From Myxococcales bacterium (GTDB lineage: Bacteria; UBA10199; 2-02-FULL-44-16; JAAZCA01), in assembly GCA_012513515.1 (NCBI GenBank), contig JAAZCA010000014.1:1268-65267 (forward strand): a stretch of 64,000 nucleotides of DNA, read 5' to 3'. Positions 1 to 64,000 of this stretch are shown in pieces (within the stretch, counting starts at the first letter, position 1; every line of letters begins with the position of its first letter). The position numbers and the translations under genes are program-made. Under the pieces are notes generated by a model that saw only the letters and a list, made by a program, of their open reading frames with translations, searched no databases and was not told the DNA's origin.

Positions 1-1
1 C

Positions 2-1237
2 GGATCGGATTTTGTCGAGATGTTCGTCGGCGTCGGCGCCTCAAGGGTGCGCGATCTCTTCGAACAGGGAAAGAAGAATGCTCCATGCATCATCTTCATA
101 GATGAGATCGATGCGGTGGGCAGGCATCGCGGCGCCGGCTTGGGCGGCGGGCACGATGAGAGGGAACAGACCCTCAACCAACTCCTCGTTGAGATGGACG
201 GATTCGAGTCTAACGAGGGAGTCATAATAATGGCCGCCACTAACAGGCCCGATGTTCTCGATCCGGCTCTGCTTCGCCCCGGCAGATTCGATAGGAGGGT
301 GATAGTTCCGCCGCCGGATGTCGGGGGGCGCGAAGCGATACTCAAGGTGCACGCAGCAAACAAGCCTCTGGCCGCGGACGTCAAACTTGAGATCATCGCG
401 AAAGGAACGCCGGGTTTCTCAGGGGCGGATCTTGAAAATCTTGTCAATGAGGCGGCCCTTCTTGCCGCGCGAGCCTGTAAAAAGAAGATCGACATGTCTG
501 ATTTTGAAATAGCCAAGGACAAGGTCCTCATGGGCACGGAGAGAAAGAGCATGATCATCTCCGAGGAAGAAAAGAAGAACACGGCATATCACGAGGCAGG
601 ACATACCCTCGTCGCAAAATATCTCCCCGGCGCCGATCCGATACATAAAGTTACGATCATTCCGAGAGGGGCGGCCCTGGGCCTTACTCAACAGCTGCCT
701 ACCGACGACAGGTACACCCAGAACAAGAGGTTCTGCGAAAACAGCCTCGTACTTCTTATGGGCGGAAGGGCTGCCGAGGAACTCGTATTCAATCAGCCTA
801 CGACAGGGGCCGGAAACGATATCGAACGAGCCACCCACCTCGCCAGGAAGATGGTCTGCGAGTGGGGAATGAGCGAAAAACTGGGACCGCTTGCCTTCGG
901 CAAAAAGGAGGAGGCGATATTCCTGGGCAGAGAGCTTTCCCGTCACTCCGATTACAGCGAGGAGACCGCGAGAGAAATAGACGGTGAGATTCGCCGCCTG
1001 GTGACTTCCAACTACGAAAAGGCGAAGAGCATAATATCGGAACACAGGGATCAGCTCGAAAGCCTGGCTCAGGCCCTTCTGAAACACGAATCCTTAAACG
1101 GCGAGCAGATCGACCAGGTCATGCGCGGTGAGGAGGTCGTCATCCAGCAACAAGAGATTCGCAGGGACATCCTCAAGGAACAGCAAGAAGAGGGAAAAGC
1201 GGTAAAGCAGAACCCCGCAGCCGACACATCTTTTTAA
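2..1237 (+). CDS. ftsH: ATP-dependent zinc metalloprotease FtsH, C-terminal part (5' end lies outside the window)
   Basis: ORF 20..1237 is open to the window edge. It shows an AAA second region of homology, an M41 protease domain with an HEAGH zinc motif, and the conserved ftsH-folP-glmM gene order. Confidence 0.93.
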
Positions 1238-2059
1238 ATGAAGATACGAAATCTGGAAATAGGCGCCGGTCCCATGCCAGCGATAATGGGGATCTTAAAC
1301 GTAACCCCGGATTCCTTTTCGGATGGCGGTCTTCATTTTTTGCCTTCCGATGCGATCTCTCACGCCTTGAAGCTCATCGATGAAGGAGCGGATATAATCG
1401 ATATAGGGGGCGAGTCGACCCGCCCCGGTTCATCCCCAGTTTCAGAGGATGAAGAGATCGACAGGGTAATTCCTATAATAGAAGGGCTAAGGAGTAGGTC
1501 CGAGATCCCCATATCAATAGATACGTCGAAATCCGCAGTTGCAAAGGCCGCCATCGAGGCAGGGGCCGACTTGATCAACGATATAAGCGCCGGTCGCTTC
1601 GACCCTGAAATATTTGAACTCGCGGCCCTGCATAAAAAACCGATTTGCCTCATGCATATGAAGGGTTTGCCCAAAAATATGCAGGATAACCCCCATTATG
1701 ACGATCTTATCTTCGAAATTAGCGGTTTTTTGTCTGAAGCGGCCTCTTTTGCAATATCAAAGGGGGTCCCATCGGAGCTCATCATTCTCGATCCCGGGAT
1801 AGGTTTTGGCAAGAGCGCCGACGATAACTTATCTATACTTCGCAATATCGGCTCCTTTAAATCTCTAGGTTTTCCTTTACTCATAGGTACATCAAATAAA
1901 TCCTTTATTGGAAAGAAGTTAGGCTTGGATGTTAAAGATAGACTTGAAGCAAGCTTAGCGACGATTCCTGCTTGTATGAATGGCGGGGCCTCAATCTTGA
2001 GGATGCATGATGTAAAAGCAACAAAGCGCTTTTTGGATATGTACCTCCTACTGCAGTAA
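1238..2059 (+). CDS. folP: dihydropteroate synthase
   Basis: The ATG directly follows the ftsH stop. It carries the pterin-binding motifs GILNVTPDSFSDGG and ...IDIGGESTRPG. Confidence 0.92.
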   Translation: MKIRNLEIGAGPMPAIMGILNVTPDSFSDGGLHFLPSDAISHALKLIDEGADIIDIGGESTRPGSSPVSEDEEIDRVIPIIEGLRSRSEIPISIDTSKSAVAKAAIEAGADLINDISAGRFDPEIFELAALHKKPICLMHMKGLPKNMQDNPHYDDLIFEISGFLSEAASFAISKGVPSELIILDPGIGFGKSADDNLSILRNIGSFKSLGFPLLIGTSNKSFIGKKLGLDVKDRLEASLATIPACMNGGASILRMHDVKATKRFLDMYLLLQ

Positions 2060-2157
2060 CCCATATCGCACAAAACTTCTATTTGCTTGATATTTATGTA
2101 AATTTTTTGTACAAGCTCTCGCCTCTAAATTTATACGATTCTCAGGAACAGGGCGAT

Positions 2158-3522
2158 ATGGCAGAACTATCAAATAGAATCTTCGGCACGGATGGAATCA
2201 GGGGAAAGGCCAATTTTTATCCGATAGACTCCGAAACGGCGCTCGCCTTGGGGCGGGCCGTGGCATATCTCTTTAAAAACGGTACAAATCGTCATCGAAT
2301 AGTCATCGGCAAGGATACCCGCTTATCGGGCTACATGATCGAGACTGCGCTTGCCTCCGGGATATGTTCGATGGGGGCGGATGTCATGCTAGTCGGACCT
2401 CTGCCGACCCCGGGGGTGGCATTCATATCCAGGAGCATGAGGGCGGATGCGGGAATAGTGATATCCGCTTCGCATAATCCATTCGACGATAACGGAATTA
2501 AGTTCTTCGACAGGGATGGGTTTAAGCTCAGCGATTCCATGGAGCTCGATATCGAGGAGTTGGTGAAAAGCGGGATTCCCCGCGAAAAATGGCCCAGCGG
2601 AAACCTGATAGGAAAGGCGCAGCGAATAGATGACGCTGGTGGCAGGTATATACAGTTCCTAAAGGACGTACTTTCTTACTCCATCTCATTGGATGGTTTT
2701 CGCATCGTGGTGGACTGCGGCAATGGCGCAGGCTATCGCGTCGCTCCCAGCGTATTTCAGGAGCTGGGAGCCGAAGTCATAGAGCTCGGGACTTCACCAG
2801 ATGGCACCAACATCAATTGCGCTTGCGGTTCCATGCATCCGGAACGGATGTGCAACCTCGTTCGAAAGATGGGAGCCGATGCCGGAATCGCTCTGGATGG
2901 AGATGCTGACAGGGTTATCATGTGCGACGAGCATGGGAACATCGTCGATGGCGATGTCATCATGGCTCTTGCTGCAATAGACCTGAAGAAGCAGGGCAAA
3001 CTGGCGAAAAACACCTTGGTCGCCACCATAATGAGCAATATGGCTCTGGATGGTGCGATGCGCGCTGAGGGTATAAATCTAATCAGGACGCGCGTCGGCG
3101 ACAGACATGTAATATCCACGATGCGCGACAATGGCCTGAACCTGGGCGGCGAACAATCGGGGCATCTCATCTTTCTTGATCACAATACAACCGGAGACGG
3201 AATCGTCGGAGGCCTGAAGGTTCTTGCATCGATGGTTCGCTCCGGCAAGCCGCTTTCCGAGCTGGCGAGTGTTTTTGAGCCATACCCGCAGGTCAAAGTG
3301 GATGTGAACGTTTTGAAGAAGGTCGATCTTTCAGCTATTCCTCAGCTGCAAAAGGCCCTCGATAGTTACAGGGTGGAGCTCGGGAATTCCGGACGGCTGC
3401 TGCTGCGTTTTTCAGGAACTGAGAATATCGCCAGGGTTCTTGTGGAAGGACCCAATCGCGAGCGCATAAGGTGCATGGCAAGCGAGCTTGCGGGGCTGCT
3501 GACTGATCATCTCGCTAACTGA
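2158..3522 (+). CDS. glmM: phosphoglucosamine mutase
   Basis: Carries the GTDGIRG motif, the active-site SASHNPFDDNGIKF motif and the GEQSGH motif. The start was moved to the internal ATG at 2158 (MAELSN...) from the ORF-track start at 2083. Confidence 0.9.
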   Translation: MAELSNRIFGTDGIRGKANFYPIDSETALALGRAVAYLFKNGTNRHRIVIGKDTRLSGYMIETALASGICSMGADVMLVGPLPTPGVAFISRSMRADAGIVISASHNPFDDNGIKFFDRDGFKLSDSMELDIEELVKSGIPREKWPSGNLIGKAQRIDDAGGRYIQFLKDVLSYSISLDGFRIVVDCGNGAGYRVAPSVFQELGAEVIELGTSPDGTNINCACGSMHPERMCNLVRKMGADAGIALDGDADRVIMCDEHGNIVDGDVIMALAAIDLKKQGKLAKNTLVATIMSNMALDGAMRAEGINLIRTRVGDRHVISTMRDNGLNLGGEQSGHLIFLDHNTTGDGIVGGLKVLASMVRSGKPLSELASVFEPYPQVKVDVNVLKKVDLSAIPQLQKALDSYRVELGNSGRLLLRFSGTENIARVLVEGPNRERIRCMASELAGLLTDHLAN

Positions 3523-3538
3523 TTCAACGGAGGAGCGC

Positions 3539-4270
3539 TTGATAAAATTAGGAGTAAATGTCGATCACGTTGCCACCTTAAGACAGGCTAGAGGGACCTC
3601 TTACCCCGACCCGATAGAAGCCGCACTCCTGGCAATAGAAGGGGGCGCCGACCAGATAACGATTCATCTGAGGGAAGACCGCAGGCATATTCAGGATCAT
3701 GACCTGGTTCGAATGAAGTCATCCATAGATGTTCCCTTGAATCTGGAAATGGCCGCTGCAGATGACATCATCGCCGCCGCCGTCAAGATCAGACCCGATA
3801 CCGTCACTCTGGTTCCGGAAAAGAGAAACGAGCTGACGACCGAAGGAGGTCTGGATGTGGTCTCTGCACCTTCCAAACTTAGCGAATGCGTATCAAAACT
3901 CAGAGATTCGGGGATTTTGGTCAGCATGTTCATAGATCCGGAGGCCTCTCAGGTCGATGCCTCGATCTCCATCGGAATAACCGCCGTCGAATTTCACACC
4001 GGTTCATTCTGTGATGCGGTGAATGAAATTCGCGCCTCTGCGGAATTGGAGCGCCTCCTCTTGGCATCCAGATACGCGGCATCGAAGGGGCTCAAGGTGT
4101 GTGCCGGTCATGGTCTCAATACAAAAAACACACCGACGGTGGTCAGGGCGATTCCCGAGATAGTTGAATACAATATTGGGCATTCGATTATAGCCAGATC
4201 CGTCTTTGTCGGGATGCGTGAGGCGGTAAGGGAGATGAAGGAAATTCTTTTTGCAGGCGGGAGGAAATAA
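3539..4270 (+). CDS. pdxJ: pyridoxine 5'-phosphate synthase
   Basis: The MIKLGVNVDHVATLRQARG N-terminus is typical of PdxJ. It uses a TTG start with an AGGAG Shine-Dalgarno upstream. Confidence 0.9.
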   Translation: MIKLGVNVDHVATLRQARGTSYPDPIEAALLAIEGGADQITIHLREDRRHIQDHDLVRMKSSIDVPLNLEMAAADDIIAAAVKIRPDTVTLVPEKRNELTTEGGLDVVSAPSKLSECVSKLRDSGILVSMFIDPEASQVDASISIGITAVEFHTGSFCDAVNEIRASAELERLLLASRYAASKGLKVCAGHGLNTKNTPTVVRAIPEIVEYNIGHSIIARSVFVGMREAVREMKEILFAGGRK

Positions 4271-4346
4271 TTCTCGGGGGAATTGCCCGAAAGAGACCGC
4301 CGATTTTTGCCGGTTGTTCATCGAGGGTATAAAAACTGGGGGGAGA

Positions 4347-4721
4347 ATGATTATCGGAATCGGAATTGATCTGGTTGACGTAAGAAGGTTCGAATCTATC
4401 ATCTTCAGGTGGCGCGACAGGTTTCTAAAGAGGGTTTTTACCGACAAGGAAATCAAATACTGCAATACGAAGAAGCATCCTGCCCAGCGTTTTGCAGCCA
4501 GGTTCGCTGCGAAGCAGGCCTTCATCAAGGCCTTTTTCCCAAAGGGGCACAAGGGAATACGGATGCAGGATATCGAGATAGACCAGAAGGATTCGCGGCC
4601 GGTTATAAATCTTTACGGCATTGCAAAGGAGGCGGCCGATAAGGTCAAGGTCAGCGGCACTCACCTCATGCTTTCCCACGATGGCGATTATTGCATAGCC
4701 AATGTAGTTCTGGAATGGTGA
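4347..4721 (+). CDS. acpS: holo-[acyl-carrier-protein] synthase
   Basis: The MIIGIGIDLVDVRRFE N-terminus is an AcpS signature. The start is the internal ATG at 4347 preceded by GGGAGA, giving a length of about 125 aa. Confidence 0.88.
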   Translation: MIIGIGIDLVDVRRFESIIFRWRDRFLKRVFTDKEIKYCNTKKHPAQRFAARFAAKQAFIKAFFPKGHKGIRMQDIEIDQKDSRPVINLYGIAKEAADKVKVSGTHLMLSHDGDYCIANVVLEW

Positions 4722-4744
4722 TCGATTCTCATCGAGATTTTAAA

Positions 4745-6319
4745 ATGAAACTACTCTCCTCCTCACAGATGCGCTCGCTGGACGAAAGCGCTATAACCCA
4801 GCATCGGATTCCATCCATGGAACTCATGGAAAACGCTGGAAGGGCGCTCGCCGATGTAGCCGCAACCTCTCGTCCTTCCCGGGCAGCAGTCGTATGCGGC
4901 AGAGGGAATAACGGCGGTGATGGGCTCGTGGCTGCGAGGTATCTGATCGGCATGGGGATCGATGTAGCCGTCCTGATTCTGGCCTCGCCTCAGGAGCTCT
5001 CCCCCGACGCTAGGGCGAACTGGGAGAGGCTGGTGAGGATATCCACGAGGGTCTTCCCCTGTACGGATGCTTCGTATTTGAGCAGTCATGCCTCGATCTT
5101 GGCGGAGGCCGATCTCATCGTGGACGCTATTTTCGGAACAGGTCTCAGGGACGAAGTGAAGGGGATATCCCTTCATGCCATAGAGATGATCAACGCGATG
5201 AAGGGGCGAAAGTCGCGCGTGGTATCTGCCGATATCCCGTCGGGGCTTTCATCCGATACCGGCATGCCTCTGGGAGGATCCGTCGTTGCTGATGATACGG
5301 TTACATTTGCTCTGCCAAAACTCGGCCTTTGTCTCGGGAGGGGGTTGGAGTATTGCGGAAATATTCATGTCGTCGATATAGGTATTCCGCCGGAGGAGGC
5401 GGAGAAGATCCCTTCTAAATATTCTCTAATAGTCGGGGATGATGTGCGTCGTTCGTTTTTACCGAGAAGAATGAATTCCCATAAGGGGACCTTCGGACAT
5501 GTGGCGATATTCGCCGGATCGCGAGCCAAGATCGGAGCGGGGTATCTCTCCTCGAGGGCGGCGCTGAGAAGCGGTTCCGGCCTCGTCACCTATGCGATGC
5601 CGGAAAGCGCCTTCGCATTTTTCGATTCGAATTATTCTGAGGTGATGTGCGAACCTCTTCCCGATAACGGTAAGGCATTTTTTTGTCATGAATCGCTGGA
5701 TAAAGCGTTGCATCTTGCGCAGGACAAGAGCGCCGTCGCGATAGGTCCGGCGATCGGGACGGAGGAGGCGACGCGCGCTTTTCTCAACGCCTTTGTGAGG
5801 GATCTCAAAACCAGCTTGGTCATCGATGCCGACGGGCTGAACCTGCTCGATCTCTCTTCCCTCAGGATGAGGGGGGCGGCGACCGTTTTGACGCCGCATC
5901 CGGGGGAGATGGCCAGGCTCACCAAAAGCGATACCGGATTGGTCAATGCGAACAGGACGCAGGCGGCGATCTCTCTTGCGGCTTCCTGTGGGGCAATTGT
6001 GGTCCTCAAGGGGATGGGAACGGTAGTCGCTGCTCCCGATGGACGCTGTGCGATAAATCGAACCGGGAACTCAGGGATGGCATCGGCCGGAATGGGGGAC
6101 GCACTCACAGGGATCATCCTCTCCCTTCTCGGTCAGGGGCTGGACCCATTCGATGCGGCCTGCGCCGGAGTTTTCGTTCATGGAATGGCCGGCGACTTTG
6201 CCGCTTCGGAAATAGGAGAGCGCGCGCTGATAACTTCCGATTTGATAAAAAATCTTCCGCGTGTTTTTTCGAGCATCGAAACTCATAGTCATTCCCGCGG
6301 AATAGAACTGGATCCCTGA
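4745..6319 (+). CDS. nnr: bifunctional NAD(P)H-hydrate repair enzyme Nnr (epimerase/ADP-dependent dehydratase)
   Basis: It has an N-terminal YjeF_N domain (GRGNNGGDG) and a C-terminal carbohydrate-kinase-like domain (GPAIG, GMGD). The last ~12 codons and the stop codon are read through a repeat element. Confidence 0.88.
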   Translation: MKLLSSSQMRSLDESAITQHRIPSMELMENAGRALADVAATSRPSRAAVVCGRGNNGGDGLVAARYLIGMGIDVAVLILASPQELSPDARANWERLVRISTRVFPCTDASYLSSHASILAEADLIVDAIFGTGLRDEVKGISLHAIEMINAMKGRKSRVVSADIPSGLSSDTGMPLGGSVVADDTVTFALPKLGLCLGRGLEYCGNIHVVDIGIPPEEAEKIPSKYSLIVGDDVRRSFLPRRMNSHKGTFGHVAIFAGSRAKIGAGYLSSRAALRSGSGLVTYAMPESAFAFFDSNYSEVMCEPLPDNGKAFFCHESLDKALHLAQDKSAVAIGPAIGTEEATRAFLNAFVRDLKTSLVIDADGLNLLDLSSLRMRGAATVLTPHPGEMARLTKSDTGLVNANRTQAAISLAASCGAIVVLKGMGTVVAAPDGRCAINRTGNSGMASAGMGDALTGIILSLLGQGLDPFDAACAGVFVHGMAGDFAASEIGERALITSDLIKNLPRVFSSIETHSHSRGIELDP

Positions 6320-6411
6320 TAGAACCATTCGGGGATGACAATCATAGTGTCATTTCCGCGGTCTTAAGCCGCCGCTAACGCGGGGCAAACGGGAATCCCG
6401 TGGAATAGAAA
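6288..6411. repeat. composite intergenic repeat (modules GTCATTCCCGCGG / GGATCCC / CGGGGATGAC / AAGCCGCCGCTAACGCGGGG)
   Basis: It shares modules with at least 13 other loci in the window. It overlaps the 3' end of nnr. Confidence 0.8.
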
Positions 6412-6417
6412 TACAAG

Positions 6418-6864
6418 ATGATAAAACGAAAAACAAAATCTCCGGTAGAAACACAGGAATTTGCCGCCGAATTTTCGGCGCGTCTAAGGCCGGGGGACCT
6501 TGTCGCGCTCATCGGGGATCTTGGCGCAGGCAAGACCCATTTTGTCCAAGGGCTTGCAGCGGGTTTTTCCGTTCCGGAAAAAATCTACGTTCGCTCTCCT
6601 TCCTTTGCGTTGATAAACGAATATCTTGGCGGTCGCCTCCCTCTATACCATTTTGATTTTTACAGGCTTTCGGATCCCTCCGAAACAGAGGGGCTTGGAA
6701 TGGAGGAATACTTTTACGGTGAAGGGGTAACGGCTGTCGAATGGGCCGATCATTTTCCTGAACTCATCCCCGCGTCCGCGTATTGGGTGGAATTTAAAAT
6801 CCTCGGCGATAGGGAGAGGGAGATAACGATTACGGGAAAAGATGACGTCATTCCCTCGGAATAG
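6418..6864 (+). CDS. tsaE: tRNA threonylcarbamoyladenosine biosynthesis protein TsaE
   Basis: It has the P-loop GDLGAGKT in a YjeE-like fold of about 150 aa. The stop codon TAG lies inside a repeat element. Confidence 0.85.
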   Translation: MIKRKTKSPVETQEFAAEFSARLRPGDLVALIGDLGAGKTHFVQGLAAGFSVPEKIYVRSPSFALINEYLGGRLPLYHFDFYRLSDPSETEGLGMEEYFYGEGVTAVEWADHFPELIPASAYWVEFKILGDREREITITGKDDVIPSE

Positions 6865-6898
6865 AACTGGATCCCCGATTAAAGCACTCGGGGATGAC
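6847..6898. repeat. REP-like hairpin repeat (GTCATTCCCTCGGAATAGAACTGGATCCCCGAT...CACTCGGGGATGAC)
   Basis: It belongs to the same family and supplies the tsaE stop codon. Confidence 0.8.
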
Positions 6899-6921
6899 GA
6901 ACGCGTCGATAAGGAGGCACA

Positions 6922-8298
6922 ATGTACGATCTCGCTGTAATAGGGGCCGGGCCCGGCGGTTACGTCGCCGCGATTTCAGCGGCTAAACATGGCGCAAAGG
7001 TTTTGCTCATTGAGCGCGAACAAGTTGGCGGCGTATGCCTCAACAGGGGCTGCATACCGACCAAGGCTTATATAGCCTCAGCCCACGCTCTTCACGCCAT
7101 TCATAAATCCTCTGAATTCGGAATCGAACTCGCCGGAGCTGCGGCGATCAATTTCGCAAAAGCCAAGAGTCGCAAGGATGAAGTCGTCTCAACTCTTCGG
7201 GGCGGAATAGAGACCCTTCTCAAGGGAAACAAAATCGAGCTAGTCAGGGGAAGCGCAACCTTTGTGGATTCAGGGCTCAGGATCGGAGAGAGGGAGGTCG
7301 ATGCGAAAAATATCATCATCGCCACGGGATCCGATTGGATCGATCTTCCAGGGATAAAGCGCGATGGCGAAAAAATAGTAACCAGCGACGAAGTTCTCGA
7401 ATGGGACTCTCTCCCCAAAAGTTTGGCGATCATAGGTGGTGGAGTGGTCGGGTGTGAGTTCGCATGTATGCTTTCCGAAATGGGCGTCGCTGTGACCATA
7501 ATCGAAGCGACTCCCTCTATCCTGCCCCCCGTCGAGGCCGGCATATCGCGCCTGCTCGCGCGTTCGATGAAATCCCGTGGAATAGAAATCCTGACATCCA
7601 CCTTTGCCAACTCGGCATCTGTAACCGCCTCCGGCGTTTCGATATCCCTTTCAACCGGCAACTCCATAGAGGTTGAAAAAGTCATGGTGGCGGTCGGCAG
7701 GCGTCCTTTTGTCGAAGGGCTTTCGCTGGCATCGGCAGGAATCGAGACCGACGGGCGGGGCTATATCATCGTGGATGAAAATTTCATGACCAGGAGAAAG
7801 AATTGCTACGCTATCGGGGATGTCAAAGGGGGCTTCATGCTCGCGCATCAGGCCAGCGCGGAAGGGGAGGCGCTCTCGGAATATCTCTTTGGCGGCAGCG
7901 AAAGGCTTCGCGATATCGGTCCTATTCCAAAGCCGATCTTCACCTACCCGGAGGTAGCCTCCGTGGGATTGACTTCGGAAGAGTTGAAGCGCGACGGGAT
8001 AAAATTTTCAACCGGAAGATTTCCGTATGCTGCGTGTGGCAAGGCGCTTTGCGACGGCGAAACGGAAGGACAGGTCCTTGTTCATGGAGATGAAGACGAA
8101 AAAGTTCTCGGCGTTCATGCCTTCGGCGAAGGTGCGACGCTTATGATAGCGGAGGCCGCGCTTGCCATGAAGGCCGGGCTCTCCGTAAGACAGATAGCGC
8201 AGACTGTTCACTCTCATCCGACCATCTCCGAAACGCTTGCAGAGGCCGCAGCCGACGTGTATGGCAGCGCAGTGCATAAGATGGGGAGGAAATCGTAG
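6922..8298 (+). CDS. lpd: dihydrolipoyl dehydrogenase
   Basis: It has a GAGPGGY FAD site, the redox-active GGVCLNRGCIPTK motif and a C-terminal HSHPTISE interface motif. Confidence 0.88.
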   Translation: MYDLAVIGAGPGGYVAAISAAKHGAKVLLIEREQVGGVCLNRGCIPTKAYIASAHALHAIHKSSEFGIELAGAAAINFAKAKSRKDEVVSTLRGGIETLLKGNKIELVRGSATFVDSGLRIGEREVDAKNIIIATGSDWIDLPGIKRDGEKIVTSDEVLEWDSLPKSLAIIGGGVVGCEFACMLSEMGVAVTIIEATPSILPPVEAGISRLLARSMKSRGIEILTSTFANSASVTASGVSISLSTGNSIEVEKVMVAVGRRPFVEGLSLASAGIETDGRGYIIVDENFMTRRKNCYAIGDVKGGFMLAHQASAEGEALSEYLFGGSERLRDIGPIPKPIFTYPEVASVGLTSEELKRDGIKFSTGRFPYAACGKALCDGETEGQVLVHGDEDEKVLGVHAFGEGATLMIAEAALAMKAGLSVRQIAQTVHSHPTISETLAEAAADVYGSAVHKMGRKS

Positions 8299-8300
8299 AT

Positions 8301-8335
8301 GAACTGGATCCCCGATAAAAACGCTCGGGGATGAC
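8301..8335. repeat. REP-like repeat (GAACTGGATCCCCGATAAAAACGCTCGGGGATGAC)
   Basis: It belongs to the same family and lies immediately after the lpd stop. Confidence 0.75.
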
Positions 8336-8356
8336 ACACAGATTGGTCGGAGTAAA

Positions 8357-9574
8357 ATGAATATTATCGTTCAAAAATATGGCGGGACATCGGTGGCGGA
8401 TCTGGAAAAGATCCGCGCCATAGCCGGGCGAATCGCGAAACGCCGGGAGGATGGGGAGGGGATAGCGGTCGTCCTCTCCGCCATGGGGGATTCCACGGAT
8501 CAACTCGTCGGGATGGCAAATGAAATATCAAAGGCACCGGATCCTTGCGCGATGGATCTCCTGCTTGCCACCGGCGAGCAAATTTCAATAGCGCTGATGG
8601 CAATGACTCTAAAGGAGCTGGGAGTGCCATGCGAAACCTTCATGGGCTTCGAGGCAGGTTTTTCCACCAGCGGCGATCACTGCAAGGCGAGGATAAGAAG
8701 GGTGGACCCCTCCGCGGTCAAGGCATCCATCGAATCCGGCAAAGTTGCAATAGTCGCCGGTTTTCAGGGGATTTCGGAGTCGAATGAAATCACGACGATA
8801 GGAAGAGGGGGCTCGGATACCACCGCGGTAGCGCTTGCGGCGGCGCTGGGCGCGGGCCGCTGCGAAATTTACACCGATGTCGATGGCGTCTTCACCGCGG
8901 ATCCAAGCCTTTGCAAAGACGCAAAGCTTCTGGAAAAGAGCTCCTATGAAGAGATGATGGAACTCGCCGATGCCGGCGCCAAGGTTCTTCACAGCCGCTC
9001 TGTGGAGATAGCGGCGAAATACGGCGTGGTTCTGGAGGTTCGTTCCTCATCTACGGGAAGGCCCGGGACATCGCTAATCCCCGAAAGTGAAATTTCAGAG
9101 GGGAGTGTCATATCCGGGATATCTTGCAATCTAGATGAGGCGAAGGTCTCTATAAGGAAGGTTCCGGACAAAGTCGGAGTAACCGCGGCAATCTTCAAGC
9201 CGATTGCGAGGGCGGGGATAGATGTCGATCTCATCATCCAGACGGTTTCTGAGGAGGGCTTCACCGAGCTCAGCTTTACCGTCCCCAAGGAGGACCTTCG
9301 TCGCGCGATGACTCTGGCGGAGGTCGTCGCAAGGGAGGTCGATGCCGGCAAGGTAACCGCATCCGGCGATATCGCTAAAATCTCAATCGTCGGTTTGGGG
9401 ATGCGCAGCCATGCCGGGGTCGCACACAGGATGTTCGATGCGCTCGCGCGGGAGGGGATATCCATCCAGATGATTGGTACCTCCGAGATCAAGGTCTCGG
9501 TGGTCATCGATATGCGCCGCGCAGAGGATGCCGTGAAGATACTTCACCGTGAATTTGGATTGGCGGACCGTTGA
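8357..9574 (+). CDS. lysC: aspartate kinase
   Basis: It starts MNIIVQKYGGTSV, has an amino-acid kinase fold and two C-terminal ACT domains. Confidence 0.92.
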   Translation: MNIIVQKYGGTSVADLEKIRAIAGRIAKRREDGEGIAVVLSAMGDSTDQLVGMANEISKAPDPCAMDLLLATGEQISIALMAMTLKELGVPCETFMGFEAGFSTSGDHCKARIRRVDPSAVKASIESGKVAIVAGFQGISESNEITTIGRGGSDTTAVALAAALGAGRCEIYTDVDGVFTADPSLCKDAKLLEKSSYEEMMELADAGAKVLHSRSVEIAAKYGVVLEVRSSSTGRPGTSLIPESEISEGSVISGISCNLDEAKVSIRKVPDKVGVTAAIFKPIARAGIDVDLIIQTVSEEGFTELSFTVPKEDLRRAMTLAEVVAREVDAGKVTASGDIAKISIVGLGMRSHAGVAHRMFDALAREGISIQMIGTSEIKVSVVIDMRRAEDAVKILHREFGLADR

Positions 9575-9585
9575 CCTAAAAAACA

Positions 9586-9650
9586 GGTTGAGGCTGAGGT
9601 TAAGGTTAAGAAAAATCATTTTCGCTCAACCTTAACCTAAACCTTAACCT
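9586..9650. repeat. hairpin built from tandem hexamers (GGTTAA)n / (TTAACC)n downstream of lysC
   Basis: GGTTGAGGCTGAGGTTAAGGTTAAG ... CTCAACCTTAACCTAAACCTTAACC forms the hairpin and may act as a terminator. Confidence 0.7.
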
Positions 9651-9661
9651 TTCGAATTTTT

Positions 9662-9790
9662 CGGTCGATGGTCAAAAACCGTGCGATAATACGATAGTGC
9701 AATAGTGCGATAAAAGCATGTCATCCCCGAGTGATGAGAAGGTTGTCATCCCCGAGTGGTGTAGTCGGGGATCCAGCAATAAGCGTGACT
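9662..9790. repeat. composite intergenic repeat (GGTCGATGGTCAA, GTCATCCCCGAGTG x2, CGGGGATCC, GCGTGACTCG modules)
   Basis: It belongs to the same family. Confidence 0.75.
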
Positions 9791-9822
9791 CGATATAAAA
9801 ATAAAGATATATTAACTTGACT

Positions 9823-9850
9823 ATGCAGGTTGATATATATTAACCTGCAT
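9823..9850. promoter_or_regulatory. putative operator palindrome ATGCAGGTT-GATATATAT-TAACCTGCAT upstream of the HTH/Doc pair
   Basis: It has 9/10 matching arms around an AT-rich core resembling a -10 element, and it sits directly upstream of the Shine-Dalgarno and ATG of the HTH gene. Confidence 0.55.
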
Positions 9851-9862
9851 AAAGAGGTTAAT

Positions 9863-10117
9863 ATGACCATCAAAAACTTCGTGTCGACGACGGAAGCCGC
9901 TAAAATCCTCGGAATAAGCACGGTAGCTGTCTTTAAAAAAATCAAGAATGGTCAGCTTCCAGCGCAGAGGGTCGGTAGAAATTATCTGATCGACATAAAA
10001 AACCTCGGTCTTAAAGATTCCAAGCCCAATAAAAAAACAAAAAAGCTGATCAGCGAAGCGGTGAAACGCGCGGTTTCTGAATATGGAGAAGCGTTGAAAA
10101 AACTGGGGGAAGAGTAG
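9863..10117 (+). CDS. excisionase/MerR-type helix-turn-helix DNA-binding protein, putative antitoxin
   Basis: A Xis-family HTH (AAKILGISTVAVFKKIKNGQLPAQRVGRNYLI) is preceded by an AGAGG Shine-Dalgarno, with an operator-like palindrome at 9823..9850. Its stop overlaps the start of the downstream Doc gene. Confidence 0.75.
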   Translation: MTIKNFVSTTEAAKILGISTVAVFKKIKNGQLPAQRVGRNYLIDIKNLGLKDSKPNKKTKKLISEAVKRAVSEYGEALKKLGEE

Positions 10118-10536
10118 TGCATATACTTTCTCTTCAGGAAGTTCGCGATATAGCATTCGAGCTCGCCAGAGAGAGTATGGCATGGGACGAACCTATTCCG
10201 GATTTTGACACCCGATTTCCTAACGTCCTGGAAAGCTGTCTATCGGCACCTTTTCAAACCTTTGACAAAAAAAATCTTTACAAAGGGTTGCTCGAAAAGA
10301 GCGCAATACTTTTCTATCTCATGATAAAGAATCATCCCTTTGCAAATGGCAACAAACGCATAGCGGTTACAGCTCTGCTTGTTTTCTTGGCTCTAAATGG
10401 GAAATGGTTGGAGGTAAGCAATCAGGAACTGTATAATTTTGCGGTTTGGGTGGCAAGCAGCCCGCCGCAACTCATGAACGAAACCGCTGATGCTATAGAG
10501 GGTTTTCTGACAAAAAATATCGTCTGTTACAGTTGA
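10117..10536 (+). CDS. doc: Doc/Fic-family toxin (death-on-curing type)
   Basis: It carries the exact Doc motif HPFANGNKR (HxFx[DN]GNKR). It uses a GTG start overlapping the upstream stop (TAGTG). Confidence 0.85.
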   Translation: MHILSLQEVRDIAFELARESMAWDEPIPDFDTRFPNVLESCLSAPFQTFDKKNLYKGLLEKSAILFYLMIKNHPFANGNKRIAVTALLVFLALNGKWLEVSNQELYNFAVWVASSPPQLMNETADAIEGFLTKNIVCYS

Positions 10537-10544
10537 AGGACTGG

Positions 10545-10745
10545 CAAATTGACCATGGACCATAGTGCGATAAAAGCCTGTCATCCCCGAGTGATTTTAT
10601 CGGGGATCCCGTAACGACCGTGACTGGTGGAAAAACAGAGGCTAGAGGTGAGATGTTAGAAACTAGAAAAAAACGGGCTCGTAAAAATCTCGTTTCTCAC
10701 TTCTAGATTCTAGCTTCTTGATGTCGGTCGATGGTCAATTGTCGG
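10545..10745. repeat. composite intergenic repeat plus CTAGA-type tandem-repeat hairpin (10630..10720)
   Basis: It carries the modules TTGACCATGGACCA, GTCATCCCCGAGTG, CGGGGATCCCG, CGACCGTGACTGGTG and GGTCGATGGTCAATTG. A hairpin GGCTAGAGGTGAGA...TCTCACTTCTAGATTCTAGC lies inside it. Confidence 0.75.
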
Positions 10746-10981
10746 GTTTAGGATGCATATCCCTGAAAAGAGCTGTTGGCATATTCGTTCAGATATTGTT
10801 AGAATGGGCGCCATCATTATTTAAGATTCGGGGTCCCTTTTATGCGTCAGAAAACGGATGCGCGCCTTATCATAACGAGAATGCCTGTTTCGATTTTTTC
10901 GCGTAATCACTTGAAATTATTCATTATTAGCTAAATCGGCTTTGGCATATAGGTTGCAACGTTATACGCCTGGAGGTTCTT

Positions 10982-13900
10982 ATGAAGAAAATAACCATAC
11001 TAATTCTTTCCGTGATCGCGATCGCCGCGGCCTATCCGCTTTTCGCCGCACAGGATTTTGGGTTTTCCGATCCGATACCGGTCGTCGGGGATAACCCAAA
11101 TGATCCAGGCGGGACGAGTGCTGTGAGGATGTATTTTTTCAATCATCCGGCATACACGGGGGACTCTAACTTCTCATCCTCATATGAGATCGATAAAAAA
11201 GTGAGCGATGTGATTGCAGTTCCGGGATCTGTTAGGATTGGAGAGCCTACTGCTATCTATTTACCCGCTTTTGGCTATGATAAGTCAAATATGCCGAAGT
11301 TAAAATCAACTTTAGGTTTAGGGCCTAGGAATTTGACTCTAAAGTTTGCTGAAGATAAGGAAATTACGCGTTATTTAGTGATGAGACCCTCCACCAAACC
11401 TAACCGACATGGAAGGTCAGTAGTGCTTGCAGATATCAGAAAAACGAAGTCAGGCGAATACCAATCACTTTCACTCGGAAATGACCGCCAATATATCGGC
11501 TATGCAGGCAACTATATTGCCCCATACTTGAGCGCTTCAGGGAAGAGCGATCATCCGGCATTATTTAAAAGTGCCAGCTCTGCTTACTTCAAATGGTGTT
11601 CCAGATCCAATAACATGGGTATCTACTTCGAATGTGCCGAAGAGGATACAATAGAAGAGATAGATGATATATTAGCGTACGACCTGGTTCCGCCTGTTGA
11701 TGCCTCTTTGATGATAACCCCCGTTTTTGATCCATTGCAGATACATGTGGGCGGTACAACTGCTGAACGTGGGTACTTGCTGAAAAACGGCCAAAGCACC
11801 AAGGGTTTTTATGCACTGAACGCAGCTACTACGGGTGCAGAACAACGAAAAGGCGAATTTAGAAAAGGCGAATTTAACTTTGCCTTAATTTCTCCTCTAA
11901 GTTTCTTTTACAAAGGCAACTACGACAAATATCGTTTTTTGGGGTACTCAAGTCTTCAGGACTACGTGATAGACATGACAGCGTTTCCTGAGAACAACTC
12001 ATCACTAGGGGGACTTAATCCAGAAGATTGGTTCGACTTACTCTATAAAAAGGTTGACGAACCTAAGGACTTTAGCTCAATTTTTATGTTGTATTCTTTA
12101 GGTTTAATAAATCTTCCCTATGCCACAGCTAACACTGTTTCGTCCGAGACACGTACCGCAGAATCACTACAGACGATCAGCGATATAATAGCGCCTGCCT
12201 ACATCACCAACCCATGGTTTCCGGTGGCGGCCAACCCTGTGGCAGTTGTCAGGGATTCTAGCCAGGATGTAGCTACCCTTTATTACAACACACTCTTTAG
12301 TTGGAATGATTTTTTGCTTACCCCTTATGGGCGTCCGACAATTTTCAAGGACATGGATGTTCACAGAATGAAGGAACTCGTCGGTTTTAAAAAAACAGAC
12401 GGATCCTTTACTTCTCTGGAAGACTGGTCTGGATATGAGTTCTTTTATCCGAGCAAGGTGGTAGTGCCGGTGGTGATATGGGGAGTCGGTGATGTAGATA
12501 TTGCGCAGTATGAGACATCCAATCCATCTTCGATAATTACGCCGAAAACGGTAGCTCTCGTGGATTATGGCGCCTCCAGCCACCCTGGAATTTTCAATAT
12601 GGCACATTTGCAGGACAGATCAAGAATTCCTAAAGACTATCTTCTTCTTCCCTCATCCATCGCTAACAATCGTGGCTTTGCCGGCATGATATACGTCATC
12701 GATAAAAATGACACGGAAAGCCAGCTTCATATGAAGAGTTGGAAATGGACCGAAGAACTAGGAAATGCTGACGATGTCAGAAAACGATTCGCCCTAAGGC
12801 CAAGAGAAGAAATATATACGGAAATTCCGTTCAGGGTTCCTTCCAAGGCTATTATGATTCCTCCCTATGATGGAGATCCAAACGTGGTCCCTTATCAACT
12901 TGCCACGGGAAACCTTGATGGAGATTCCTGTCAGGATATCGTGGTAAGTTATCGAAGCGCCGAGATGGTAACAGATATCCCAACTAAAAATTACACTGAC
13001 TTTCACGTATCCTATCCAAACCTGTTCAGCATCATATTCAGGAGCCCGCTCAAAGATGGTAGCTGCCCATTTTCCACTAGTGATAAATATTGGGATCCTG
13101 ATGGCATTACTGTTGTTCACAAAACTTTGCCGATTTTGGGTGGGAATACGGCCGGCAATGCCGCTGTTTCAGCGGTTTCAATAGGCAATTTCGTGGGAGA
13201 ACTTGGAAATAAAAAAAGAAACGATATAGCCGTCGGAAACCTAAATCTCGAGAAGGACGCCGATGGCAATTTTGCCGGCTTTGTCTACGTCTTTGCGAAT
13301 TCGGAAGATGACATTGATCGTACAACCGGAAAGCCGATCTTTAGTTCGCCAAACACAGGATATGACCCAACTACGGGCATTGGCGCCATCAGAATTAAGG
13401 CCGGTTTTAAATCTCATCCCGATAGCACAGATAAGTGGGGCGTGGGTTATTTGACGACTGACAGCGTTAGTGTTGAAGAATACGACAACATAGGTGCCAT
13501 AAGCGGACTTCCGCTGATCCTCCCATCCCTGGCATGTCCAGTAAGCGGCAGCGATACAACCAGGGCAGTTAGCGTCCATGAAGGAATGCTCGCCACCCTA
13601 TATGCGAGAATGAGTGAAAGCATAGGATGTGATGAGATAATATCAGCTAACGAAAATAATTTAAACCAAAGCTCATGCATGGACTCCACTCATAAAATGG
13701 AATACCCTTTTCAAAAATTCGGCATGCCATTGCCTCAGCGCTGTGCGCCCAGAGAAGGGGTATGTGGAGCTGGTCTTGTTGAAGAAGCAACTAATTACAA
13801 ACTTCCGTTGTGGAGTGATATAGATTGCCCAACCCAATGCTCAAAATGGGAAAATCTATGCTTACTTAGCCAGATGGACCAAAATCTTACGTCATCTTCA

Positions 13901-16285
13901 GAACCTTATATGGGGCTTGGCGGAAATTTTTGTATGGTAAGAGATGACATTCATGGCCAACCTCTTAATCCAATGGCTTACCTTTGTATGCAGCAGCTAA
14001 ATGCTGTGCGCGAGCCGGTGAATAAGCAAGACAGCTTTGCGTATTTAACCGACTTAGGCGGCATTGCCGATGGATCGCAGACGGAAAATGCATTCTATTA
14101 TTTTGCGCCACTATTTCCGCCCGATGAAGAAACAAGTCTTAGTGTATATTCTACACTTTTTACTGGAAATAATCGCTATGCGCCAATTACGTTTATGGAC
14201 AATTTGGTCAATGCGAGCAATGCTTGGACGTTCTATCTGCCATCTACGGCAAGTGCCCAGTATAATCCCACTTACCCAGAGCGTGTGCAACCGTTCCCAA
14301 GTGGCGCAGCCGGATGTTCCCTCTTACCTCCTTCTCAGCAGAACGTAGTCAGCCAGGATAGAGAGATGTCCGTGCCATTTGCATATGATTTTCTCGATCC
14401 AAAGATGCCGCTGGAGGATAACCCCCTGTTCAATAAAATAAGCCCTCCGAGCGGCTCTCAGGCCGAGACAACCTACTATCCCTCGACTATAGATTATAAA
14501 AAAATCCCCCTTATAAAGGGGCGTGAGATGCCGGGACCTAGGGAGATGACCGTGATACTGGGGGCCGCTGCGCCATGCGGCAATGGATCTGTAGATGTGT
14601 ATCTTGGCGAGCAATGCGATCCTATTGCTGACGACCCAAGTTCCTCATGTAAGAGCTTGGGATTTGGAGATTCGAGCTCATGCAATGCAAATTGCATGTG
14701 TAGCGGATGTGGTGATGGTACGGTGGATTCGAATGCGGGAGAGGAATGCGATCTGGGTTCAGAGAATTTTTCAGATACCGATCGTGACGGATGTCGAACC
14801 GGATGCAAGTTGCACTCATGCGGTGATGAAGTGGTTGATTCCGACGAGCAGTGCGAAGGAAATCAGACGCAGGAAGGGTCACACTGCGATCCTGACAAAT
14901 GCCAGTGGGTTTCAAATACCTGCGGAGATGGGATCTTTTCACAGGACGCGACTTACAGCGAAGAATGTGATTACTCAGCCGGTGAAGAGGGCGCCTGCAA
15001 AACTGCTGGTTTTGAATGTAGCCAAAGTTGCATATGTGAACCTATTTGCGGCGACAATATCGTAGCAGGCGCTGAGGTTTGCGATGGTACCGCCGGCTGT
15101 CAGTCAGGATACACCTGTAACGAAGAATGCAGCGTATGCGAAAAGGTGCCGGTCTGCGGCGATGGAACTGTCGACCCCGGGGAAACCTGCGGAGAGCTGG
15201 GGCTTTCATGTGCTGAAGGTTTTGAATGCATCGCCCAAGGGCAACCTAATGCCTGCACATGTACGCCGGTGCCGGACTCGTTTTCATCCGACTGCGAGGT
15301 GAAGTGCGTAAGCTTCGCAGACGAAGCGGAGAAGCTCTATTACGATTCACTTAACGAGACCTATTTCCGCGCTCCATCGGGAAGAAAGGACGATTTCTTC
15401 TGCCCGAACAACTCCGTCATCCAGATGTCCTGCCTTGTCGCAGATGCTGCATTCAACGGATCCGTCGGCCCTTGGATGATGGTCCAGAGCAAGGGAATGG
15501 TGCTGCATGACATGGCCAAGATCACATCATCGGATTTTCCGTTCGATGTCGTAGCCCCGCAGAGCCCGATTCGAATCGCTCCTCTCGCATCCTCCGCGAG
15601 CTCCGGCGGAAAAGCCGCTGCGGTCGTCCTCCCGAACCTGGCCTCGATTCGAGGGAATCTGGAGTTTTCAACCAGCGGAGTCTCGCCGATGGCGGCGACA
15701 TCTGTGATGGAAAGCACGGCCGGCATAATGACGATCAACAACATGATAGAGCATCGTGCAGTCGCTCTAATGCCTTCGAGTTCAAAATCGCAGTCGAGGG
15801 ATGCTGGCAAGGCTGCTGCGGCCCCTGCCGTACATTACACGAGGCTTCGGGCCTATCCGGAACCGACCCACACTACGATAGAGAGCTGGCCGAAGGATCT
15901 CGATCCTGAGAAGCTCTATGTCGAGAATCGGCTGAAACCGGATTATGTCAGGAGCATAATTGAAACTCGTAAAAAGGAAGGGGCAAAGGGAACCCGCGAT
16001 ATCGCCCTGGGAATTTCTGACGATGTCGGCATATACGAGATGTCGATATTGCAGGAGACCTATGGTGAAAAGAGCAGCGGCACTACGGCGGTCAACTATT
16101 CATTCTATGCTGGGCCCGTATCTTCGATCTCCGAAGGGGGCGCAGGATGCGGAAAGTGCTCGATATCCGAGAATTCTGGCTTCAATGCCAGGGCCGCCAC
16201 ACCTATATTGCTGGCAGTGCTGTTGTCGGCACTCGCCCTTGGCGCAGTAAGGGTGAGGGTTAGCGTGAGGTCGAAAAGGAAGTAG
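10982..16285 (+). CDS. giant secreted/cell-surface protein (1767 aa) with FG-GAP-like repeats, Myxococcus-type CGDG cysteine-rich repeats and a C-terminal sorting-like anchor
   Basis: It has a GGAGG Shine-Dalgarno and an N-terminal signal peptide (MKKITILILSVIAIAAAYPLFAAQ). Five CGDG...EECD repeats fall at residues ~1230-1400, FG-GAP-like segments (GNFVGELGNKKRNDIAVGNLN) are present, and the protein ends GAGCGKCS...PILLAVLLSALALGAVRVRVSVRSKRK. A terminator hairpin follows at 16309..16357. Confidence 0.85.
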   Translation: MKKITILILSVIAIAAAYPLFAAQDFGFSDPIPVVGDNPNDPGGTSAVRMYFFNHPAYTGDSNFSSSYEIDKKVSDVIAVPGSVRIGEPTAIYLPAFGYDKSNMPKLKSTLGLGPRNLTLKFAEDKEITRYLVMRPSTKPNRHGRSVVLADIRKTKSGEYQSLSLGNDRQYIGYAGNYIAPYLSASGKSDHPALFKSASSAYFKWCSRSNNMGIYFECAEEDTIEEIDDILAYDLVPPVDASLMITPVFDPLQIHVGGTTAERGYLLKNGQSTKGFYALNAATTGAEQRKGEFRKGEFNFALISPLSFFYKGNYDKYRFLGYSSLQDYVIDMTAFPENNSSLGGLNPEDWFDLLYKKVDEPKDFSSIFMLYSLGLINLPYATANTVSSETRTAESLQTISDIIAPAYITNPWFPVAANPVAVVRDSSQDVATLYYNTLFSWNDFLLTPYGRPTIFKDMDVHRMKELVGFKKTDGSFTSLEDWSGYEFFYPSKVVVPVVIWGVGDVDIAQYETSNPSSIITPKTVALVDYGASSHPGIFNMAHLQDRSRIPKDYLLLPSSIANNRGFAGMIYVIDKNDTESQLHMKSWKWTEELGNADDVRKRFALRPREEIYTEIPFRVPSKAIMIPPYDGDPNVVPYQLATGNLDGDSCQDIVVSYRSAEMVTDIPTKNYTDFHVSYPNLFSIIFRSPLKDGSCPFSTSDKYWDPDGITVVHKTLPILGGNTAGNAAVSAVSIGNFVGELGNKKRNDIAVGNLNLEKDADGNFAGFVYVFANSEDDIDRTTGKPIFSSPNTGYDPTTGIGAIRIKAGFKSHPDSTDKWGVGYLTTDSVSVEEYDNIGAISGLPLILPSLACPVSGSDTTRAVSVHEGMLATLYARMSESIGCDEIISANENNLNQSSCMDSTHKMEYPFQKFGMPLPQRCAPREGVCGAGLVEEATNYKLPLWSDIDCPTQCSKWENLCLLSQMDQNLTSSSEPYMGLGGNFCMVRDDIHGQPLNPMAYLCMQQLNAVREPVNKQDSFAYLTDLGGIADGSQTENAFYYFAPLFPPDEETSLSVYSTLFTGNNRYAPITFMDNLVNASNAWTFYLPSTASAQYNPTYPERVQPFPSGAAGCSLLPPSQQNVVSQDREMSVPFAYDFLDPKMPLEDNPLFNKISPPSGSQAETTYYPSTIDYKKIPLIKGREMPGPREMTVILGAAAPCGNGSVDVYLGEQCDPIADDPSSSCKSLGFGDSSSCNANCMCSGCGDGTVDSNAGEECDLGSENFSDTDRDGCRTGCKLHSCGDEVVDSDEQCEGNQTQEGSHCDPDKCQWVSNTCGDGIFSQDATYSEECDYSAGEEGACKTAGFECSQSCICEPICGDNIVAGAEVCDGTAGCQSGYTCNEECSVCEKVPVCGDGTVDPGETCGELGLSCAEGFECIAQGQPNACTCTPVPDSFSSDCEVKCVSFADEAEKLYYDSLNETYFRAPSGRKDDFFCPNNSVIQMSCLVADAAFNGSVGPWMMVQSKGMVLHDMAKITSSDFPFDVVAPQSPIRIAPLASSASSGGKAAAVVLPNLASIRGNLEFSTSGVSPMAATSVMESTAGIMTINNMIEHRAVALMPSSSKSQSRDAGKAAAAPAVHYTRLRAYPEPTHTTIESWPKDLDPEKLYVENRLKPDYVRSIIETRKKEGAKGTRDIALGISDDVGIYEMSILQETYGEKSSGTTAVNYSFYAGPVSSISEGGAGCGKCSISENSGFNARAATPILLAVLLSALALGAVRVRVSVRSKRK

Positions 16286-16308
16286 GGCGTTAAAATAGAA
16301 GTATCTTC

Positions 16309-16357
16309 TTCGGGGGAGATGTAATCGCTTCGTGCGGCCGTGTCCCCCGAGTTTTTT
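16309..16357 (+). terminator. rho-independent terminator after the giant gene
   Basis: CTTCGGGGGAG ... TGTCCCCCGAG forms a stem followed by TTTTTT. Confidence 0.7.
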
Positions 16358-16372
16358 CAGGCATTCTTAAAA

Positions 16373-16560
16373 TCGACCATGGACAATTGGCCTCTGTTTT
16401 TTCCAGTCACGGCTGTTGCTGGAGGGGGTCGAATCCTGATCGCTGATCCCTGATCTTTGATCAGCATTTTGTAAGATTAGCTTATATTCGAAAACATCCT
16501 TATTAAGATTAAGATCAGGATCAAGATTAAGATGAAGATTAAGATTAAGAGGAAGATTAA
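16373..16560. repeat. composite repeat: CGACCATGGACAATTGGCC module + ~105-bp MITE-like element (copy A) + (AAGATT)n hexamer tract
   Basis: The 105-bp core is nearly identical to 17343..17447, with 2 mismatches. Confidence 0.8.
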
Positions 16561-16911
16561 TCAAAATATCGGATTAAATTTTTTCATATTGATGATCATA
16601 GCATAAGCCCTGCGAAGCAGCGTTTTTAGTTCTTCCTGATACTTGGCGGATATATATCCATAAGCCGATAGGATATCGATGATCGAGGCGACCTCGGCTA
16701 TTGAGCCTGGGGAGATATCGAAAAACCGATTTCTGTCTTTTTGGGACTTTCTGCCATTTCCTTCCGCTAAGTTAAGCAGGGTGCTGGAAAGGGCTCGTTT
16801 AAGCTGATCCTCCAGATAGTAATTTCCCCTTGGAAGAGATCCTATTAGCTCTGGCATTCTTTTTGCGACCGAAAGCAAAAGTCCGTAGCAGTTAAGCCGC
16901 TGATGATTCAT
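16561..16911 (-). CDS. four-helix-bundle protein (TIGR02436-like, '23S rRNA intervening-sequence protein' family)
   Basis: It is 116 aa and starts MNHQRLNCYGLLLSVAKRMPELIG...NLAEGNGR. A GGAGG Shine-Dalgarno precedes it, and a paralog is encoded divergently. Confidence 0.8.
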   Translation of the reverse strand: MNHQRLNCYGLLLSVAKRMPELIGSLPRGNYYLEDQLKRALSSTLLNLAEGNGRKSQKDRNRFFDISPGSIAEVASIIDILSAYGYISAKYQEELKTLLRRAYAMIINMKKFNPIF

Positions 16912-16926
16912 TTAAAACCTCCTCCT

Positions 16927-16984
16927 TGTGATTTTAATTTCAAAACCTCCCGACCGGCTGAGAGGTTTTGAAATTAAAATCACA
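16927..16984. promoter_or_regulatory. perfect 23-bp inverted repeat (TGTGATTTTAATTTCAAAACCTC - 12 nt - GAGGTTTTGAAATTAAAATCACA) between the divergent four-helix-bundle genes
   Basis: Both arms were read directly from the sequence. The element sits between the two Shine-Dalgarno sequences. Confidence 0.8.
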
Positions 16985-16996
16985 GATGGAGGGGTT

Positions 16997-17332
16997 ATGT
17001 TCGGACATCAGCGGCTTTACTGCTACAATCTTTGCCTTGGGGTGGCAAAAAGGATGCCAGAGCTAATCGGATCATGGCCATCGGGGTCAGGATATCTCGT
17101 GGATCAGCTTAAACGGGCCCTTTCGAGCGTTATACTGAATATCGCTGAAGGAAATGGTAGAAAGTCGATAAAGGAGAGAAGACGGTTTTTCGATATCGCG
17201 ATAGGTTCTGCTGCCGAAGTATCCTCTATCTTCGATGTCGCCAGAGCTTATGGATATATCACCGAGCCAGTCTATGAGGAGCTTCAGTCGGAGCTGCTTC
17301 AGGTGGTGAGGATGCTATACAAGCTGAAGTAA
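16997..17332 (+). CDS. four-helix-bundle protein (TIGR02436-like), paralog of 16561..16911
   Basis: MFGHQRLYCYNLCLGVAKRMPELIG...NIAEGNGR is roughly 60% identical to its neighbour by eye. A GGAGGGG Shine-Dalgarno precedes it. The ORF-track start at 16928 lies inside the palindrome, so the start was reset to the ATG at 16997. Confidence 0.8.
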   Translation: MFGHQRLYCYNLCLGVAKRMPELIGSWPSGSGYLVDQLKRALSSVILNIAEGNGRKSIKERRRFFDIAIGSAAEVSSIFDVARAYGYITEPVYEELQSELLQVVRMLYKLK

Positions 17333-17337
17333 TCCTC

Positions 17338-17552
17338 GAATCCTGATCCCTAATCCCTGATCTTTGATCAGCATTTTGTAAGATTAGCTTATATTCGAAA
17401 ACATCCTTATTAAGATTAAGATCAGGATCAAGATTAAGATTCGGGGATGACACCATGAATGTCATTCCCGCATGCTGTAAGCCGCCGCTAACGCGGGGCA
17501 AACGGGAATCCCTTGCCAATCGTTCAGCAGTTACGAGTCACCAGTCACAGCT
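17338..17552. repeat. composite repeat: ~105-bp MITE-like element (copy B) + CGGGGATGAC / GTCATTCCCGC / AAGCCGCCGCTAACGCGGGG / CACCAGTCAC modules
   Basis: It is a direct repeat of 16426..16530. Confidence 0.8.
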
Positions 17553-17643
17553 TTTTACCCAATAATCTCTTGTAATCATTGACTTCTTTCTTTTTCTCAA
17601 TAAGATCACCGCAAATTCAAGAAGTTAAAGCGGGGGAGGAAAA

Positions 17644-18966
17644 ATGGCGAAAGTACGAGTCGTGTTGGTTCTTGCAGTGGCGGTTTTTGCGGCCGTCCTC
17701 TTTATCTCAAAAGCGGTCGAAGCGGGACACAGCCCGGATGTGGTGACCTTCAACCCGGTCACGGATGGCGGAAAGTACAACGTCATCCACCAGTCGAAAA
17801 CCTTGCCACAGTGGGGATTCAACGTCGGAATGACCTTCGATTATGCCTACGAGCCGTATGAAAAAGCCACCGCCGCCGGAACGAGGATAATCGGGATAGT
17901 TGACGACCTCATGATGACCAACGTCCACGGGGCTATCGGCTGGACCGACTGGTGGTCGATGGGCGCAAATCTTCCTGTCGCGATTTGGCAAACCTGGTTT
18001 GATCCAAACCTTCCCATTGCCACCGTGCAAAAGGAGAACAAATACGGAAAACTCGGCGATGCGCGCCTCGAGATGAAATTTCGCCTTCTCGACATCGAAA
18101 GACACCACGTCGGCTTGGCGCTGGTTCCCTATATGTATTTTCCAACCGGACATTGGCAGACCTATCTCGGCAACGATATGTGGAGCCCCGGCGGAACTCT
18201 GGTTTTCGATGCCGATATAAAGAACCGCGTCTTTCTCTCTCTGAACGTCGGTTACAGGATGTATAAATATGTCCGTTACGATACGACAAACCCGAATGCG
18301 TTTCTTGATGACACCCTCAGCATGGGGGGAGGGATAAATGTCAGAATCAATGACACCTGGGCAATCACCGGTGAGGCATGGAGCGAGTCAGTCATAAAAT
18401 CCCTCTTCAAGAACCAGCTTCAGAATCCCTCGGAGTTTTTGGTCGGGACCAAAATCACTCCGCAAGGTGCGGCGAAGGGGTTGGGAATCACAGTCGGCGG
18501 AGGAAGGGCGATCACTACCGGCATAGGCGATCCTGATTTTCGCGTCCTGGTCGGCGTAAACTATCGCTACGATCGTGAGCCGCCGCCGCCGCCGCCAGTT
18601 GAAGTTGAAGCAGCGGTAGAAGAAAAGATCATCATCACCCAGAAGATTCACTTCGAGTTCAACAAGGCCGTCATAAGGCCAGTTTCTTATCCAATTCTCG
18701 ACGATGTCGTGATGTTGCTGCAGCAGAATCCGCAGCTGGGGCTTATCCGTGTTGAAGGCCACACCGACTGGATCGGGAACGATGCCTACAACCAGCGGCT
18801 GTCGGAAAAGAGGGCGAACTCCGTCCGCGAGTATCTGATCAGCAAGGGGATAGAGCCGTACAGGCTTCAGGCTGTCGGATATGGCGAGTCCAGGCCGATC
18901 GCCGACAACAATACCACAAAGGGGCGCGCCCGCAATAGGCGAACGGAATTTACGGTCGTGCAGTAA
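17644..18966 (+). CDS. OmpA-family outer-membrane protein (N-terminal beta-barrel, poly-Pro linker, C-terminal OmpA peptidoglycan-binding domain)
   Basis: It has a signal peptide, a PPPPPPVEVEAAVEE linker and a C-terminal OmpA_C domain (NQRLSEKRANSVREYL ... NRRTEFTVV). Confidence 0.85.
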   Translation: MAKVRVVLVLAVAVFAAVLFISKAVEAGHSPDVVTFNPVTDGGKYNVIHQSKTLPQWGFNVGMTFDYAYEPYEKATAAGTRIIGIVDDLMMTNVHGAIGWTDWWSMGANLPVAIWQTWFDPNLPIATVQKENKYGKLGDARLEMKFRLLDIERHHVGLALVPYMYFPTGHWQTYLGNDMWSPGGTLVFDADIKNRVFLSLNVGYRMYKYVRYDTTNPNAFLDDTLSMGGGINVRINDTWAITGEAWSESVIKSLFKNQLQNPSEFLVGTKITPQGAAKGLGITVGGGRAITTGIGDPDFRVLVGVNYRYDREPPPPPPVEVEAAVEEKIIITQKIHFEFNKAVIRPVSYPILDDVVMLLQQNPQLGLIRVEGHTDWIGNDAYNQRLSEKRANSVREYLISKGIEPYRLQAVGYGESRPIADNNTTKGRARNRRTEFTVVQ

Positions 18967-18987
18967 ATTTCAAGAAGCAAACTAACT

Positions 18988-19136
18988 TCGACCATGGACA
19001 ATTGACCTCTGTTTTTCCCAGTCACGCTTGTTACGGGATCCCCGATAGAACCATTCGGGGATGACGACCTTTTCGACACTCGGGGATGACAATCACGCCG
19101 TCATTCCCGCGGTTTTAAGCCGCCGCTAACGCGGGG
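18988..19136. repeat. composite intergenic repeat (CGACCATGGACAATTGACCTCTGTTTTTCCCAGTCACG + GGGATCCCCGAT + CGGGGATGAC x2 + GTCATTCCCGCGG + AAGCCGCCGCTAACGCGGGG)
   Basis: It belongs to the same family. Confidence 0.8.
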
Positions 19137-19192
19137 TTCCGACTGTTTCTTAACCTTGATTTTCACTGAAAAATCGATTCTACCTGGCCAGG

Positions 19193-21334
19193 ATGGCTAA
19201 TAAATTCACAGAACGGGCTCCACTTGCGACCCCTGTGCAGTACGTAAAAGGGGTTGGTCCGGTCTTGGCAGGGAAGCTCCTCAAGATGGGGATCTTGACC
19301 GTTGGAGATCTCCTCGCGGTAACTCCCATCAGATATCTTGACCGCAGGAATCTCATCAAGATTTCAGAACTCACTCCCGGGAAGGATCGAACGATCGCCG
19401 GCGAGATAGTGAGAAGCAATATAGCTTTTATGGGACGGCGTAAAAAAAGAATTTATGAACTGGTTGTCGATGACGGCACCGGCAAGGTCTCCGCGAAATT
19501 TTTTCATTTCAGGCAGAGCTATTTCGAAGATCGTTACAGGGTTGGAAGCCGGATTCTGCTATCCGGAGAGGCGAGCGCATTTTCGCAGCGCCTGCAATTC
19601 ATCCATCCGGAAACGGAAATTCTGGGGGAAGGGGATGATGCCGCCTCGATAGGAAGAATAATCCCGGTTTATCCCCTGACCGAGGGACTCTACCAAAAGA
19701 CCATGCGCAAGATAATCAGAAATGCATGGGACAGATTCAACGGGCACATAAAGCCGATCTTCCCAGAAAAATTTACCGAAAAATTCAATTTGGCCGATCC
19801 TTGGAAGTGCCTTCAGGAGATGCATTTCCCGTCGAACGATCTCGACCCGGAGCTGCTTACCATAGGGCGTTCGATAGCGCACAGGACGCTTATATTCGAC
19901 GAGTTTTTCTTTCTGGAACTTGGGCTGGCGCTTCGAAGAAAAAATCATTCGGTGAAACCGGGGATCGCGTTTCCAAGGAATGATGAAATTCACAGCAAAT
20001 TCATATCATCTCTGCCTTTCGAACTTACGGCGGCTCAGAAGAGGGTGACAGACGAAATATTCAACGACATGAGTTCCCCAAGGCCGATGAACCGGCTCCT
20101 GCAGGGGGACGTCGGCAGCGGCAAGACGGTCGTGGCCCTCATTGCCGCCCTCAGGGCGATATCGGCGGGATATCAGGCTGCGATAATGGCCCCAACAGAA
20201 ATTCTGGCGGAACAGCATTTTTTGACGATAGATCGCTTCGCTAAAAACGGCGGATTCAACTATGCGCTTTTGACCAGCTCGGTGAAGGGCTTCGAGCGGG
20301 AAAAAATTATCGCAGGCCTCGCAGACGGATCGATATCGCTTGCGGTTGGAACGCATGCGCTGATTCAGGAAGGGGTTAAATTTCAAAAGCTTGGCTTTAT
20401 AACGGTGGACGAGCAGCACAGATTCGGCGTCATGCAGCGCGCTGAGATCAGGGATAAGGGTTCTCCTGAAAACGCCGATCGCGGCTGGCCGGACATACTC
20501 ATAATGACTGCGACTCCTATACCGAGGACGCTGGCGATGACTCTCTACGGAGACCTCGATGTTTCGGTGATAGATGAACTTCCAAAGGGAAGAAAGCCGA
20601 TTGTTACTCGCTTATACGAGGAGCATAATCGAAAGAAGCTCTATGACGGTATGCTGCATGAATTGAAAAGCGGCAGACAGGTGTACGTAGTCTATCCTCT
20701 TATAGAGGAGAGCGAAAAGGTCGATCTGAAAAATGCGACCGACATGTCAAAGGAAATTGCGCGCATCTTCGAACCGCAGTTTAAAGTTGAGCTGCTCCAC
20801 GGGAGGATGGCTGGCGAGCGCAAAGAGGAGATCATGCGCGCATTCAAGGAAAATCGCGTTCATATTCTTGTGGCGACTTCGGTCGTAGAAGTTGGCGTCG
20901 ATGTTCCCAACGCATCGGTGATGGTGATCGAACACGCCGAGCGCTTCGGCCTTTCGCAGCTCCATCAGCTGCGCGGTCGCGTCGGTCGCAGCGAGCACCA
21001 GTCCTATTGCATATTGATGACCAATTACAGGAGAACCGAGGAGTCGGGGACCAGGCTCGCCGTTATGCTTGAGACGACCGACGGCTTCAAAATCGCGGAG
21101 GAGGATCTCGCTATAAGGGGGCCCGGGGAATTTCTCGGCACGAGACAGTCCGGACTTCCACCATTTAGAATTGCAAACCTTGCGCGCGATGTTGGAATAC
21201 TGTCGCAGGCGAGGCAGGCGGCTTTCGATTTGATAGCCGCCGACCCCAAACTTTCAGCTGCGGAAAATTTGCGGATAAAAGAAGTTCTGCTGTCGCGCTG
21301 GGCTGGAAGGATGAATCTGGCGGATATATCGTGA
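19193..21334 (+). CDS. recG: ATP-dependent DNA helicase RecG
   Basis: It has an N-terminal wedge domain and helicase motifs I (GDVGSGKT), DEQHRFG and QLRGRVGR. Confidence 0.92.
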   Translation: MANKFTERAPLATPVQYVKGVGPVLAGKLLKMGILTVGDLLAVTPIRYLDRRNLIKISELTPGKDRTIAGEIVRSNIAFMGRRKKRIYELVVDDGTGKVSAKFFHFRQSYFEDRYRVGSRILLSGEASAFSQRLQFIHPETEILGEGDDAASIGRIIPVYPLTEGLYQKTMRKIIRNAWDRFNGHIKPIFPEKFTEKFNLADPWKCLQEMHFPSNDLDPELLTIGRSIAHRTLIFDEFFFLELGLALRRKNHSVKPGIAFPRNDEIHSKFISSLPFELTAAQKRVTDEIFNDMSSPRPMNRLLQGDVGSGKTVVALIAALRAISAGYQAAIMAPTEILAEQHFLTIDRFAKNGGFNYALLTSSVKGFEREKIIAGLADGSISLAVGTHALIQEGVKFQKLGFITVDEQHRFGVMQRAEIRDKGSPENADRGWPDILIMTATPIPRTLAMTLYGDLDVSVIDELPKGRKPIVTRLYEEHNRKKLYDGMLHELKSGRQVYVVYPLIEESEKVDLKNATDMSKEIARIFEPQFKVELLHGRMAGERKEEIMRAFKENRVHILVATSVVEVGVDVPNASVMVIEHAERFGLSQLHQLRGRVGRSEHQSYCILMTNYRRTEESGTRLAVMLETTDGFKIAEEDLAIRGPGEFLGTRQSGLPPFRIANLARDVGILSQARQAAFDLIAADPKLSAAENLRIKEVLLSRWAGRMNLADIS

Positions 21335-21335
21335 C

Positions 21336-21450
21336 AGCCGTGACTCGTAACTGGTGAACGGTTGGAACCCCGCGGTAGCGGCGGCTTAATGCCGCGGGAA
21401 TGACATTCATAGTGTCATCCCCGAATGACGAGAAGGTCGTCATCCCCAGT
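21336..21450. repeat. composite intergenic repeat (inverted orientation of the CCGCGG/GTCATTCCC/GTCATCCCC modules)
   Basis: AGCCGTGACTCGTAACTGGTGAACGG ... CCCCGCGGTAGCGGCGGCTTAATGCCGCGGGAATGAC ... GTCATCCCC x2. Confidence 0.78.
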
Positions 21451-21572
21451 GTAAACAGAGATCTTGTTGTAACATGCTGAAATTAAACGATAAATCTGCA
21501 TTATAAGCTTGTTATATGGTATGATATGTTAGTAATTGATTTTTTTACAGTATTATAATATAGTAGTGATCT

Positions 21573-23033
21573 ATGAGCGAACAAGTTCAAATCTATCTTA
21601 ATAACCAAATATCTAAAATACCTGCGTTTTTAGACGCTTATCTCCATGATCGCAGCGGTAAATTATATGCAAAACGCCATCTTTTTGACCGTGTAATGAG
21701 CCGTGTGAACAATTTTCTACAAAATCGTTCTGAGGTGAGATTTATTGGCATTTCAGGGCTTAGAGGGGTTGGCAAGACCACCTTGCTCGCTCAACTGTCT
21801 AAAGAAATTATCTCAAAATACCCAAAGGATTTTCTTTATTTGACGATGGATGAGGTGACAGGAGTCCTTCAGAGCGATTTGTTGGAAGTTCTAACGGAAT
21901 ATGAAAAAATTATAGGTTGTTCTTTCGAAGAAATTAAACGGCCTGTTTTTATTTTTATTGATGAAGTTCATTTTGATGAAAAATGGACGCTGGCATTGAA
22001 AACTATTTACGATAAATCTAAACATATATTTGTTATATGTACAGGCTCGTCCGCGCTTTCTTTGCGCGCGACTCCAGATCTTGCAAGAAGAATCTTATTT
22101 GAAAAACTTTATCCGATGAAATTTTCAGAATATATTTTTCTTAAAAATCACGACGATATTGTTTTAAATCAAAAAAAGTTAAATGGTAGTGTGTCAAACG
22201 ACTTGAGCGCAAAGATTGTTCAGGCTTTGTTGTACAGTCCAAGCGGAAAATCTTGTTATGAATCTTTTTTGAAGCTTGAAAAGGATATTAAAGAGTTTTG
22301 GTATGGGTTGAACGCTTTGGAAATGGAAAGATTCCTAAAATTTGGCAATCTGCCTTTTGCATTAAAAGAAACAGAGGAATTCGATTGTTTAAAATTGATT
22401 TTAGAAATTATCGACAGGATTGTTGAAAAGGATATTCCAGCACTAGGAAAGTTTAAAATTGAAACTTTGTCTCGAGCAAAAAATATTCTTTTAATGTTGG
22501 CTTCCGGTGACGAAACTAGTTTTACGAGTTTTGCCAAAAGTTTAAATAATATTTCAATAATCACTCTTCAAGATTTGTTTGATGCGTTTGAAAAAGCTGA
22601 GATTTTGTTTCGTGTTTATCCCTATGGTTCGGCTTTTAAAAAGGTGAGAAAGCCGTCCAAGTATCTCTTTATGTCTCCATCCCTTCGTTATGCATTGCTT
22701 AGTGTCGTAGAGGGGCGCAATGCTTATTTAACCCATAAAGGAAAATATTTGGAAGATGTTGTGTGTATGACATTAATTTCAAGCGCTGAGGATATTATTG
22801 TGAAATCCCTTTTTTACGATAGCTCAAAAGGTGGCGCTGATTTTATTATAAAAATTGGAGATAAAAAAATTGTATTAGAGGTCGGTTTTGGGGAAAAAGG
22901 TAATGATCAAATTTTATATACGATGAGAAGGACGAAGGCGAATTATGGGGTTTTAATATCAGAAACAGAATTAAATTTTGATAGTGAGAACAATATCGTA
23001 AAAATACCGCTGCAAACGTTTTTAAGCATATAA
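21573..23033 (+). CDS. AAA+ superfamily ATPase (COG1373-like, DUF4143 C-terminal domain)
   Basis: It has the Walker A GISGLRGVGKTTLL and the Walker B FIFIDEVH. The gene and its upstream region are markedly AT-rich compared with the flanking DNA. Confidence 0.8.
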   Translation: MSEQVQIYLNNQISKIPAFLDAYLHDRSGKLYAKRHLFDRVMSRVNNFLQNRSEVRFIGISGLRGVGKTTLLAQLSKEIISKYPKDFLYLTMDEVTGVLQSDLLEVLTEYEKIIGCSFEEIKRPVFIFIDEVHFDEKWTLALKTIYDKSKHIFVICTGSSALSLRATPDLARRILFEKLYPMKFSEYIFLKNHDDIVLNQKKLNGSVSNDLSAKIVQALLYSPSGKSCYESFLKLEKDIKEFWYGLNALEMERFLKFGNLPFALKETEEFDCLKLILEIIDRIVEKDIPALGKFKIETLSRAKNILLMLASGDETSFTSFAKSLNNISIITLQDLFDAFEKAEILFRVYPYGSAFKKVRKPSKYLFMSPSLRYALLSVVEGRNAYLTHKGKYLEDVVCMTLISSAEDIIVKSLFYDSSKGGADFIIKIGDKKIVLEVGFGEKGNDQILYTMRRTKANYGVLISETELNFDSENNIVKIPLQTFLSI

Positions 23034-23040
23034 TTTGAAC

Positions 23041-23165
23041 AGCCGTGACTGGTGAGACAAGAAGGTCGTCATCACCGAATGGTTCTATCGGGGATCCCGC
23101 AACGACCGTGACTTGTGACTAGTGACTCGTAACTGGTGAACGGTTGGAACGGGATCCCGCAACAA
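23041..23165. repeat. composite intergenic repeat (AGCCGTGACTGGTGA, GTCATCACCGA, CGGGGATCCCGCAACGACCGTGACT, GTAACTGGTGAACGGTTGGAAC, GGGATCCCGC)
   Basis: It belongs to the same family. Confidence 0.78.
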
Positions 23166-23185
23166 CAGTAGTGAGTGATACGCAT

Positions 23186-24052
23186 ATGAATAAACTAACG
23201 CACACACGACTTCCCGAATGGCTCAAGAATCGCTGTGGAAATGTCGCATCGACTCATGATTTGAAATCGCGCCTGCGAAAAAGAGGGCTCCGTACCGTAT
23301 GCGAAGCTGCCAAATGCCCCAATATTGGAGAATGCTTCGAGCGTGGGACGGCGACATTCATGATAATGGGCGATCTCTGCACGAGAAACTGCAGGTTTTG
23401 CAATGTAAAGCATGGGCTGCCGCAGCCTCTCGATCGGGAGGAACCTGTGCGGGTTGCTGCGGAAATTTCAGAACTAAAACTTCGTCATGCGGTGATCACA
23501 TCGGTCACGCGCGATGACCTTCCGGACGGCGGAGCAGCGCACTTTCGCAAAACTATCGAGGCCATCCGTTCGCATTCTCCTAAAACTACTATAGAAGTTC
23601 TCACACCAGATTTCGAGGGGCGTGAAAAGGAGATATCCGAGGTTTGTTCCGCTGCTCCGCAGATATTCAACCACAATATTGAAACCGTAGAGCGCCTCAC
23701 GCCATCCATAAGAAGCATGGCAAGCTACCGAAGGTCGCTCTCCGTCCTTGAATTCGCAAAGAGGAATTATCCTGACATTCTGGTGAAGAGCGGAATCATC
23801 GTAGGTCTTGGTGAACGCCGGGAGGAAATACTTGAGACTCTAGCCGATCTGAAAACGCTTGGCTGCGATATAGTCACAATCGGCCAGTATTTGAGGCCTT
23901 CCAGGAAAGCGATTGCTGTCCACGAATATCTCGAACCGGAATATTTTACAAAACTGGAAGAAGATGGCAAAAAGCTCGGGTTTAAATATATATTTGCGGG
24001 TCCTCTGGTGAGAAGTTCATATATGGCGGAAATGGTTTTAAAGGAGTTCTAA
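23186..24052 (+). CDS. lipA: lipoyl synthase
   Basis: It has both Fe-S cysteine clusters (CEAAKCPNIGEC and CTRNCRFC). The start was reset to the ATG at 23186 because the ORF-track start at 23144 lies inside a repeat element. Confidence 0.9.
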   Translation: MNKLTHTRLPEWLKNRCGNVASTHDLKSRLRKRGLRTVCEAAKCPNIGECFERGTATFMIMGDLCTRNCRFCNVKHGLPQPLDREEPVRVAAEISELKLRHAVITSVTRDDLPDGGAAHFRKTIEAIRSHSPKTTIEVLTPDFEGREKEISEVCSAAPQIFNHNIETVERLTPSIRSMASYRRSLSVLEFAKRNYPDILVKSGIIVGLGERREEILETLADLKTLGCDIVTIGQYLRPSRKAIAVHEYLEPEYFTKLEEDGKKLGFKYIFAGPLVRSSYMAEMVLKEF

Positions 24053-24054
24053 AA

Positions 24055-24480
24055 ATGGTCACTGTCGAAAAATCGATACTCATAGGATCCCCGCGCGAAA
24101 AGGTCTTTGATGTAATATCGGCCTTTGAAGAGTACCCCGAATTTTTGGATGAAGTTACAAGGGCGAAAATAATCAAAAAATCGCCCAAGGGATCAACCGC
24201 TCAGTTTACGATGAACGTGATGCAGGAGGTTTCCTACACCTTGAAATTCTCCTCCGATAAACCTGAGAAACTTTCATGGAGCTTTATCGAGGGAGACAAA
24301 CTTCTAAAGGATAACCGCGGTTGGTGGGGGCTTAAATCTAAAAACAGGAAGGCTACTGAACTTACCTATCACATAGACCTCGAGTTTTCTATCTGGCTTC
24401 CGGAGTCGATGGTTTTGGGGTTGCTTTCCGAACACGTCGAGAAGATGCTGGCAAAAGTCAAGGCGCGGGTGGAAAAATGA
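24055..24480 (+). CDS. SRPBCC-family protein (polyketide cyclase/RatA/CoQ-binding-like)
   Basis: It is 141 aa with a START/Bet-v1-like profile, and it is translationally coupled to lipA. Confidence 0.7.
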   Translation: MVTVEKSILIGSPREKVFDVISAFEEYPEFLDEVTRAKIIKKSPKGSTAQFTMNVMQEVSYTLKFSSDKPEKLSWSFIEGDKLLKDNRGWWGLKSKNRKATELTYHIDLEFSIWLPESMVLGLLSEHVEKMLAKVKARVEK

Positions 24481-24494
24481 CAGCCTCTTCACCA

Positions 24495-24570
24495 CTCACC
24501 AGTCACGGCTGTTACGGGATCCCCGATAAAAGCACTCGGGGATGACACCATGAATGTCATTCCCGCATGC
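24495..24570. repeat. composite intergenic repeat between convergent genes (CACCAGTCACGG, GGGATCCCCGAT, CACTCGGGGATGAC, GTCATTCCCGC)
   Basis: It belongs to the same family. Confidence 0.78.
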
Positions 24571-24571
24571 T

Positions 24572-26650
24572 TTATACTTCTTTCCCAGGGCTGAGCTCCT
24601 TGGCATATCTCCCAAGTGCCAGAAGAGGAAAGTAGTGGCGGTATCCGTGATATCTGATGTAGAAATGCCTCTCGAATCCGGTCCCCGTATAATGCTTCTC
24701 ATCCCATCCGCCCTCTGCATTGCGGTTGTTCAGAAGCCAGGCAGCCCCGCGACTTGCGGCCTTTCCCTTGGCGCGACCGCCGGCAATCAGCCCCATGAGG
24801 GCCCAGGCAGTCTGCGATGGGAGGCTGACGTTATAGCCGGAAAACTCTTTGACATCCTCGTATGTAATAGGGGATTCACTCCAGCCCCCATCTGCCCTTT
24901 GGATTGACTCCAGCCAATTCAGGGCCTTCACTATGCGCTCATCGGATGGATCTACGCCGATAGCGGAAAGGCCCATAAGTACATTCCAGGTCCCGTAGAT
25001 GTAATTTACGCCCCATCTGCCGAACCATGCGCCGAAGGGTTTCTGGCGGTTCCAGATGAACTCTATTGCGCGGGCGACGCGAGGGTCATCCTTCGTATAA
25101 CCTTTTGTGACAAGGTACTCGAGCATCCTTCCGGTGATATCCGGGGTCGAGGGGTCGAGGCATGCCTTGTGGTCCGAAAAGGGTATTCGATTGACGAGCT
25201 GCTGATTCTGGTTGATATCGAAGGCCCCCCAGCCGCCATCCTTGCATTGCATGGAGAGCATCCAGTCTATGCCAACGGCAACCGCCTCAGATTTTTCCTC
25301 CTCCGGAATAGCTGTCCTGTCTATGGCCGTGAGGACCTCTATCGTGTCATCGACGTCAGGAAAATAGTCATTCTCAAATTCGAAGGACCACCCGCCTGGT
25401 TTTGCAAGGGGGTTTTTGATCTTCCAGTCGCCTTTTACTGTTCTTATCTGTTTCCCTATGAGCCATCTGGCTGCCTTGAGAAGGGCGGGGTGGTCAGGAG
25501 GGAGTCCCGTCTCGAGAAGCGCCATCATCATCCATGGCGTATCCCATACCGGCGATATGCAGCACTGCTGATGTATCCTATTTCCGTCGCTTTTGGAAAC
25601 AAATGGGTCCTTGCCAATCTCACGAATTTTCGACGGGCGTGCTGCAGGGGTGTCGCGAATTTCATCCGGAAGCGCAGGTATTTCAGCTGTCGCATAACGC
25701 TGTTGAAACATTTTTAGCGCCTGGAAGGGCTTTCTTATCTGCGGCGAATCGTTGTGATATCCGATGGCTTTGAATGCAAGGGCACAGTAAGCCAGCGCGG
25801 GATATATGTCCTCGGTCCTCTTTACATGCTCCCATGTCCATTCAGAACACTTTGAAATCGCATACTTACGTAGTGGACTAATAGGTATTTTGTTAAGGAT
25901 CTTTAAAGCTTTATCTGTGATTAGGAACATATTTTCAATAGAGATAAGGCCTTTTTCATGCTTAAACCGAAACTTTCTCTGTTCAGGTTTATCTCTAAAG
26001 AGCTCGTCTAATGTTATGTTATTAGGAGCTTTTTTATTTTTTTTCAGCGTCATGAAAATTAGCAGAGGCACGATCGTAGCGCGCGCCCAGCTGGAGAACT
26101 CGTATATGTTAAATGGTATCCAGTTCGGCATCAGTATAAACCATGCCGGCATCTCAGGGCATGCCGACCACGGGATGATGCCGAACATGGCAAGGTGTAT
26201 CTTTGTGAAAACACGACATTCCTCTATTCCGCCATTTTTGACGATGTATTGTCTGGCTTTGACCATATTTTCATCATCGGCCGGGACGCCGGCTATGCGC
26301 AATGCGAAATAAGACTCGATCGTCGTGGAGAGATCGGGAGGGCCATCGTGATAGATAGCCCAGGTTCCATCTGAACGCTGGACATCGAGGATTCGGTTTT
26401 TGATTCCTTCCTGAATTTCAGCATCGACCTCGCCGAGATAGTGCATGAGGTATATAAACTCCGCTCCGATCGTCTCGTTGGCCTCAAGGGAATACCACCA
26501 GTATCCATCCTGGCGCTGCTGGGAAAGAAATCGTTCGACGGTGGGGGCGAGTGAGGAGAGCAGCCCATCCCGCGTAAGCTCTTTAGCGTCAGCGGGTGTC
26601 GGTTCGAGATCCCTTGAAATGCTCTCTTTTATAGCTGCGTTATCCTTCAT
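24572..26650 (-). CDS. shc: squalene-hopene cyclase
   Basis: It has QW repeats (QRQDGYWW, DGGWG, DGGW) and the DVDDT catalytic motif (FPDVDDTIEV). The start ATG at 26650 follows a GGAGG Shine-Dalgarno, whereas the ORF-track start at 26665 is a TTG. Confidence 0.9.
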   Translation of the reverse strand: MKDNAAIKESISRDLEPTPADAKELTRDGLLSSLAPTVERFLSQQRQDGYWWYSLEANETIGAEFIYLMHYLGEVDAEIQEGIKNRILDVQRSDGTWAIYHDGPPDLSTTIESYFALRIAGVPADDENMVKARQYIVKNGGIEECRVFTKIHLAMFGIIPWSACPEMPAWFILMPNWIPFNIYEFSSWARATIVPLLIFMTLKKNKKAPNNITLDELFRDKPEQRKFRFKHEKGLISIENMFLITDKALKILNKIPISPLRKYAISKCSEWTWEHVKRTEDIYPALAYCALAFKAIGYHNDSPQIRKPFQALKMFQQRYATAEIPALPDEIRDTPAARPSKIREIGKDPFVSKSDGNRIHQQCCISPVWDTPWMMMALLETGLPPDHPALLKAARWLIGKQIRTVKGDWKIKNPLAKPGGWSFEFENDYFPDVDDTIEVLTAIDRTAIPEEEKSEAVAVGIDWMLSMQCKDGGWGAFDINQNQQLVNRIPFSDHKACLDPSTPDITGRMLEYLVTKGYTKDDPRVARAIEFIWNRQKPFGAWFGRWGVNYIYGTWNVLMGLSAIGVDPSDERIVKALNWLESIQRADGGWSESPITYEDVKEFSGYNVSLPSQTAWALMGLIAGGRAKGKAASRGAAWLLNNRNAEGGWDEKHYTGTGFERHFYIRYHGYRHYFPLLALGRYAKELSPGKEV

Positions 26651-26731
26651 ATGACAATCCTCCAATCTCGGGGCCGAACTCCTGATATCCCCGTAAAGAC
26701 GTATAAGAAATATTATGTCTGGTAGCGCGGC

Positions 26732-27640
26732 TCAGCGCCGAAGGGTCTCCACCTCTATACCGCTCTCCTTGAAGAAACCCTTCAATCTTTCTATCAGGCG
26801 CTCCTCTATTTGTCTAACCCTTTCTTTTGATATGCCAAATTGCTCGGCGATCTCCTTTAGCGTCAGCGGAACTTCGGAGAGCAACCTCTCCTTAAAAATC
26901 TTTTTTTCACGATCACTTAGCGTCTCAGAGAACTCGGCGAACTTATCTTTAAGAAGTTGCTCCGTCTGATGCTCGGCCAGCGCTACGTCCGGAGTCGCCG
27001 CCGCCGAGGCTATAGTATCCTGCCAGCGCCCGCCTTCATTATCATCCTGTTTTCTGATCGGTGCCTCGAGAGCTAGCTCAGGCGTAGTCAGGCGCCTATG
27101 CATATCCTCCACCGCATCCGCATCTACCCCCAGCCTCTTTGAAAGCTCTACGGGTGTAGCTACATAACCCATTGATTCTAAACGTTCTTTTTCGCGTATC
27201 AGATTGTAGAAGAGTTTTTTCTGTTCCTTGGTCGTGCCTATTTTGATCATCCTGAAGTTATCTATTATATACTTTAGGATGTACGACCTGATCCACCATG
27301 TCGCATAATGAGCCAGCCTTGAGCCCTTGTCGGGCTGAAAGTGTTTTACCGCCTGAAGAAGCCCTATGCTCCCCTCTTGTATCAGGTCATGGACGTTATA
27401 GTTGGCGCTACGATACTCCATGGCTATCTTGGCAACCAATCGCAGATGTGAAATTACGAGCTGCTTGGCGGCCTCGATGTCCCCATGTTCGCGGTACCTC
27501 TTAGTGAGCTCGAGCTCCTCCGCATGAGTGAGCATCGGATAGCTCGCGACCTCCTGCATATACCTCTGCAGAGGATCGAGGGCCACCAACGATTCCACCC
27601 GCCCACATTTGGGTTTATTGGTGTTTCCTGAGCTGATCAT
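26732..27640 (-). CDS. rpoH: RNA polymerase sigma-70 family factor, RpoH (sigma-32)-like
   Basis: It has region 2 (LVISHLRLVAKIAMEY), an RpoH-box-like QKKLFYNLIR motif, and a 4.2 HTH region (LKEIAEQFGISKERVRQIEE). Confidence 0.8.
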   Translation of the reverse strand: MISSGNTNKPKCGRVESLVALDPLQRYMQEVASYPMLTHAEELELTKRYREHGDIEAAKQLVISHLRLVAKIAMEYRSANYNVHDLIQEGSIGLLQAVKHFQPDKGSRLAHYATWWIRSYILKYIIDNFRMIKIGTTKEQKKLFYNLIREKERLESMGYVATPVELSKRLGVDADAVEDMHRRLTTPELALEAPIRKQDDNEGGRWQDTIASAAATPDVALAEHQTEQLLKDKFAEFSETLSDREKKIFKERLLSEVPLTLKEIAEQFGISKERVRQIEERLIERLKGFFKESGIEVETLRR

Positions 27641-27694
27641 CGGGCGATAGCTCTATAATATCAAGGAATTAGGAGCAAGATAATTGTGCCCCGT

Positions 27695-28987
27695 TCAATT
27701 GAGCTCTATTAGTGTATCTGAAAGGCAGGTGGCGTGGATTTTCCCAAAACTCTCCATCCCAGCAAAGGGACAGTTTCTGGACTTGGAATGAAAGCGCTCC
27801 GGATCTATTACAACCCTCGCACTCGGATCGAAGATCGTGAACTCAGCCGGCATCCCAACCATTAGGCCGGCTGGTGCGCGACCCATGACCCTGCGAGGGC
27901 CGCTCGTAAAAAGTTCCAGGAGCCTTTTTAGATCCAGGAGGTCATCGCTTACAAGCTTCATGCAGACGGGAAAGGCACTCTCCATCCCTATAACGCCAAA
28001 TGGAGCAGAGACCAAATCTCTTTTTTCGAAGTCTGCATGCGGGGCATGATCGGTTGCTATCGCATCCACCGTGCCATCGAGTATGCCGTCGATTAGGGCG
28101 AGCCGGTCTGCTTCGGTTCGAAGCGGAGGGCTCATCTTTCCATTTGCTCCCAGGTGCAACACGTCCTCTTCGGTGAGGATTATATGATGCGGGGTAACTT
28201 CGCAGGTTACGCGGATTCCCTCCCGCTTCGCCATTCTCACATAATCCATTCCCTCCGCCGTGCTTACGTGCCCAAGATGAAGGCGCGCCCCGCTTTTTCT
28301 GCAGAGCTCTATGTCCCGCCTTATTACGGAATTCTCCGCCTCGCGGTCGATTCCTTTTACATTCAGTTGGCGTGCGACAGGGCCGTCATTTATCGCCCCT
28401 CCAGCGGTGATCTTGGTATTTTCCGGATGAGTGCTGATGACAAGCGAAAGCTCTTTCGCAATTTCCATAGCGCGCAGCATGATTCCGTCATCGTCGACGC
28501 TGCGCCCGTCATCGGAGATCATTTCGATCCCCTCCTTTTTAAAGGATGCAAGGTCGGTGAGTTCGCTTCCGGAAATAGCGCGCGTAATCGCCGCAACTGG
28601 GCTGACGTTAGTAAGCGCTGCCTCACAGGCACGCGAATTTACAAGACGGATAGTTTCAAGAGAATCCTGAGCGGGTCTCGTGTTCGGCATGCAATAAATT
28701 TTTGTAAATCCACCTGCAGCCGCTGCCTTGCTTCCGGAAAGGATATCCTCCTTGTACTCAAAGCCGGGTTCGCGGAGATGGACATGCAGATCATGAAACC
28801 CGGGAGAGAGAAATAAGCCGGAAGCGTCATAGACTCGCAGCTCCGGCTTCGGGCGCCTTCCCCCTATTTCGGAGATCACGCCATTCTCGATAAAGAGATT
28901 GGCAACCTCGTCCAAGCCTATTGCGGGATCTACGAGTCTCGCACCTACGATTGCGTCTATCTTCCTCTTTTGTAAATCAGGTCCCAT
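27695..28987 (-). CDS. pyrC: dihydroorotase
   Basis: It has the metal-binding motif HDLHVHLREPG and an amidohydrolase fold. It overlaps pyrB by 11 nt. Confidence 0.88.
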   Translation of the reverse strand: MGPDLQKRKIDAIVGARLVDPAIGLDEVANLFIENGVISEIGGRRPKPELRVYDASGLFLSPGFHDLHVHLREPGFEYKEDILSGSKAAAAGGFTKIYCMPNTRPAQDSLETIRLVNSRACEAALTNVSPVAAITRAISGSELTDLASFKKEGIEMISDDGRSVDDDGIMLRAMEIAKELSLVISTHPENTKITAGGAINDGPVARQLNVKGIDREAENSVIRRDIELCRKSGARLHLGHVSTAEGMDYVRMAKREGIRVTCEVTPHHIILTEEDVLHLGANGKMSPPLRTEADRLALIDGILDGTVDAIATDHAPHADFEKRDLVSAPFGVIGMESAFPVCMKLVSDDLLDLKRLLELFTSGPRRVMGRAPAGLMVGMPAEFTIFDPSARVVIDPERFHSKSRNCPFAGMESFGKIHATCLSDTLIELN

Positions 28988-29969
28988 AGGGCTCCGTTAT
29001 CTCCTTATCTATTCCGAATATCTTGGCGATCAGTGCGACGCGGGTCCACATGCCATTGCGTTCCTGCCGCCAGTATTTTGCGCGCGGATCATCATCCACT
29101 CTGATATCAATTTCCGTCCTTCTTGGCAGAGGGTGCATGATAATGGCGCTCTTTTTCAGAACCTTCATATGCTCGTATCTGAAGTGAAATTTGCCGTAAT
29201 CGACTCCCTTCGACTCGCCTTCCGTATCATATTCATCCTGAATCCTCGTCATGTAGATCGCGTCGGCTTTCGGGATGACGGATTCGAAATCGTCGGTTTC
29301 GGAATATTTCATATTATTCTGATCGAGATATGACCTCAGATCATTTTCTATCCGCAGCGTTTCCGGAGATACGAATATAAGTTCGGTATCTTTGAAGTGT
29401 CGCATTAGACGGCTGAGCGAGCGCACAGTTCTTCCCCTCTTAACATCGCCGACCATCACTATCGTTTTTCCATCTATGTCGCCTCCGTTTTTCCCGAACG
29501 AGCGGCGAAGGGTGTAGATATCCAGAAGCGCCTGCGTCGGATGTTCATCCTTCCCCGATCCGCCGTTGATCACGGGAACCCTCCTGGGGGTCCTGTCCAG
29601 AAGATCCGCTATGGACTGTGCAAGCCCGGCCTTTGGTGAACGCATGATGATCATATCGACGTAGCTGCTGAAAGTCCGGATGGCGTCTTCCGCTGTTTCC
29701 CCTTTCATTTCGGAGGATGTGTTTGAATCCCTGATTTCGGATGTCTGCATGCCGAGTATTTGGCAGGCATTCAAAAAAGAGAGGAAGGTTCTGGTCGAGG
29801 GCTGTGTGAAATATAGCATTGCCCTTTTTTCCGACATCAGTTTGCGCAGATAATCGGCGCCTCGCTTTGTCCTGGAAATCTTGCGCAGGTTGTTGGTTAT
29901 CGCATAGAGTTCATCCAAAAACTTTTTGTCGAACTGGTCCGAGCGTAAAACATGGAATATTTCAGACAT
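28977..29969 (-). CDS. pyrB: aspartate carbamoyltransferase catalytic subunit
   Basis: It has the STRTR motif (YFTQPSTRTFLSF) and an HPLP motif. Confidence 0.9.
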   Translation of the reverse strand: MSEIFHVLRSDQFDKKFLDELYAITNNLRKISRTKRGADYLRKLMSEKRAMLYFTQPSTRTFLSFLNACQILGMQTSEIRDSNTSSEMKGETAEDAIRTFSSYVDMIIMRSPKAGLAQSIADLLDRTPRRVPVINGGSGKDEHPTQALLDIYTLRRSFGKNGGDIDGKTIVMVGDVKRGRTVRSLSRLMRHFKDTELIFVSPETLRIENDLRSYLDQNNMKYSETDDFESVIPKADAIYMTRIQDEYDTEGESKGVDYGKFHFRYEHMKVLKKSAIIMHPLPRRTEIDIRVDDDPRAKYWRQERNGMWTRVALIAKIFGIDKEITEPYGT

Positions 29970-29973
29970 CAGA

Positions 29974-30507
29974 TCATCCTTTCACTATGACTTCGTTGAT
30001 GCCGTCGGTGCTATGAAAGCGAACCTTCACATTCTGAGTAGCGAGAGTTTTTATGGTTTTTGCGGCATAGTCGGCCTGTATGGGGAGTTCGCGCCAGCCC
30101 CTGTCGACCATGACCATGAGCTTGATGAATTTCGGTCTGCCGATATCGACTATGGCGTCTAGAGCGGCCCGCGTCGTTCTGCCTGTGTACAACACATCGT
30201 CCACCAGGATGACCCCCCTCCCGCTGATGGGAAATTGAAGCTCGGACTTCTTTACGACCGGCTGGTATCCCACCTCGCTGAGATCATCCCTGTATAGATT
30301 TATATCGATGCTGCCTACATCTACTGGCTTGTCTCTGAGGGAGCGTATCTTTTTGGCGAGCCATTCGGCAAGGGGAACACCGCGCGTTTTTATCCCTACC
30401 AGTGCGATGTCGTCCAACCCATCCGCTACTATCTTTCTTGCGACATTGAGTATCGCCCGGTCCATCGATGCCTCATTTAGTAGCAATTTTGCGTTGGCCT
30501 CTGCCAT
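29974..30507 (-). CDS. pyrR: bifunctional pyrimidine operon regulator / uracil phosphoribosyltransferase PyrR
   Basis: It has a PRTase motif (VILVDDVLYTGRTTRAA). The start was moved to the ATG at 30507 behind a GAGGGGGGG Shine-Dalgarno. A leader hairpin with a U-run lies upstream. Confidence 0.85.
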   Translation of the reverse strand: MAEANAKLLLNEASMDRAILNVARKIVADGLDDIALVGIKTRGVPLAEWLAKKIRSLRDKPVDVGSIDINLYRDDLSEVGYQPVVKKSELQFPISGRGVILVDDVLYTGRTTRAALDAIVDIGRPKFIKLMVMVDRGWRELPIQADYAAKTIKTLATQNVKVRFHSTDGINEVIVKG

Positions 30508-30525
30508 ATCCCCCCCTCGATCCCT

Positions 30526-30560
30526 AAAAAAAAGGCCTCCCGAATTGCTTCGGAAGGCCT
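30526..30560 (-). terminator. leader terminator/attenuator hairpin upstream of pyrR
   Basis: On the minus strand the sequence reads AGGCCUUCCGAAGCAAUUCGGGAGGCCUUUUUUUU. Confidence 0.6.
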
Positions 30561-30734
30561 GTTTGGTGCTATATTTTTTTCCTCTCCATTTGTCAGCATC
30601 CCCCAATTTTGCGGGCCGTTAAGCCAGATAATGAAAAAATAGTCAATGAAAAGTTAGTGTTTCTACGGAATGGTCGAAACAGGATCTCTGTAATTACTTC
30701 AGGAATTTCTGAAAAGCTAGCTGCAACAATAACT

Positions 30735-30812
30735 TCGACCATGGACGATTGACCTCTGTTTTTCCCAGTCACGCTTGTTACGGGATCCCCGATTACACCA
30801 CTCGGGGATGAC
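30735..30812. repeat. composite intergenic repeat (CGACCATGGACGATTGACCTCTGTTTTTCCCAGTCACG + GGGATCCCCGAT + CACTCGGGGATGAC)
   Basis: It is near-identical to 18988..19060. Confidence 0.8.
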
Positions 30813-30860
30813 AAGCGCATAGTTTTTAGAGGTGCCCTGAATTTGCTGATTTCTCAGAGA

Positions 30861-31610
30861 TTACTTAATCCATCTTCCAAACTCGCGCCATCTTATGCCG
30901 CCGTGATCCTTGTCTATGGAAAGCCACACGAACATCGCCTTTCCCTTTATATTTCCATCGGGAACAAAACCCCACTCCCTGCTGTCGGCGGAATTATCTC
31001 TATTGTCACCCATCACGAAATAATATCCCGGAGGGACAACGAGATCATAGGAGTTCCTATCCAGATATCTCTCGTACTGGACGATATGATCTGAATCCCC
31101 AGCCAGTTCATTATAAAAATCGAAATCACGCCAGCCTCTTACGAATGGGATTGCGCGCTCTGCCGAGTTTTTTACTAGGAGTTTTCTTTTGTCCCCGGGA
31201 TATTCCTTCACGCTCAGCTTGTGTCGGGGCAGGTTTTCTCCATTTACCGAAACATCCTCGCCATAAATTTTCACCCTGTCCCCCGGCAGGCCGATAACGC
31301 GTTTGATGAAATCCTTGCTCTCATCTTCGGGATATATAAAGACGAGGACATCCCCGCGTTTGGGCTCCGTAAACCTAAAAAAACGATGCCTGGTCAGTGG
31401 AATTCTAAGACCGTAGATGAACTTATTCACGAAGATATGATCCCCGATGGAAAGGGTCGGTATCATCGACCCGGATGGAATCTTGAATGCCTCGATCCCA
31501 AAAGATCTTATAAAGAGAGCGGCGATAACCGCTATGAGTAGGGCCTCGAAGTACTCCCGAAATGCCCCCTTCTTTTTCTGATGTTTAGGATTAGGTTCTG
31601 CTGACATCAC
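30861..31610 (-). CDS. lepB: signal peptidase I
   Basis: It has an N-terminal transmembrane segment, the SGSMIPTL catalytic-Ser box, and a GDNRDNSADSR box. Confidence 0.9.
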   Translation of the reverse strand: MMSAEPNPKHQKKKGAFREYFEALLIAVIAALFIRSFGIEAFKIPSGSMIPTLSIGDHIFVNKFIYGLRIPLTRHRFFRFTEPKRGDVLVFIYPEDESKDFIKRVIGLPGDRVKIYGEDVSVNGENLPRHKLSVKEYPGDKRKLLVKNSAERAIPFVRGWRDFDFYNELAGDSDHIVQYERYLDRNSYDLVVPPGYYFVMGDNRDNSADSREWGFVPDGNIKGKAMFVWLSIDKDHGGIRWREFGRWIK

Positions 31611-31697
31611 CCCTCCAAATAACGTCTTTTTACTTCAAGTAATGCTTTAATGTATCGTCCCCTGCGAGCGGACGAAGGGAAATCCCGTTCATTCGAC

Positions 31698-33494
31698 CTA
31701 TTTTATTTTCAAAACGCTCAAAAAGGCTTCCTGTGGAATATCGACGCTGCCGACCTTCTTCATCCTCTTCTTCCCCTCTTTCTGTCTTTCGAGGAGTTTT
31801 CGTTTTCTTGTGACATCGCCGCCATAGCATTTCGAGGTAACGTCTTTGCGATAAGCCTTGACCGTCTCCCGGGCAATTATTTTGCCACCTATCGCAGCCT
31901 GTATGGCGATATCATACATCTGTCTCGGTATCAGGGTTCGTAACTTTGATACAAGCTCCCGTCCTTTGTACTGCGCATCATCCCTGTGCACGATTACCGA
32001 AAGGGCGTCGACGGGATCGCCGTTGATCAGGACAGTGAGCTTTACAAGGCGCGCAGCCCGATAGCCGATGATTTCATAATCCAGCGAGGCATATCCCCTT
32101 GAGACCGATTTGAGATTATCAAAAAAATCGAACATCATTTCGGAAAAAGGCATTTCGTACTGGACCATAATTCTCTCGCGGCCGAAGAACTCCAGGTTTT
32201 TCTGTTCCGCCCTTCTCTCCTGGCAGAGCTTCATTATACCTCCGAGCGAATCGGATGGAGCGAGTATGGAGGCCTTGGCGTAGGGCTCTCGAATCTCTTC
32301 GATATTCTGAGGCTCGGGAAGCTTGGCTGGGCTATCGACCATGATCTTTTCACCTTTGGTCGTGATCACTTCATATACGACCGTCGGAGCGGTTGAAACA
32401 AGCTCGAGGTTATACTCTCTTTCAAGCCTCTCTTGAACTATCTCCAGATGCAGGGACCCGAGAAAACCCGCTCTGAATCCAAAGCCAAGGGCGGTTGAGC
32501 TTTCAGGTTCGTAGCTAAACGCCGAATCGTTCAGCTTCAACTTTTCGAGGGCCTCCTTCAATTCGTCGTATTGCCCCGGATCCGCCGGATAGAGCCCTGC
32601 GAAAACCATGGCCTTCAAGTCCTGAAATCCTGAAAGGGGTTTTGATGCCGGGTTGGAAGAGAGCGTAATCGTATCGCCAACCTTGGTATCTTTGACCTCT
32701 TTGATTCCGGCTACCACTATTCCCACCTCTCCGGATTTGAGAGCCTCTACATCTCGAAGATGGGGATTGTAAATGCCGAGGCGAAGAACTTCGAAGTTCT
32801 TTCCAACGTTCATGAGAAGAATCCGTTGGCCTACCCTGATTTCGCCGTCCACTACGCGAATCAGTGCGACGGCACCCATGTAGCTGTCGAACCAGCTGTC
32901 GAATATGAGCGCACGCAGCGTCGCTTTCTCGTTTCCCGTTGGTGGCGGAAGATGCTTCACTATCGCTTCAAGTAGATCCTTTATTCCTTCCCCGGTTTTT
33001 GCCGAAACCGCAACGGCGTTGTCGGCAGGAATAGCCAGAATCTCTTCGCATTGTTCCTTGGCGGATTCAACGTCTGCGCTTGGAAGGTCGATCTTGTTTA
33101 TCACCGGCACTATGGCCAGATCGTTGTGCATTGCCAGAAGGGCGTTGGCAAGCGTTTGCGCCTGTACCCCCTGAGTGGCGTCTATGACCAGGAGAGCTCC
33201 GTCACAGGCTGCGAGCGAGCGACTGACCTCGTAATGAAAATCCACATGCCCGGGAGTGTCTATGAGGTTGAGTTCGTAGGATTTGCCATCTTCTGCGTTG
33301 TACGTGATTTGCACGCTCTGGGCCTTGATAGTGATTCCGCGTTCACGCTCCAAGTCCATCTTGTCCAGGAATTGGTCCATGTGCTCGCGCTTGCTGAGCG
33401 CACCGGTATGTTCAAGGATTCTGTCGGCCAGCGTCGACTTTCCATGATCTATATGTGCGATGATGCAAAAATTTCTGATGTGCGATTGGGACAT
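31698..33494 (-). CDS. lepA: elongation factor 4 (LepA)
   Basis: It has GTPase motifs ([18 protein letters not shown]) and the LepA-specific C-terminal domain. Confidence 0.93.
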
Positions 33495-33501
33495 AGAAAA
33501 G

Positions 33502-34341
33502 TCACTGCTCGTTCAAGACGACAAGAGCCTCCACATTTTCACGCGTTTGAAGTTCCTTCAGATAATGGGCGGCATCCTCCCTGTTTTCAAAACCACCAAG
33601 TCTGACCCTGTACCACCGGCCTCGATCCGGTATGTCAGCGATCATCATGTAGGCCGGATACCCCTTCCCCTTCCAACGCTCGACGATCTGGGTTCCTTCC
33701 TGCATGCTTGGGTAGGAACCTATCTGAACCGAGTATCTAGCGTTGGAACCCGACTTCACCCTGATCACGCTGGAATCGTTTGTCTGGGCAAGGTCCGCAG
33801 ATGATATTGAACCGGGTTGTTGGGCCGGCTGAACGGCTGCAAGTTCTTCGGCAAAAGGCTGCTGTGCCGGAGCGCTTTCGATGACCTTGGGAAAATCCTG
33901 TGAAGGATCGGGCTCTGCCTGCGGCTGATCCGATATTCTTTTTTCTATAACGACGGGCTTTTCAGCGCGTAAACTTCTGTCCCCCGATGCACCATCTATC
34001 ATCTGCCTTATACGTTCCTTGAGTTCAGGAGTCTTAGCTTCTTTGATGAGTTCCCTGGCTATTTGTTGTGCCTCCGGATCGCTGGTGGTCAGCACCTTCG
34101 GCTTTTGAAGATCCTGAGCAGTCTCGGAAATTTCATTTTCAGCATCAGCACGGAGCGTGCTTCCATCCATTCCCAAAAGCTCGCGTCCATAGCGCGCACC
34201 GAGGTAAAAGACGAAGAATATCGTAAAAACTTCCATGACCAGCAACGCGAAGAACTGCCCAAATGTAAAACGGCAGAAGAAACCATCGCTTCCTGCTGCG
34301 CCATTTTCCTGTTTTCTTCGGTTTCTGATATAATCAGACAT
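33502..34341 (-). CDS. SPOR-domain protein (membrane-anchored, septal peptidoglycan-binding)
   Basis: It has an N-terminal transmembrane segment, a low-complexity linker and a C-terminal SPOR domain (YSVQIGSY...[16 protein letters not shown]). Confidence 0.75.
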
Positions 34342-36067
34342 CTGCTTCCTCCATCCGCTTCATTTCAGAAGGCGCGGAAATTCCGAGAATTCTCAGGGAG
34401 TTTTGTATCACAACCTGTATGTTTTTCAAGAGATAGAGCTTGGCCAGCGTTCTCTCCGCATCGGTGCTGATGACCCTGTAGCGTTCATCCCGCTTTCCCT
34501 GGCTGTAATAGGATTGGAACATCCTTGAAAGCTCGAGCAGATAAAAGGAAAGCTTGTGCGGCTCGAGTTCCTCGGCGCATTCCGATATGATGTTCGGAAG
34601 GGAGGATGCCATCCTGGAGAGCTTTATTTCTTCGGGAAGATCGAGCTTTGAAAGATCTACTTCTTCATTCGAAGGTAAAGTGAAACCGGCCTCTTCAGCT
34701 TTTCTGAATATGCTGCATATCCTAGCGTGGGCGTACTGTATGTAGAAGACCGGGTTGTCCGGCGTCTCTTTTTTAGCGAGATCCAGATCGAAATCGAGCT
34801 GGGCGTTGTGGGATCTCATCAGAAAGAAATATCTGCAGGCGTCCCTCCCGACTTCATCTCTGACATTTTCCAGGGTTTCGTAAGTCGCGGACCTGGTGGA
34901 CATCGAAATCGATTCCCCACCGCGCATCAGATTGACGAGCTGTATGAGGACGACGTCTAGATTTTTCGGATCATATCCCATGGCCTCCACAGCTGCCTTC
35001 ATCCTTGCGACGTATCCGCCGTGGTCCGCCCCCCATATATCTATAACTCGGTGAAATCCGCGATCGAACTTGTTTTTATGGTAGGCGATATCGGCTGCGA
35101 AATATGTGAGTGAACCGTCAGCCTTTCGCAGCACCCTGTTCTTGTCATCTCCGAATTTCATTGTATTAAACCAAAGCGCGCCCCCCTCTTCGTAGGTATG
35201 TCCGTTCTTTTTCAAAAACCTGAAAGCGCTGTCTATCGCAGAGTCGGCATGCAGGTTATTTTCGTGAAAGTAGGTATCGTGGATCACGCCAGTTTCGGCA
35301 AGGTCGCGCTTGATCCTGTCCAAAATTTTCACTCCAGCATACTCCCCGCAGTACATTATCGCATCTTCTTCTGTCATCGAATCTATCTTGCAGGAAGCTT
35401 TCTCCTCTATCTCGGTCGCTATCTCCGCTATGTATGAGCCTTGATAACATTCCTTTGGAAATTCGACGCTAGAACCTTTTTTTTGCAGGTAGCGCAGATA
35501 GACCGAACGCCCGAGGGTCTTTATCTGGTTGCCGGTATCATTCACATAATATTCCTTCGTAACCTCGTAGCCGGCCGCCGAAAGAACGCTGGCCAGAGCA
35601 TCGCCGTACACCGCGCCCCTGCCGTGTCCTATGTGGAGCGGCCCGGTGGGATTTGCGCTCACGAATTCTATCTGAACTTTTTTTCCCGATCCCAGGTCAA
35701 CTGATCCGTATCTCTCGCCTTGAACCGATATATCCCTCAGCATTTCCAGATAGACTTTTGTATCGATCTTAAAGTTGATAAAGCCCGGGCCCGCTATTTC
35801 AACTTTCTCGACGCCCTCCGTACCTAGCGGGATCTTGGCTGCAATTATTTCAGCCGCCTTTCTTGGGGGTATTTTGGCGCGCGAGGCTACGACTAGAGCT
35901 ATGTTGGTTGTAAAATCTCCGTGTGCTTCGGACTTGGGAACGGAAATTTCTATTTCCATCTTGCCGTCAAGGCCTGACAGAAGTCCTTCCTGAACGGATG
36001 AAAGGATCGCAGCTTTAACTAGTTCTCTAATTTTATTTTCAAGCATATCATTCCTCGGTCGGACCAA
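34334..36067 (-). CDS. argS: arginine--tRNA ligase
   Basis: It has the class I motifs ANPTGPLHIGHGR and a KMSTR-like motif (SMSTR), plus a DALR anticodon-binding domain. Confidence 0.92.
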   Translation of the reverse strand: MVRPRNDMLENKIRELVKAAILSSVQEGLLSGLDGKMEIEISVPKSEAHGDFTTNIALVVASRAKIPPRKAAEIIAAKIPLGTEGVEKVEIAGPGFINFKIDTKVYLEMLRDISVQGERYGSVDLGSGKKVQIEFVSANPTGPLHIGHGRGAVYGDALASVLSAAGYEVTKEYYVNDTGNQIKTLGRSVYLRYLQKKGSSVEFPKECYQGSYIAEIATEIEEKASCKIDSMTEEDAIMYCGEYAGVKILDRIKRDLAETGVIHDTYFHENNLHADSAIDSAFRFLKKNGHTYEEGGALWFNTMKFGDDKNRVLRKADGSLTYFAADIAYHKNKFDRGFHRVIDIWGADHGGYVARMKAAVEAMGYDPKNLDVVLIQLVNLMRGGESISMSTRSATYETLENVRDEVGRDACRYFFLMRSHNAQLDFDLDLAKKETPDNPVFYIQYAHARICSIFRKAEEAGFTLPSNEEVDLSKLDLPEEIKLSRMASSLPNIISECAEELEPHKLSFYLLELSRMFQSYYSQGKRDERYRVISTDAERTLAKLYLLKNIQVVIQNSLRILGISAPSEMKRMEEADV

Positions 36068-37421
36068 GCATCAGGATCTTTATTCCGTCCGGATGTAAAT
36101 ACTTTGAGGCTGCATCTTCAACATCATCTTTCGAAACGCGGGCTATTCCTTCGTAAGCCTTGATCCAATAGTTTGATGGATAACCGTAAAACATGAAGCG
36201 GGCTCTGTCAGAAACTATCTTGAATGAACCGTCCAGTTCGAAAATCGAGGAGGCTAGTAGCGATCTCTTCGCCAGATCCAGCTCTTCGTCAGAGATCTCC
36301 CCGTGCTTTGAAAGCTTTTTTATCTGTTCCTTGGCCAGATTTATCGCAGCATATGCGTTGTCGGCCGATGTGCTCATCTTGACCGTGAAGAGACCGTAGT
36401 CGGTCGCCTGCGATATCCCGCCCGACACGCTATAGGCCATCCCCCTCTTTACGCGAATCTCCTCGACGAGCCGACTTTTGAACCCGCTGGACCCGAGTAC
36501 CTGGCTAAGGAGATAGATCGAATACCAATCAGGGTTATGCCGCTTTACCCCCAGATGCCCCATCCTTATGAAGGTCTGTGTTTTGGGCCCTTTCACCACC
36601 CTCAAATCCGGAAGGAATGAGGGCTTCAGCTCTGGCACATTCGGGAATTCCACCTTCTTGCCGGATTCTTTGGGAAAATATTTTTTCAACTGTTCAACGA
36701 GATCTCGAGTTTTGAAATCCCCGGCAGCGGCAAGGATCATATTCGAAGGTACAAAATAGCTGGCGTGAAAGTTTTTTATATCCTCTTCCCCTATCGATGT
36801 CAGCAAATCCGGATCCGGCCTTCTGGCCCACGGGCTGTTTTTGCCGTAGACGAGCTGGGAAAAGAGTATCGATGCGAAGAGATTGGGTTCGTCCTTGTCG
36901 CGTCTCAACGACTCCGCAAGCTTGTGCCTTGCAATAGCGACTCTGCCTTTGTCAAATCTGGGTTTGAAGAGGAGATCGGAAAGAAGTCCGACCCCTTTTT
37001 CCATGTCCTCAGAAAGTATTGCGAGATATACCGAACCGCTTTCGGTTCCGATTGAGGATGATAATTCTGCCCCCATTGAATCAATAAGCAGATCCAAATC
37101 TTCGGGCGAAAGTTCACCGGCCCCCGCGCTTCTAACTGCGGAGCCGGTGATTGAAGCCAGTCCCAACTTATCGGCAGGCTCGTAAATGCTGCCTGTTTTT
37201 ATGGTGACCTGAATCTGTATTATGGGCAGAGACCGATCTTCTTTGATAAAGCAGGTCATGCCGTTTGGCAGAACCACTTTATCTACGGAGGGAACAGTCA
37301 TCTTCGGGAGTTCTTTTCCTTCCAACCCCTTCAAATATTCCGAATCGGCGGCAGCTCCACCTGGGAATGCGATGGCTAGAACGATCGCGGCAGCTATGGC
37401 TATGTAGAATTTTTTTATCAT
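36048..37421 (-). CDS. M16-family (pitrilysin-like) peptidase subunit, probably non-catalytic
   Basis: It has a signal peptide and an M16 fold but lacks the HxxEH motif. It overlaps the upstream catalytic M16 gene by 4 nt. Confidence 0.75.
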   Translation of the reverse strand: MIKKFYIAIAAAIVLAIAFPGGAAADSEYLKGLEGKELPKMTVPSVDKVVLPNGMTCFIKEDRSLPIIQIQVTIKTGSIYEPADKLGLASITGSAVRSAGAGELSPEDLDLLIDSMGAELSSSIGTESGSVYLAILSEDMEKGVGLLSDLLFKPRFDKGRVAIARHKLAESLRRDKDEPNLFASILFSQLVYGKNSPWARRPDPDLLTSIGEEDIKNFHASYFVPSNMILAAAGDFKTRDLVEQLKKYFPKESGKKVEFPNVPELKPSFLPDLRVVKGPKTQTFIRMGHLGVKRHNPDWYSIYLLSQVLGSSGFKSRLVEEIRVKRGMAYSVSGGISQATDYGLFTVKMSTSADNAYAAINLAKEQIKKLSKHGEISDEELDLAKRSLLASSIFELDGSFKIVSDRARFMFYGYPSNYWIKAYEGIARVSKDDVEDAASKYLHPDGIKILMLGPTEE

Positions 37422-38896
37422 CTGGATTTCACCCTCTCCACGACTATCCTGTCATCTTTTGTCATGAACTTATTGGAAACCTTTATTACATCTTCAGGGG
37501 TGACCGCTGAGATCATTTCCGGATAATCCGCTAAAATCCTCCAGTCGCCAAATACTGCATCGAAACGTCCAAGGGCCATACCGAGCGATCGATTATCATC
37601 CAGAGCGAACATGATCTCTGCAAGCACCTGTTTTCTGACTCTTGCCAGATCGCCCGCAGATGCCGGAGAAGTTCTTAAAATTTCAATTTCTTCTTCGACA
37701 GCAGAAAGAATTTTTTTGGAAGGAACTCCTGTAAGTGGTTCTATCCACAGTATCAAGAGATTGTCCAAACGCGAGCCCGGATATCCGTTAGAACAGGAAA
37801 TGCCTCTGGCAAGTTTTTCATCGTAGACAAGTTTTTTTTCCAACCTGCTCGATCTTCCTTCGCAAAGAAGAGAGGTGATGACGTCGAAGACATATTCATC
37901 TTTATCCGGAAGAGTCGGCTTATGATACGCAATCGCGATGGAAGGCTCCGAGTTGAAGGCAAATCGCTCGTATGTCCCGCGCTTCCACTCCCCAGAGTGA
38001 AGAGGTGCTTCGGGCAAGGGCCTTCGTTCGTAGCCGCCGAAGACCTTCTGAATTATTTTTTTAGCGTTGGTAATACTCACATCGCCGACTATTATACCGA
38101 CCATATTCCCCGGGACATAGTAGCGACGATGAAATTCTCTCGCGTCGGCTATCGTCAGATTTTCTATGTCTTCCATGGATCCTATCGTCGAAGATCTGTA
38201 AGGACCGTCCTTGTAGGCGGCTCGAAGGATCCTTTCAGCCATCTCTCCGTTCGGATTGTTTTCTGTGAGAGACCTCCTCTCATCGGCTACAACATCTCGC
38301 TCTATATAGAATTCGCGAAACACGGGATCGAATACCATCTCGGCAGCGACCCGCGCCCAGAGTTCCAACCTGTTTTTGGGCATGCTGGCATAGTATGCTG
38401 TCATGTCCTTTGAGGTAAAGGCGTTGATTTCGTTCGCCCCGTTTCGCATCAGTATTTCCCAGACTTCATTTTTTAAGCGATACTCATCTGCTTCCTTCTC
38501 GAAATTTTTTATCCAGAGATCGATCTGCTCAATTTTCATCCGATCCGGTTTTTTGGAGCGTTCCTCCTCCTCTCGAAGTTCGCCAAGATCCTCAATCATC
38601 CTGAGCAACGGTTTTTCCTGATCATAATCTTTGGTGCCGAGGCGCGTCGAACCCTTGAATGCCATGTGTTCGAACATGTGGGCGAGCCCGGTTTTGCCCG
38701 GCGTTTCATTGAGACCGCCCACCCTGAGGATCACCGCACCAAAAAATACGGGAGCGCCGGTACGCCTGACTATGAGCCATTTCATACCGTTTTTTAGCTG
38801 TACCTCATGTACCCTCTGGGAAAGATTGGAGGCTTCCGCTGAAAAAGCGAAAAAAATGATAAAAACCGCAGCGATAAATCGTAAAAATATGCGCAT
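37418..38896 (-). CDS. M16-family zinc peptidase (catalytic subunit)
   Basis: It has a signal peptide and the inverted zinc motif HMFEHMAFKGS (HxxEH). Confidence 0.8.
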   Translation of the reverse strand: MRIFLRFIAAVFIIFFAFSAEASNLSQRVHEVQLKNGMKWLIVRRTGAPVFFGAVILRVGGLNETPGKTGLAHMFEHMAFKGSTRLGTKDYDQEKPLLRMIEDLGELREEEERSKKPDRMKIEQIDLWIKNFEKEADEYRLKNEVWEILMRNGANEINAFTSKDMTAYYASMPKNRLELWARVAAEMVFDPVFREFYIERDVVADERRSLTENNPNGEMAERILRAAYKDGPYRSSTIGSMEDIENLTIADAREFHRRYYVPGNMVGIIVGDVSITNAKKIIQKVFGGYERRPLPEAPLHSGEWKRGTYERFAFNSEPSIAIAYHKPTLPDKDEYVFDVITSLLCEGRSSRLEKKLVYDEKLARGISCSNGYPGSRLDNLLILWIEPLTGVPSKKILSAVEEEIEILRTSPASAGDLARVRKQVLAEIMFALDDNRSLGMALGRFDAVFGDWRILADYPEMISAVTPEDVIKVSNKFMTKDDRIVVERVKSR

Positions 38897-39147
38897 AACT
38901 CCTCACTTTTAGCGTATCTCGGTAGCAAATTGGACGTACCATAACAAGTGAAATATATAGCTATTCATAGATATGAATTAACTTAATATTTCATATATCA
39001 TCTTGACTTTATATAAAATATTTTTAAAATATACTTAAATTAAGCATAATTAAGTATAAACTAAGTCTGCTTTTGCTTTGATATTTCAATGACTTATTGC
39101 CTGCTTGGCACCCTAAGGCCGCCAAAGCTGATCCTAAAGGGGGATAT

Positions 39148-39339
39148 ATGGATCCAGCTCTCAAGGCACTTTGTATTGAAGTTTTAGACGGCGATGTTGA
39201 CGGGGACGAATTTGCCACCCTGCTGATGGAGACCGGGGTCGATCTCGACGATTTTGAGTGGAATGTAGCAAGCAGGCTTCTCGAGCGCGGTGACGTCATG
39301 AATTTCCTTACCAGGCGTTATGGATATACCTTGCAGTGA
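39148..39339 (+). CDS. small acidic hypothetical protein (~63 aa)
   Basis: The ORF 39097..39339 contains an internal ATG at 39148 (MDPALKALCIEV...). No family was recognised. It is flanked by an AT-rich tract and a repeat element. Confidence 0.35.
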   Translation: MDPALKALCIEVLDGDVDGDEFATLLMETGVDLDDFEWNVASRLLERGDVMNFLTRRYGYTLQ

Positions 39340-39461
39340 CCCACCCTTACCTTTCTCAATGCACAAAAACAGTTTTGATCAACGGGATAAGTTCTAAGTT
39401 TTCAGTGAATTAACCTTCGAAAAATCAGCAAATTCAGGGCACCTCCAAAAGCCATGCGCTT

Positions 39462-39586
39462 GTCATCCCAGCAACAACCGTGACTGGTGAATCGTAACTG
39501 GTGAACGGCGGATCAAAGATCAGCGACAATGGACCATTGACCAGCTACGATCGGTGGTTTTTGTCGATGGTCAATTGTCCATTAGC
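39462..39586. repeat. composite intergenic repeat (GTCATCCCAGC, CCGTGACTGGTGA, GTAACTGGTGAACGG, CAATGGACCATTGACC / GGTCAATTGTCCATT inverted pair)
   Basis: It belongs to the same family. Confidence 0.72.
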
Positions 39587-40458
39587 TTTTCAGATATTCC
39601 TGAATTATTTAGATATGCGATAGCCTTATAGCCGAGCTTGGCTGCCAGAAAGTCGCATGCGTGGAGATTCGCTATCGGCGCGAGCTCGACTATGTCCATC
39701 CCGACCACAGTCTTTTTTGCAAAAAGTTCATTCATGAAATCTACCGCATCGTACCATCCTATTCCTCCCGGCTCCGGAGTTCCGGTGGCAGGCATGAGAG
39801 AGGAATCGAATCCATCCAAGTCGAAAGTTATATAGACCTCTTCACTCTTGATCGAGTCGAGTGCTTTTTTGATCCAACCTCTGTCATGATGAATCTGATG
39901 GGCGTAGAATATCTTGTACTTTTTCTCCCGTGCGAGTTTTGCCTCCGGTTCAGAGAGATTGCGTATGCCTATTTGTATGGCATCCTTTACGATTTCCCTC
40001 ACCCGAGCCATCGCGCATGCGTGGTTCATCTTCGATCCTTCGTAGGAATCGCGCAGGTCAGCGTGGGCATCGAACTGAACGACAGTCACATCGGGAAACT
40101 TTTTCTGGACCGCCTTGACAACTGGAGGGGTAATGGAGTGCTCGCCGCCAAGGAGGAGCGGCCACTTGTCGTCGGCCAAAATCTTTGAAACCGCTGGCGT
40201 GATTAGGTCCCCTATCCTCTCGTGACTTATTCCTGAAAAGTCAAGGGGAGGAAGGGTTGCTACGCCGATTTGATAAGGTTCGCATCCTGTCTGTTCGTCA
40301 TAGAGCTCGACCTGCGTTGAAGCATCGAGTATCGCAGCCGGTCCCAACGCAGTTCCCTTGCCGTAGCTCACGGTAGCTTCGTATGGAATCGGAAGAACCA
40401 CCACCTTCGACTCTTCGTAGGAAGGAGAGAATTCATTATTTCCGAGATATCTTATCAT
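39571..40458 (-). CDS. speB: agmatinase (arginase family)
   Basis: It has the Mn-binding motifs GGEHS, DAHADL and TFDLDGFD. Confidence 0.88.
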   Translation of the reverse strand: MIRYLGNNEFSPSYEESKVVVLPIPYEATVSYGKGTALGPAAILDASTQVELYDEQTGCEPYQIGVATLPPLDFSGISHERIGDLITPAVSKILADDKWPLLLGGEHSITPPVVKAVQKKFPDVTVVQFDAHADLRDSYEGSKMNHACAMARVREIVKDAIQIGIRNLSEPEAKLAREKKYKIFYAHQIHHDRGWIKKALDSIKSEEVYITFDLDGFDSSLMPATGTPEPGGIGWYDAVDFMNELFAKKTVVGMDIVELAPIANLHACDFLAAKLGYKAIAYLNNSGISEKLMDN

Positions 40459-40465
40459 CTACTGT

Positions 40466-41017
40466 TCATGGAACGAATATTGCGCCGGCAATAACTGTGG
40501 TCCAAAGGCCCTTCGGATCCGCAACCGCTGACTGAGTGACGTTCATGGTCCTGACTATTTCGCCGGAAATTGTCCACGTTCCCTTTCTGTCGTTCCAAGA
40601 TTTATCTGGATCGAATGGAACGCCAAGGACGGTCGCTAGCATCTCGGCGGCCAAATCCTCAGCATAGTCGCCAGCCTGTTTTTCATTCTGCCCGTAGGCA
40701 TGATGTTCAGAAAGATAGCCATGATTGTCCGGATTCTTCGGCGTTGAAAGTCCGACCGAAGCCGCAAGCAAACGATGTGGTTCATTTGTTGCGATGTCGG
40801 AGAGGACGCAATAGACAATCTGGCCGGGGTTCAGCTGATTTACTCCCTCGTTCCTGCTTATGATCTTGCAGTTAGGGGGATAAATGCTCGACACGCGCAC
40901 CAGATTGAATTGCGCTATTCTTGCATGTCTGAGAGCCATTTCAAAGCTCTGAAGTTTTTCGCGATGTCTGCCGACTCCCTTGGTAAGAAAGACCTTGTTC
41001 GGAACAAATGCTGACAT
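40466..41017 (-). CDS. pdaD: pyruvoyl-dependent arginine decarboxylase
   Basis: It is a PvlArgDC-family protein of about 180 aa that starts MSAFVPNKVFLTKGVGRH. It sits immediately upstream of speB. Confidence 0.82.
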   Translation of the reverse strand: MSAFVPNKVFLTKGVGRHREKLQSFEMALRHARIAQFNLVRVSSIYPPNCKIISRNEGVNQLNPGQIVYCVLSDIATNEPHRLLAASVGLSTPKNPDNHGYLSEHHAYGQNEKQAGDYAEDLAAEMLATVLGVPFDPDKSWNDRKGTWTISGEIVRTMNVTQSAVADPKGLWTTVIAGAIFVP

Positions 41018-41204
41018 TTAAAACCTCCCTTCAAAATCATCCTGAAAATTCGATGAGCGCAGCTAACACATATGGATAGGTGAAACAAGATAAAATGGAG
41101 GATCATGTAAAATATTTTCACCGAGAGATCGCTCACGGCTTTTACTGGATCCCAAGCCGCCTCGCTGTAGGCGGTGTGATTAAAGCACTCAAGGCAAGGG
41201 GGAA

Positions 41205-41230
41205 TAAAAAAGGAGCCTCAAGAGGCTCCC
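41205..41230 (-). terminator. rho-independent terminator downstream of the Lys/Ala-repeat gene
   Basis: On the minus strand the stem GGGAGCCUC-UUGA-GGCUCC is followed by UUUUUU. Confidence 0.65.
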
Positions 41231-41256
41231 TTTTATGTCTGCATCTTCGAAAAGAA

Positions 41257-41409
41257 CTACTTCCTGGTCTTTCTCCTCGGGGACGCCTTCTTCTTTGCTA
41301 CTTTTTTCTTCTTCACTACCTTTTTCTTCTTTGCCACTTTTTTCTTCTTCACTACCTTTTTCTTCTTCGCCACCTTCTTTTTCTTCGCTACTTTCTTCTT
41401 GCAAACCAT
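41257..41409 (-). CDS. histone H1-like Lys/Ala-repeat basic protein (~50 aa)
   Basis: MVCKKKVAKKKKVAKKKKVVKKKKVAKKKKVV... is built from 18-nt tandem DNA repeats. A strong GGAGGGGG Shine-Dalgarno precedes the ATG at 41409, and a terminator hairpin lies downstream at 41205..41230. Confidence 0.7.
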   Translation of the reverse strand: MVCKKKVAKKKKVAKKKKVVKKKKVAKKKKVVKKKKVAKKKASPRRKTRK

Positions 41410-41657
41410 TTTCCCCCTCCTTTGCAAAAAAGGTTGTAAATCAAGTACTTCTGCCAAATCCAAGGTAATTATATGGATTTACAGGGAGATAGTCAAACAG
41501 ATTTTATCAAATTATATTCAATTTAGCTTAATTATGTATATGAGTTCTCAAAGAGGGAATTTTTTTGTCGAACTTTTTTCATGGCAAGCGCATCAGGAAT
41601 TGCGTTTGCGGGAATTTTGAGCTGCACGATATGATAGATGGAAGGGCGGCAAAAAAA

Positions 41658-42416
41658 TCACTCCGACTTCAATTTTCTAAGAATTCTGAGGGCGGCGCAT
41701 GCGGCCCCGAATCCATTGTCGATGTTCATGACTGTAATTCCTTCGGAACAGCCGTTGAGCATCGCGAGAAGTGCGGTAACTCCTCTGAAACTTGTGCCAT
41801 AGCCTACGCTGGTCGGAACAGCGATGATCGGAGCATCGATCAATCCTCCAAGCACGCTCGGCAAAGCCCCTTCCATCCCGGCAGCAACGATAACACAGTC
41901 GAGTTCCCGGATGGAGGGAATCGATTTCAGAAGTCTGTGAAGTCCTGCTACGCCTACATCATAAAATCGGCTGGGCTCGGAGCCAAAAAATTCGGCTGTC
42001 TTCGCGGCTTCCTCTGCCACGGCGATATCGGCTGTCCCGGCGCAGACTATCGCTAGACGCCCCGAAAGCTTCTCGATGCCTCTGTTTATGATGGAAAAGG
42101 TCCTGCTCCGCTGATCTATCATAGCGCGTGGAAATCGCTGCGAAACCTCGGAAAGAAGTGAGGGGGCTGCGCGAGTCGCGAGGAGATTGGAGCCTTTTTC
42201 GCTCACTGATTCGACTATCTTAAATAGATCTTCGGTCTGTTTCCCCTCGCAGAATATCACCTCGGAAAATCCGTTCCTTAGAGGACGATGAAAATCGTGC
42301 TTTGCTATCTCAATATCCGAGTAAGGCATCTCGCGAAGGGAATCGAGAGCCGCATCGACAGATATGCTTCCAGCGGCGACTTGTTCTATGATCTTTTTTA
42401 TATCCGATCTGTTCAT
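41658..42416 (-). CDS. larB: nickel-pincer cofactor biosynthesis protein LarB (PurE-like carboxylase/hydrolase)
   Basis: It has a PurE-like C-terminal domain and the LarB-type N-terminal extension. Confidence 0.8.
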   Translation of the reverse strand: MNRSDIKKIIEQVAAGSISVDAALDSLREMPYSDIEIAKHDFHRPLRNGFSEVIFCEGKQTEDLFKIVESVSEKGSNLLATRAAPSLLSEVSQRFPRAMIDQRSRTFSIINRGIEKLSGRLAIVCAGTADIAVAEEAAKTAEFFGSEPSRFYDVGVAGLHRLLKSIPSIRELDCVIVAAGMEGALPSVLGGLIDAPIIAVPTSVGYGTSFRGVTALLAMLNGCSEGITVMNIDNGFGAACAALRILRKLKSE

Positions 42417-43234
42417 CCCCTGCTCCCCCCGGTTCTATAGCCGATGATATCGAGCGTTATGAATTTCCAGCCGAGGCGTTTTAGCTCTTTATGAACGAAT
42501 TCTCCGGCTTCAATACAAATTCCGAATTCGTCCCGCCTTATTTCTATTCGCGCGAGTTCTCCGTGGTGCCTGACTCTGACCTGTGAAATTCCCAGCGAGC
42601 GAAGAAAATCTTCCGCTCTGTCGATTCTCGACATGAGTTCGGGGCTCAATGAAAGGCCGGTCGGAATTCGCGAGGCCAAGCATGCAGAGGATGGCTTCTC
42701 CGCCGAAGGGAGTGAAAACTCCCTGGCCACGGCGCGTACATCTTCCTTTGTAAATTCACAATCTATCAGAGGGGTCACCACGCGCGGATTTTCCTTTGAC
42801 GCCTGATACCCCGGCCTGTCCCCTCCCAAATCTTCAAGATTCGTCCCCTCGACGAGGAGATCAAGTCCAAGGTGATCGGCGAGCTTCACGAAAGCGCCGT
42901 ACAGATTCTTTTTGCAGAAATAACATCTGTCGTCCAGGTTGGCGATAAATGCGGGATCTTTGAACTCAGTTGTTTCTATGATTCTCAGATCGACTTTAAA
43001 GTCTGAACAAAACTTTTTAACCTGCAAAAGATCAGAAGATGGGTAGCTCGGAGATATGGCTGTTGCAGCTACAAAGTTCCCCGGAATTGTCCTCCTCGCG
43101 GCCTCCACGAGGAGCATGGAATCGACTCCTCCGGAAAATGCAACAACGGCGCTCCCAATCTCCCGGAAGCGCCGCATGAGAAGATCTATCTTTTCGGCTA
43201 TTTTTTTGTTCATGGTACAGCGTTCAAAAGGCAC
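42413..43234 (-). CDS. larE: ATP-dependent sacrificial sulfur transferase LarE (PP-loop ATP pyrophosphatase)
   Basis: It has the PP-loop AFSGGVDSMLL and a conserved Cys in SACLASRIP. It overlaps larB by 4 nt. Confidence 0.78.
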   Translation of the reverse strand: MPFERCTMNKKIAEKIDLLMRRFREIGSAVVAFSGGVDSMLLVEAARRTIPGNFVAATAISPSYPSSDLLQVKKFCSDFKVDLRIIETTEFKDPAFIANLDDRCYFCKKNLYGAFVKLADHLGLDLLVEGTNLEDLGGDRPGYQASKENPRVVTPLIDCEFTKEDVRAVAREFSLPSAEKPSSACLASRIPTGLSLSPELMSRIDRAEDFLRSLGISQVRVRHHGELARIEIRRDEFGICIEAGEFVHKELKRLGWKFITLDIIGYRTGGSRG

Positions 43235-43869
43235 TGGCGAAGCTCGCCGACCGTCTCAGCGATATGATCAGCGCCCGCGCTCACAAGCTCATCCTTGGTG
43301 CCATACCCGTAGGAGACACCGATCGACTTCAGCTGGCATTTCTTCGCCGCCTCGATGTCGATTCCCCGATCGCCTATTACGAAGGCATCCTTTATCTTTT
43401 CCTTCGCGCAGATATGTTTCAACAGATCACCCTTGTTGGAATTTTTTCCGCCGAGATCGGCACCGTACACCGAGGTAAACATCGGCCTGATGCCCAAGTG
43501 ATCGAGGACCATCTCGCATGATACCTGCGGCTTTGTCGAAGCGATGACCAGCGTGCCGGCCTTGGATGCAGCCTCGAGCAGGCCGACGATCCCCGGATAG
43601 AGGCGGTGCTCCGCGATCCCTTCTTTGTGGAAGCGCTCGCGATAGGTCTCGACGCACTGCTTTATGAAGCGCTTGTCCTTTCGCTTGGTGATCTCTTGGA
43701 AGATAGAATCGAGGCTGAAACCTATATAGCGCTTGAGCCGTTCGATTGGTACGGACTTTACGCCGAATTTCTGAAGGGCGTGATTTATGCACCTTGGAAT
43801 CGCAGTGCCGGGGTTTACCACGGTTCCATCCAGATCAAAAATGAAGTACGTCCTCTTTTTTGTATTCAT
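43210..43869 (-). CDS. HAD-superfamily hydrolase (phosphoglycolate phosphatase-like)
   Basis: It has the HAD motif I FIFDLDGTVVN. The start was reset to the ATG at 43869. Confidence 0.78.
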   Translation of the reverse strand: MNTKKRTYFIFDLDGTVVNPGTAIPRCINHALQKFGVKSVPIERLKRYIGFSLDSIFQEITKRKDKRFIKQCVETYRERFHKEGIAEHRLYPGIVGLLEAASKAGTLVIASTKPQVSCEMVLDHLGIRPMFTSVYGADLGGKNSNKGDLLKHICAKEKIKDAFVIGDRGIDIEAAKKCQLKSIGVSYGYGTKDELVSAGADHIAETVGELRQCLLNAVP

Positions 43870-44287
43870 AGGGCGGGCCTTATATATGAAGTGGCGGAGC
43901 ACTTTCAAGCTTAAACTTCTATCTAATTGATATTTATGACATATTAGCGTATTTTTAGAATCCAGCCGGCGTCGAAAAAATGGCCATATTCAGCTAAAAT
44001 CGTCAAAATTATACCACCACCGACTAGGCCTATTAAGATAAAATCCCTGCCTTTTTATGCGGGGGTGGGTAGTTTGATTGATCTCAGCAAGACCATCACC
44101 TTCTACCCGAGCCCTCATCGCTCATATTCGCTTCGCCAGAGCAATTGTGTACTCCAAAACAGCAAACTCCAACTGCAACAGAGGTATGGGAATACCCTAT
44201 CTCTATAAAAGCTACCTATTGATTTATTTCCATAAATGTGAGAGTTAGCCGCGCTCAGGTTATTTAAACCCGTCTGCGAGGATTCAG

Positions 44288-44749
44288 ATGAATCTCAAGA
44301 AGATATTTACGGCGGGCTCGGTGACGGTCGATCTGCATGGCGGCAACAAGCAGGAAATTATCAGGGAGCTGATGCTCCTAATGGTGAGCTCGGGCCGGGT
44401 CAGATCATCGGATCTCGAAGGCGTAATCGACGCTATCGTAAAACGCGAGCTGCGCATGTCCACTGGCATGCAGGATGGGATAGCCATCCCTCATGCAAAG
44501 AGCAAGGCGGTCAAGAGTCTCGCTGCGGTTTTGGGGATCAAAAAAAACGGCATCGACTTCGATTCCATCGATGGAAAACCTTCGACCATCTTCATAGCGA
44601 CCCTTTCGCCGGAAGAAAATCCCATCCCACACGTTCAATTTTTGGCTGAAATTAGCAAGAGGCTCCGAAGCGCTAACTTCAGAACGAACCTAATCAACTC
44701 GAACTCGGATGAGGAGCTGCTCGCCAACCTCATCGAAGGCTCGAAATGA
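44288..44749 (+). CDS. ptsN: PTS IIA-like nitrogen-regulatory protein (EIIA-Ntr)
   Basis: It has a PTS EIIA type-2 fold with a phosphorylatable His in GIAIPHAKS. Confidence 0.82.
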   Translation: MNLKKIFTAGSVTVDLHGGNKQEIIRELMLLMVSSGRVRSSDLEGVIDAIVKRELRMSTGMQDGIAIPHAKSKAVKSLAAVLGIKKNGIDFDSIDGKPSTIFIATLSPEENPIPHVQFLAEISKRLRSANFRTNLINSNSDEELLANLIEGSK

Positions 44750-44768
44750 CAATCGAAAAGAACAGGCC

Positions 44769-46460
44769 ATGAAAAAAACTTTATTTTTTCTTTTGCTTCT
44801 CATTTTTCCACCCCTCCTCCTTGCCTCAGACGGTTCGACCAGTTCAGATATGGGGGAGAGGATGACGCGCCTAATCCTCGAACTCGCTCTCATCATAATA
44901 GTGGCGAGGGGTTTTGGATATTTCTTCACAAGGGTTCTTAAGCAGCCGGCAGTGCTTGGCGAGCTTTGCGCAGGAATGATCATAGGTCCCTATGCGCTTG
45001 GATCACTTCCCCTGCCATTTATAGGCCCGCTCTTCATGCCCCATCACTCCTCGATTATTCCTCTTAGCGCCGAATTGTATGGAATCGCGACACTTGCCTC
45101 CATAATTTTACTTTTCCTTGTCGGTTTAGAAACGGACGTAACGGCCTTTCTGAAATACTCCGTTGCTGGAACGTTCGTAGGAATCGGCGGGCTTTTATTT
45201 TCATTCATATTCGGAGATCTGCTGGCAATCTTCTTCGGCGTCGCCGACAGCTTTCTGGATCCGAAGGCGCTTTTCTTGGGAGCGATATTGACAGCAACAT
45301 CGGTAGGAATAACAGCCCGAGTTCTCTCCGATCAGAAGAAGCTCGATTCCCCTGAAGGCGTTACGATTTTGGCAGGAGCTGTCATCGACGACGTCTTCGG
45401 CATAATAGTTTTGGCCATAGTCGTCGGTATCAGCAAGGCATCCGGCATGGGAGAAGGCGACATAGAATGGAAGAGCATATCGATGATCGCGATCAAAGCC
45501 TTCGGATTCTGGATAATATGTACCGCGCTTGGGCTTTTGCTCGCCAGAAAGATAACGAAGGTACTGAAGTGGTTCAAATCCACCGACCTGATCGCCAGCC
45601 TTTCGCTGGGCTTGGCGCTTTTGCTCGCCGGCCTTTCGGAATTGGCGGGTCTAGCGATGATAATCGGCGCCTACATAGTGGGGCTTTCCTTGTCGCGCAC
45701 GGATCTGGTCAACGAGGTGCACAATCACCTGAAGGGAATTTATTCCATACTGGTTCCGATATTTTTCTGCACGATGGGAATGCTGGTCGATTTTCAAGCG
45801 ATGAAAGGAGTAATTCTCTTCGGGCTTGTGTATACAGCCTTTGCCTTTGCCGGAAAAATATTCGGGTGCGGAATCCCAGCGCTTTTCATGGGTTTTAACT
45901 TAAGAGGGGCTGCGAGGATAGGAATCGGAATGCTTCCGCGTGGAGAGGTCGCTCTTATCATAGCAGGTATCGGACTTTCATCCGGCATAGTCGGACCTGA
46001 GATATTCGGCGTTGCCATTATGATGACGCTTATGACGACCATCGCGGCCCCGCCGGCGATGATGAAGGTATTCAAGGGAGACTCCGGTCTCAGAAAGCCC
46101 CTCACAGCTGAGGAAACACAGCTTGAAAAAATCACCATCACCCTTCCCAATGCCGATATCGCGGAGTTCGTGACGACAAGGCTCGTAACGGCCTTTCGCA
46201 ATGAGGAATTTTTCGTGCATAGAGCCGATTCTCGCCTCAGACTATTTCAGATAAGGAAGGATGACATAGTCATGACTTTGACTCAAAGGGGCGGCGTTAT
46301 AACTGTAGAAACAAAAAGCAAATATGAGTCTCTGGCGAGGTTCGTCATGGCAGAGGAAATGCTGGATCTCGAAGGGGTCTTTGAAGCGATAGAGGGGATT
46401 GTCTGCGCAAGGAAGATAAGCGCCGACCTCATCTCCGGTGCACTAAATTGGAAGGCCTGA
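44769..46460 (+). CDS. cation:proton antiporter (CPA2/Kef-type) with C-terminal soluble domain
   Basis: It has about 12 transmembrane segments in a Na_H_Exchanger fold plus a C-terminal cytoplasmic domain of about 150 aa with no GxGxxG motif. Confidence 0.8.
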   Translation: MKKTLFFLLLLIFPPLLLASDGSTSSDMGERMTRLILELALIIIVARGFGYFFTRVLKQPAVLGELCAGMIIGPYALGSLPLPFIGPLFMPHHSSIIPLSAELYGIATLASIILLFLVGLETDVTAFLKYSVAGTFVGIGGLLFSFIFGDLLAIFFGVADSFLDPKALFLGAILTATSVGITARVLSDQKKLDSPEGVTILAGAVIDDVFGIIVLAIVVGISKASGMGEGDIEWKSISMIAIKAFGFWIICTALGLLLARKITKVLKWFKSTDLIASLSLGLALLLAGLSELAGLAMIIGAYIVGLSLSRTDLVNEVHNHLKGIYSILVPIFFCTMGMLVDFQAMKGVILFGLVYTAFAFAGKIFGCGIPALFMGFNLRGAARIGIGMLPRGEVALIIAGIGLSSGIVGPEIFGVAIMMTLMTTIAAPPAMMKVFKGDSGLRKPLTAEETQLEKITITLPNADIAEFVTTRLVTAFRNEEFFVHRADSRLRLFQIRKDDIVMTLTQRGGVITVETKSKYESLARFVMAEEMLDLEGVFEAIEGIVCARKISADLISGALNWKA

Positions 46461-46462
46461 AA

Positions 46463-47587
46463 ATGAAAAATCAAACCTTGATTGAAACTGTAATGTCCAA
46501 AATTCCAATTCCTGAAACCGCAGCAAGTGCCGGTCTATTTCTGGTCGCCATTTTCATCAGCAGAGTTTTTGGAAAATGGTTGGAAAGGAGGCTGGCAAGG
46601 TCGCAGAGTGAGGGTTTTATTGGCGAGTTCTTAACCAAGGAAAAGAAACTGCTCATACACAGCATCAGAATAATCGTATGGTTCGCATTTATCGTATTCC
46701 TATCGATGATATGGGCGGATTACATCGAAAAAATATTCTCCTCTGCGAAGTCTTTGTACGCTCCTATCATCAAGGGAGTAGTAATCGTCGTAATCGCACT
46801 GATGCTTTACAGGGCGATACATCTTGCCACCGAGATTTTGCTCTCCCGCCTCACCCCGGTTGCCGAGAAAGCGACCCTTCGCGGAAAACAGCGAATGAAC
46901 AGCATCAGCCAGATATTCCGCTACGGATCATCAGCATTCATATTCTTCGTTGCCTCGCTGATGCTCCTTGAGACATTCGGAATCGATCTCAAGGCTATAC
47001 TTGCGACGATAGGAGTTGGAAGTCTCGCGGTAGGCTTCGGCGCGCAGAGCCTTGTCAAGGATGTAATCGGAGGGGTATTCATACTCTGTGAAGACCAGTT
47101 CGGTGTCGGAGATATCGTGGACATAAACGGCGAAGGTGGTTTGGTTGAAAGGATGACATTGAGGATCACGCAGTTGAGAAATTCGGAAGGAACTCTCATA
47201 ACAGTTCCAAACGGGTCGATAGTGAATGTCAAAAACTTCACCAACGAGTGGTCGAGGGTTGACTACAAGATATGCGTTGCGCTTAAAACGGATCTGGAGT
47301 TTGCGATCAAGGTGCTTTCTGATGAAGCCGAAAAATTAAAAAACGATATGCCTGAAGATATCACGGATAACCCTGAAGTTTTAGGTGTGGATGAGTTTCA
47401 GGACTCCGCTGTGGTTCTGCGCCTGTGGTTCAAGACGGCTCCGCTCAGGCAATGGGTGGTTCGGCGAGAGTTTAATAAGAGGGTCCATAAGCGTTTCAAA
47501 GAGGAAGGAATTAGCATCCCCTTCCCTCAGAGAACTCTCTGGGTAAAACCCGAGGGAATTACACTTCCACCCGGTGCAGAAAAATAG
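46463..47587 (+). CDS. mechanosensitive ion channel, MscS family
   Basis: It has N-terminal transmembrane helices and the MscS beta-domain, matching the conserved MscS-family region that spans the third TM helix (IFILCEDQFGVGDIVDI). Confidence 0.82.
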   Translation: MKNQTLIETVMSKIPIPETAASAGLFLVAIFISRVFGKWLERRLARSQSEGFIGEFLTKEKKLLIHSIRIIVWFAFIVFLSMIWADYIEKIFSSAKSLYAPIIKGVVIVVIALMLYRAIHLATEILLSRLTPVAEKATLRGKQRMNSISQIFRYGSSAFIFFVASLMLLETFGIDLKAILATIGVGSLAVGFGAQSLVKDVIGGVFILCEDQFGVGDIVDINGEGGLVERMTLRITQLRNSEGTLITVPNGSIVNVKNFTNEWSRVDYKICVALKTDLEFAIKVLSDEAEKLKNDMPEDITDNPEVLGVDEFQDSAVVLRLWFKTAPLRQWVVRREFNKRVHKRFKEEGISIPFPQRTLWVKPEGITLPPGAEK

Positions 47588-47642
47588 AACTCGGATAAAC
47601 TTGACAGGAAGCGGAGGATGGTATATCCGCCTACCTCCATAT

Positions 47643-47716
<74 letters not shown>

Positions 47717-47721
47717 CAAAA

Positions 47722-47751
47722 AGCCTCCAGTCGATCGGCTGGAGGCTTTTG
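47722..47751. terminator. bidirectional rho-independent terminator between the tRNA and a convergent gene
   Basis: AGCCTCCAG-TCGATCGG-CTGGAGGCT is flanked by AAAAA on the left and TTTT on the right. Confidence 0.7.
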
Positions 47752-47778
47752 ATTTTCTGAATAGAAAGCATATCCGAT

Positions 47779-49608
47779 CTAGCGCATTATCAGAGCAGGA
47801 GCTCTCATAAATGACAGCGATGAAGCGATAAAGGGCTGAGTCAGTCCGATCATTGCAGAGCTCGCCATCCCCGTCCCGCCTTGGACTGGACCCGGGATGG
47901 GCGTGCCCTGCGGAGTCTGCATTCCGAGCGATTGAAGTTTTGCTGGAATGGTAACCTGAAATTCGGTCCCTGCGTTGAAAAGTCCATAACTCTTCAAGTG
48001 TTTGTAGGTCATTATCAAGCCGGCTTTTTCGGCCAGTTCGTGGGCGGCCTTTAGCTCTATGCCAAGGCCTGGTGCCATATCCGGACGTTCTCTCTTCCCT
48101 CCCATTGCGGAGGCAGGGTCCCTAAAACCGACACCGTTATCCTTTACAGTAAATGTCAGGTTGTCATCGCTGACCGATGATGAAAACTCAACCATCGCAT
48201 CGGATCCACGCCTCGCAGGATCCGAAAAATTGATGGCGTTATCCAAGAGGGTATTCAGTATTTTGAATAGATCAATTTGGATCTCCTGAGGAATCGCTAG
48301 GTCTGTCTCAGCAGTTGTCATCTCAACCCGCACTCCAAGCTTCTTCGCCAAATGGTTCTTGAACCCGAGGACCTTACTCATCATTCCGCTCGCAGTGCCC
48401 ATACCATGGTAAATGCGCAGCAGCCTCAAAGACCAGCTCTGGCGATCCTCATATGAACGATGGAGCCCTATCTGTTCGATGAGAGAAAGGTTTCCATCTA
48501 CTTGGCGGAGTGCCTTTTCCATATTTGTTTCCGTGGCGAGAATCGTATGGAGCCAGTTGGCATTGAAGGTCGGATCCGTAACGAACGCACTGGCAAGCTG
48601 ATTCACCATCCCCCGAAGGCCCCGATTCGCATCGAGCAGCGCTACAACGGCCTCCCTAAATCTTTCAGTTTCCTTTCTGGCGAGATCGAGCTCTTCTTCC
48701 GTTGGGATCCTGTCCACAGGAAGAAAATGTCCGGCCAGAATAGATGGAAGATTTTTTTCAATCACCCATATCGTCTTTTGATAGCTGTGCAGAATCTGCT
48801 CGGCATCTGAAAAGAATCTTTGATGAAGTGCCGCCACCGTCGGTGCTCGTTCTCCTCCCATAAGGAAAGACAGATTGACCGACTGAAGATCGCTTGCTTT
48901 GTCAGGATGTTCAGATTCCTCCAGGTTCAAAAGAAAATTATTCAGCTTCTCCTGCGTGGAGGCAAGCAGCCCTCTAACAACGCCCCACTCCTGAGAAACA
49001 TTCTTTTCTGCACTTTCTTTAATCTTATCTTCCTCGGCGATGCTTTCACCTCGGTATCTGGAATATATTCTGTAGAGACCATTCCAGAATGCTTTTAGCC
49101 TCCCGCCGGTTCCCCTGGCGTTACGAAGGGCTTCGATCGCCCTGAATGCCTCATCGACCACATCGCGAGCCCCCTTCGGCCTGTTGAAAAATCTGATTAT
49201 GATGGCGACCAAAAAAGCTCCAAGCCCGCCAAGCGTACCCCATATCCAACCGCGGAACTCCTCTATTTTTTCGTGATACTTAAGGACTCTGCGATTGCAC
49301 TCTTCATTTATCATGATGAGTCTTTCCATCCGCTCCTTGCAAATCGGCCTTTCCTCATCACTTACATCGGCACAGAGCCTTTCCCTTTCGGATTTACCTT
49401 CGAGGATCCTTTTAAAGCCTCTGCATAGTTCAACCGCAGGTTGGCGCTCATCAACCATAAAATCCGGGATGAAGCTACGCATCAGACTATATTCCTGATC
49501 GATATTGAAATCTTTCGGATTGCCCATGCAATAAGGGGCAACGAGAACTCCGCCACAGAGGTGCCTGCTATAGAATTTTATTTCCGATCCGGGTATCTGG
49601 GCCGACAT
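47779..49608 (-). CDS. membrane-anchored histidine-kinase-like ATPase (HATPase_c) protein, atypical
   Basis: It has a C-terminal GHKL ATPase domain (NTLLDNAINFS...DNGVGF...GLGIELKAAHE). It also has a single transmembrane segment (WIWGTLGGLGAFLVAIII) and a Cys-rich N-terminal region of about 125 aa. No canonical H-box was found. Confidence 0.65.
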   Translation of the reverse strand: MSAQIPGSEIKFYSRHLCGGVLVAPYCMGNPKDFNIDQEYSLMRSFIPDFMVDERQPAVELCRGFKRILEGKSERERLCADVSDEERPICKERMERLIMINEECNRRVLKYHEKIEEFRGWIWGTLGGLGAFLVAIIIRFFNRPKGARDVVDEAFRAIEALRNARGTGGRLKAFWNGLYRIYSRYRGESIAEEDKIKESAEKNVSQEWGVVRGLLASTQEKLNNFLLNLEESEHPDKASDLQSVNLSFLMGGERAPTVAALHQRFFSDAEQILHSYQKTIWVIEKNLPSILAGHFLPVDRIPTEEELDLARKETERFREAVVALLDANRGLRGMVNQLASAFVTDPTFNANWLHTILATETNMEKALRQVDGNLSLIEQIGLHRSYEDRQSWSLRLLRIYHGMGTASGMMSKVLGFKNHLAKKLGVRVEMTTAETDLAIPQEIQIDLFKILNTLLDNAINFSDPARRGSDAMVEFSSSVSDDNLTFTVKDNGVGFRDPASAMGGKRERPDMAPGLGIELKAAHELAEKAGLIMTYKHLKSYGLFNAGTEFQVTIPAKLQSLGMQTPQGTPIPGPVQGGTGMASSAMIGLTQPFIASSLSFMRAPALIMR

Positions 49609-49902
49609 AATGACCTCCCTATGCTACCCCCGCCCGAATCCTAATAGAAGTCGTATAAAATTTTCAAGGGATTATTGAAAAAAATGAGGATTTCGTCAAA
49701 TTTCGTTACAAACTCCGTCAGACGGAGCAAAATTTAACCCTCCCTTTCCCTCTGGTGTAGATTTAAAGCTTAGAATTAAACTATCAAAATAAGTATTTGT
49801 TATATATTGCTTTTTAAATATTTTATCCCTTATGGAATCGACTTGCCCTAAAGAGCAGGCCCTGATATTAGCACGGGCCAGTCAAAGAACAGGAGAAGGC
49901 AA

Positions 49903-50826
49903 ATGACACGATCACTCAGGACCCTGAAGGATATCACATCGCAGGAATTCACCCAGATACTGGAGAGGACTGGAAGGGTTAAAGCTGCCATAAAGAGCAG
50001 GAAGCCAATAGGAAGTCTCGACAATCGGGTCGTCGCCCTTCTCTTCGAAAAGCCCTCGACGAGAACCCGAGCAAGCTTTGAATCGGCCATTGCAAGGCTC
50101 GGCGGAACCCCGGTTTACCTCCCTTCTGCCGACCTTCAGATGAAACGCGGCGAACCGGTCAAGGACACTGCACGCATGTTCGGCAACTATTTTGATGCTA
50201 TCGTTGCAAGGGTTTACAGCCACCAGACCATCCTTGAATTGGATGAATTCGCAGGAGTACCTATAATCAACGGCCTATGCAACCTGGCACATCCAACACA
50301 GGCCATCTGCGACCTGTTCACGGTAAAAGAGGTTAAAGGCGACCTGAAGGGTTTGACGCTGGCCTACATAGGCGATGGCAACAACGTCTGCCATTCCCTT
50401 CTCCTTGCCTGCGCGCACGCCGGCATGAACATCAACGTCGGCTGCCCTGATGCATACGGGCCAAAAGAGGAATTTGTAAATTATGCGAAGGATATCGCTC
50501 AAAAGAGCGGTTCCAAGATCGCTATAATGAGCGATCCGCGGGAAGCGGCTTGTAGCTCCGATGTTCTCTATACCGACACTTGGGTGAGCATGGGTGAAGA
50601 ATCGGAGAAGGAAAAGAAGTTGAAAGATTTCCAGGGATATCAGATCAACAAGGAACTTCTGGGACTCGCCAACAGGGGCGCAATAATCATGCACTGCCTG
50701 CCCGCTTATCGTGGGTACGAAATAACCGAGGAAGTGATGGAAGGACCGAACTCCGTTATCTGGCAACAGGGCGAAAACAAGATGCACGCCGCAGCCGGAG
50801 TCCTCGATTTCTTCTTCGGCAAATGA
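49903..50826 (+). CDS. argF: ornithine carbamoyltransferase
   Basis: It has STRTR, DxxxSMG-like (WVSMGEE) and HCLPA motifs. Confidence 0.88.
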   Translation: MTRSLRTLKDITSQEFTQILERTGRVKAAIKSRKPIGSLDNRVVALLFEKPSTRTRASFESAIARLGGTPVYLPSADLQMKRGEPVKDTARMFGNYFDAIVARVYSHQTILELDEFAGVPIINGLCNLAHPTQAICDLFTVKEVKGDLKGLTLAYIGDGNNVCHSLLLACAHAGMNINVGCPDAYGPKEEFVNYAKDIAQKSGSKIAIMSDPREAACSSDVLYTDTWVSMGEESEKEKKLKDFQGYQINKELLGLANRGAIIMHCLPAYRGYEITEEVMEGPNSVIWQQGENKMHAAAGVLDFFFGK

Positions 50827-50843
50827 TCACGGCCAAATTCTTT

Positions 50844-51797
50844 TCATCTTCTGCGATCAGAATTTTCTTCGTATCCCTCCTCGTTTAATTCCCTTATTAT
50901 GGAATCTATCTTTTCCTGTGATAGAACGTCGGAGGCGACGAAAGATTTGGAATAATCCTCAATCCTCCTCTCGTATATTCTGAGAGCGCTATTTCTGGCG
51001 ACAAATTTACCAGAGGCGGCACCTACCAGAGATTCACACATCCCAAGAATAAGTTTTCCCCCCGGGTTCAGGCATTCGCAGAGTTTTAACTGGGTTTCCT
51101 CCTGCAGCTCCTTATTGAAGTATATGAAGGTGTTTCTGCAGAAAATTATATCGTTGAAGCGAAAGGGCCTATCGGTAACCACGTCATGCCGTTTAAAATG
51201 CACCATCTTCCTGATGGACGGCGCAACTTCAAAGTCATCGCCGGATTTGATAAAATATTTATCACGACGTTTTCGCCCTATTTCCTTTAAATCAGAAAAT
51301 CCAAAGACCCCCGCCCTCGCCTTCGTTATCGCCGAGATGTCTATGTCGGTGGCGACAATGGAACAGGAGATTTTTGAGCCTAAACCTTCTATGCAATCAG
51401 ATACGGCTATCGCTATGGAATATGGCTCCTGTCCGGTGGAACATCCGCAACTCCAGATCCTTATCATCCTGTGTTTTTTTGTCAGTTTTTCCTCGATGAT
51501 GTTGGGAAAAACTACCCTCTCAAGCTCATCGAACAGCTCAGGATTTCTAAACATCCCGGTGACGTTTATTGATATCGCATCGAGCAGCTTTGACTGTTCG
51601 GAGGGATCTGTTCGCAAGCGTTCGGCATAGTCAGAATACTTGGAAAGCTCAAGGGCCCGCATCCTGCCGACGATCCTTCGGTTTAGAGTTCCTTCCTTGT
51701 ACAGGGAAAAGTCGAACCCCGTCCTTTCATGGATGACCTTCAGTATTTCGATAATATCGCTGTTCAAAAGACACCGCCTGTCAAATTGCGCCATCAA
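50844..51797 (-). CDS. cheR: chemotaxis protein methyltransferase CheR
   Basis: It has CheR N- and C-terminal SAM-dependent methyltransferase domains. Confidence 0.85.
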   Translation of the reverse strand: MMAQFDRRCLLNSDIIEILKVIHERTGFDFSLYKEGTLNRRIVGRMRALELSKYSDYAERLRTDPSEQSKLLDAISINVTGMFRNPELFDELERVVFPNIIEEKLTKKHRMIRIWSCGCSTGQEPYSIAIAVSDCIEGLGSKISCSIVATDIDISAITKARAGVFGFSDLKEIGRKRRDKYFIKSGDDFEVAPSIRKMVHFKRHDVVTDRPFRFNDIIFCRNTFIYFNKELQEETQLKLCECLNPGGKLILGMCESLVGAASGKFVARNSALRIYERRIEDYSKSFVASDVLSQEKIDSIIRELNEEGYEENSDRRR

Positions 51798-52398
51798 CGC
51801 CGAGAGCCACCATTATATTCTTGAAAGATTCCGCGTCGGGCATGAAGAGAAAATACGTCTGCAGCTTTTCACCTTTTATCGAAAACTCGGTATCCACAAC
51901 CAATATATCATCAACATCTCTGCAAAATTCTGCAAGGATGACATCTGAAAGAGCTCCTGCCATGTCACTGGCATACTCCGGAACTGATTGCATTACCTGG
52001 AAATTTACAATCTTGGATATCGCGATCAGATAAGATCCGGAAATGATGCTCATCGTTTCTTTGATCGAAGATATTCCCACCTCATCGCAGGAGGATGAAC
52101 TACCCGGCGCTCTGCCGCTCAAGATATCGGCTAGGGAAAGAACTGTCTCATAGTCAAAGGTCATCATCATAGCGCCCGATATTCCCTCGCTAAGGCGCAT
52201 GTACACCGCAGATATGGCGGACTCCGCACCGCCGAAAATTTCGGTAAAATCGGAGATATTTCGCAAACGCACGGAAGGAACAGAAAGATCAACCCGCCTT
52301 TTCAGAAGGGAGGAAAGTGCCGTAGCAGCATTTCCAGCGCCTATAGTCATGACCTCTCTCAGGGCATCAATTTGGGCGGAAGTTATCGATTTTTCCAT
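51781..52398 (-). CDS. cheC: CheC-family CheY-P phosphatase
   Basis: It has a CheC/CheX/FliY fold, starting ...ALREVMTIGAGNAATALSSLL. Confidence 0.75.
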   Translation of the reverse strand: MEKSITSAQIDALREVMTIGAGNAATALSSLLKRRVDLSVPSVRLRNISDFTEIFGGAESAISAVYMRLSEGISGAMMMTFDYETVLSLADILSGRAPGSSSSCDEVGISSIKETMSIISGSYLIAISKIVNFQVMQSVPEYASDMAGALSDVILAEFCRDVDDILVVDTEFSIKGEKLQTYFLFMPDAESFKNIMVALGVDGAI

Positions 52399-52532
52399 CT
52401 CATCTCTCCTGTTAAAAATAATTAGCGATTAGACTTCATAAAACGACTGGCTATATTTAGCAATTCCTTGCCGTAAACCGGCTTATCGTCTATAGCCAAC
52501 ACAGCCCATTCAGATGCCATCAATCCCCCGGC

Positions 52533-53126
52533 TCAAGCTTTAAGAGAATAAAGCAAGGTATCCACTGAATCTTTGGAAGGACTAAAAACAATATATGCCT
52601 CTATTTTTGCGTCGAGCTGCATAAATTCGGTCTTTATACATATCACCTCATCCATCCCCTTTCCAGAGGTCTTCAATGACAAAGATATATCCGACAAGTT
52701 TCCTCTGAAAATATTGGGGGAAGTTATGTTAAATTTGAGACCTGCCAGTTCAGAGAGCGAATTCAAGTAGGCAGCTAAAACGATATTGCCCACCTCTGAA
52801 ATAACGGAGAGTTCGTAAGCATTAACATCTTCCTTGCCGCGCTCTTTTAGAACTGGCATGAGAGAAACCAGATGCCGCGCATAGTCATTTTTCATAAAAA
52901 ATGAAATATGCCCGCGTATATCTCCGCTTATGCCGGTATTTAAAAGAAGATACTCCGATAATTTATCCATCGATCCTGCGAGGACGTCTATCGCCATGAC
53001 CTCTACAGATGGTATGGCGATCATTATCTTTCTATTCATCAGCTTGGACAGGGCTATCGCTGCATGACCGGAACCTATGTTGGCAGCTTCAGAAAGGGCG
53101 CTTTTCTGCATCTCAGTTAAGTACAT
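52533..53126 (-). CDS. cheC: CheC-family CheY-P phosphatase (second copy)
   Basis: It is a CheC-like protein starting ...SEAANIGSGHAAIALSKLM. Confidence 0.75.
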   Translation of the reverse strand: MYLTEMQKSALSEAANIGSGHAAIALSKLMNRKIMIAIPSVEVMAIDVLAGSMDKLSEYLLLNTGISGDIRGHISFFMKNDYARHLVSLMPVLKERGKEDVNAYELSVISEVGNIVLAAYLNSLSELAGLKFNITSPNIFRGNLSDISLSLKTSGKGMDEVICIKTEFMQLDAKIEAYIVFSPSKDSVDTLLYSLKA

Positions 53127-53128
53127 AT

Positions 53129-55072
53129 TCAGGCATCCTCCTTGATTGGAATTGTAAAATAAAAACAGGAACCCTTTCCATACTCGGACTCAGCCCATAT
53201 CTTACCCCCATGTAGCTCTACAATCTCCTTGGAAATCGACAAACCGAGGCCGGTGCCGCCGGGCTTCCTTGTCGTCGAAGTATCGAGCTGTTCGAATTTT
53301 CTGAACAGCCTGTGCATGTTCTCTTTTTTGATTCCAATTCCATTGTCCCTTACCGATACGACCAGCGAGTTCTTGAGCTTGGCAAAGACCTTTGCATCTC
53401 TAAGAAAGGAAGGAAATTTTCTCGAGCTCGAAAGAAAAGTTGAGATATCAATGGAGCCTCCCTCTTTGGTAAATTTTATTGCGTTGCTCAGCAAGTTAAC
53501 CAAAACTTGGGAAATACGGTCACGATCGAGAAGTGTTTTTGGCAGTTTTAGATTAGCATCGTATTTAATATTTATGTTCCTCGTCGTAGCCAGAATCTTA
53601 ATTGCACCTGCAACTTCCGCAATCAATTTGTTTATATCCGCACTAACCAAATTAAGATGTAATTCCCCGGTCTCTATCCTCGAAAGATCGAGCAGATCGC
53701 TTATAAGCTGAGCGAGACGGTCTATGTTTCTCATCGCTATAGAAAGAAAGCGCTTTTGGGGCTCCGACGCTCTCCCTGCTGTCTCATCCTGAAGCAGCAT
53801 CACCGACTCTTTGATGGCAGTAAGAGGAGTTCTGAGCTCATGAGATGCGGTGGAAATAAATTCAGATTTCAGCCTGTCGACTTCTCTCGCCTTTGTAACA
53901 TCCGAGATCAGGATAACCCATCCGCTCTTACGCCCAAGCACATCGGCCATAGGAGTGATGGTCAATTCCATGATAACTTCCACATTATTCCTGTCGAACC
54001 TGATCTCCCTTCGCGCTATACCCTCCAAGGATGAAAAGTCCTTAAGGATGGAATAGATCTGACCGATCTTGACAGTATCCCATATCGGAAATCCGTATTT
54101 AAACTCCGTTATGCCGAGCAAATTTTTTGCAGAGGGATTGATCAGCGTCAGATTATATTGGTTATCTATCGCTATCACACCTTCAGCCATGGCATTGAGA
54201 ATTGATTCCAAACCGATTTTTGAATCCGCAAGGTGCCTCTTTACGCTATCATAGTCTGAAAACATCGCGAGAACCTGCGCGAACACTCCAATGACTACCA
54301 TATCATCGTCTGATAAGAAGCGGGAATCTCCTGTGGATATCAGCAGATAGCCGACTGTTCTGTCGGCTATCCTCAGCGGGACCACCCTCTTGTTTTTAAG
54401 AGAAAGCCTGGATGAATCGCATTTCCTGAGATTTGTGGATATAACGTTGAGAGGGAATCTCACATCCCTGTCAAGTTCTCCAGCATTGCTCTCATCGAGA
54501 ATAGAAGCGTGTATCGATTCGACATCTTTGTCTGATGGTTTCGAATCGCAGGCAAGTATGAGAGTATCCGAGTGTTCATTTCGTGTGAATATTGCAAAGA
54601 GTTCGACCGGATATGAATCCTTAAGAATCTCAAAAACAGGTAGAACTACATTGTTGATGTCATACCCGGAAGAGAGGACCGTTGAAAGTCTGTTTATGAG
54701 ACTGAATTGATCTACTTTTTTTGCCTTTTCCCTGGATAGGGCGACATCTACAAGCAGCTCCACTGCGTGCGAATCCACTATTCTGGTTTCTTTTGGAACG
54801 ATGGAGTAGAGAGTCTTCTGATATTCTCTGGAACCCGAGAGCTCCATTATTACATCGATCTTCTCTTTCCCTACGAAATCGAGTATATTGGTTCCGGTTT
54901 TTACCCCTCGAGCATCCGCATTTATCATAGCCTTGGAACTTTTTGTCGTATCGCAGAGCCCAACGACTTCAACGGAATCTATATCGAGGAGCATGTCCAG
55001 AAGGAACGGTACTCCGTCGCCGCCACCCACAATAAGAATCCTTGACTTTGAAGCGGATGACATTTTTTTCAA
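53129..55072 (-). CDS. sensor histidine kinase (N-terminal Rossmann-like module, GAF/PAS sensory region, HisKA, HATPase_c)
   Basis: It has the H-box [16 protein letters not shown] and G-boxes DNGIGI / [11 protein letters not shown]. It also has a PAS-like segment and the N-terminal motif [10 protein letters not shown]. Confidence 0.82.
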
Positions 55073-55194
55073 TTCCCCCTGTTATGCGGTCGAGTTTTCT
55101 TGCAAGTTGTTAATCACCACTTCACATACTGATTCACAGGAACATCACCATTTGTAGCAACACCGACAATGTTATGCCCCTTCCGCTTCCTAAT

Positions 55195-57177
55195 TCAATT
55201 CAGAGTGAGAACGTCAACAACGAGGGCGATTGAACCGCTGCCTAGTATCGTGGCTCCGGCAATGCCCTTGACCCCCTTGAACTCTTTGGAAAGTTGCTTT
55301 ATGACTATGTCCTGTTGGTTGAGCAGCCTGTCCACCATCGCTGCGTATTTGCGCTCTCCGTCGTCAACTATGAGAGCGTAACCCTTTGAAGATTTTTCAC
55401 ATGGTGCATCGGCGACTGACAGTTTGGTGGAAAGAATTTCATTTATTCGCATGAGAGGAATAACTTCTCCTCTATGCACTATGGTTTCGGCATTTTCTAT
55501 CGACCTAATATTTAAACTGGTAACCGGCGCTATTTCAACCACGCTGGATATTGGAAAAGCAAAAAATCTCTCTTCAACACCTACTATGAGAGATTTTACA
55601 ACGGCAGTAGTGATGGGAATCTTCATGCTTATCTTAGTGCCAAGATGCGCTTTGGATTCTATCAGGATGGTTCCGCCGAGCATCTCCGCTTTATTTTTTA
55701 CAACATCCATTCCGACGCCTCTGCCCGATATCTCCGAAACGGATCTTGCAGTGCTGAATCCTGGCATGGCTATTATCATTAAAATTTCGTCATCGGACAT
55801 TTGAGAAAGCTGCGCCTCAGTGGCAAGCCCCCTTTCTATTGCACCCATCTTAACGGCTGATATATCCACCCCTTCTCCATCATCAGAGACCGATATGACC
55901 ACATAGTTTTTCTCACGGACAGCGGACAGCATCACCCTGCCTTCCTCCGCTTTTTTATTTCTTTTTCTTTCTTCAGGTTTGGCAATCCCATGATCTACCG
56001 CATTTCTAATCAAATGAATCAATGGGTCGGCTATTTCATCTAAGACCGCTCTATCGAGCTCTATATCTCCACCGATCATTTCAAACCTGATTTTTTTACT
56101 CTCTTTCATCGCAAGATCCCTGACGACCCTGGGAAACCTGTCGAAAATCTGTGCGACCGGGACTAGCCTCGCCTGCATAATCTCGTTCTGAAGGTCATCA
56201 ACGAGTCTGTTGAGCGGATCTATGGAAGCTTTAAGGTCGGCCTCTCCAAGGCGATCGGCTATTTCTCCAATTCTCAGCTTCGCTATCGCGAGTTCCTCCA
56301 CCAAATTCATCAGTCTGTCTAGCCTCTGCACATCAATCCTGACACTGGAAATTCTCTTTATTTGCTCAGCTTGCTGGCCGGTTTTTTTTCTAGCATCTTC
56401 GACAGAGAATTGGCTCGAAGAATCATCATAACCGTACCAGTCATCTTCCACGGGTATTTCGTAAACCTCCACCTCGGCAATTTCCAATATATCGGCAACC
56501 CTCTCCTTTACAGAGTTGGGAGGTTCTCTGGTTATAAACACACATCCAAAGGAAAGATCGAATTTGTCAGCTTCAATAGACTCGCTGTCCGGAAAGGACT
56601 TTATCACCTCTCCAACCTCATGAAGAGTTCTGAAAACCATGAACGCCCTGACGTTTTTCAAAACACAGCCTTTGTCGAGAGTCACCTTGACATGATAGCA
56701 GTTATATCCGTCTCTTTTCACCCTGGCCAGGGTCCTCTTTTCAAAAACATTGAGGCTTATATCTTCGGATATTTTTTCTTCCTCAAAAACATGCTCCTTC
56801 TTGATGGAGGAGTTAAGAGAGTTGATCAGCGAAGCGACATCGCCATCAAATGCCTTGGATTCAGCTGTAGCTGCCACCATTCTTTCAAGGGTATCGACGC
56901 ATGAAAAAAGAGTAGTGATTTCTTTTTCATCCAGAGCGCTCTCCCCGTCCCTCACTTGCGAGAGCAGATCCTCCATCTTATGAGAAAGATCTGAGATGTC
57001 GTTATATCCCATGCTGGCGGAGATGCTTTTTAGCGTATGAGCTGCGCGAAAGATCGAGTTTAACGCCTCTACGTTGGCTCGATCTTTCTCTAGAATCAAA
57101 AGGCTCGAATTGAGCAGCTGCAGAAGCTCATCCGATTCCTGCAGATATATTTTTTTGTATTCCTCTTTCCCAGACAT
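55195..57177 (-). CDS. cheA: chemotaxis histidine kinase CheA
   Basis: It has an Hpt domain (AAHTLKSISASMGY), a dimerization domain, a HATPase_c domain and a C-terminal CheW-like domain. Confidence 0.9.
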   Translation of the reverse strand: MSGKEEYKKIYLQESDELLQLLNSSLLILEKDRANVEALNSIFRAAHTLKSISASMGYNDISDLSHKMEDLLSQVRDGESALDEKEITTLFSCVDTLERMVAATAESKAFDGDVASLINSLNSSIKKEHVFEEEKISEDISLNVFEKRTLARVKRDGYNCYHVKVTLDKGCVLKNVRAFMVFRTLHEVGEVIKSFPDSESIEADKFDLSFGCVFITREPPNSVKERVADILEIAEVEVYEIPVEDDWYGYDDSSSQFSVEDARKKTGQQAEQIKRISSVRIDVQRLDRLMNLVEELAIAKLRIGEIADRLGEADLKASIDPLNRLVDDLQNEIMQARLVPVAQIFDRFPRVVRDLAMKESKKIRFEMIGGDIELDRAVLDEIADPLIHLIRNAVDHGIAKPEERKRNKKAEEGRVMLSAVREKNYVVISVSDDGEGVDISAVKMGAIERGLATEAQLSQMSDDEILMIIAMPGFSTARSVSEISGRGVGMDVVKNKAEMLGGTILIESKAHLGTKISMKIPITTAVVKSLIVGVEERFFAFPISSVVEIAPVTSLNIRSIENAETIVHRGEVIPLMRINEILSTKLSVADAPCEKSSKGYALIVDDGERKYAAMVDRLLNQQDIVIKQLSKEFKGVKGIAGATILGSGSIALVVDVLTLN

Positions 57178-57184
57178 GGCCCGT

Positions 57185-58237
57185 TTACCTCAAAATTCGA
57201 TGAATTTCCTGTGCTATCCCACTCAGTGGCAGAACTTTGTCCGCAAGATTCGCAGATACCACGCTCTTAGGCATTCCATATATGACCGAACTGGCTTCAT
57301 CCTGGGCTATCACAACGCCACCTGCGCTTTTAATCGCCGACGAGCCCAAAGTCCCATCGCTTCCCATTCCTGTCAGTACTACTCCAACCACCATGTTAGA
57401 AAAAGAAGCCGCGGCAGACTTCATCGTAAAGTCAGCACAGGGTCTCAGACCGAAAACAGGAGGTGCATCACTCAGGGTGATTATCGGTGTTTGCAATGTA
57501 CCGGATATTTCCAGATGAGAACCACCCTTTGCCACCACCGCCTCTCCAGCGTGCAAAATCATTCCGTTTGCGGCCTCACGAACTGATATCTGGGATATTT
57601 TATCTAATCTTTCAGCCAGGGACTTTGTAAATCCTGCCGGCATGTGTTGCACAACCAGGATGGCAGCGGGAATATCTTTCTCGATGGCAGGCAGAAGTAT
57701 AGCCAAAGCCTGGGTTCCGCCAGTTGAAGATGCTATAATGATAATTCTTTTCATGTGCTCGACCTTGCCGGTTTTTTTTGCAGCGCACTTGCTAGCTTCG
57801 GCATAGATGAGTTTTAATTTGTTCACCGGGACCCGGGCGGCGTTTTTAACCTTGGCAAGAATATTTGCCGCAACTTCATCGATATTTAACGAGATCACAC
57901 CGCTTGGCTTGGTCACAAAATCCACAGCCCCGTACTCCAGCGCTTTCAAAGTTTGTTCGGAGTCTTTGGCCGTAAAAGCACTAATTATCACGCACGGAGT
58001 GGGCATTTCGCTCATGATGTAGCCAAGAGCATCAAGGCCGCTCATCACCGGCATCTCGATATCAAGGGTTATAACATCAGGTTTAAGTGAATTGGCGCTT
58101 TCGATGGCTTCCTTACCATCCTTTGCAACGGCGATAACATTTATATCAGGATCCGAAGAGAGTATCTCCACTATCTTCTTGCGCATGAAAGCGCTGTCAT
58201 CCGCAACCAAGACTCTTATCTTACTTTTTTCTATCAT
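57185..58237 (-). CDS. cheB: protein-glutamate methylesterase/deamidase CheB (REC + CheB catalytic domain)
   Basis: It has an N-terminal receiver domain (VLVADDSAFMRK, phospho-acceptor Asp in LDIEMP) and a C-terminal methylesterase domain (GASTGG, GMGSDG). Confidence 0.9.
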   Translation of the reverse strand: MIEKSKIRVLVADDSAFMRKKIVEILSSDPDINVIAVAKDGKEAIESANSLKPDVITLDIEMPVMSGLDALGYIMSEMPTPCVIISAFTAKDSEQTLKALEYGAVDFVTKPSGVISLNIDEVAANILAKVKNAARVPVNKLKLIYAEASKCAAKKTGKVEHMKRIIIIASSTGGTQALAILLPAIEKDIPAAILVVQHMPAGFTKSLAERLDKISQISVREAANGMILHAGEAVVAKGGSHLEISGTLQTPIITLSDAPPVFGLRPCADFTMKSAAASFSNMVVGVVLTGMGSDGTLGSSAIKSAGGVVIAQDEASSVIYGMPKSVVSANLADKVLPLSGIAQEIHRILR

Positions 58238-58249
58238 TGATCCCCTCTG

Positions 58250-58615
58250 TCACTCGCCTATGACACGAACCACTTCTTCGATTAGGACTTCAGGCCGAAA
58301 CGGCTTTATGATGAAACCTTTTGCACCAGCCTGTATTGCTTCAACAACCATCCCCTGATTGCCAAGGGCGCTGACGACGAGAATTTTTGCATTTGGATCG
58401 AATGACATTATTTCGCGGGTCGCCTCTATACCGTTTTTATCGTTCATGACTATATCCATGGTGATGATATCCGGACGATGTTCCCTATATTTTTTCAAGG
58501 CGTCATCACCGCTCACCGCCTCTGCAACGATCTGATATCCATGTTTCAGCAAGATATCCTTGATCAGCTCCCTCATAAAACTTGCATCATCGGCAACTAG
58601 AACCCTTTTTTGCAT
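58250..58615 (-). CDS. cheY: chemotaxis response regulator CheY
   Basis: It is a stand-alone REC domain of 121 aa. Confidence 0.85.
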   Translation of the reverse strand: MQKRVLVADDASFMRELIKDILLKHGYQIVAEAVSGDDALKKYREHRPDIITMDIVMNDKNGIEATREIMSFDPNAKILVVSALGNQGMVVEAIQAGAKGFIIKPFRPEVLIEEVVRVIGE

Positions 58616-58629
58616 ACGTCCTCCGCCAA

Positions 58630-59124
58630 TCAGGTGGTTTTGTCTGCGGCATTTATACTCTTTATTAACATCTGCAAAGTTTTCGTAAAAAACAAAACCG
58701 AGCGCCCGTAATTGCCACCTACATCTGAGGCCACCAGAGGTATTCCAAGGTCATCCAAAACTGCCAGCGCAGTCTCATAGTTCCTGGCGCCTATGCCAGG
58801 CGCCGAACTCTGAATTGAAGGAAACATATTTGCGCCGCCGGCGATTTTCGCCCTCAGGTTAAGGCGTTTTCCTCCAATTTTTAAAATTCCATCCACCAAC
58901 TCTCTAATGCCGGAATCGACGAACTTCGAATTCTTGTGACGGGCGGAAGATCTGGCTGCTGATCTTTCCGGCAACATAGCATGCAGAAGCCCGGCTGAAT
59001 GCGCCACACAATCATATATAGCAACGCCGAGACAGGAGCCCAATGCCTTGGTTTCAAGAACGAGAGGAACTCTCACGACAGCGCTCTCAGCTATTCCGAC
59101 AATAACATTTCCTTCAAGAGTCAT
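58630..59124 (-). CDS. cheD: chemoreceptor glutamine deamidase CheD
   Basis: It belongs to the CheD family and contains the conserved ...LGSCLGVAIYD segment. Confidence 0.85.
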   Translation of the reverse strand: MTLEGNVIVGIAESAVVRVPLVLETKALGSCLGVAIYDCVAHSAGLLHAMLPERSAARSSARHKNSKFVDSGIRELVDGILKIGGKRLNLRAKIAGGANMFPSIQSSAPGIGARNYETALAVLDDLGIPLVASDVGGNYGRSVLFFTKTLQMLIKSINAADKTT

Positions 59125-59133
59125 CTCAAATGA

Positions 59134-59523
59134 TCACCTTGCAAGTTTTTCGACTGCAGCAAGAATTCTGGCGGATTCGAAAGGCTTTACTACAAAGTCT
59201 TTCGCGCCAGCCTGTATTGCTTCAACAACAAGTTGTTGCTGCCCCATGGCGCTTACAACCAGTATCACCGCGCGTTCATCGGATTCGATTATTTGTTTGA
59301 CCGCATCAATCCCATTCATTTCGGGCATTATGATATCCATCGTAACAAGGTCAGGTTTTAGCTTCGTGTACATTTCAACCGCTTCCTTTCCGTTGGCGGC
59401 CTCTCCAGCTATGCGATGTCCGGCTTCCTTGAGAATATCTGAAAGCATCTTCCTCATGAATATTGCATCATCTACAATTAAAATATTCATTTTCTTCTTA
59501 GTCATGACGCCCTCCGGTTTCAT
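59134..59523 (-). CDS. CheY-like response regulator (receiver only)
   Basis: It is a REC domain of 129 aa. Confidence 0.82.
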   Translation of the reverse strand: MKPEGVMTKKKMNILIVDDAIFMRKMLSDILKEAGHRIAGEAANGKEAVEMYTKLKPDLVTMDIIMPEMNGIDAVKQIIESDERAVILVVSAMGQQQLVVEAIQAGAKDFVVKPFESARILAAVEKLAR

Positions 59524-59923
59524 CCTTTCTACTGGTTCTATCTGTCGGCCAATCGGACAATCCTATGAATTCATACATCCTGGCGAAACAGAAGTCGGCG
59601 AAGAGGCGCCTTGCCTCATTGCTGATATTTTCAAATGCAATGCCATACTCATGTCGTCCAGTGGAATTTTCCGATGTGCGTACTATACGCCCTCTTATCT
59701 TGAGAGATTCTCCACCTGAATCTCCGAGTAATATTTCAAGGTCTATCAGAGAATCGGATGGAAGATCTTCCTCAGCAATGAGGAGACAGCCTCCTGCGCT
59801 TATATTACCCGACTTGGCAGCGCGTTTCTCCCCGCCTCCGGAAACGGAATAAAGAACCTCGATGGGTATATCGAGTCTTGCGCTCTTCCTTCGTTCACCT
59901 TCGCTGTTTCGGGAATCGGTCAT
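59498..59923 (-). CDS. PilZ-domain protein (putative c-di-GMP receptor)
   Basis: It has the PilZ motifs RRKSARLD...GNISAGGCLL. Confidence 0.75.
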   Translation of the reverse strand: MTDSRNSEGERRKSARLDIPIEVLYSVSGGGEKRAAKSGNISAGGCLLIAEEDLPSDSLIDLEILLGDSGGESLKIRGRIVRTSENSTGRHEYGIAFENISNEARRLFADFCFARMYEFIGLSDWPTDRTSRKDETGGRHD

Positions 59924-59937
59924 TTGGAATCTGCCTT

Positions 59938-60423
59938 TTATTGTTCCGTCTGCACTGGAAGATGTGCGCTCTCTTCCTTGCTGAGTATGCTACCAGCATC
60001 CAGGACAATGATGAGCCTATCCTGAAACTTACCAACACCCTTTATGAATTCCGCATGGACTTTGGATTCAATCATCGCAGGAGTCGGCTCCATATCATTT
60101 AAGGGCATGCGAATAACCTCTGGTACCTCGTCCACTATTAAGCCTATTTTGCTATCCCCAACTTCGACAATTATTATTCTGGCGATATCCGTTCTTAGCG
60201 AATTTTTGATGGCGAAGCGTTGCGCCAGATCCATAACAGCCACTATCTGCCCTCTCAAGTTCAGCACCCCGGTTATAAAGTCGGGGGCCTTGGGCATGGG
60301 AGTTATTTCCTGCATTCTGATAATTTCCCTGACTTGCGATATGTCCAAAGCAAACTCTTCATCAGCAAGCCTGAAGACCACCAATTGGAGCTCTTCGGAT
60401 ACGGATTTATTTTTGTCATTCAT
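59938..60423 (-). CDS. cheW: chemotaxis coupling protein CheW
   Basis: It is a CheW-like domain of 161 aa. Confidence 0.88.
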   Translation of the reverse strand: MNDKNKSVSEELQLVVFRLADEEFALDISQVREIIRMQEITPMPKAPDFITGVLNLRGQIVAVMDLAQRFAIKNSLRTDIARIIIVEVGDSKIGLIVDEVPEVIRMPLNDMEPTPAMIESKVHAEFIKGVGKFQDRLIIVLDAGSILSKEESAHLPVQTEQ

Positions 60424-60438
60424 TTAGTTGCTCGCTTT

Positions 60439-62631
60439 TTATAAAGTTTGTGAGTTCTTTTTCGCATGCCTCTTCTGAGGAAGAGCGTCTTCAGGGCCGG
60501 TAGAATCAAGTCTGAATTGTCCCACCATATCTCGCAAGGCTATACCCATGTCAGCGAGTTCTTGAGCGCTGGAAACAAGCTCTTCCATAGAAGCGGTCAT
60601 CTCCTCCGATGAAGCGCTCGCTTCTTCAGTGGCTGCGGCGGTCTCTTCAGCTACCGAAGCTATATCAGAGACGGCTTTAGCGACCTGTTTTGCGCTGGAA
60701 GCCTGTTCCTGGTTAGCAGAGGAAACATCTTCCACCATCGCAGCGAGCCTTTCAGAACTCTTCACAATCTCAATAAGCCCTGAGCCGAGCCTTTTGGTGA
60801 TCTCGTTTATCTCTTCCGCATCCTGGGCGGCACCCTGTATGCTGAGAACCGCGTCGCCTGTATCCTGTTGTACATCTTTTATGAGCTTTTCGATCTCTTC
60901 GGCAGATTTAGCGGATGCCTCTGCAAGTTTTCTGACTTCCTCTGCAACGACGGCAAAACCTCGACCATACTCACCAGCCCTTGCTGCCTCTATGGCCGCG
61001 TTTAAGGCCAGCAGGTTTGTCTGATCTGCAATGCTGGTTATCACGTCCACTATTTCTCCTATCTGATCGGACCTCTCCCCGAGTTTTTTTACAGAATCAA
61101 CAGATCTCCCGACAATCTCCGAGATTTTAGTCACCTTCCGTTGGGTTTCTGTAGCAGCTTCGCTCCCTTTTTGAGATATCTTGAGAGAACCGGCAGCCTC
61201 GTTTGCAGCATGCTGCGCGCTAACTGAGACTTGACTTATAGCAGCGGACACATGTTCCATCACCTTTTGAGTTTCATCTATTCTCTGCGCCTGCGACTCG
61301 GTTCCTTTTGATATCTGCTGGACGGTAGATGAAACCTCTTCCGTCGTGGCATTCATCTGCTGAGCGGTCGAAGAAAGCTCCTGTGAAGAGACGGAGATTC
61401 GCTCAGAAGTCCTCAGGATCTGCGAGACCATCCCTCGCAAAGTGGCGATCATATCCTGTAACGATTTTGAAAGATCCCCTATCTCATCGTCGGTTTTTTC
61501 ATCAGGAGAGACAGATAGGTTCCCAGAAGCAACCTGTTTGGCAACCAATGACATCCTTATCATCGGGCCTGCAATTATGCCTGAAAGGTAAAGAGCTGCG
61601 AACGCAACTGCGACAACCGAAAAGACCACGATCAGGATGACCCAATTCCTGAGAGCGAAGACAGGTGCGAAGGCCTCGTCATAGTCCATCTTTGATATTA
61701 TATGCCACCCGAAATCCGTCGCAAAGTTTTCACCGAGCCCAAGAGCCCGATAGCTTTCGATGACCTTGTTGCCCTTATAATCTTTCGCTATCAGATTTCC
61801 GCTGGCATTTTTAATAGCGGATCTTCCAGCATCGGTATCGATTTTTGCTTTCAAAATTCTAAAGGCATTGTCAAATCTCGAATCGCTTCTCACTAAAAGA
61901 TCATCGCCTATCAAGAGCGATTCTCCAGTGCGGCCCAGACCTGTAGCATCATTGACAAGATCGTTTATCCTATCCGTTCCAACCTGAAACGCGATGACGG
62001 CTATCACGGACCCATCGGAAGCCTTAACCGGTACCCCCACAAAAAATGCAGGCGAATTGCTGGGCGCGTAAATTGAAAAATCTTCAAAAACCACTTTTTT
62101 TTGTTTAATGACCTTTGACCAGAGCCTCGCCAATCCAGAATTACTTAAACTGCCGGTCGTAAGATTTGTTCCGAGATCACTTTCCCTTGTATATGTGTGC
62201 ATCACATGACCATGCGTGACGCACATAAAGAACATATCGTAGTAACCAAATGTCTTAGAATAAAAATCAAAAAACGGCGCGATCTCGGCTTGTATTTTTT
62301 TATATTCCTCCGTAGTGATGTCAAAAACGCCACCATCCCTTGCTCCGCTCGAGTCGTGATATCTATTCAACCTTTCAAAGGCCAATCTCGTATTGCCGAG
62401 CTGCGCCAAAAGCGTGGCATTAGCAGAGAGCTCCTCGAAATAATGCAAGACCAACCTCCCTTTTAATTCATTGATGGAGGTAAGCTCCGAAAAAATCTTT
62501 TTCTCCAAAGCATTTCTTGAATTTGAATACGCAAGAACGCTAGTGACGAGAAGAGGAAGCAAGGCTATCAGAAGAAACCACACGAGCAGCTTTCCCTTCA
62601 ATCCACTTAAAAATTTTCTAGTACGCATCAT
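60439..62631 (-). CDS. methyl-accepting chemotaxis protein (dCache-like periplasmic sensor, HAMP, MA signalling domain)
   Basis: It has two transmembrane segments flanking a periplasmic domain of about 280 aa, followed by HAMP and the conserved MCP signalling-domain hairpin ([46 protein letters not shown]). Confidence 0.88.
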
Positions 62632-62655
62632 CCCCCCTAATTTTGGCTGAAACCG

Positions 62656-63495
62656 CTACCCGGATTTACCCTTTCTGAATATCCTCAGATTCGCATCGCT
62701 GAGATCAAACAAACCCCTCATTTCATCAGGTACGCTCTCCACAAGTCCCATTACTAAATATCCATTATCATAAAGTTTTTCAAATATTCGTCGCATAACT
62801 AAAAGCTGTAGATTTCTTTCGAAGTATATAAAGACATTTCGACACAATATCAAATCAAAGATTTCAGCCCTGAGCTCCTTGGTAAGGTCATGGCGCACAA
62901 AATTTACCGATTTTCTGAGTTTTTCAGGGAGCGACCACCCCTCACCCTCCTTCGGCTCGAGATTTTTTCGGCATAAAGCGCGAAAATCTTCCCGCAAACT
63001 TACAATTTCCGAATCAGCAATGCTGAAAGTTCGGGCATCTTCAATTGAATTTTCATCTATATCCGTGCCTAATAGTTTTATTCTATCTGGATCGTAGGAG
63101 CTGCCGAGGATCTCCAGGAGGAGGATCAGAACGGAATATGCCTCGCGTCCGGTTGCACAGGCAGAGCTCCAAATGCGAATTTCTCCGCCGCTTGAATACT
63201 TTTTCAAATTTAAAATTTCGGGAATAACCTTTGTTCGAAGGGAATCGAAGACCTTTGGATCGCGAAACAGTTCGGTAACATTTATAGTGATTTTATCGAC
63301 GAGAAAATCCATCTCCGCAGGATCGGATTCCAAAAGCTCGAGATACTCCTCCAAATTTGGACGCTTTGCCAAAAGCGCTCTGGTTGCTATCCTTCTTGCC
63401 AGAAGAGGCTTCCTATATTGCGAAAAATCGAGACGACGCTCAGATTTGATTTTCTGAATTATAGAATCGATCACTTTTAGATTCTGTTTGACCAT
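62656..63495 (-). CDS. cheR: chemotaxis protein methyltransferase CheR (second copy)
   Basis: It has CheR N- and C-terminal methyltransferase domains. Confidence 0.82.
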   Translation of the reverse strand: MVKQNLKVIDSIIQKIKSERRLDFSQYRKPLLARRIATRALLAKRPNLEEYLELLESDPAEMDFLVDKITINVTELFRDPKVFDSLRTKVIPEILNLKKYSSGGEIRIWSSACATGREAYSVLILLLEILGSSYDPDRIKLLGTDIDENSIEDARTFSIADSEIVSLREDFRALCRKNLEPKEGEGWSLPEKLRKSVNFVRHDLTKELRAEIFDLILCRNVFIYFERNLQLLVMRRIFEKLYDNGYLVMGLVESVPDEMRGLFDLSDANLRIFRKGKSG

Positions 63496-63518
63496 CCATC
63501 TCCATAAGATCGAGACTT

Positions 63519-63887
63519 CTATTTTTTGAGCATAGCGGCTATCTTATCAAGTAGAACCTTTCCGTCGAACGGCTTGGTCATATAGGCGTCGGCACGTACA
63601 TCATCGCCGATATTTTTATCACACTCCTGCCCCCGCGCAGTAAGCATCAGCACCTTGATGTGCATAAATTTGACGTCGAATTTCAGGAGGCGACAAACCT
63701 GGTAACCATCGAGCTTCGGCATCATTACATCCAGTATGATCAAATCGGGCTGGATAGTTTTCGCCTTATTTAACCCCTCCTGACCGTCGTAAGCGGTTTC
63801 AACCTGATACCCCTGTGATTCAAGACGAAACTTAATCGTCTCAACCAGATCAACTTCATCATCGATTATGAGAATCTTTTTGGGCAT
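63519..63887 (-). CDS. CheY-like response regulator
   Basis: It is a REC domain (ILIIDDEVDLVE...LDVMMP) and the first gene of the che cluster. Confidence 0.82.
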   Translation of the reverse strand: MPKKILIIDDEVDLVETIKFRLESQGYQVETAYDGQEGLNKAKTIQPDLIILDVMMPKLDGYQVCRLLKFDVKFMHIKVLMLTARGQECDKNIGDDVRADAYMTKPFDGKVLLDKIAAMLKK

Positions 63888-64000
63888 CTCTCCTCCAAGT
63901 TACGACACACAAAGGCATATTAAAAAAAGATATCTACCCTCTAAAAAGAACCGGCTGACCTATATATTACAATTTTAGATTTCTGTAAAAAGAAAACCCG

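Follow-up and report, generated by a model that had tools for sequence, protein, structure and literature searches.

A giant, strain-variable surface protein encoded beside a TraB-like gene in uncultured myxobacteria-like bacteria

TraA/TraB is the best-understood bacterial system of kin recognition and membrane sharing, and descriptions of it are confined to cultured Myxococcales. TraA combines a polymorphic N-terminal domain with a Cys-rich stalk and a MYXO-CTERM tail, and the conserved TraB is encoded downstream (PMC3325183, PMC6372800). In Myxococcus xanthus a single myxosortase, MrtX, processes dozens of proteins with MYXO-CTERM tails encoded across the genome; cleavage by MrtX depends on the Cys residues, and surface anchoring requires this cleavage (PMC11980579). 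Here we describe a 64-kb stretch of DNA (64,000 nucleotides, hereafter the window) that carries a gene for a giant secreted protein and, 3′ of it, a TraB-like gene. The giant protein is a cell-surface protein of a rare family from uncultured myxobacteria-like bacteria, whose taxonomy is given here by NCBI labels only, as Myxococcales or Proteobacteria. The gene shows the whole TraA-type arrangement, from signal peptide through polymorphic head and Cys-rich stalk to a Cys-bearing tail with a traB-type gene downstream. As we read it, this likeness is analogous, not homologous, and the TraA, PA14 and TIGR04201 models of NCBIfam and Pfam matched neither the giant protein nor any of 17 relatives.

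The 1767-aa open reading frame reported by a first-pass annotation of the window was confirmed. An identical product is encoded in two independent metagenome assemblies and in one NCBI MAG (NLD27716.1), and the reading frame is therefore not an assembly chimera. The sequence features named in that annotation all proved to be real, with corrections to the number of Cys repeats, the length of the C-terminal helix and the extent of the AT-rich part, which are given below. From the N terminus onwards, the protein consists of the signal peptide, a beta-rich region that is poorly modelled, an FG-GAP-type propeller, a Cys-rich acidic stalk, a 280-aa C-module and a tail with a GCxC motif, a TM helix and a basic end (Table 1). 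Every match of the giant protein to a curated Pfam or NCBIfam model fell below the cut-off of that model, and this includes three of the models that had been proposed as checks (TIGR02232, TIGR03901 and FG-GAP), none of which reached its curated cut-off. An exhaustive search of 1.84 billion representatives with residues 24-1200 returned 19 matches, all of which are giant proteins of the same architecture; full-length relatives align from end to end at 23-29% identity and share invariant Cys residues. Word-index searches with the whole protein and with the C terminus returned only the giant protein itself and two orthologue fragments, a profile search of genome contigs with a narrower alignment found two distant loci only and did not return the genome of the window, which is absent from the GTDB representatives scanned, and the family profile had no match among PDB sequences. 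Scans of metagenome contigs yielded one 1.4-kb fragment and no additional alleles.

By eye and by hydropathy, the N terminus (MKK followed by ITILILSVIAIAAAYPLFA/AQ) resembles a type I signal peptide, and its conservation across the family bears out the earlier assignment. The central segments had been described as integrin-alpha-like or FG-GAP-like, and fold comparison supports this: the longest structural alignments of the predicted propeller are to integrin alpha chains, and an FG-GAP-type beta-propeller fold is thereby shown at the level of the structural model. As in integrin-alpha and FG-GAP (VCBS-type) propeller surface proteins, DxDxDG-type motifs accompany the predicted propeller. The Pfam FG-GAP model scored 18.5 bits on the giant protein (E 1.9e-3, residues 637-657), below its gathering score of 22.1, and was found in 9 of 17 relatives at E ≤ 0.01, the best at 7.4e-7.

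The stalk contains CGDG...E.CD units in tandem, which lie at residues 1199, 1243, 1280, 1314, 1356 and 1392 by regular expression. The first-pass annotation had counted at least five; the repeats are real and there are six of them, spanning residues 1199-1427. Their proposed kinship with Myxococcus-type Cys repeats is supported through the relatives, as TIGR02232 matches 4 of 17 family members (best E 4e-7), but the repeat region of the giant protein itself remains under the threshold (9.6 bits, E 0.78, cut-off 20.8). DUF4215 also falls short of its 27-bit cut-off on the giant protein (22.3 bits, E 1.7e-4). The C-module that follows is 83-97% identical in the orthologue fragments, has a host-like GC3 of 0.60-0.64 and has no match in Pfam, NCBIfam or the PDB.

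Table 1. Features of the giant-gene locus (positions in the window)
Feature	Position	Strand	Basis
HTH (excisionase-type)/Doc toxin-antitoxin pair, AT-rich	9863..10536	+	Pfam, NCBIfam; repeats D3, D4
Giant secreted protein gene, intact allele 'A'	10982..16285	+	ORF, 1767 aa
Signal peptide, aa 1-23, MKKITILILSVIAIAAAYPLFA/AQ, type I, without lipobox Cys	10982..11050	+	Hydropathy and inspection; kept in family members
Conserved 5′ segment, codons 1-56, common to all three alleles	10982..11149	+	blastn, three-way alignment
Strain-specific hypervariable cassette, codons 57-1279, AT-rich	11150..14818	+	Nucleotide identity, GC3
Predicted beta-propeller domain, about aa 415-855	12224..13546	+	Holds both FG-GAP-like motifs
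FG-GAP-like motif ATGNLDGDSCQDIVV	12902-12946	+	Within propeller
FG-GAP-like motif GNFVGELGNKKRNDIAVGNLN	13184-13246	+	Within propeller
Conserved motif IPLIKGREMPGPREMTVILG, family consensus KLPxGxxMPGxRExT	14504..14563	+	blastn island 14504-14562, family alignment
Cys-rich acidic repeat region, six CG[DN]x...E.CD units, aa 1199-1427	14576..15262	+	Regular expression; DUF4215/TIGR02232-like
Conserved C-terminal module, aa 1438-1715, motifs DCxVxC..F, GRxDD, NNMIxHR	15293..16126	+	Family alignment
Tripartite tail: GGAGCGKCS, 14-aa spacer, TM helix ILLAVLLSALALGAV, basic RVRVSVRSKRK	16136..16282	+	Divergent MYXO-CTERM-type, inferred
Lineage-specific insertion between giant gene and TraB-like gene	16429..17440	.	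Pfam, NCBIfam, repeats D1, I1, I3
IVP/TIGR02436 gene	16561-16911	-	Pfam, NCBIfam
IVP/TIGR02436 gene	16928-17332	+	Pfam, NCBIfam
TraB-like outer-membrane protein: signal peptide, TraB-type N-domain, C-terminal OmpA peptidoglycan-binding domain	17644..18966	+	NCBIfam, Pfam, synteny

The downstream gene encodes both parts of a TraB protein, a TraB-type N-domain and a C-terminal OmpA domain (Pfam E 1.8e-24). Its best NCBIfam match is exchanger_TraB (NF033763) at 172.4 bits, and because the curated cut-off of this model is 700 bits, we regard the protein as a distant homologue and not as an equivalog. The N-domain (residues 24-304) aligns to TraB positions 13-291 with an E value of 4.8e-18 and matches TraB alone among 18,950 NCBIfam models, a TraB-only match that recurred in all three copies scanned (window, L012 and L013; E 5e-18 to 2e-20). 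The giant gene occupies the same slot after an aspartokinase gene in at least six lineages, and a TraB-like OmpA-family gene lies 3′ of it in every locus whose sequence covers the downstream DNA. The order aspartokinase, giant gene, TraB-like gene was found at L010, L011/12 and L013/14, and at L009 and L016 the aspartokinase and giant genes are followed by the contig end. The adjacency of the giant and TraB-like genes is kept through lineages of 38% to 65% GC. Relative to L013, identity is 65% for AspK, 72% for RecG, 67% for the TraB-like protein and 24% for the giant protein. In the window the two genes do not overlap and are separated by 1.36 kb that include a minus-strand gene. This gap holds an insertion that consists of an inverted-duplicate pair of four-helix-bundle genes (23S rRNA IVP / TIGR02436) bracketed by 105-nt direct repeats; the insertion is absent from this place in L011-L014, where the giant-to-TraB gap is 154-451 bp.

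Two-thirds of the giant protein are wholly different between near-identical strains, a feature that the first-pass annotation missed, as it did the TraB-like neighbour. Strain L004 is 94.6% identical to the window in AspK, 96.6% in RecG and 99.8% in the TraB-like protein, and the flanks of the cassette are 94-100% identical, whereas the cassette itself has about 40-60% nucleotide identity. At the 5′ end the recombination boundary is placed at 11149/11150: in blastn, L004 and L005/L007 alike lose homology to the window immediately after 11149, identity to L004 falls from 0.97-1.0 to about 0.4-0.6 at 11150, and the third allele has the same 5′ breakpoint. At the other end, identity to L004 climbs from 0.6 to 0.9 across 14782-15181 and is 0.89-1.0 after 15082, so that the 3′ boundary falls inside the Cys-repeat region. 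The cassette spans the beta-rich N-terminal region and the propeller, together with a Cys cluster and the first two of the six repeats. Over residues 1-981, protein identity to L004 is 39-48%, and the IPLIKGREMPGPREMTVILG motif forms an island of 88% nucleotide identity within the variable cassette (blastn, 14504-14562). No more than three alleles were recovered. Two of these (L004 and L005-7) carry frameshifts or stops that interrupt the gene, so some of the divergence could be due to decay or dispensability. Codons 1-1400 have a GC3 of 0.41-0.50, the later codons 0.60-0.64 and host genes 0.59-0.66. The shift in base composition noticed earlier is therefore real at synonymous sites, but the AT-rich part is ~3.8 kb long, not 2.5 kb. 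These sequence comparisons show the AT-rich part to be a cassette that is exchangeable and specific to the strain.

The tail was described previously as a tripartite, Cys-containing layout with a 17-residue helix, and the layout stands with a helix of 15 residues. GGAGCGKCS lies at residues 1719-1727, with GCGKC at 1722-1726, 41 residues from the C-terminal end; after a long, charged spacer comes the helix (residues 1742-1756), which is free of charge and Pro, and then the basic RVRVSVRSKRK. The invariant C1726 occurs in all 17 family tails and C1723 in 16 of them, which gives the tail the invariant C-terminal Cys and the second nearby Cys of MYXO-CTERM. Conservation of the tail extends across a family whose members are otherwise only ~25% identical, and one orthologue is identical at 46 of 49 tail positions and at 83-84% of its C-module, so that the tail is conserved better than the module that precedes it. 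An HMM built from the remaining family tails gave it 21.1 bits; of 2000 full shuffles none scored as high, and of 2000 part-preserving ones a single shuffle did. The MYXO-CTERM model itself, TIGR03901.2 (cut-off 20 bits), had no match to the whole giant protein or to its 73-aa tail even at E ≤ 10. The suggested resemblance to MYXO-CTERM nevertheless finds support in relatives: the tail of P0020 passes the model at 28.0 bits, the tails of P0017 and P0007 score below threshold (12.2 and 7.7 bits), and 1 of 17 full-length family members is matched. Among 5.8 billion proteins, the only non-family matches to the family-tail profile were P0024 and P0025, bona fide MYXO-CTERM proteins that pass TIGR03901.2 at 30.2 and 26.5 bits; this search returned no further substrates from the same organism. 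From the invariant Cys, the passing tail of P0020 and the MYXO-CTERM identity of the outside matches, we infer that the tail of the giant protein is best read as a divergent MYXO-CTERM-type signal.

Like the tails of the MYXO-CTERM / MrtX-MrtC-MrtP systems (bioRxiv 10.1101/2023.06.07.544157; PMC11980579), the tail of the giant protein lies at the extreme C terminus, combines a Gly/Cys signature with a TM helix and a basic cluster and has two nearby Cys, one of them invariant; it also co-occurs with Myxococcus-type Cys repeats. It differs from them in its signature (GCGKC rather than GCGC), in a charged Cys-to-helix spacer of 14-15 residues, in an interspersed basic cluster and in failing TIGR03901.2. 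In addition, most relatives' tails have a Pro inside the hydrophobic stretch, where Haft lists Pro as absent (bioRxiv 10.1101/2023.06.07.544157). The earlier observation that no sorting enzyme lies nearby was confirmed for the ORFs of the 64-kb window, in which, apart from the giant gene, only the ORFs for a Na/H exchanger, an MscS channel and an MCP have at least three TM segments. A screen by regular expression and TM segments found no CPBP-like protease in the window or in any related locus screened, and a second protein with such a tail was found neither within the 64 kb nor within ~200 kb of related loci. The lack of a neighbouring enzyme is unremarkable, because MrtX acts on substrates genome-wide, and linkage of the sorting enzyme is not expected. 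To our knowledge, mrtX is not adjacent to traA.

Set beside TraA/TraB of M. xanthus (PMC3325183, PMC6372800), the locus is alike in the signal peptide, polymorphic head, Cys stalk and Cys-containing tail of the receptor, in the conserved downstream gene with its TraB-type N-domain and OmpA domain, and in a polymorphism that falls mainly in the head and spares the C-terminal part and the partner; allele exchange by recombination is suggested in both. The giant protein is unlike TraA in that its head has an FG-GAP-type beta-propeller (as predicted) instead of a PA14 domain, its repeats are DUF4215/TIGR02232-like rather than TIGR04201, and an extra 280-aa conserved C-module precedes its tail. The giant and TraB-like genes do not overlap, whereas traAB do, the relative of TraB is a distant one (172 bits, with a cut-off of 700) and the allelic divergence is far deeper, at about 40% amino acid identity over 1200 residues. 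The proteins also differ in size, TraA being roughly 700 aa long and the giant receptor 1767 aa. The giant surface proteins of hypervariable ('flexible') genomic islands in environmental bacteria are likewise very large, secreted, radically strain-variable and AT-richer than the genome. Unlike those, the giant gene sits at a locus that is fixed and syntenic across the whole lineage, exchanges an internal cassette alone between conserved ends and has a conserved TraB-like partner.

On balance, we favour the reading that the giant protein is a surface protein with a polymorphic head and MYXO-CTERM-like anchoring that serves as a recognition receptor or adhesin with the TraB-like OmpA protein as its partner. 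Because two-thirds of the protein are strain-variable and a TraB homologue is adjacent, it may, like Myxococcus TraA, be a receptor for strain-specific recognition. The Sec system would export the protein, its disulfides would form in the periplasm and the C-terminal helix would hold it transiently in the inner membrane. The invariant Cys would then be lipidated, an unlinked CPBP-type myxosortase would cleave the tail and the protein would be displayed on the cell surface, where the Cys-rich stalk and C-module would present the polymorphic, propeller-containing head. With the conserved TraB-like OmpA protein as its partner, the head could function as an adhesin or a recognition receptor specific to the strain, and new specificities might arise when homologous recombination, anchored in the conserved ends, exchanges the whole cassette. 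A bolder version, which we put forward as doubtful, would have TraAB-type recognition and outer-membrane exchange operate in an apparently anaerobic (digester-associated) myxobacteria-like lineage through a non-homologous 1400-2200-aa propeller receptor with a MYXO-CTERM-variant anchor, its specificity reset by 3.7-kb cassette swaps between the conserved signal-peptide segment and the Cys-repeat stalk; on that version, TraB would be paired with a second 'greenbeard' receptor class that was built independently.

It is possible, though on the unlikely side, that the protein is instead a generic hypervariable adhesin or phage-receptor-type protein, with a head diversified under phage or predator pressure, an incidental TraB-like OmpA neighbour, and neither kin recognition nor membrane exchange. 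The extreme strain divergence between conserved flanks would fit such a protein, as would the housekeeping nature of the neighbouring genes, the lack of TraA homology, the remoteness of the TraB match and the inactivation of two of three alleles, which is expected if receptor loss is sometimes favoured. An incidental neighbour is harder to reconcile with an adjacency kept through lineages of such different GC content and with an N-domain that matches TraB and no other NCBIfam model, and the polymorphic head, Cys-rich stalk and Cys-bearing tail parallel TraA. As to anchoring, the two readings are compatible. We consider it improbable that the tail is a plain inner-membrane anchor of a large periplasmic protein, with no sorting or cleavage and with Cys that are incidental or structural. 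No curated C-terminal sorting model matches the tail of the giant protein and the window holds neither a sorting enzyme nor another tail-bearing protein, as would suit a plain anchor, but this would leave unexplained the invariant and near-invariant Cys just before the helix in so divergent a family, the better conservation of the tail than of the preceding module, a score that part-preserving shuffles almost never reach, and the family tail and family profile that lead to MYXO-CTERM and its true members.

The mosaic origin proposed by the first-pass annotation was right as an observation and wrong if read as a one-off fusion, since the gene has been inherited vertically, in a slot that several lineages conserve. 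A single horizontal transfer in which an AT-rich 5′ fragment of foreign origin was joined once to a native 3′ part would account for the GC3 step from ~0.45 to ~0.62 within the gene, and the surrounding 9.5-17.5 kb do hold repeat-flanked AT-rich inserts (the Doc TA and the IVP pair). We nevertheless hold such an event to be very improbable: relatives carry the whole architecture at the same locus with a uniform native composition, their giant genes matching the local composition in their lineages, and the AT-rich part is homologous along its full length to the N-terminal parts of the relatives. There are also at least three alternative cassettes with the same 5′ boundary, which points to repeated allelic exchange and not to a single fusion. 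That a diversity-generating retroelement (DGR) drives the variability is scarcely credible. The idea came from the two TIGR02436/PF05635 genes at 16561-17332, which we take to belong to the same superfamily as the Avd proteins of DGRs, and it was rejected because the giant gene takes part in no template/variable (TR/VR) repeat pair; in addition, the divergence, which includes indels, extends over 3.7 kb and shows no adenine specificity, and no reverse transcriptase was present among the subset of window ORFs scanned. The gene pair is itself a repeat-flanked insertion that in a related lineage is placed elsewhere (L011, 21422-22179).

If the recognition-receptor reading is true, a TraB homologue is stably paired with a different, much larger polymorphic receptor, which would mean that the TraB module can work with other receptor types and that social recognition of the TraA/TraB kind extends to uncultured lineages. 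The giant gene would then offer a natural example of whole-domain cassette exchange driving the evolution of specificity. Its tail appears to be a divergent variant missed by current MYXO-CTERM models, which is relevant to surface-proteome annotation in MAGs. Even as an adhesin or phage receptor, the protein would make the locus a clear example of a fixed chromosomal site with extreme polymorphism within a population.

Some minor observations concern the surroundings of the gene. P0003, a candidate free-standing C-module gene, was rejected because its frame continues into Cys repeats off the contig end and the gene call is truncated. Promoter and terminator scans did no better than on shuffles, and Rfam gave only spurious miRNA matches on the IVP inverted repeat. 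The HTH/Doc pair upstream, which is absent in L011, L013 and L016, is probably not part of the giant-gene system, and it is flanked by direct repeats of about 90 nt.

We found the identical giant protein in two independently assembled metagenomes, on one MEGAHIT and one SPAdes contig, and in an NCBI MAG (NLD27716.1, 'DUF4215 domain-containing protein [Myxococcales bacterium]'), so the gene is real and not a product of chimeric assembly. The protein is Sec-exported and disulfide-rich; its head contains a propeller, its stalk consists of Cys repeats, and both its C-terminal module (C-module) and its Cys-bearing tripartite tail are conserved. The N terminus (MKK, a hydrophobic stretch, then AYPLFA/AQ) resembles a type I signal peptide. 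Both FG-GAP-like strings singled out in the first-pass annotation were recovered, at residues 641-655 and 735-755, as was the C-terminal end it described as sorting-like: GGAGCGKCS, a 14-residue spacer, the helix ILLAVLLSALALGAV and RVRVSVRSKRK. The CGDG-type repeats are also present, at residues 1199-1427, numbering six units of the form CG[DN]x...E.CD rather than five. HMM searches of the protein, the check proposed in that annotation, gave scores below cut-off for DUF4215 (22.3 bits against 27), FG-GAP (18.5 against 22.1) and TIGR02232 (9.6 against 20.8), and MYXO-CTERM and all other C-terminal sorting models gave no match even at E<=10. The NCBI product name is taken from the weak DUF4215 match alone, and the one paper we found that mentions DUF4215 deals with diatoms.

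Main features in and around the giant gene (window coordinates)
Feature	Position	Strand	Remarks
Giant gene	10982-16285	+	ORF, 1767 aa
Motif IPLIKGREMPGPREMTVILG (consensus KLPxGxxMPGxRExT)	14504-14563		aa 1175-1194; directly before first Cys repeat
HTH/Doc toxin-antitoxin pair			upstream of giant gene; insertion flanked by direct repeats
Two 23S-rRNA-IVP / TIGR02436 four-helix-bundle genes	16429-17440		between giant gene and TraB-like gene
TraB-like OmpA-family gene	17644-18966		downstream of giant gene; NF033763
AAA_14/DUF4143 ATPase gene	21573-23033		GC 0.34, GC3 0.31
Squalene-hopene cyclase, lipoyl-synthase-like radical SAM and polyketide-cyclase-like genes	24572-26665, 23144-24052		behind RecG
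TGTCATCCCCGAGTG repeat	spread over 6326-30813		e.g. 9719-9758, 10579-10593, 19052-19091, 24533-24547, 30799-30813

An exhaustive HMMER search with residues 24-1200 against 1.84 billion representative proteins returned 19 matches in total, three of which are fragments of close alleles; the others are proteins 1300-2200 aa long. Seventeen family sequences could be aligned over their full length, at 23-29% identity, and they define a rare family with a single architecture. A signal peptide with FSxPIxIGGD after it, common to the 17, is accompanied by the motifs GNLDGDxCxDxxVTWRG and INGxPLMLPxIGCP, the KLPxGxxMPGxRExT motif, Cys-rich repeats, a C-terminal module with DCxVxC, GRxDD and NNMIxHR, and a tail with GxGCxC, a hydrophobic part and RRRxRK. 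FG-GAP matches occur in nine of the 17 members, FG-GAP_3 in five and TIGR02232 in four (best E 4e-7). The family is not represented by any entry in Pfam, NCBIfam or PDB, and none of the three has a relative of the C-module; the first 400 residues of the giant protein gave a poor model (pLDDT 54) with no significant structural match. The closest full-length relative, P0006 (L015 2611-9270; 2219 aa, 31% identity), has many more Cys repeats and a single Cys in its tail. It lies outside the aspartokinase/TraB slot, between a VWA-domain gene and a MerR/HTH gene, and the family is therefore not strictly bound to the syntenic locus.

Relatives with just 23-25% identity to the giant protein occupy the same chromosomal slot, ordered FtsH ... 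TsaE, dihydrolipoyl dehydrogenase-like, aspartokinase, giant gene, OmpA-family gene, RecG and lipoyl synthase. This order is complete in L011/L012, L013/L014 and L010, contigs of more distant relatives, and holds as far as the contig end in L009 and L016. In these relatives the GC content of the giant gene is uniform and in line with that of its flanks, from 38% to 64%; the family is therefore vertically inherited in those lineages. The conserved OmpA-family neighbour is a TraB homologue: its best NCBIfam match is 'outer membrane exchange protein TraB' (172 bits), and a search with just the first 325 residues matched TraB positions 13-291 (E 4.8e-18) and nothing else meaningful. The equivalent neighbours in L012 and L013 give the same match (E 1.8e-20 and 2.5e-18). 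The genes evolve very differently, as protein identities to the window show: identity to the L013 lineage is 65% for aspartokinase, 72% for RecG, 67% for the TraB-like protein and 24% for the giant protein; against the close strain L004 the values are 94.6%, 96.6%, 99.8% and, over residues 1-981, 39-48%. The tabulated genes behind RecG are found there in all syntenic relatives, indicating a long gene-order block conserved in this uncultured lineage.

The AT-rich part of the gene, which suggested a mosaic origin in the first-pass annotation, is a strain-specific cassette. The compositional shift is genuine at synonymous positions, with GC3 of 0.41-0.50 up to codon 1400, 0.60-0.64 beyond it and 0.59-0.66 in adjoining housekeeping genes. 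L004, a syntenic contig from a different metagenome, is 91-97% identical to the window over flanking housekeeping genes and 97-100% directly upstream of the giant gene and over the initial 100 nt of that gene. At 11150 identity drops sharply to approximately 0.4-0.6, stays there to approximately 14800, rises across the Cys repeats and is again 0.89-1.0 from 15082, reaching 100% at 15282-15681. A third version, L005-L007, comes from at least two assemblies; its similarity to the window ends at exactly the same position, 11149, and it shares 77% DNA identity with that of L004. The head is swapped wholesale between strains. The variable block, codons 57-1279, coincides with the low-GC3 portion, and the L004 block is likewise AT-rich (GC 0.46). 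Within it lies a conserved island of 59 nt (88% identity) that codes for the family-wide motif IPLIKGREMPGPREMTVILG, the sole stretch of the cassette conserved from allele to allele as well as family-wide; it might serve for processing or docking. Of the versions recovered, only the window allele is intact. In L004 (10001-15076) the gene is split into four ORFs by one stop and two frame changes, for which sequencing error is possible because coverage is low (3-5x), and L005-L007 (L005 1277-2502) all have the same frameshift close to codon 205, where the sequence, GATCCGATCTC, is not a homopolymer.

We next consider the tail. Among 17 aligned tails the second Cys (C1726) is invariant, and the first Cys and a Gly before it are nearly so. 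An HMM built from 15 family tails, leaving out those of the window and its orthologue, scored the window tail at 21.1 bits, a value matched by 0 of 2000 full shuffles and 1 of 2000 shuffles that kept the three parts separate. The homologous tail of the relative P0020 reaches 28 bits on TIGR03901.2 (cut-off 20), and two further family tails 12.2 and 7.7 bits. Besides the giant gene, a search of 5.8 billion proteins with the family-tail profile matched two short fragments whose upstream sequence is unrelated; both exceed the TIGR03901.2 cut-off (30.2 and 26.5 bits) and pass TIGR03382. One orthologue shares 83-84% identity in the C-module and 46 of 49 residues in the tail. According to Haft (bioRxiv 10.1101/2023.06.07.544157, section 13), MYXO-CTERM is a short, divergent signal specific to lineages, and variants of individual lineages escape single HMMs; we therefore read this tail as a probable divergent MYXO-CTERM-type signal. 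It departs from that type in three respects: GCGKC replaces GCGC, the spacer is long and charged, and the basic cluster is interspersed. As first annotated, no sortase-like or CPBP-like gene occurs in the 64 kb, where the only other ORFs with at least three TM segments encode a Na/H exchanger, an MscS channel and an MCP, and neither a second tail-bearing protein nor a myxosortase was found there or in the related loci examined. The lack of an enzyme close by is uninformative; M. xanthus MrtX is a general enzyme with dozens of substrates (PMC11980579).

We propose that the tail is processed like MYXO-CTERM: after the working model in PMC11980579, its invariant Cys would be lipidated, a CPBP myxosortase would cut it, and the protein would be exposed on the cell surface. 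There it may serve, jointly with the TraB-like protein, as an adhesin or recognition receptor of polymorphic type. In TraA the N-terminal domain is polymorphic and is combined with a Cys-rich stalk and MYXO-CTERM, and its alleles are shuffled via transfer and recombination; TraB is conserved, encoded downstream and does not set specificity (PMC3325183, PMC6372800). The layout is a close parallel to TraA/TraB, but not one of homology; the giant protein and its 17 relatives give no match to the PA14 domain, the TIGR04201 repeat or the TraA model. The main alternative is that pressure from phages or predators diversifies the head, with the TraB-like gene encoding no more than a neighbouring envelope protein; the two broken alleles suit this at least equally well. 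A diversity-generating retroelement (DGR) behind the variability is suggested by Avd-like genes downstream, but no TR/VR pair was found, and we consider it less likely. Also less likely are a tail that is a plain membrane anchor, which the Cys conservation across tails opposes, and a one-off fusion, which the family-wide architecture opposes. Taken singly, the parts are of known kinds: an FG-GAP propeller, Cys repeats of the myxo type, a tail like MYXO-CTERM and a homologue of TraB. What appears to be new is that a syntenic giant receptor combines them, that the tail takes a divergent form and that a 3.7-kb cassette is exchangeable. The original observation is confirmed and its interpretation partly supported.

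The window lineage carries two added insertions around the giant gene, each with direct repeats at both sides. The IVP / TIGR02436 genes are mutual inverted duplicates (arms 74-84% complementary), and 105-nt direct repeats with 98% identity enclose the two. L011 has a similar divergent pair at another place (21422-22179), suggesting that the two genes form a mobile cassette. Rfam miRNA matches to this pair are spurious, produced by its inverted repeat. The dispersed intergenic repeat with core TGTCATCCCCGAGTG has 12 copies in the first half of the window (0.09 expected). The Doc pair is flanked by longer copies (50-105 nt), which also adjoin several genes; the repeat has the appearance of a REP/MITE-like element and may mark insertion sites. 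The AAA_14/DUF4143 ATPase gene, also present in L004, was probably acquired horizontally, given its very low GC in surroundings of approximately 0.52.

Follow-up and report, generated by a model that had tools for sequence, protein, structure and literature searches.

Two small genes stand head to head around a palindromic intergenic region in the window, by which we mean the whole 64-kb stretch of DNA that was analysed (Table 1). In a family HMM search, gene A and gene B reached 67.5 bits (E 1e-18) and 79.7 bits (E 2e-22) against PF05635, for which the curated cut-off is 33.8, and 64 bits (E 1e-17) and 79 bits (E 3e-22) against TIGR02436, for which it is 24. These scores bear out the original prediction that the locus holds two TIGR02436-like paralogs. 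The two proteins are 62% identical over 110 aa, and an exact look-up of the gene A protein returned no identical record. The AF2 model of gene B, a predicted monomer with a pLDDT of 96.3, consists of four long helices and superimposes on the Xcc0516 structure 2GSC with a TM score of 0.86-0.91 and on the BT_0352 structure 2RLD with a score of about 0.8; in addition, the profile match to 2GSC has an E-value of 1e-16. The predicted structure thus has the four-helix-bundle fold of 2GSC and 2RLD. Values of dN/dS lie between 0.07 and 0.12 for gene A and between 0.02 and 0.14 for both genes of the cassette described below, indicating strong purifying selection, and the cassette proteins are basic (pI 9.2-10.8).

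Table 1. Features of the locus, numbered from the first letter of the window
Feature	Position	Strand	Description
Terminator-like hairpin and T-run of upstream 1767-aa gene	16308..16357	+	Left edge of inserted material; read from sequence
Mosaic intergenic modules left of R	16373..16428	+	Include ...CAGTCACGGCTGTTGCTGGAGGGGG, constant left neighbour of R
R copy A	16429..16533	+	105-nt dispersed hairpin-forming repeat; CCTGATC-type arm, 35-nt spacer, ATTAAG-type arm
Hexamer-repeat extension	16534..16560	-	Gene A-side cassette end; G-poor CTTAATC-type repeats in gene orientation
Gene A, type-2 four-helix-bundle protein	16561..16911	-	116 aa; C-terminus ...YAMIINMKKFNPIF; PF05635 and TIGR02436 matches
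Palindromic intergenic region	16912..16996	.	85 nt; perfect arms 16927-16949 and 16962-16984; loop 16950-16961, CCGACCGGCTGA
Gene B, type-1 four-helix-bundle protein	16997..17332	+	111 aa; C-terminus ...VVRMLYKLK; PF05635 and TIGR02436 matches
R copy B	17336..17440	+	Left arm doubles as gene B-side cassette end
Mosaic intergenic modules right of R	17441..17549	+	CGGGGATGACA...GTCATTCCCGC, GCCGCCGCTAACGCGGGG...GGGAATCCC, GTTACGAGTCACCAGTCAC heptamers
Promoter-like site of OmpA-family gene	17579..17606	+	TTGACT-16-TAAGAT; right edge of inserted material

Since the 1990s, PF05635 proteins have been recorded in 23S rRNA intervening sequences (IVS), and later also as Avd in diversity-generating retroelements (DGRs). 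To our knowledge, neither the function of these proteins outside DGRs nor the route by which their genes spread has been established. At the locus studied here, an Rfam scan of the window at the gathering threshold found no rRNA, and the genes lie between protein-coding genes and not in a 23S rRNA gene (helix 25 or 45). Their neighbours encode a large secreted protein, an OmpA-family protein, RecG, LipA, a cyclase and squalene-hopene cyclase, all of which belong to the syntenic core in related genomes, so that the locus represents a small insert flanked by core genes and not, as had been proposed, part of an accessory island. Three syntenic relatives (L109, L110 and L112) retain the order of the giant gene, OmpA, RecG and LipA, and carry the orthologous site without both genes and without the repeat R that flanks them in the window. 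Only 221-374 nt separate the first two genes at these empty sites, versus 1358 nt in the window; there, terminators equivalent to the one at the left edge of the inserted material stand directly upstream of the ompA-like promoter, between which the window has the cassette, and TTGACTTnC...ATAAAAT is conserved at the same place as the window promoter.

Repeat R and the surrounding mosaic modules

R copy A ends 27 nt from the stop codon of gene A, and R copy B begins 4 nt past that of gene B. The two copies are 98.1% identical (2 mismatches) at a spacing of 907 and have the same plus-strand orientation, as the original prediction had described for a repeat of about 105 bp, although the positions it gave need a shift of 3 nt (copy A) and 7 nt (copy B). 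The internal palindrome that it had attributed to R, CTGATCTTTGATCAG, was located in both copies (16450-16464 and 17357-17371). The proposed terminal inverted repeats CGAATC...GATTCG held for copy B, in which they are complete, but not for copy A, in which further ATTAAG hexamers follow. Copy B also contains a small terminator-like stem with a T-run (17357-17381), and its heptamer copy number differs between strains. The idea that copies A and B mirror each other and differ only in a flipped loop was ruled out, since the arms are direct copies.

R stands among mosaic hairpin modules whose order varies from one intergenic region to another; many such regions carry them, including 11 in the window. 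For example, the stretch 16373-16411 recurs at 18988-19026 and 30735-30773, and the right-hand modules have identical or near-identical copies at 24536-24571, 6365-6399, 21368-21426, 23114-23147 and 39480-39507. The window holds only the two copies of R, but R is not confined to these positions, in keeping with the original prediction: six other metagenome stretches contain solo copies (88-98% identical), which have no four-helix gene adjacent and lie within arrays of the same mosaic modules. A module ending in GGAGGGGG stands before every solo copy, and the solo copy at L103 has the same right neighbour as R copy B. Because copy A retains the left neighbour of all solo copies and copy B the right neighbour of the copy at L103, the two R copies appear to stem from a single duplication of a resident R on either side of an insert of 0.8 kb; an insertion or recombination event would have duplicated R on both sides of the cassette.

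Alternatively, R might be an independent non-autonomous MITE that inserted once downstream of each of two ordinary paralogues, with the pair itself not mobile. Such an element would account for the solo copies in the six other stretches, for the hairpin fold and the imperfect terminal inverted repeats of R, and for its heptamer and hexamer copy-number variation. We nevertheless regard this as very unlikely. No target-site duplication was seen around either R copy, the copies share one orientation and are 98% identical, and the neighbouring modules fit one duplication around an insert and not two insertions. Moreover, 40 other contexts contain the gene pair but no R, and neither the genes nor R are present at the orthologous site. 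The proposal that R is a small non-autonomous mobile element found no backing in target duplications or in signs of two independent insertions; judged by its sequence neighbourhood, R is one non-coding module of the mosaic intergenic repeats of this lineage and is not demonstrated as an independent MITE.

R and its neighbours resemble REP/BIMEs and REPINs in that they are short hairpin modules, arranged in differing orders in many intergenic regions. They differ from E. coli REP, however, in their unrelated sequence and in the duplication of one module around a gene cassette, and no RAYT-type transposase was seen. The layout of repeat, cassette and repeat, in which an imperfect hairpin of about 100 nt stands in the same orientation on both sides of a small accessory cassette, also recalls integrons, although the cassette family mostly lacks flanking direct repeats. 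We rejected a reading of R as integron attC: R has no RYYYAAC/GTTRRRY core sites, there is no integrase or array, and the neighbours are core genes.

A recurring two-gene cassette in other genomes

At 41 distinct loci on other contigs, relatives of the two genes form, without exception, a head-to-head pair of a type-1 and a type-2 gene around a near-perfect palindrome of 81-91 bp with a loop of about 12 nt. All loci with at least 44% identity and upstream sequence available have this divergent pair with a spacer of 81-91 nt, and more distant relatives are single genes. The C-terminal motifs sort the cassette proteins into two types. In none of 33 pairs was the partner gene the best match, which was instead the same-side gene of another pair (the opposite side for pairs fetched in inverted orientation). 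By these comparisons, the gene pair is an anciently diverged heterotypic pair.

Downstream of each gene lie about 50-65 nt of G-poor repeats with a period of 6-7 nt; G makes up 14.9% of the 60 nt that follow the stop codons versus 24.6% further out (p 3e-11). The arms of R are the same kind of short-period repeat as the cassette ends in all genomes. The cassette as a whole, about 0.8-1.1 kb long, is an inverted repeat with inverted low-complexity ends, in which each ORF is bracketed by two local hairpins and not by a single long-range stem.

The genomic contexts of the pair loci are mutually unrelated. No neighbouring gene family recurs among 43 pair loci, and neither does a reverse transcriptase, transposase or integrase; 51 of 76 flanking ORFs point into the cassette. 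A search of a plasmid collection gave no DNA match. Pair copies are numerous in several genomes, with at least 13 loci in CAYWXY01, at least 16 in CAIPVD01, at least nine in JBGSNL01 and seven in CAXXGI01. The CAYWXY copies are old (65-80% nucleotide identity), and since copies of this age are found in most genomes, proliferation may be slow or partly due to duplication. All sequences derive from MAGs or metagenomes, in which palindromes are prone to assembly artefacts, and contigs often break inside the palindrome; the recurrence of the same structure in short-read, long-read and independent assemblies counts against an artefact. Taken as they stand in the sequences, these loci identify the whole gene pair with its palindrome, and not R, as the recurring and apparently mobile unit.

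The same neighbourhoods bear on the possibility that the pair is a remnant or accessory of a DGR or of some other defence system, in which the proteins would work with a reverse transcriptase in the manner of Avd. No Pfam family is associated with DGRs more often than PF05635 (PMC10053308), and the predicted fold is similar to that of Avd, with TM scores of 0.76-0.80 to 4DWL and 8UB7. Like Avd, the cassette proteins are basic four-helix bundles of about 110 aa. Avd, however, is encoded by a single gene that stands with a reverse transcriptase, whereas the cassette encodes paired paralogues with only 12-13% identity to it. Reverse-transcriptase Pfam families were absent from the neighbourhoods checked, a result on which we rejected the DGR reading for this locus; template and variable repeats were likewise absent nearby, and the 43 pair loci share no recurrent neighbour. 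PADLOC and PHROGs models gave no match to the cassette proteins, and viral contigs in IMG/VR contained no relatives of them. We therefore consider a DGR or defence origin extremely improbable.

Cassette ends and target duplications

In one long-read MAG, cassette copies have TG...CA ends that form imperfect terminal inverted repeats, and target duplications of 7 bp are perfect in two of the four testable copies. The junctions read TATAAAG/TGTTGTGCTCAC...GTGACTACTGCA/TATAAAG at L071 and TGTGATG/TGTATCAC...ACTGCA/TGTGATG at L080; L068 has no target duplication and L081 a 6-mer only. At L023, L024 and the window copy, no target duplications were recognised. The window copy and two further cassettes have long direct repeats (50-105 bp) at their flanks in place of short ones, and these are beyond any standard transposition model. 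Neither the cassette nor the sequence beside it encodes a transposase, recombinase or reverse transcriptase.

Symmetry of the central palindrome

The arms of the palindrome in the window are 23 nt long and 100% complementary around a 12-nt loop, whereas shuffled sequences are expected to give 0 matches; the perfect 23-bp inverted repeat that had been noted between the genes was therefore confirmed and is not due to chance. The symmetry spans the whole 85-nt intergenic region and includes both Shine-Dalgarno sites, which lie at the base of the stem. The hairpin has a fold energy of -45 to -48 kcal/mol (z -8.7 and -11.2). Searches of Rfam 15 in gathering and E-value modes returned only generic long-hairpin look-alikes of miRNA precursors, far below the gathering scores. 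When 16200-17700 was scanned for the sigma-70 consensus, no site lay in or beside the palindrome; the only ones were a site inside gene B and the ompA-like promoter.

Across the pair loci, the median gapless stem is 23 bp and 97.5% strictly Watson-Crick, with Watson-Crick pairing of 95% in true pairs versus 45% (maximum 52%) in partner-shuffled controls; these statistics are loop-anchored gapless counts, as MAFFT/RNAalifold brought only the inner nine pairs into register. Pair types vary freely at almost every position, and G·T shows no excess over other mismatches among the rare non-Watson-Crick cells. Arm sequences are wholly different among pairs of one genome, and only the loop ends (TCR...YGG or the reverse complement) and the apex-proximal CCTCC/GGAGG are conserved. 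The arm sequences are, however, conserved across the window, L007, L009 and L010, whose proteins are only 77% identical. The orientation of the loop relative to the type-1 gene is split 12 versus 10, and it is opposite in close relatives (the window versus L007 and L010; L023 versus L024; L068 and L070 versus L071 and L072). These counts cover the 23 consistently labelled pairs and like-for-like close relatives only, as propagation of the type-1 and type-2 labels gave both genes one label in 10 distant-clade pairs. In addition, the arms contain mirrored indels, and partners exceed non-partners in identity by 0.17 to 0.21 over the first 22 codons and by about 0 distally.

These pairing statistics point to a palindrome whose symmetry is kept at the DNA level, because pairing is strictly Watson-Crick, the loop flips, and arm-to-arm conversion fades into the coding sequence. 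We propose that templated conversion from arm to arm, by template switching or gene conversion across the hairpin, keeps the palindrome perfect, and that the same process would flip the 12-nt loop and homogenise the first 20 or so codons of both genes. Such conversion would be compatible with an added role of the hairpin as RNA or operator.

The palindrome could instead act mainly as RNA, as a hairpin in the 5' leader that would mask each Shine-Dalgarno site and be cleaved by RNase III like the stems of IVS; the 3' hairpins and G-poor tracts would then be processing, terminator or Rho-loading sites, with expression by read-through in either orientation. The hairpins are indeed highly stable on both strands and include both Shine-Dalgarno sites, and RNase III removes IVS elements with this protein family by cutting at 28-bp stems (PMC4990558). 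Moreover, the cassette contains no consensus promoter, most flanking ORFs point inward as described above, the tracts after the stop codons are periodic and YC-rich as well as G-poor, and R has a terminator-like stem. We nonetheless believe that both the leader hairpin and the processing and read-through scheme are unlikely as the main function. Strict Watson-Crick pairing, in which G·T is no commoner than other mismatches, is unlike selected RNA helices; Shine-Dalgarno complementarity is automatic for divergent genes; and mirrored indels, loop flipping and the conversion gradient are DNA-level phenomena.

A dyad-symmetric site exactly between divergent start codons might also be a shared operator or bidirectional promoter of a stable host module, bound symmetrically by a regulator, possibly the proteins themselves as autoregulators. 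The basic charge of the proteins and the conservation of the arms across the window, L007, L009 and L010 would suit such a site. Given that arms differ completely among the pairs of one genome, however, each pair would need its own specificity; conservation is limited to the loop ends and CCTCC/GGAGG, and there is no -35/-10 consensus. The multi-copy distribution, the empty sites and the target duplications further argue for mobility, and we regard an operator or promoter of a stable module as quite improbable, although an operator role could exist as an added function alongside a mobile cassette.

A mobile cassette as the probable explanation

We consider it fairly probable that the locus represents a single copy of a mobile, selfish cassette of mirror-image twin genes, conserved in its layout, which has its palindrome kept by conversion and would be moved in trans. 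This cassette would comprise two anciently diverged PF05635 genes, head to head around a palindrome of 81-91 bp, with the low-complexity repeats acting as terminal inverted repeats, so that the element would be a mirror image from its tips to its centre. From the obligate pairing of types 1 and 2 and the existence of fused two-domain homologues of about 250 aa, we infer that the two basic proteins act together, probably as a hetero-oligomeric barrel like those of Avd and Xcc0516 that binds nucleic acid; the bound nucleic acid is plausibly the cassette's own hairpin. Avd itself assembles into a pentameric barrel, to which reverse transcriptase and RNA bind. As the trans machinery that moves the cassette, we infer a DDE-type transposase for the long-read lineage and, for the lineage of the window, recombination or repair via dispersed hairpin repeats such as R.

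A mobile cassette of this kind has partial counterparts among known elements. Insertions of PF05635 family members are also known from rRNA genes and from cas loci (PMC11270868, PMC3936711), and 23S IVS elements with this ORF have inverted repeats at their borders and have long been suspected of being mobile (PMC4990558). The cassette shares with IVS elements the protein family, the small size, the scattered distribution and the suspicion of being selfish or mobile; its inverted repeats recall those that form the long stems of IVS elements, although each of its ORFs is bracketed by two local hairpins. Unlike them, it has two heterotypic genes and not one, and its centre of symmetry lies between the genes and not around the ORF; its periodic ends, loop flip-flop and target duplications are without a reported IVS counterpart. 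IVS elements carry the S23p / PF05635 ORF in Leptospira and Coxiella burnetii.

The cassette is similarly reminiscent of MITE and foldback elements in that it is multi-copy, has short-tandem-repeat ends and contains no transposase, and in one lineage has TG...CA ends, with 7-bp duplications in two copies. In contrast to a MITE, which is a non-coding deletion derivative, it contains two intact, conserved genes under purifying selection, and three copies have direct repeats of 50-105 bp. Its palindrome resembles AAV hairpins, poxvirus telomeres and quasipalindrome hotspots in having a perfect stem, an asymmetric loop found in both orientations and templated arm copying, but differs from parvovirus and AAV ends in lying inside a chromosomal cassette and not at the end of a replicon.

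The element might even be self-sufficient: a hetero-oligomer of its two proteins would recognise its own flip-flop hairpin and periodic ends and recruit host machinery, whereupon host replication, repair or reverse-transcription machinery would copy the element into hairpin-forming intergenic targets. We think this improbable; if true, it would explain single-gene 23S IVS elements in rRNA helices.

The mobile cassette may show how a four-helix-bundle family found in rRNA inserts and retroelements spreads, and its features turn the idea of a 'selfish ORF' into testable hypotheses on a hetero-oligomer, on hairpin binding and on the machinery that moves it. In addition, the locus offers a natural system for concerted evolution and loop inversion in short chromosomal palindromes, and the palindrome accounts for the assembly breaks at such loci in these genomes. 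A literature search yielded no description of paired or palindromic PF05635 cassettes, and a prior description elsewhere is possible. The family is widespread, with 6116 clusters at 50% identity (E up to 1e-3), and the cassette is found many times in some uncultured deltaproteobacteria-like genomes.

The cassette as a conserved two-gene unit

The main outcome of this analysis is the recognition of the cassette, a divergent type-1 and type-2 gene pair around a central palindrome with periodic-repeat ends, as a conserved, multi-copy, mirror-symmetric two-gene unit of the IVS-protein/Avd family that shows signs of being mobile. In the literature searched, members of this family appear in these settings only: S23p is encoded in an IVS, an element suspected of mobility that RNase III cuts and a 28-bp stem borders (PMC4990558), DGRs hold Avd-like proteins (PMC10053308), and family genes are scattered in rRNA insertions (PMC11270868), found in cas loci (PMC3936711) and counted among strain-specific genes (PMC8700078, PMC11637426). 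Our literature search found no description of paired or palindromic cassettes of the PF05635 family.

Genes A (type-2) and B (type-1) score well over the curated PF05635 and TIGR02436 cut-offs and are 62% identical, which bears out the original prediction of twin divergent TIGR02436-like paralogs; the 64 kb of the window contain no other four-helix-bundle gene. The conserved form of gene B starts at ATG 16997, preceded by GGAGG. A GTG at 16928 opens a frame through the palindrome into gene B (16928-17332), and some pipelines call a 134-aa product (P0001, P0122, P0123). The confident AlphaFold model of the gene B protein (pLDDT 96.3) consists of four long helices and superposes on Xcc0516 (2GSC; TM 0.86-0.91), BT_0352 (2RLD; TM about 0.8) and Avd alone or within the DGR ribonucleoprotein (4DWL, 8UB7; TM 0.76-0.80); among these structures, a sequence-level search finds 2GSC only.

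Homologues of gene B were traced to their contigs, and a one-genome-per-species scan gave 80 loci. Wherever identity was 44% or higher and upstream sequence was available, the locus holds a divergent pair with a spacer of 81-91 nt; relatives further away (Verrucomicrobiota, Bacteroidota, Patescibacteria) carry single genes. Contigs frequently start 25-86 nt upstream of the gene, that is, assemblies break within the palindrome. Several MAGs hold many copies (CAYWXY01 at least 13, CAIPVD01 at least 16, JBGSNL01 at least 9, the long-read CAXXGI01 7). Partner genes are only 46-73% identical, and in none of the 33 complete pairs is the partner the best hit; that place always goes to the matching gene of a different pair (same side, or opposite side if the pair was fetched inverted). 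Moreover, the two types are told apart by C-terminal signatures (...LLQIVKMLYKLR or MLWxLMK versus ...YAMIxxLKK or LRLAYVQIRALP). Together, best hits and signatures argue that the pair is an ancient heterotypic couple propagating as one unit. Purifying selection on both genes is strong (dN/dS 0.02-0.14 in 10 comparisons, within-genome copies included), and both proteins are basic in every pair (pI 9.2-10.8). An exhaustive search for PF05635-type homologues (E up to 1e-3) returned 6116 cluster representatives, whose better matches include many proteins of ~250 aa with two four-helix-bundle domains of unlike type, supporting by inference that two unlike bundles may work together. In examples of such fusions (P0254, P0258, P0264, P0267, P0278), a degenerate NIAxGNS motif lies in the N-terminal and the canonical LNIAEGNGR in the C-terminal domain.

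The genes beside the pairs are unrelated and differ from locus to locus, with no recurrent reverse transcriptase, transposase or integrase; by crude ORF calls, 51 of 76 flanking ORFs are oriented towards the cassette. The seventh CAXXGI01 pair (L114:780-1080; contig_3, about 918 kb) belongs to an older subfamily and lies directly 3' of an apparent 5S rRNA 3' end and terminator, a position beside an rRNA operon that is notable in view of the family's 23S IVS history; CATCGC/GAACGG periodic-repeat hairpin arms come after it.

Feature coordinates in the window
Feature	Position	Strand	Remark
1767-aa secreted protein	10982-16285
Terminator	about 16308-16357		left bound of insertion
R copy A	16429-16533		direct repeat
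Gene A	16561..16911	-	116 aa; PF05635 + TIGR02436 match
Palindrome arms	16927-16949 / 16962-16984
Gene B	16997..17332	+	111 aa; PF05635 + TIGR02436 match
R copy B	17336-17440		direct repeat
ompA-like promoter	17579-17606		right bound of insertion
AAA_14/DUF4143 ATPase gene	21573-23033
HTH_17 + Fic/Doc gene pair	9864-10536
Hairpins around Fic/Doc pair	9585-9651, 10640-10722		short tandem repeats
Module-sharing intergenic regions 1-6	6320-6417, 9575-9863, 10537-10981, 16286-16560, 17333-17643, 18967-19192
Module-sharing intergenic regions 7-11	21335-21572, 23034-23143, 24481-24571, 30607-30860, 38897-39570
Tandem repeat	41287-41400		period 18/36/54 nt

Symmetry of the palindrome and the cassette ends

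As predicted from the sequence, the 85-nt spacer of the window contains a perfect inverted repeat, with two 23-nt arms around a 12-nt loop, and the symmetry extends past the perfect arms across both Shine-Dalgarno sites. On either strand, the spacer folds with -45 to -48 kcal/mol (z-scores -8.7 and -11.2); no sigma-70 consensus lies within the palindrome, and Rfam gave generic hairpin look-alikes only. A near-perfect palindrome makes up the intergenic region in each of 41 distinct pairs. Counted gapless and anchored on the loop, the stems have a median of 23 bp and are 97.5% strict Watson-Crick, around a loop that is almost always 12 nt long (range 10-14). Watson-Crick cells account for 95% of the first 22 positions, compared with a mean of 45% and a maximum of 52% when partners are shuffled between loci. 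Three or four pair types occur at nearly every stem position, and double changes at all 9 predicted pairs of a poorly registered MAFFT alignment.

The rare non-Watson-Crick cells show no preference for G·T (~5 of ~45). The loop ends are conserved and asymmetric (TCR-N6-7-YGG or its reverse complement), and the loop faces either way with respect to the type-1 gene, essentially at random (12 to 10). The loop is inverted between the window (CCGACCGGCTGA) and its close relatives L007 and L010 (TCAACCGGTCGG), between L023 and L024 of the same MAG, between the close relatives L030 and L046, and between L068/L070 and L071/L072 despite 95-99% identical proteins. The pairing statistics and the flipped loops point to a symmetry at the DNA rather than the RNA level. 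In the CAXXGI01 copies, gene DNA is 90-97% identical versus only 47-93% for the spacers, in which substitutions and indels are mirrored. Furthermore, partner genes exceed non-partner cross-comparisons in nucleotide identity by +0.17 to +0.21 over the first 22 codons, by +0.06 to +0.11 mid-gene and by about 0 at the 3' end. Taken together, strict Watson-Crick stems, flipped loops, mirrored changes and centre-biased partner likeness lead us to infer that templated conversion from one arm to the other maintains their identity, a process that would reach a short way into the genes and now and then invert the loop. The conserved length and loop ends suggest that the palindrome may also be functional. 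In one CAXXGI01 copy (L071), the spacer (2853-2994) is replaced by a 142-nt palindrome of ccgtt-type repeats (-114 kcal/mol) resembling the periodic repeats after its gene.

Read in gene orientation, the first 60 nt after the stops are poor in G (14.9% versus 24.6% at 200-320 nt; Wilcoxon p 3e-11, 68 flanks), rich in 'ATC' (4.3 versus 1.5 per 60 nt) and periodic, with identities of 0.37, 0.32 and 0.36 at lags 6, 7 and 12 versus about 0.25-0.29. Since the genes diverge, these tracts are mutually inverted, making the whole cassette a mirror image with low-complexity terminal inverted repeats. A GA-rich inverse arm often follows the tract and gives a long imperfect 3' hairpin, a form also seen in R, the 105-nt repeat outside each gene of the window.

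Insertion site and probable origin of the flanking repeats

By exact protein matches, the window belongs to MAGs labelled 'Myxococcales bacterium' and 'bacterium ADurb.Bin270', which derive from metagenomes of anaerobic-digester type. The cassette's neighbours in the window are the 1767-aa secreted protein, an OmpA-family protein, RecG, an AAA_14/DUF4143 protein, LipA, a cyclase and squalene-hopene cyclase (SHC). The order giant protein, OmpA, RecG, LipA, cyclase and SHC is preserved in three related genomes (OmpA 70-76% identical), where the gap between giant protein and OmpA is 221-374 nt instead of 1358 nt, holds a terminator and a conserved TTGACTTnC...ATAAAAT promoter, and lacks four-helix genes. 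The cassette and its surrounding repeat modules thus form an insertion between the terminator and the ompA-like promoter. The giant protein has Cys-rich repeats in its C-terminal third, a C-terminal hydrophobic anchor and a faint DUF4215 match as its sole hit; its orthologues vary from 1572 to 1893 aa. The AAA_14/DUF4143 ATPase gene, bordered by mosaic modules, is missing from the RecG-LipA junction of these relatives (L109, L110, L112) and appears to be a second lineage-specific insertion.

The two copies of R are 98% identical (2 mismatches); the predicted repeat beside each gene is thus real, with coordinates corrected here. CCTGATC-type heptamers and ATTAAG-type hexamers form the arms of R, separated by a 35-nt spacer; the repeat folds as an imperfect hairpin and has no further copy in the 64 kb of the window. 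Scanning metagenome contigs with its spacer yielded six stretches with one copy each (88-98% identical), none beside a four-helix gene and all embedded in arrays of the short modules that also occupy 11 intergenic regions of the window. Every solo copy and window copy A are preceded by ...GTCACGGYYGTTGCKGGAGGGGG, and TCGGGGATGACAnCATGAATGTCATTCCCGC comes after both solo copy L103 and window copy B. Because copy A has the left and copy B the right neighbour of a solo R, it looks as if a resident R was duplicated when ~0.8 kb of DNA, made up of the hexamer extension, both genes and the palindrome between them, ended up inside the array. This could have occurred by staggered cutting of an extruded hairpin target at its base, by double-strand-break repair or Campbell-type recombination via R, or by duplication and subsequent deletion. 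The R arms are similar to the two cassette ends and part of the R spacer (GCATTTTGTAAGATTAG) is seen again after gene B in L010 and L105, so that R and the cassette ends are related. The original reading of R as a MITE-like element was hence right only in part: R is dispersed, but the evidence does not support independent transposition; it belongs to the mosaic hairpin repeats of the host lineage and was probably duplicated here.

Signs of movement

The empty orthologous site in three syntenic relatives counts as evidence for movement. In addition, six related CAXXGI01 copies have 0.9-1.07 kb in common with sharp borders and end in 5'-TG(Y)(W)GTRSTCAC...GTGACTACTGCA-3'. Perfect, copy-specific 7-bp direct repeats flank two of them (L071 TATAAAG, L080 TGTGATG); L081 has a 6-mer in common, the ends of L070 and L072 have diverged, and L068 has no flanking direct repeat. 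L080 and L081 have lost ~265 nt symmetrically at the centre (about 2785-3050), including the palindrome and both 5' gene ends. Compared over 16561-17372, the window matches the contigs L007 and L009, whose left flank is different, with 100% DNA identity in gene B and the first ~40 nt of R. For gene A, dS between window and L007 is 0.59, with the loop inverted. This mosaic switches at the palindrome and start codon, which indicates that a half-cassette was exchanged recently.

Against a simple transposon count the age of the copies in most genomes, the absence of a recognisable target duplication at L023/L024, and the long direct repeats flanking three cassettes (105 nt in the window, at least 54 nt in L029, 50 nt in L045). 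The L045 repeat is a terminator-like hairpin, and that of L029 runs into one.

Other repeats of the window

The modules of the 11 intergenic regions are short, hairpin-forming and 84-100% identical, with variable order and orientation (for example CGGGGATGAC/GTCATCCCCG, GTCATTCCCGC...GCGGGAATCC, GTGACTNGTAACTGGTGAA heptamers and GACCATGGACAATTG), a pattern that recalls BIME-like mosaic repeats; relatives of these modules border the CAXXGI01 cassette L071 as well. The left arm of R copy B (17343-17349) differs from the L002-L006 and L008 strains by a one-heptamer, 7-nt indel, and solo copies vary in heptamer and hexamer number, so the periodic arms evidently slip. The small HTH_17 and Fic/Doc gene pair (HPFANGNKR motif; Pfam calls from the same genes in L003) lies between short-tandem-repeat hairpins, the left one built of AGGTTA/TAACCT hexamers and the right one of TTCTAGA-type repeats, the same design of a cassette between low-complexity hairpins as the four-helix pair. 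Finally, a tandem repeat of about 6 copies (TTCTTCTTCGCTACCTTT; TRF score up to 170) lies just upstream of an apparent minus-strand gene start.
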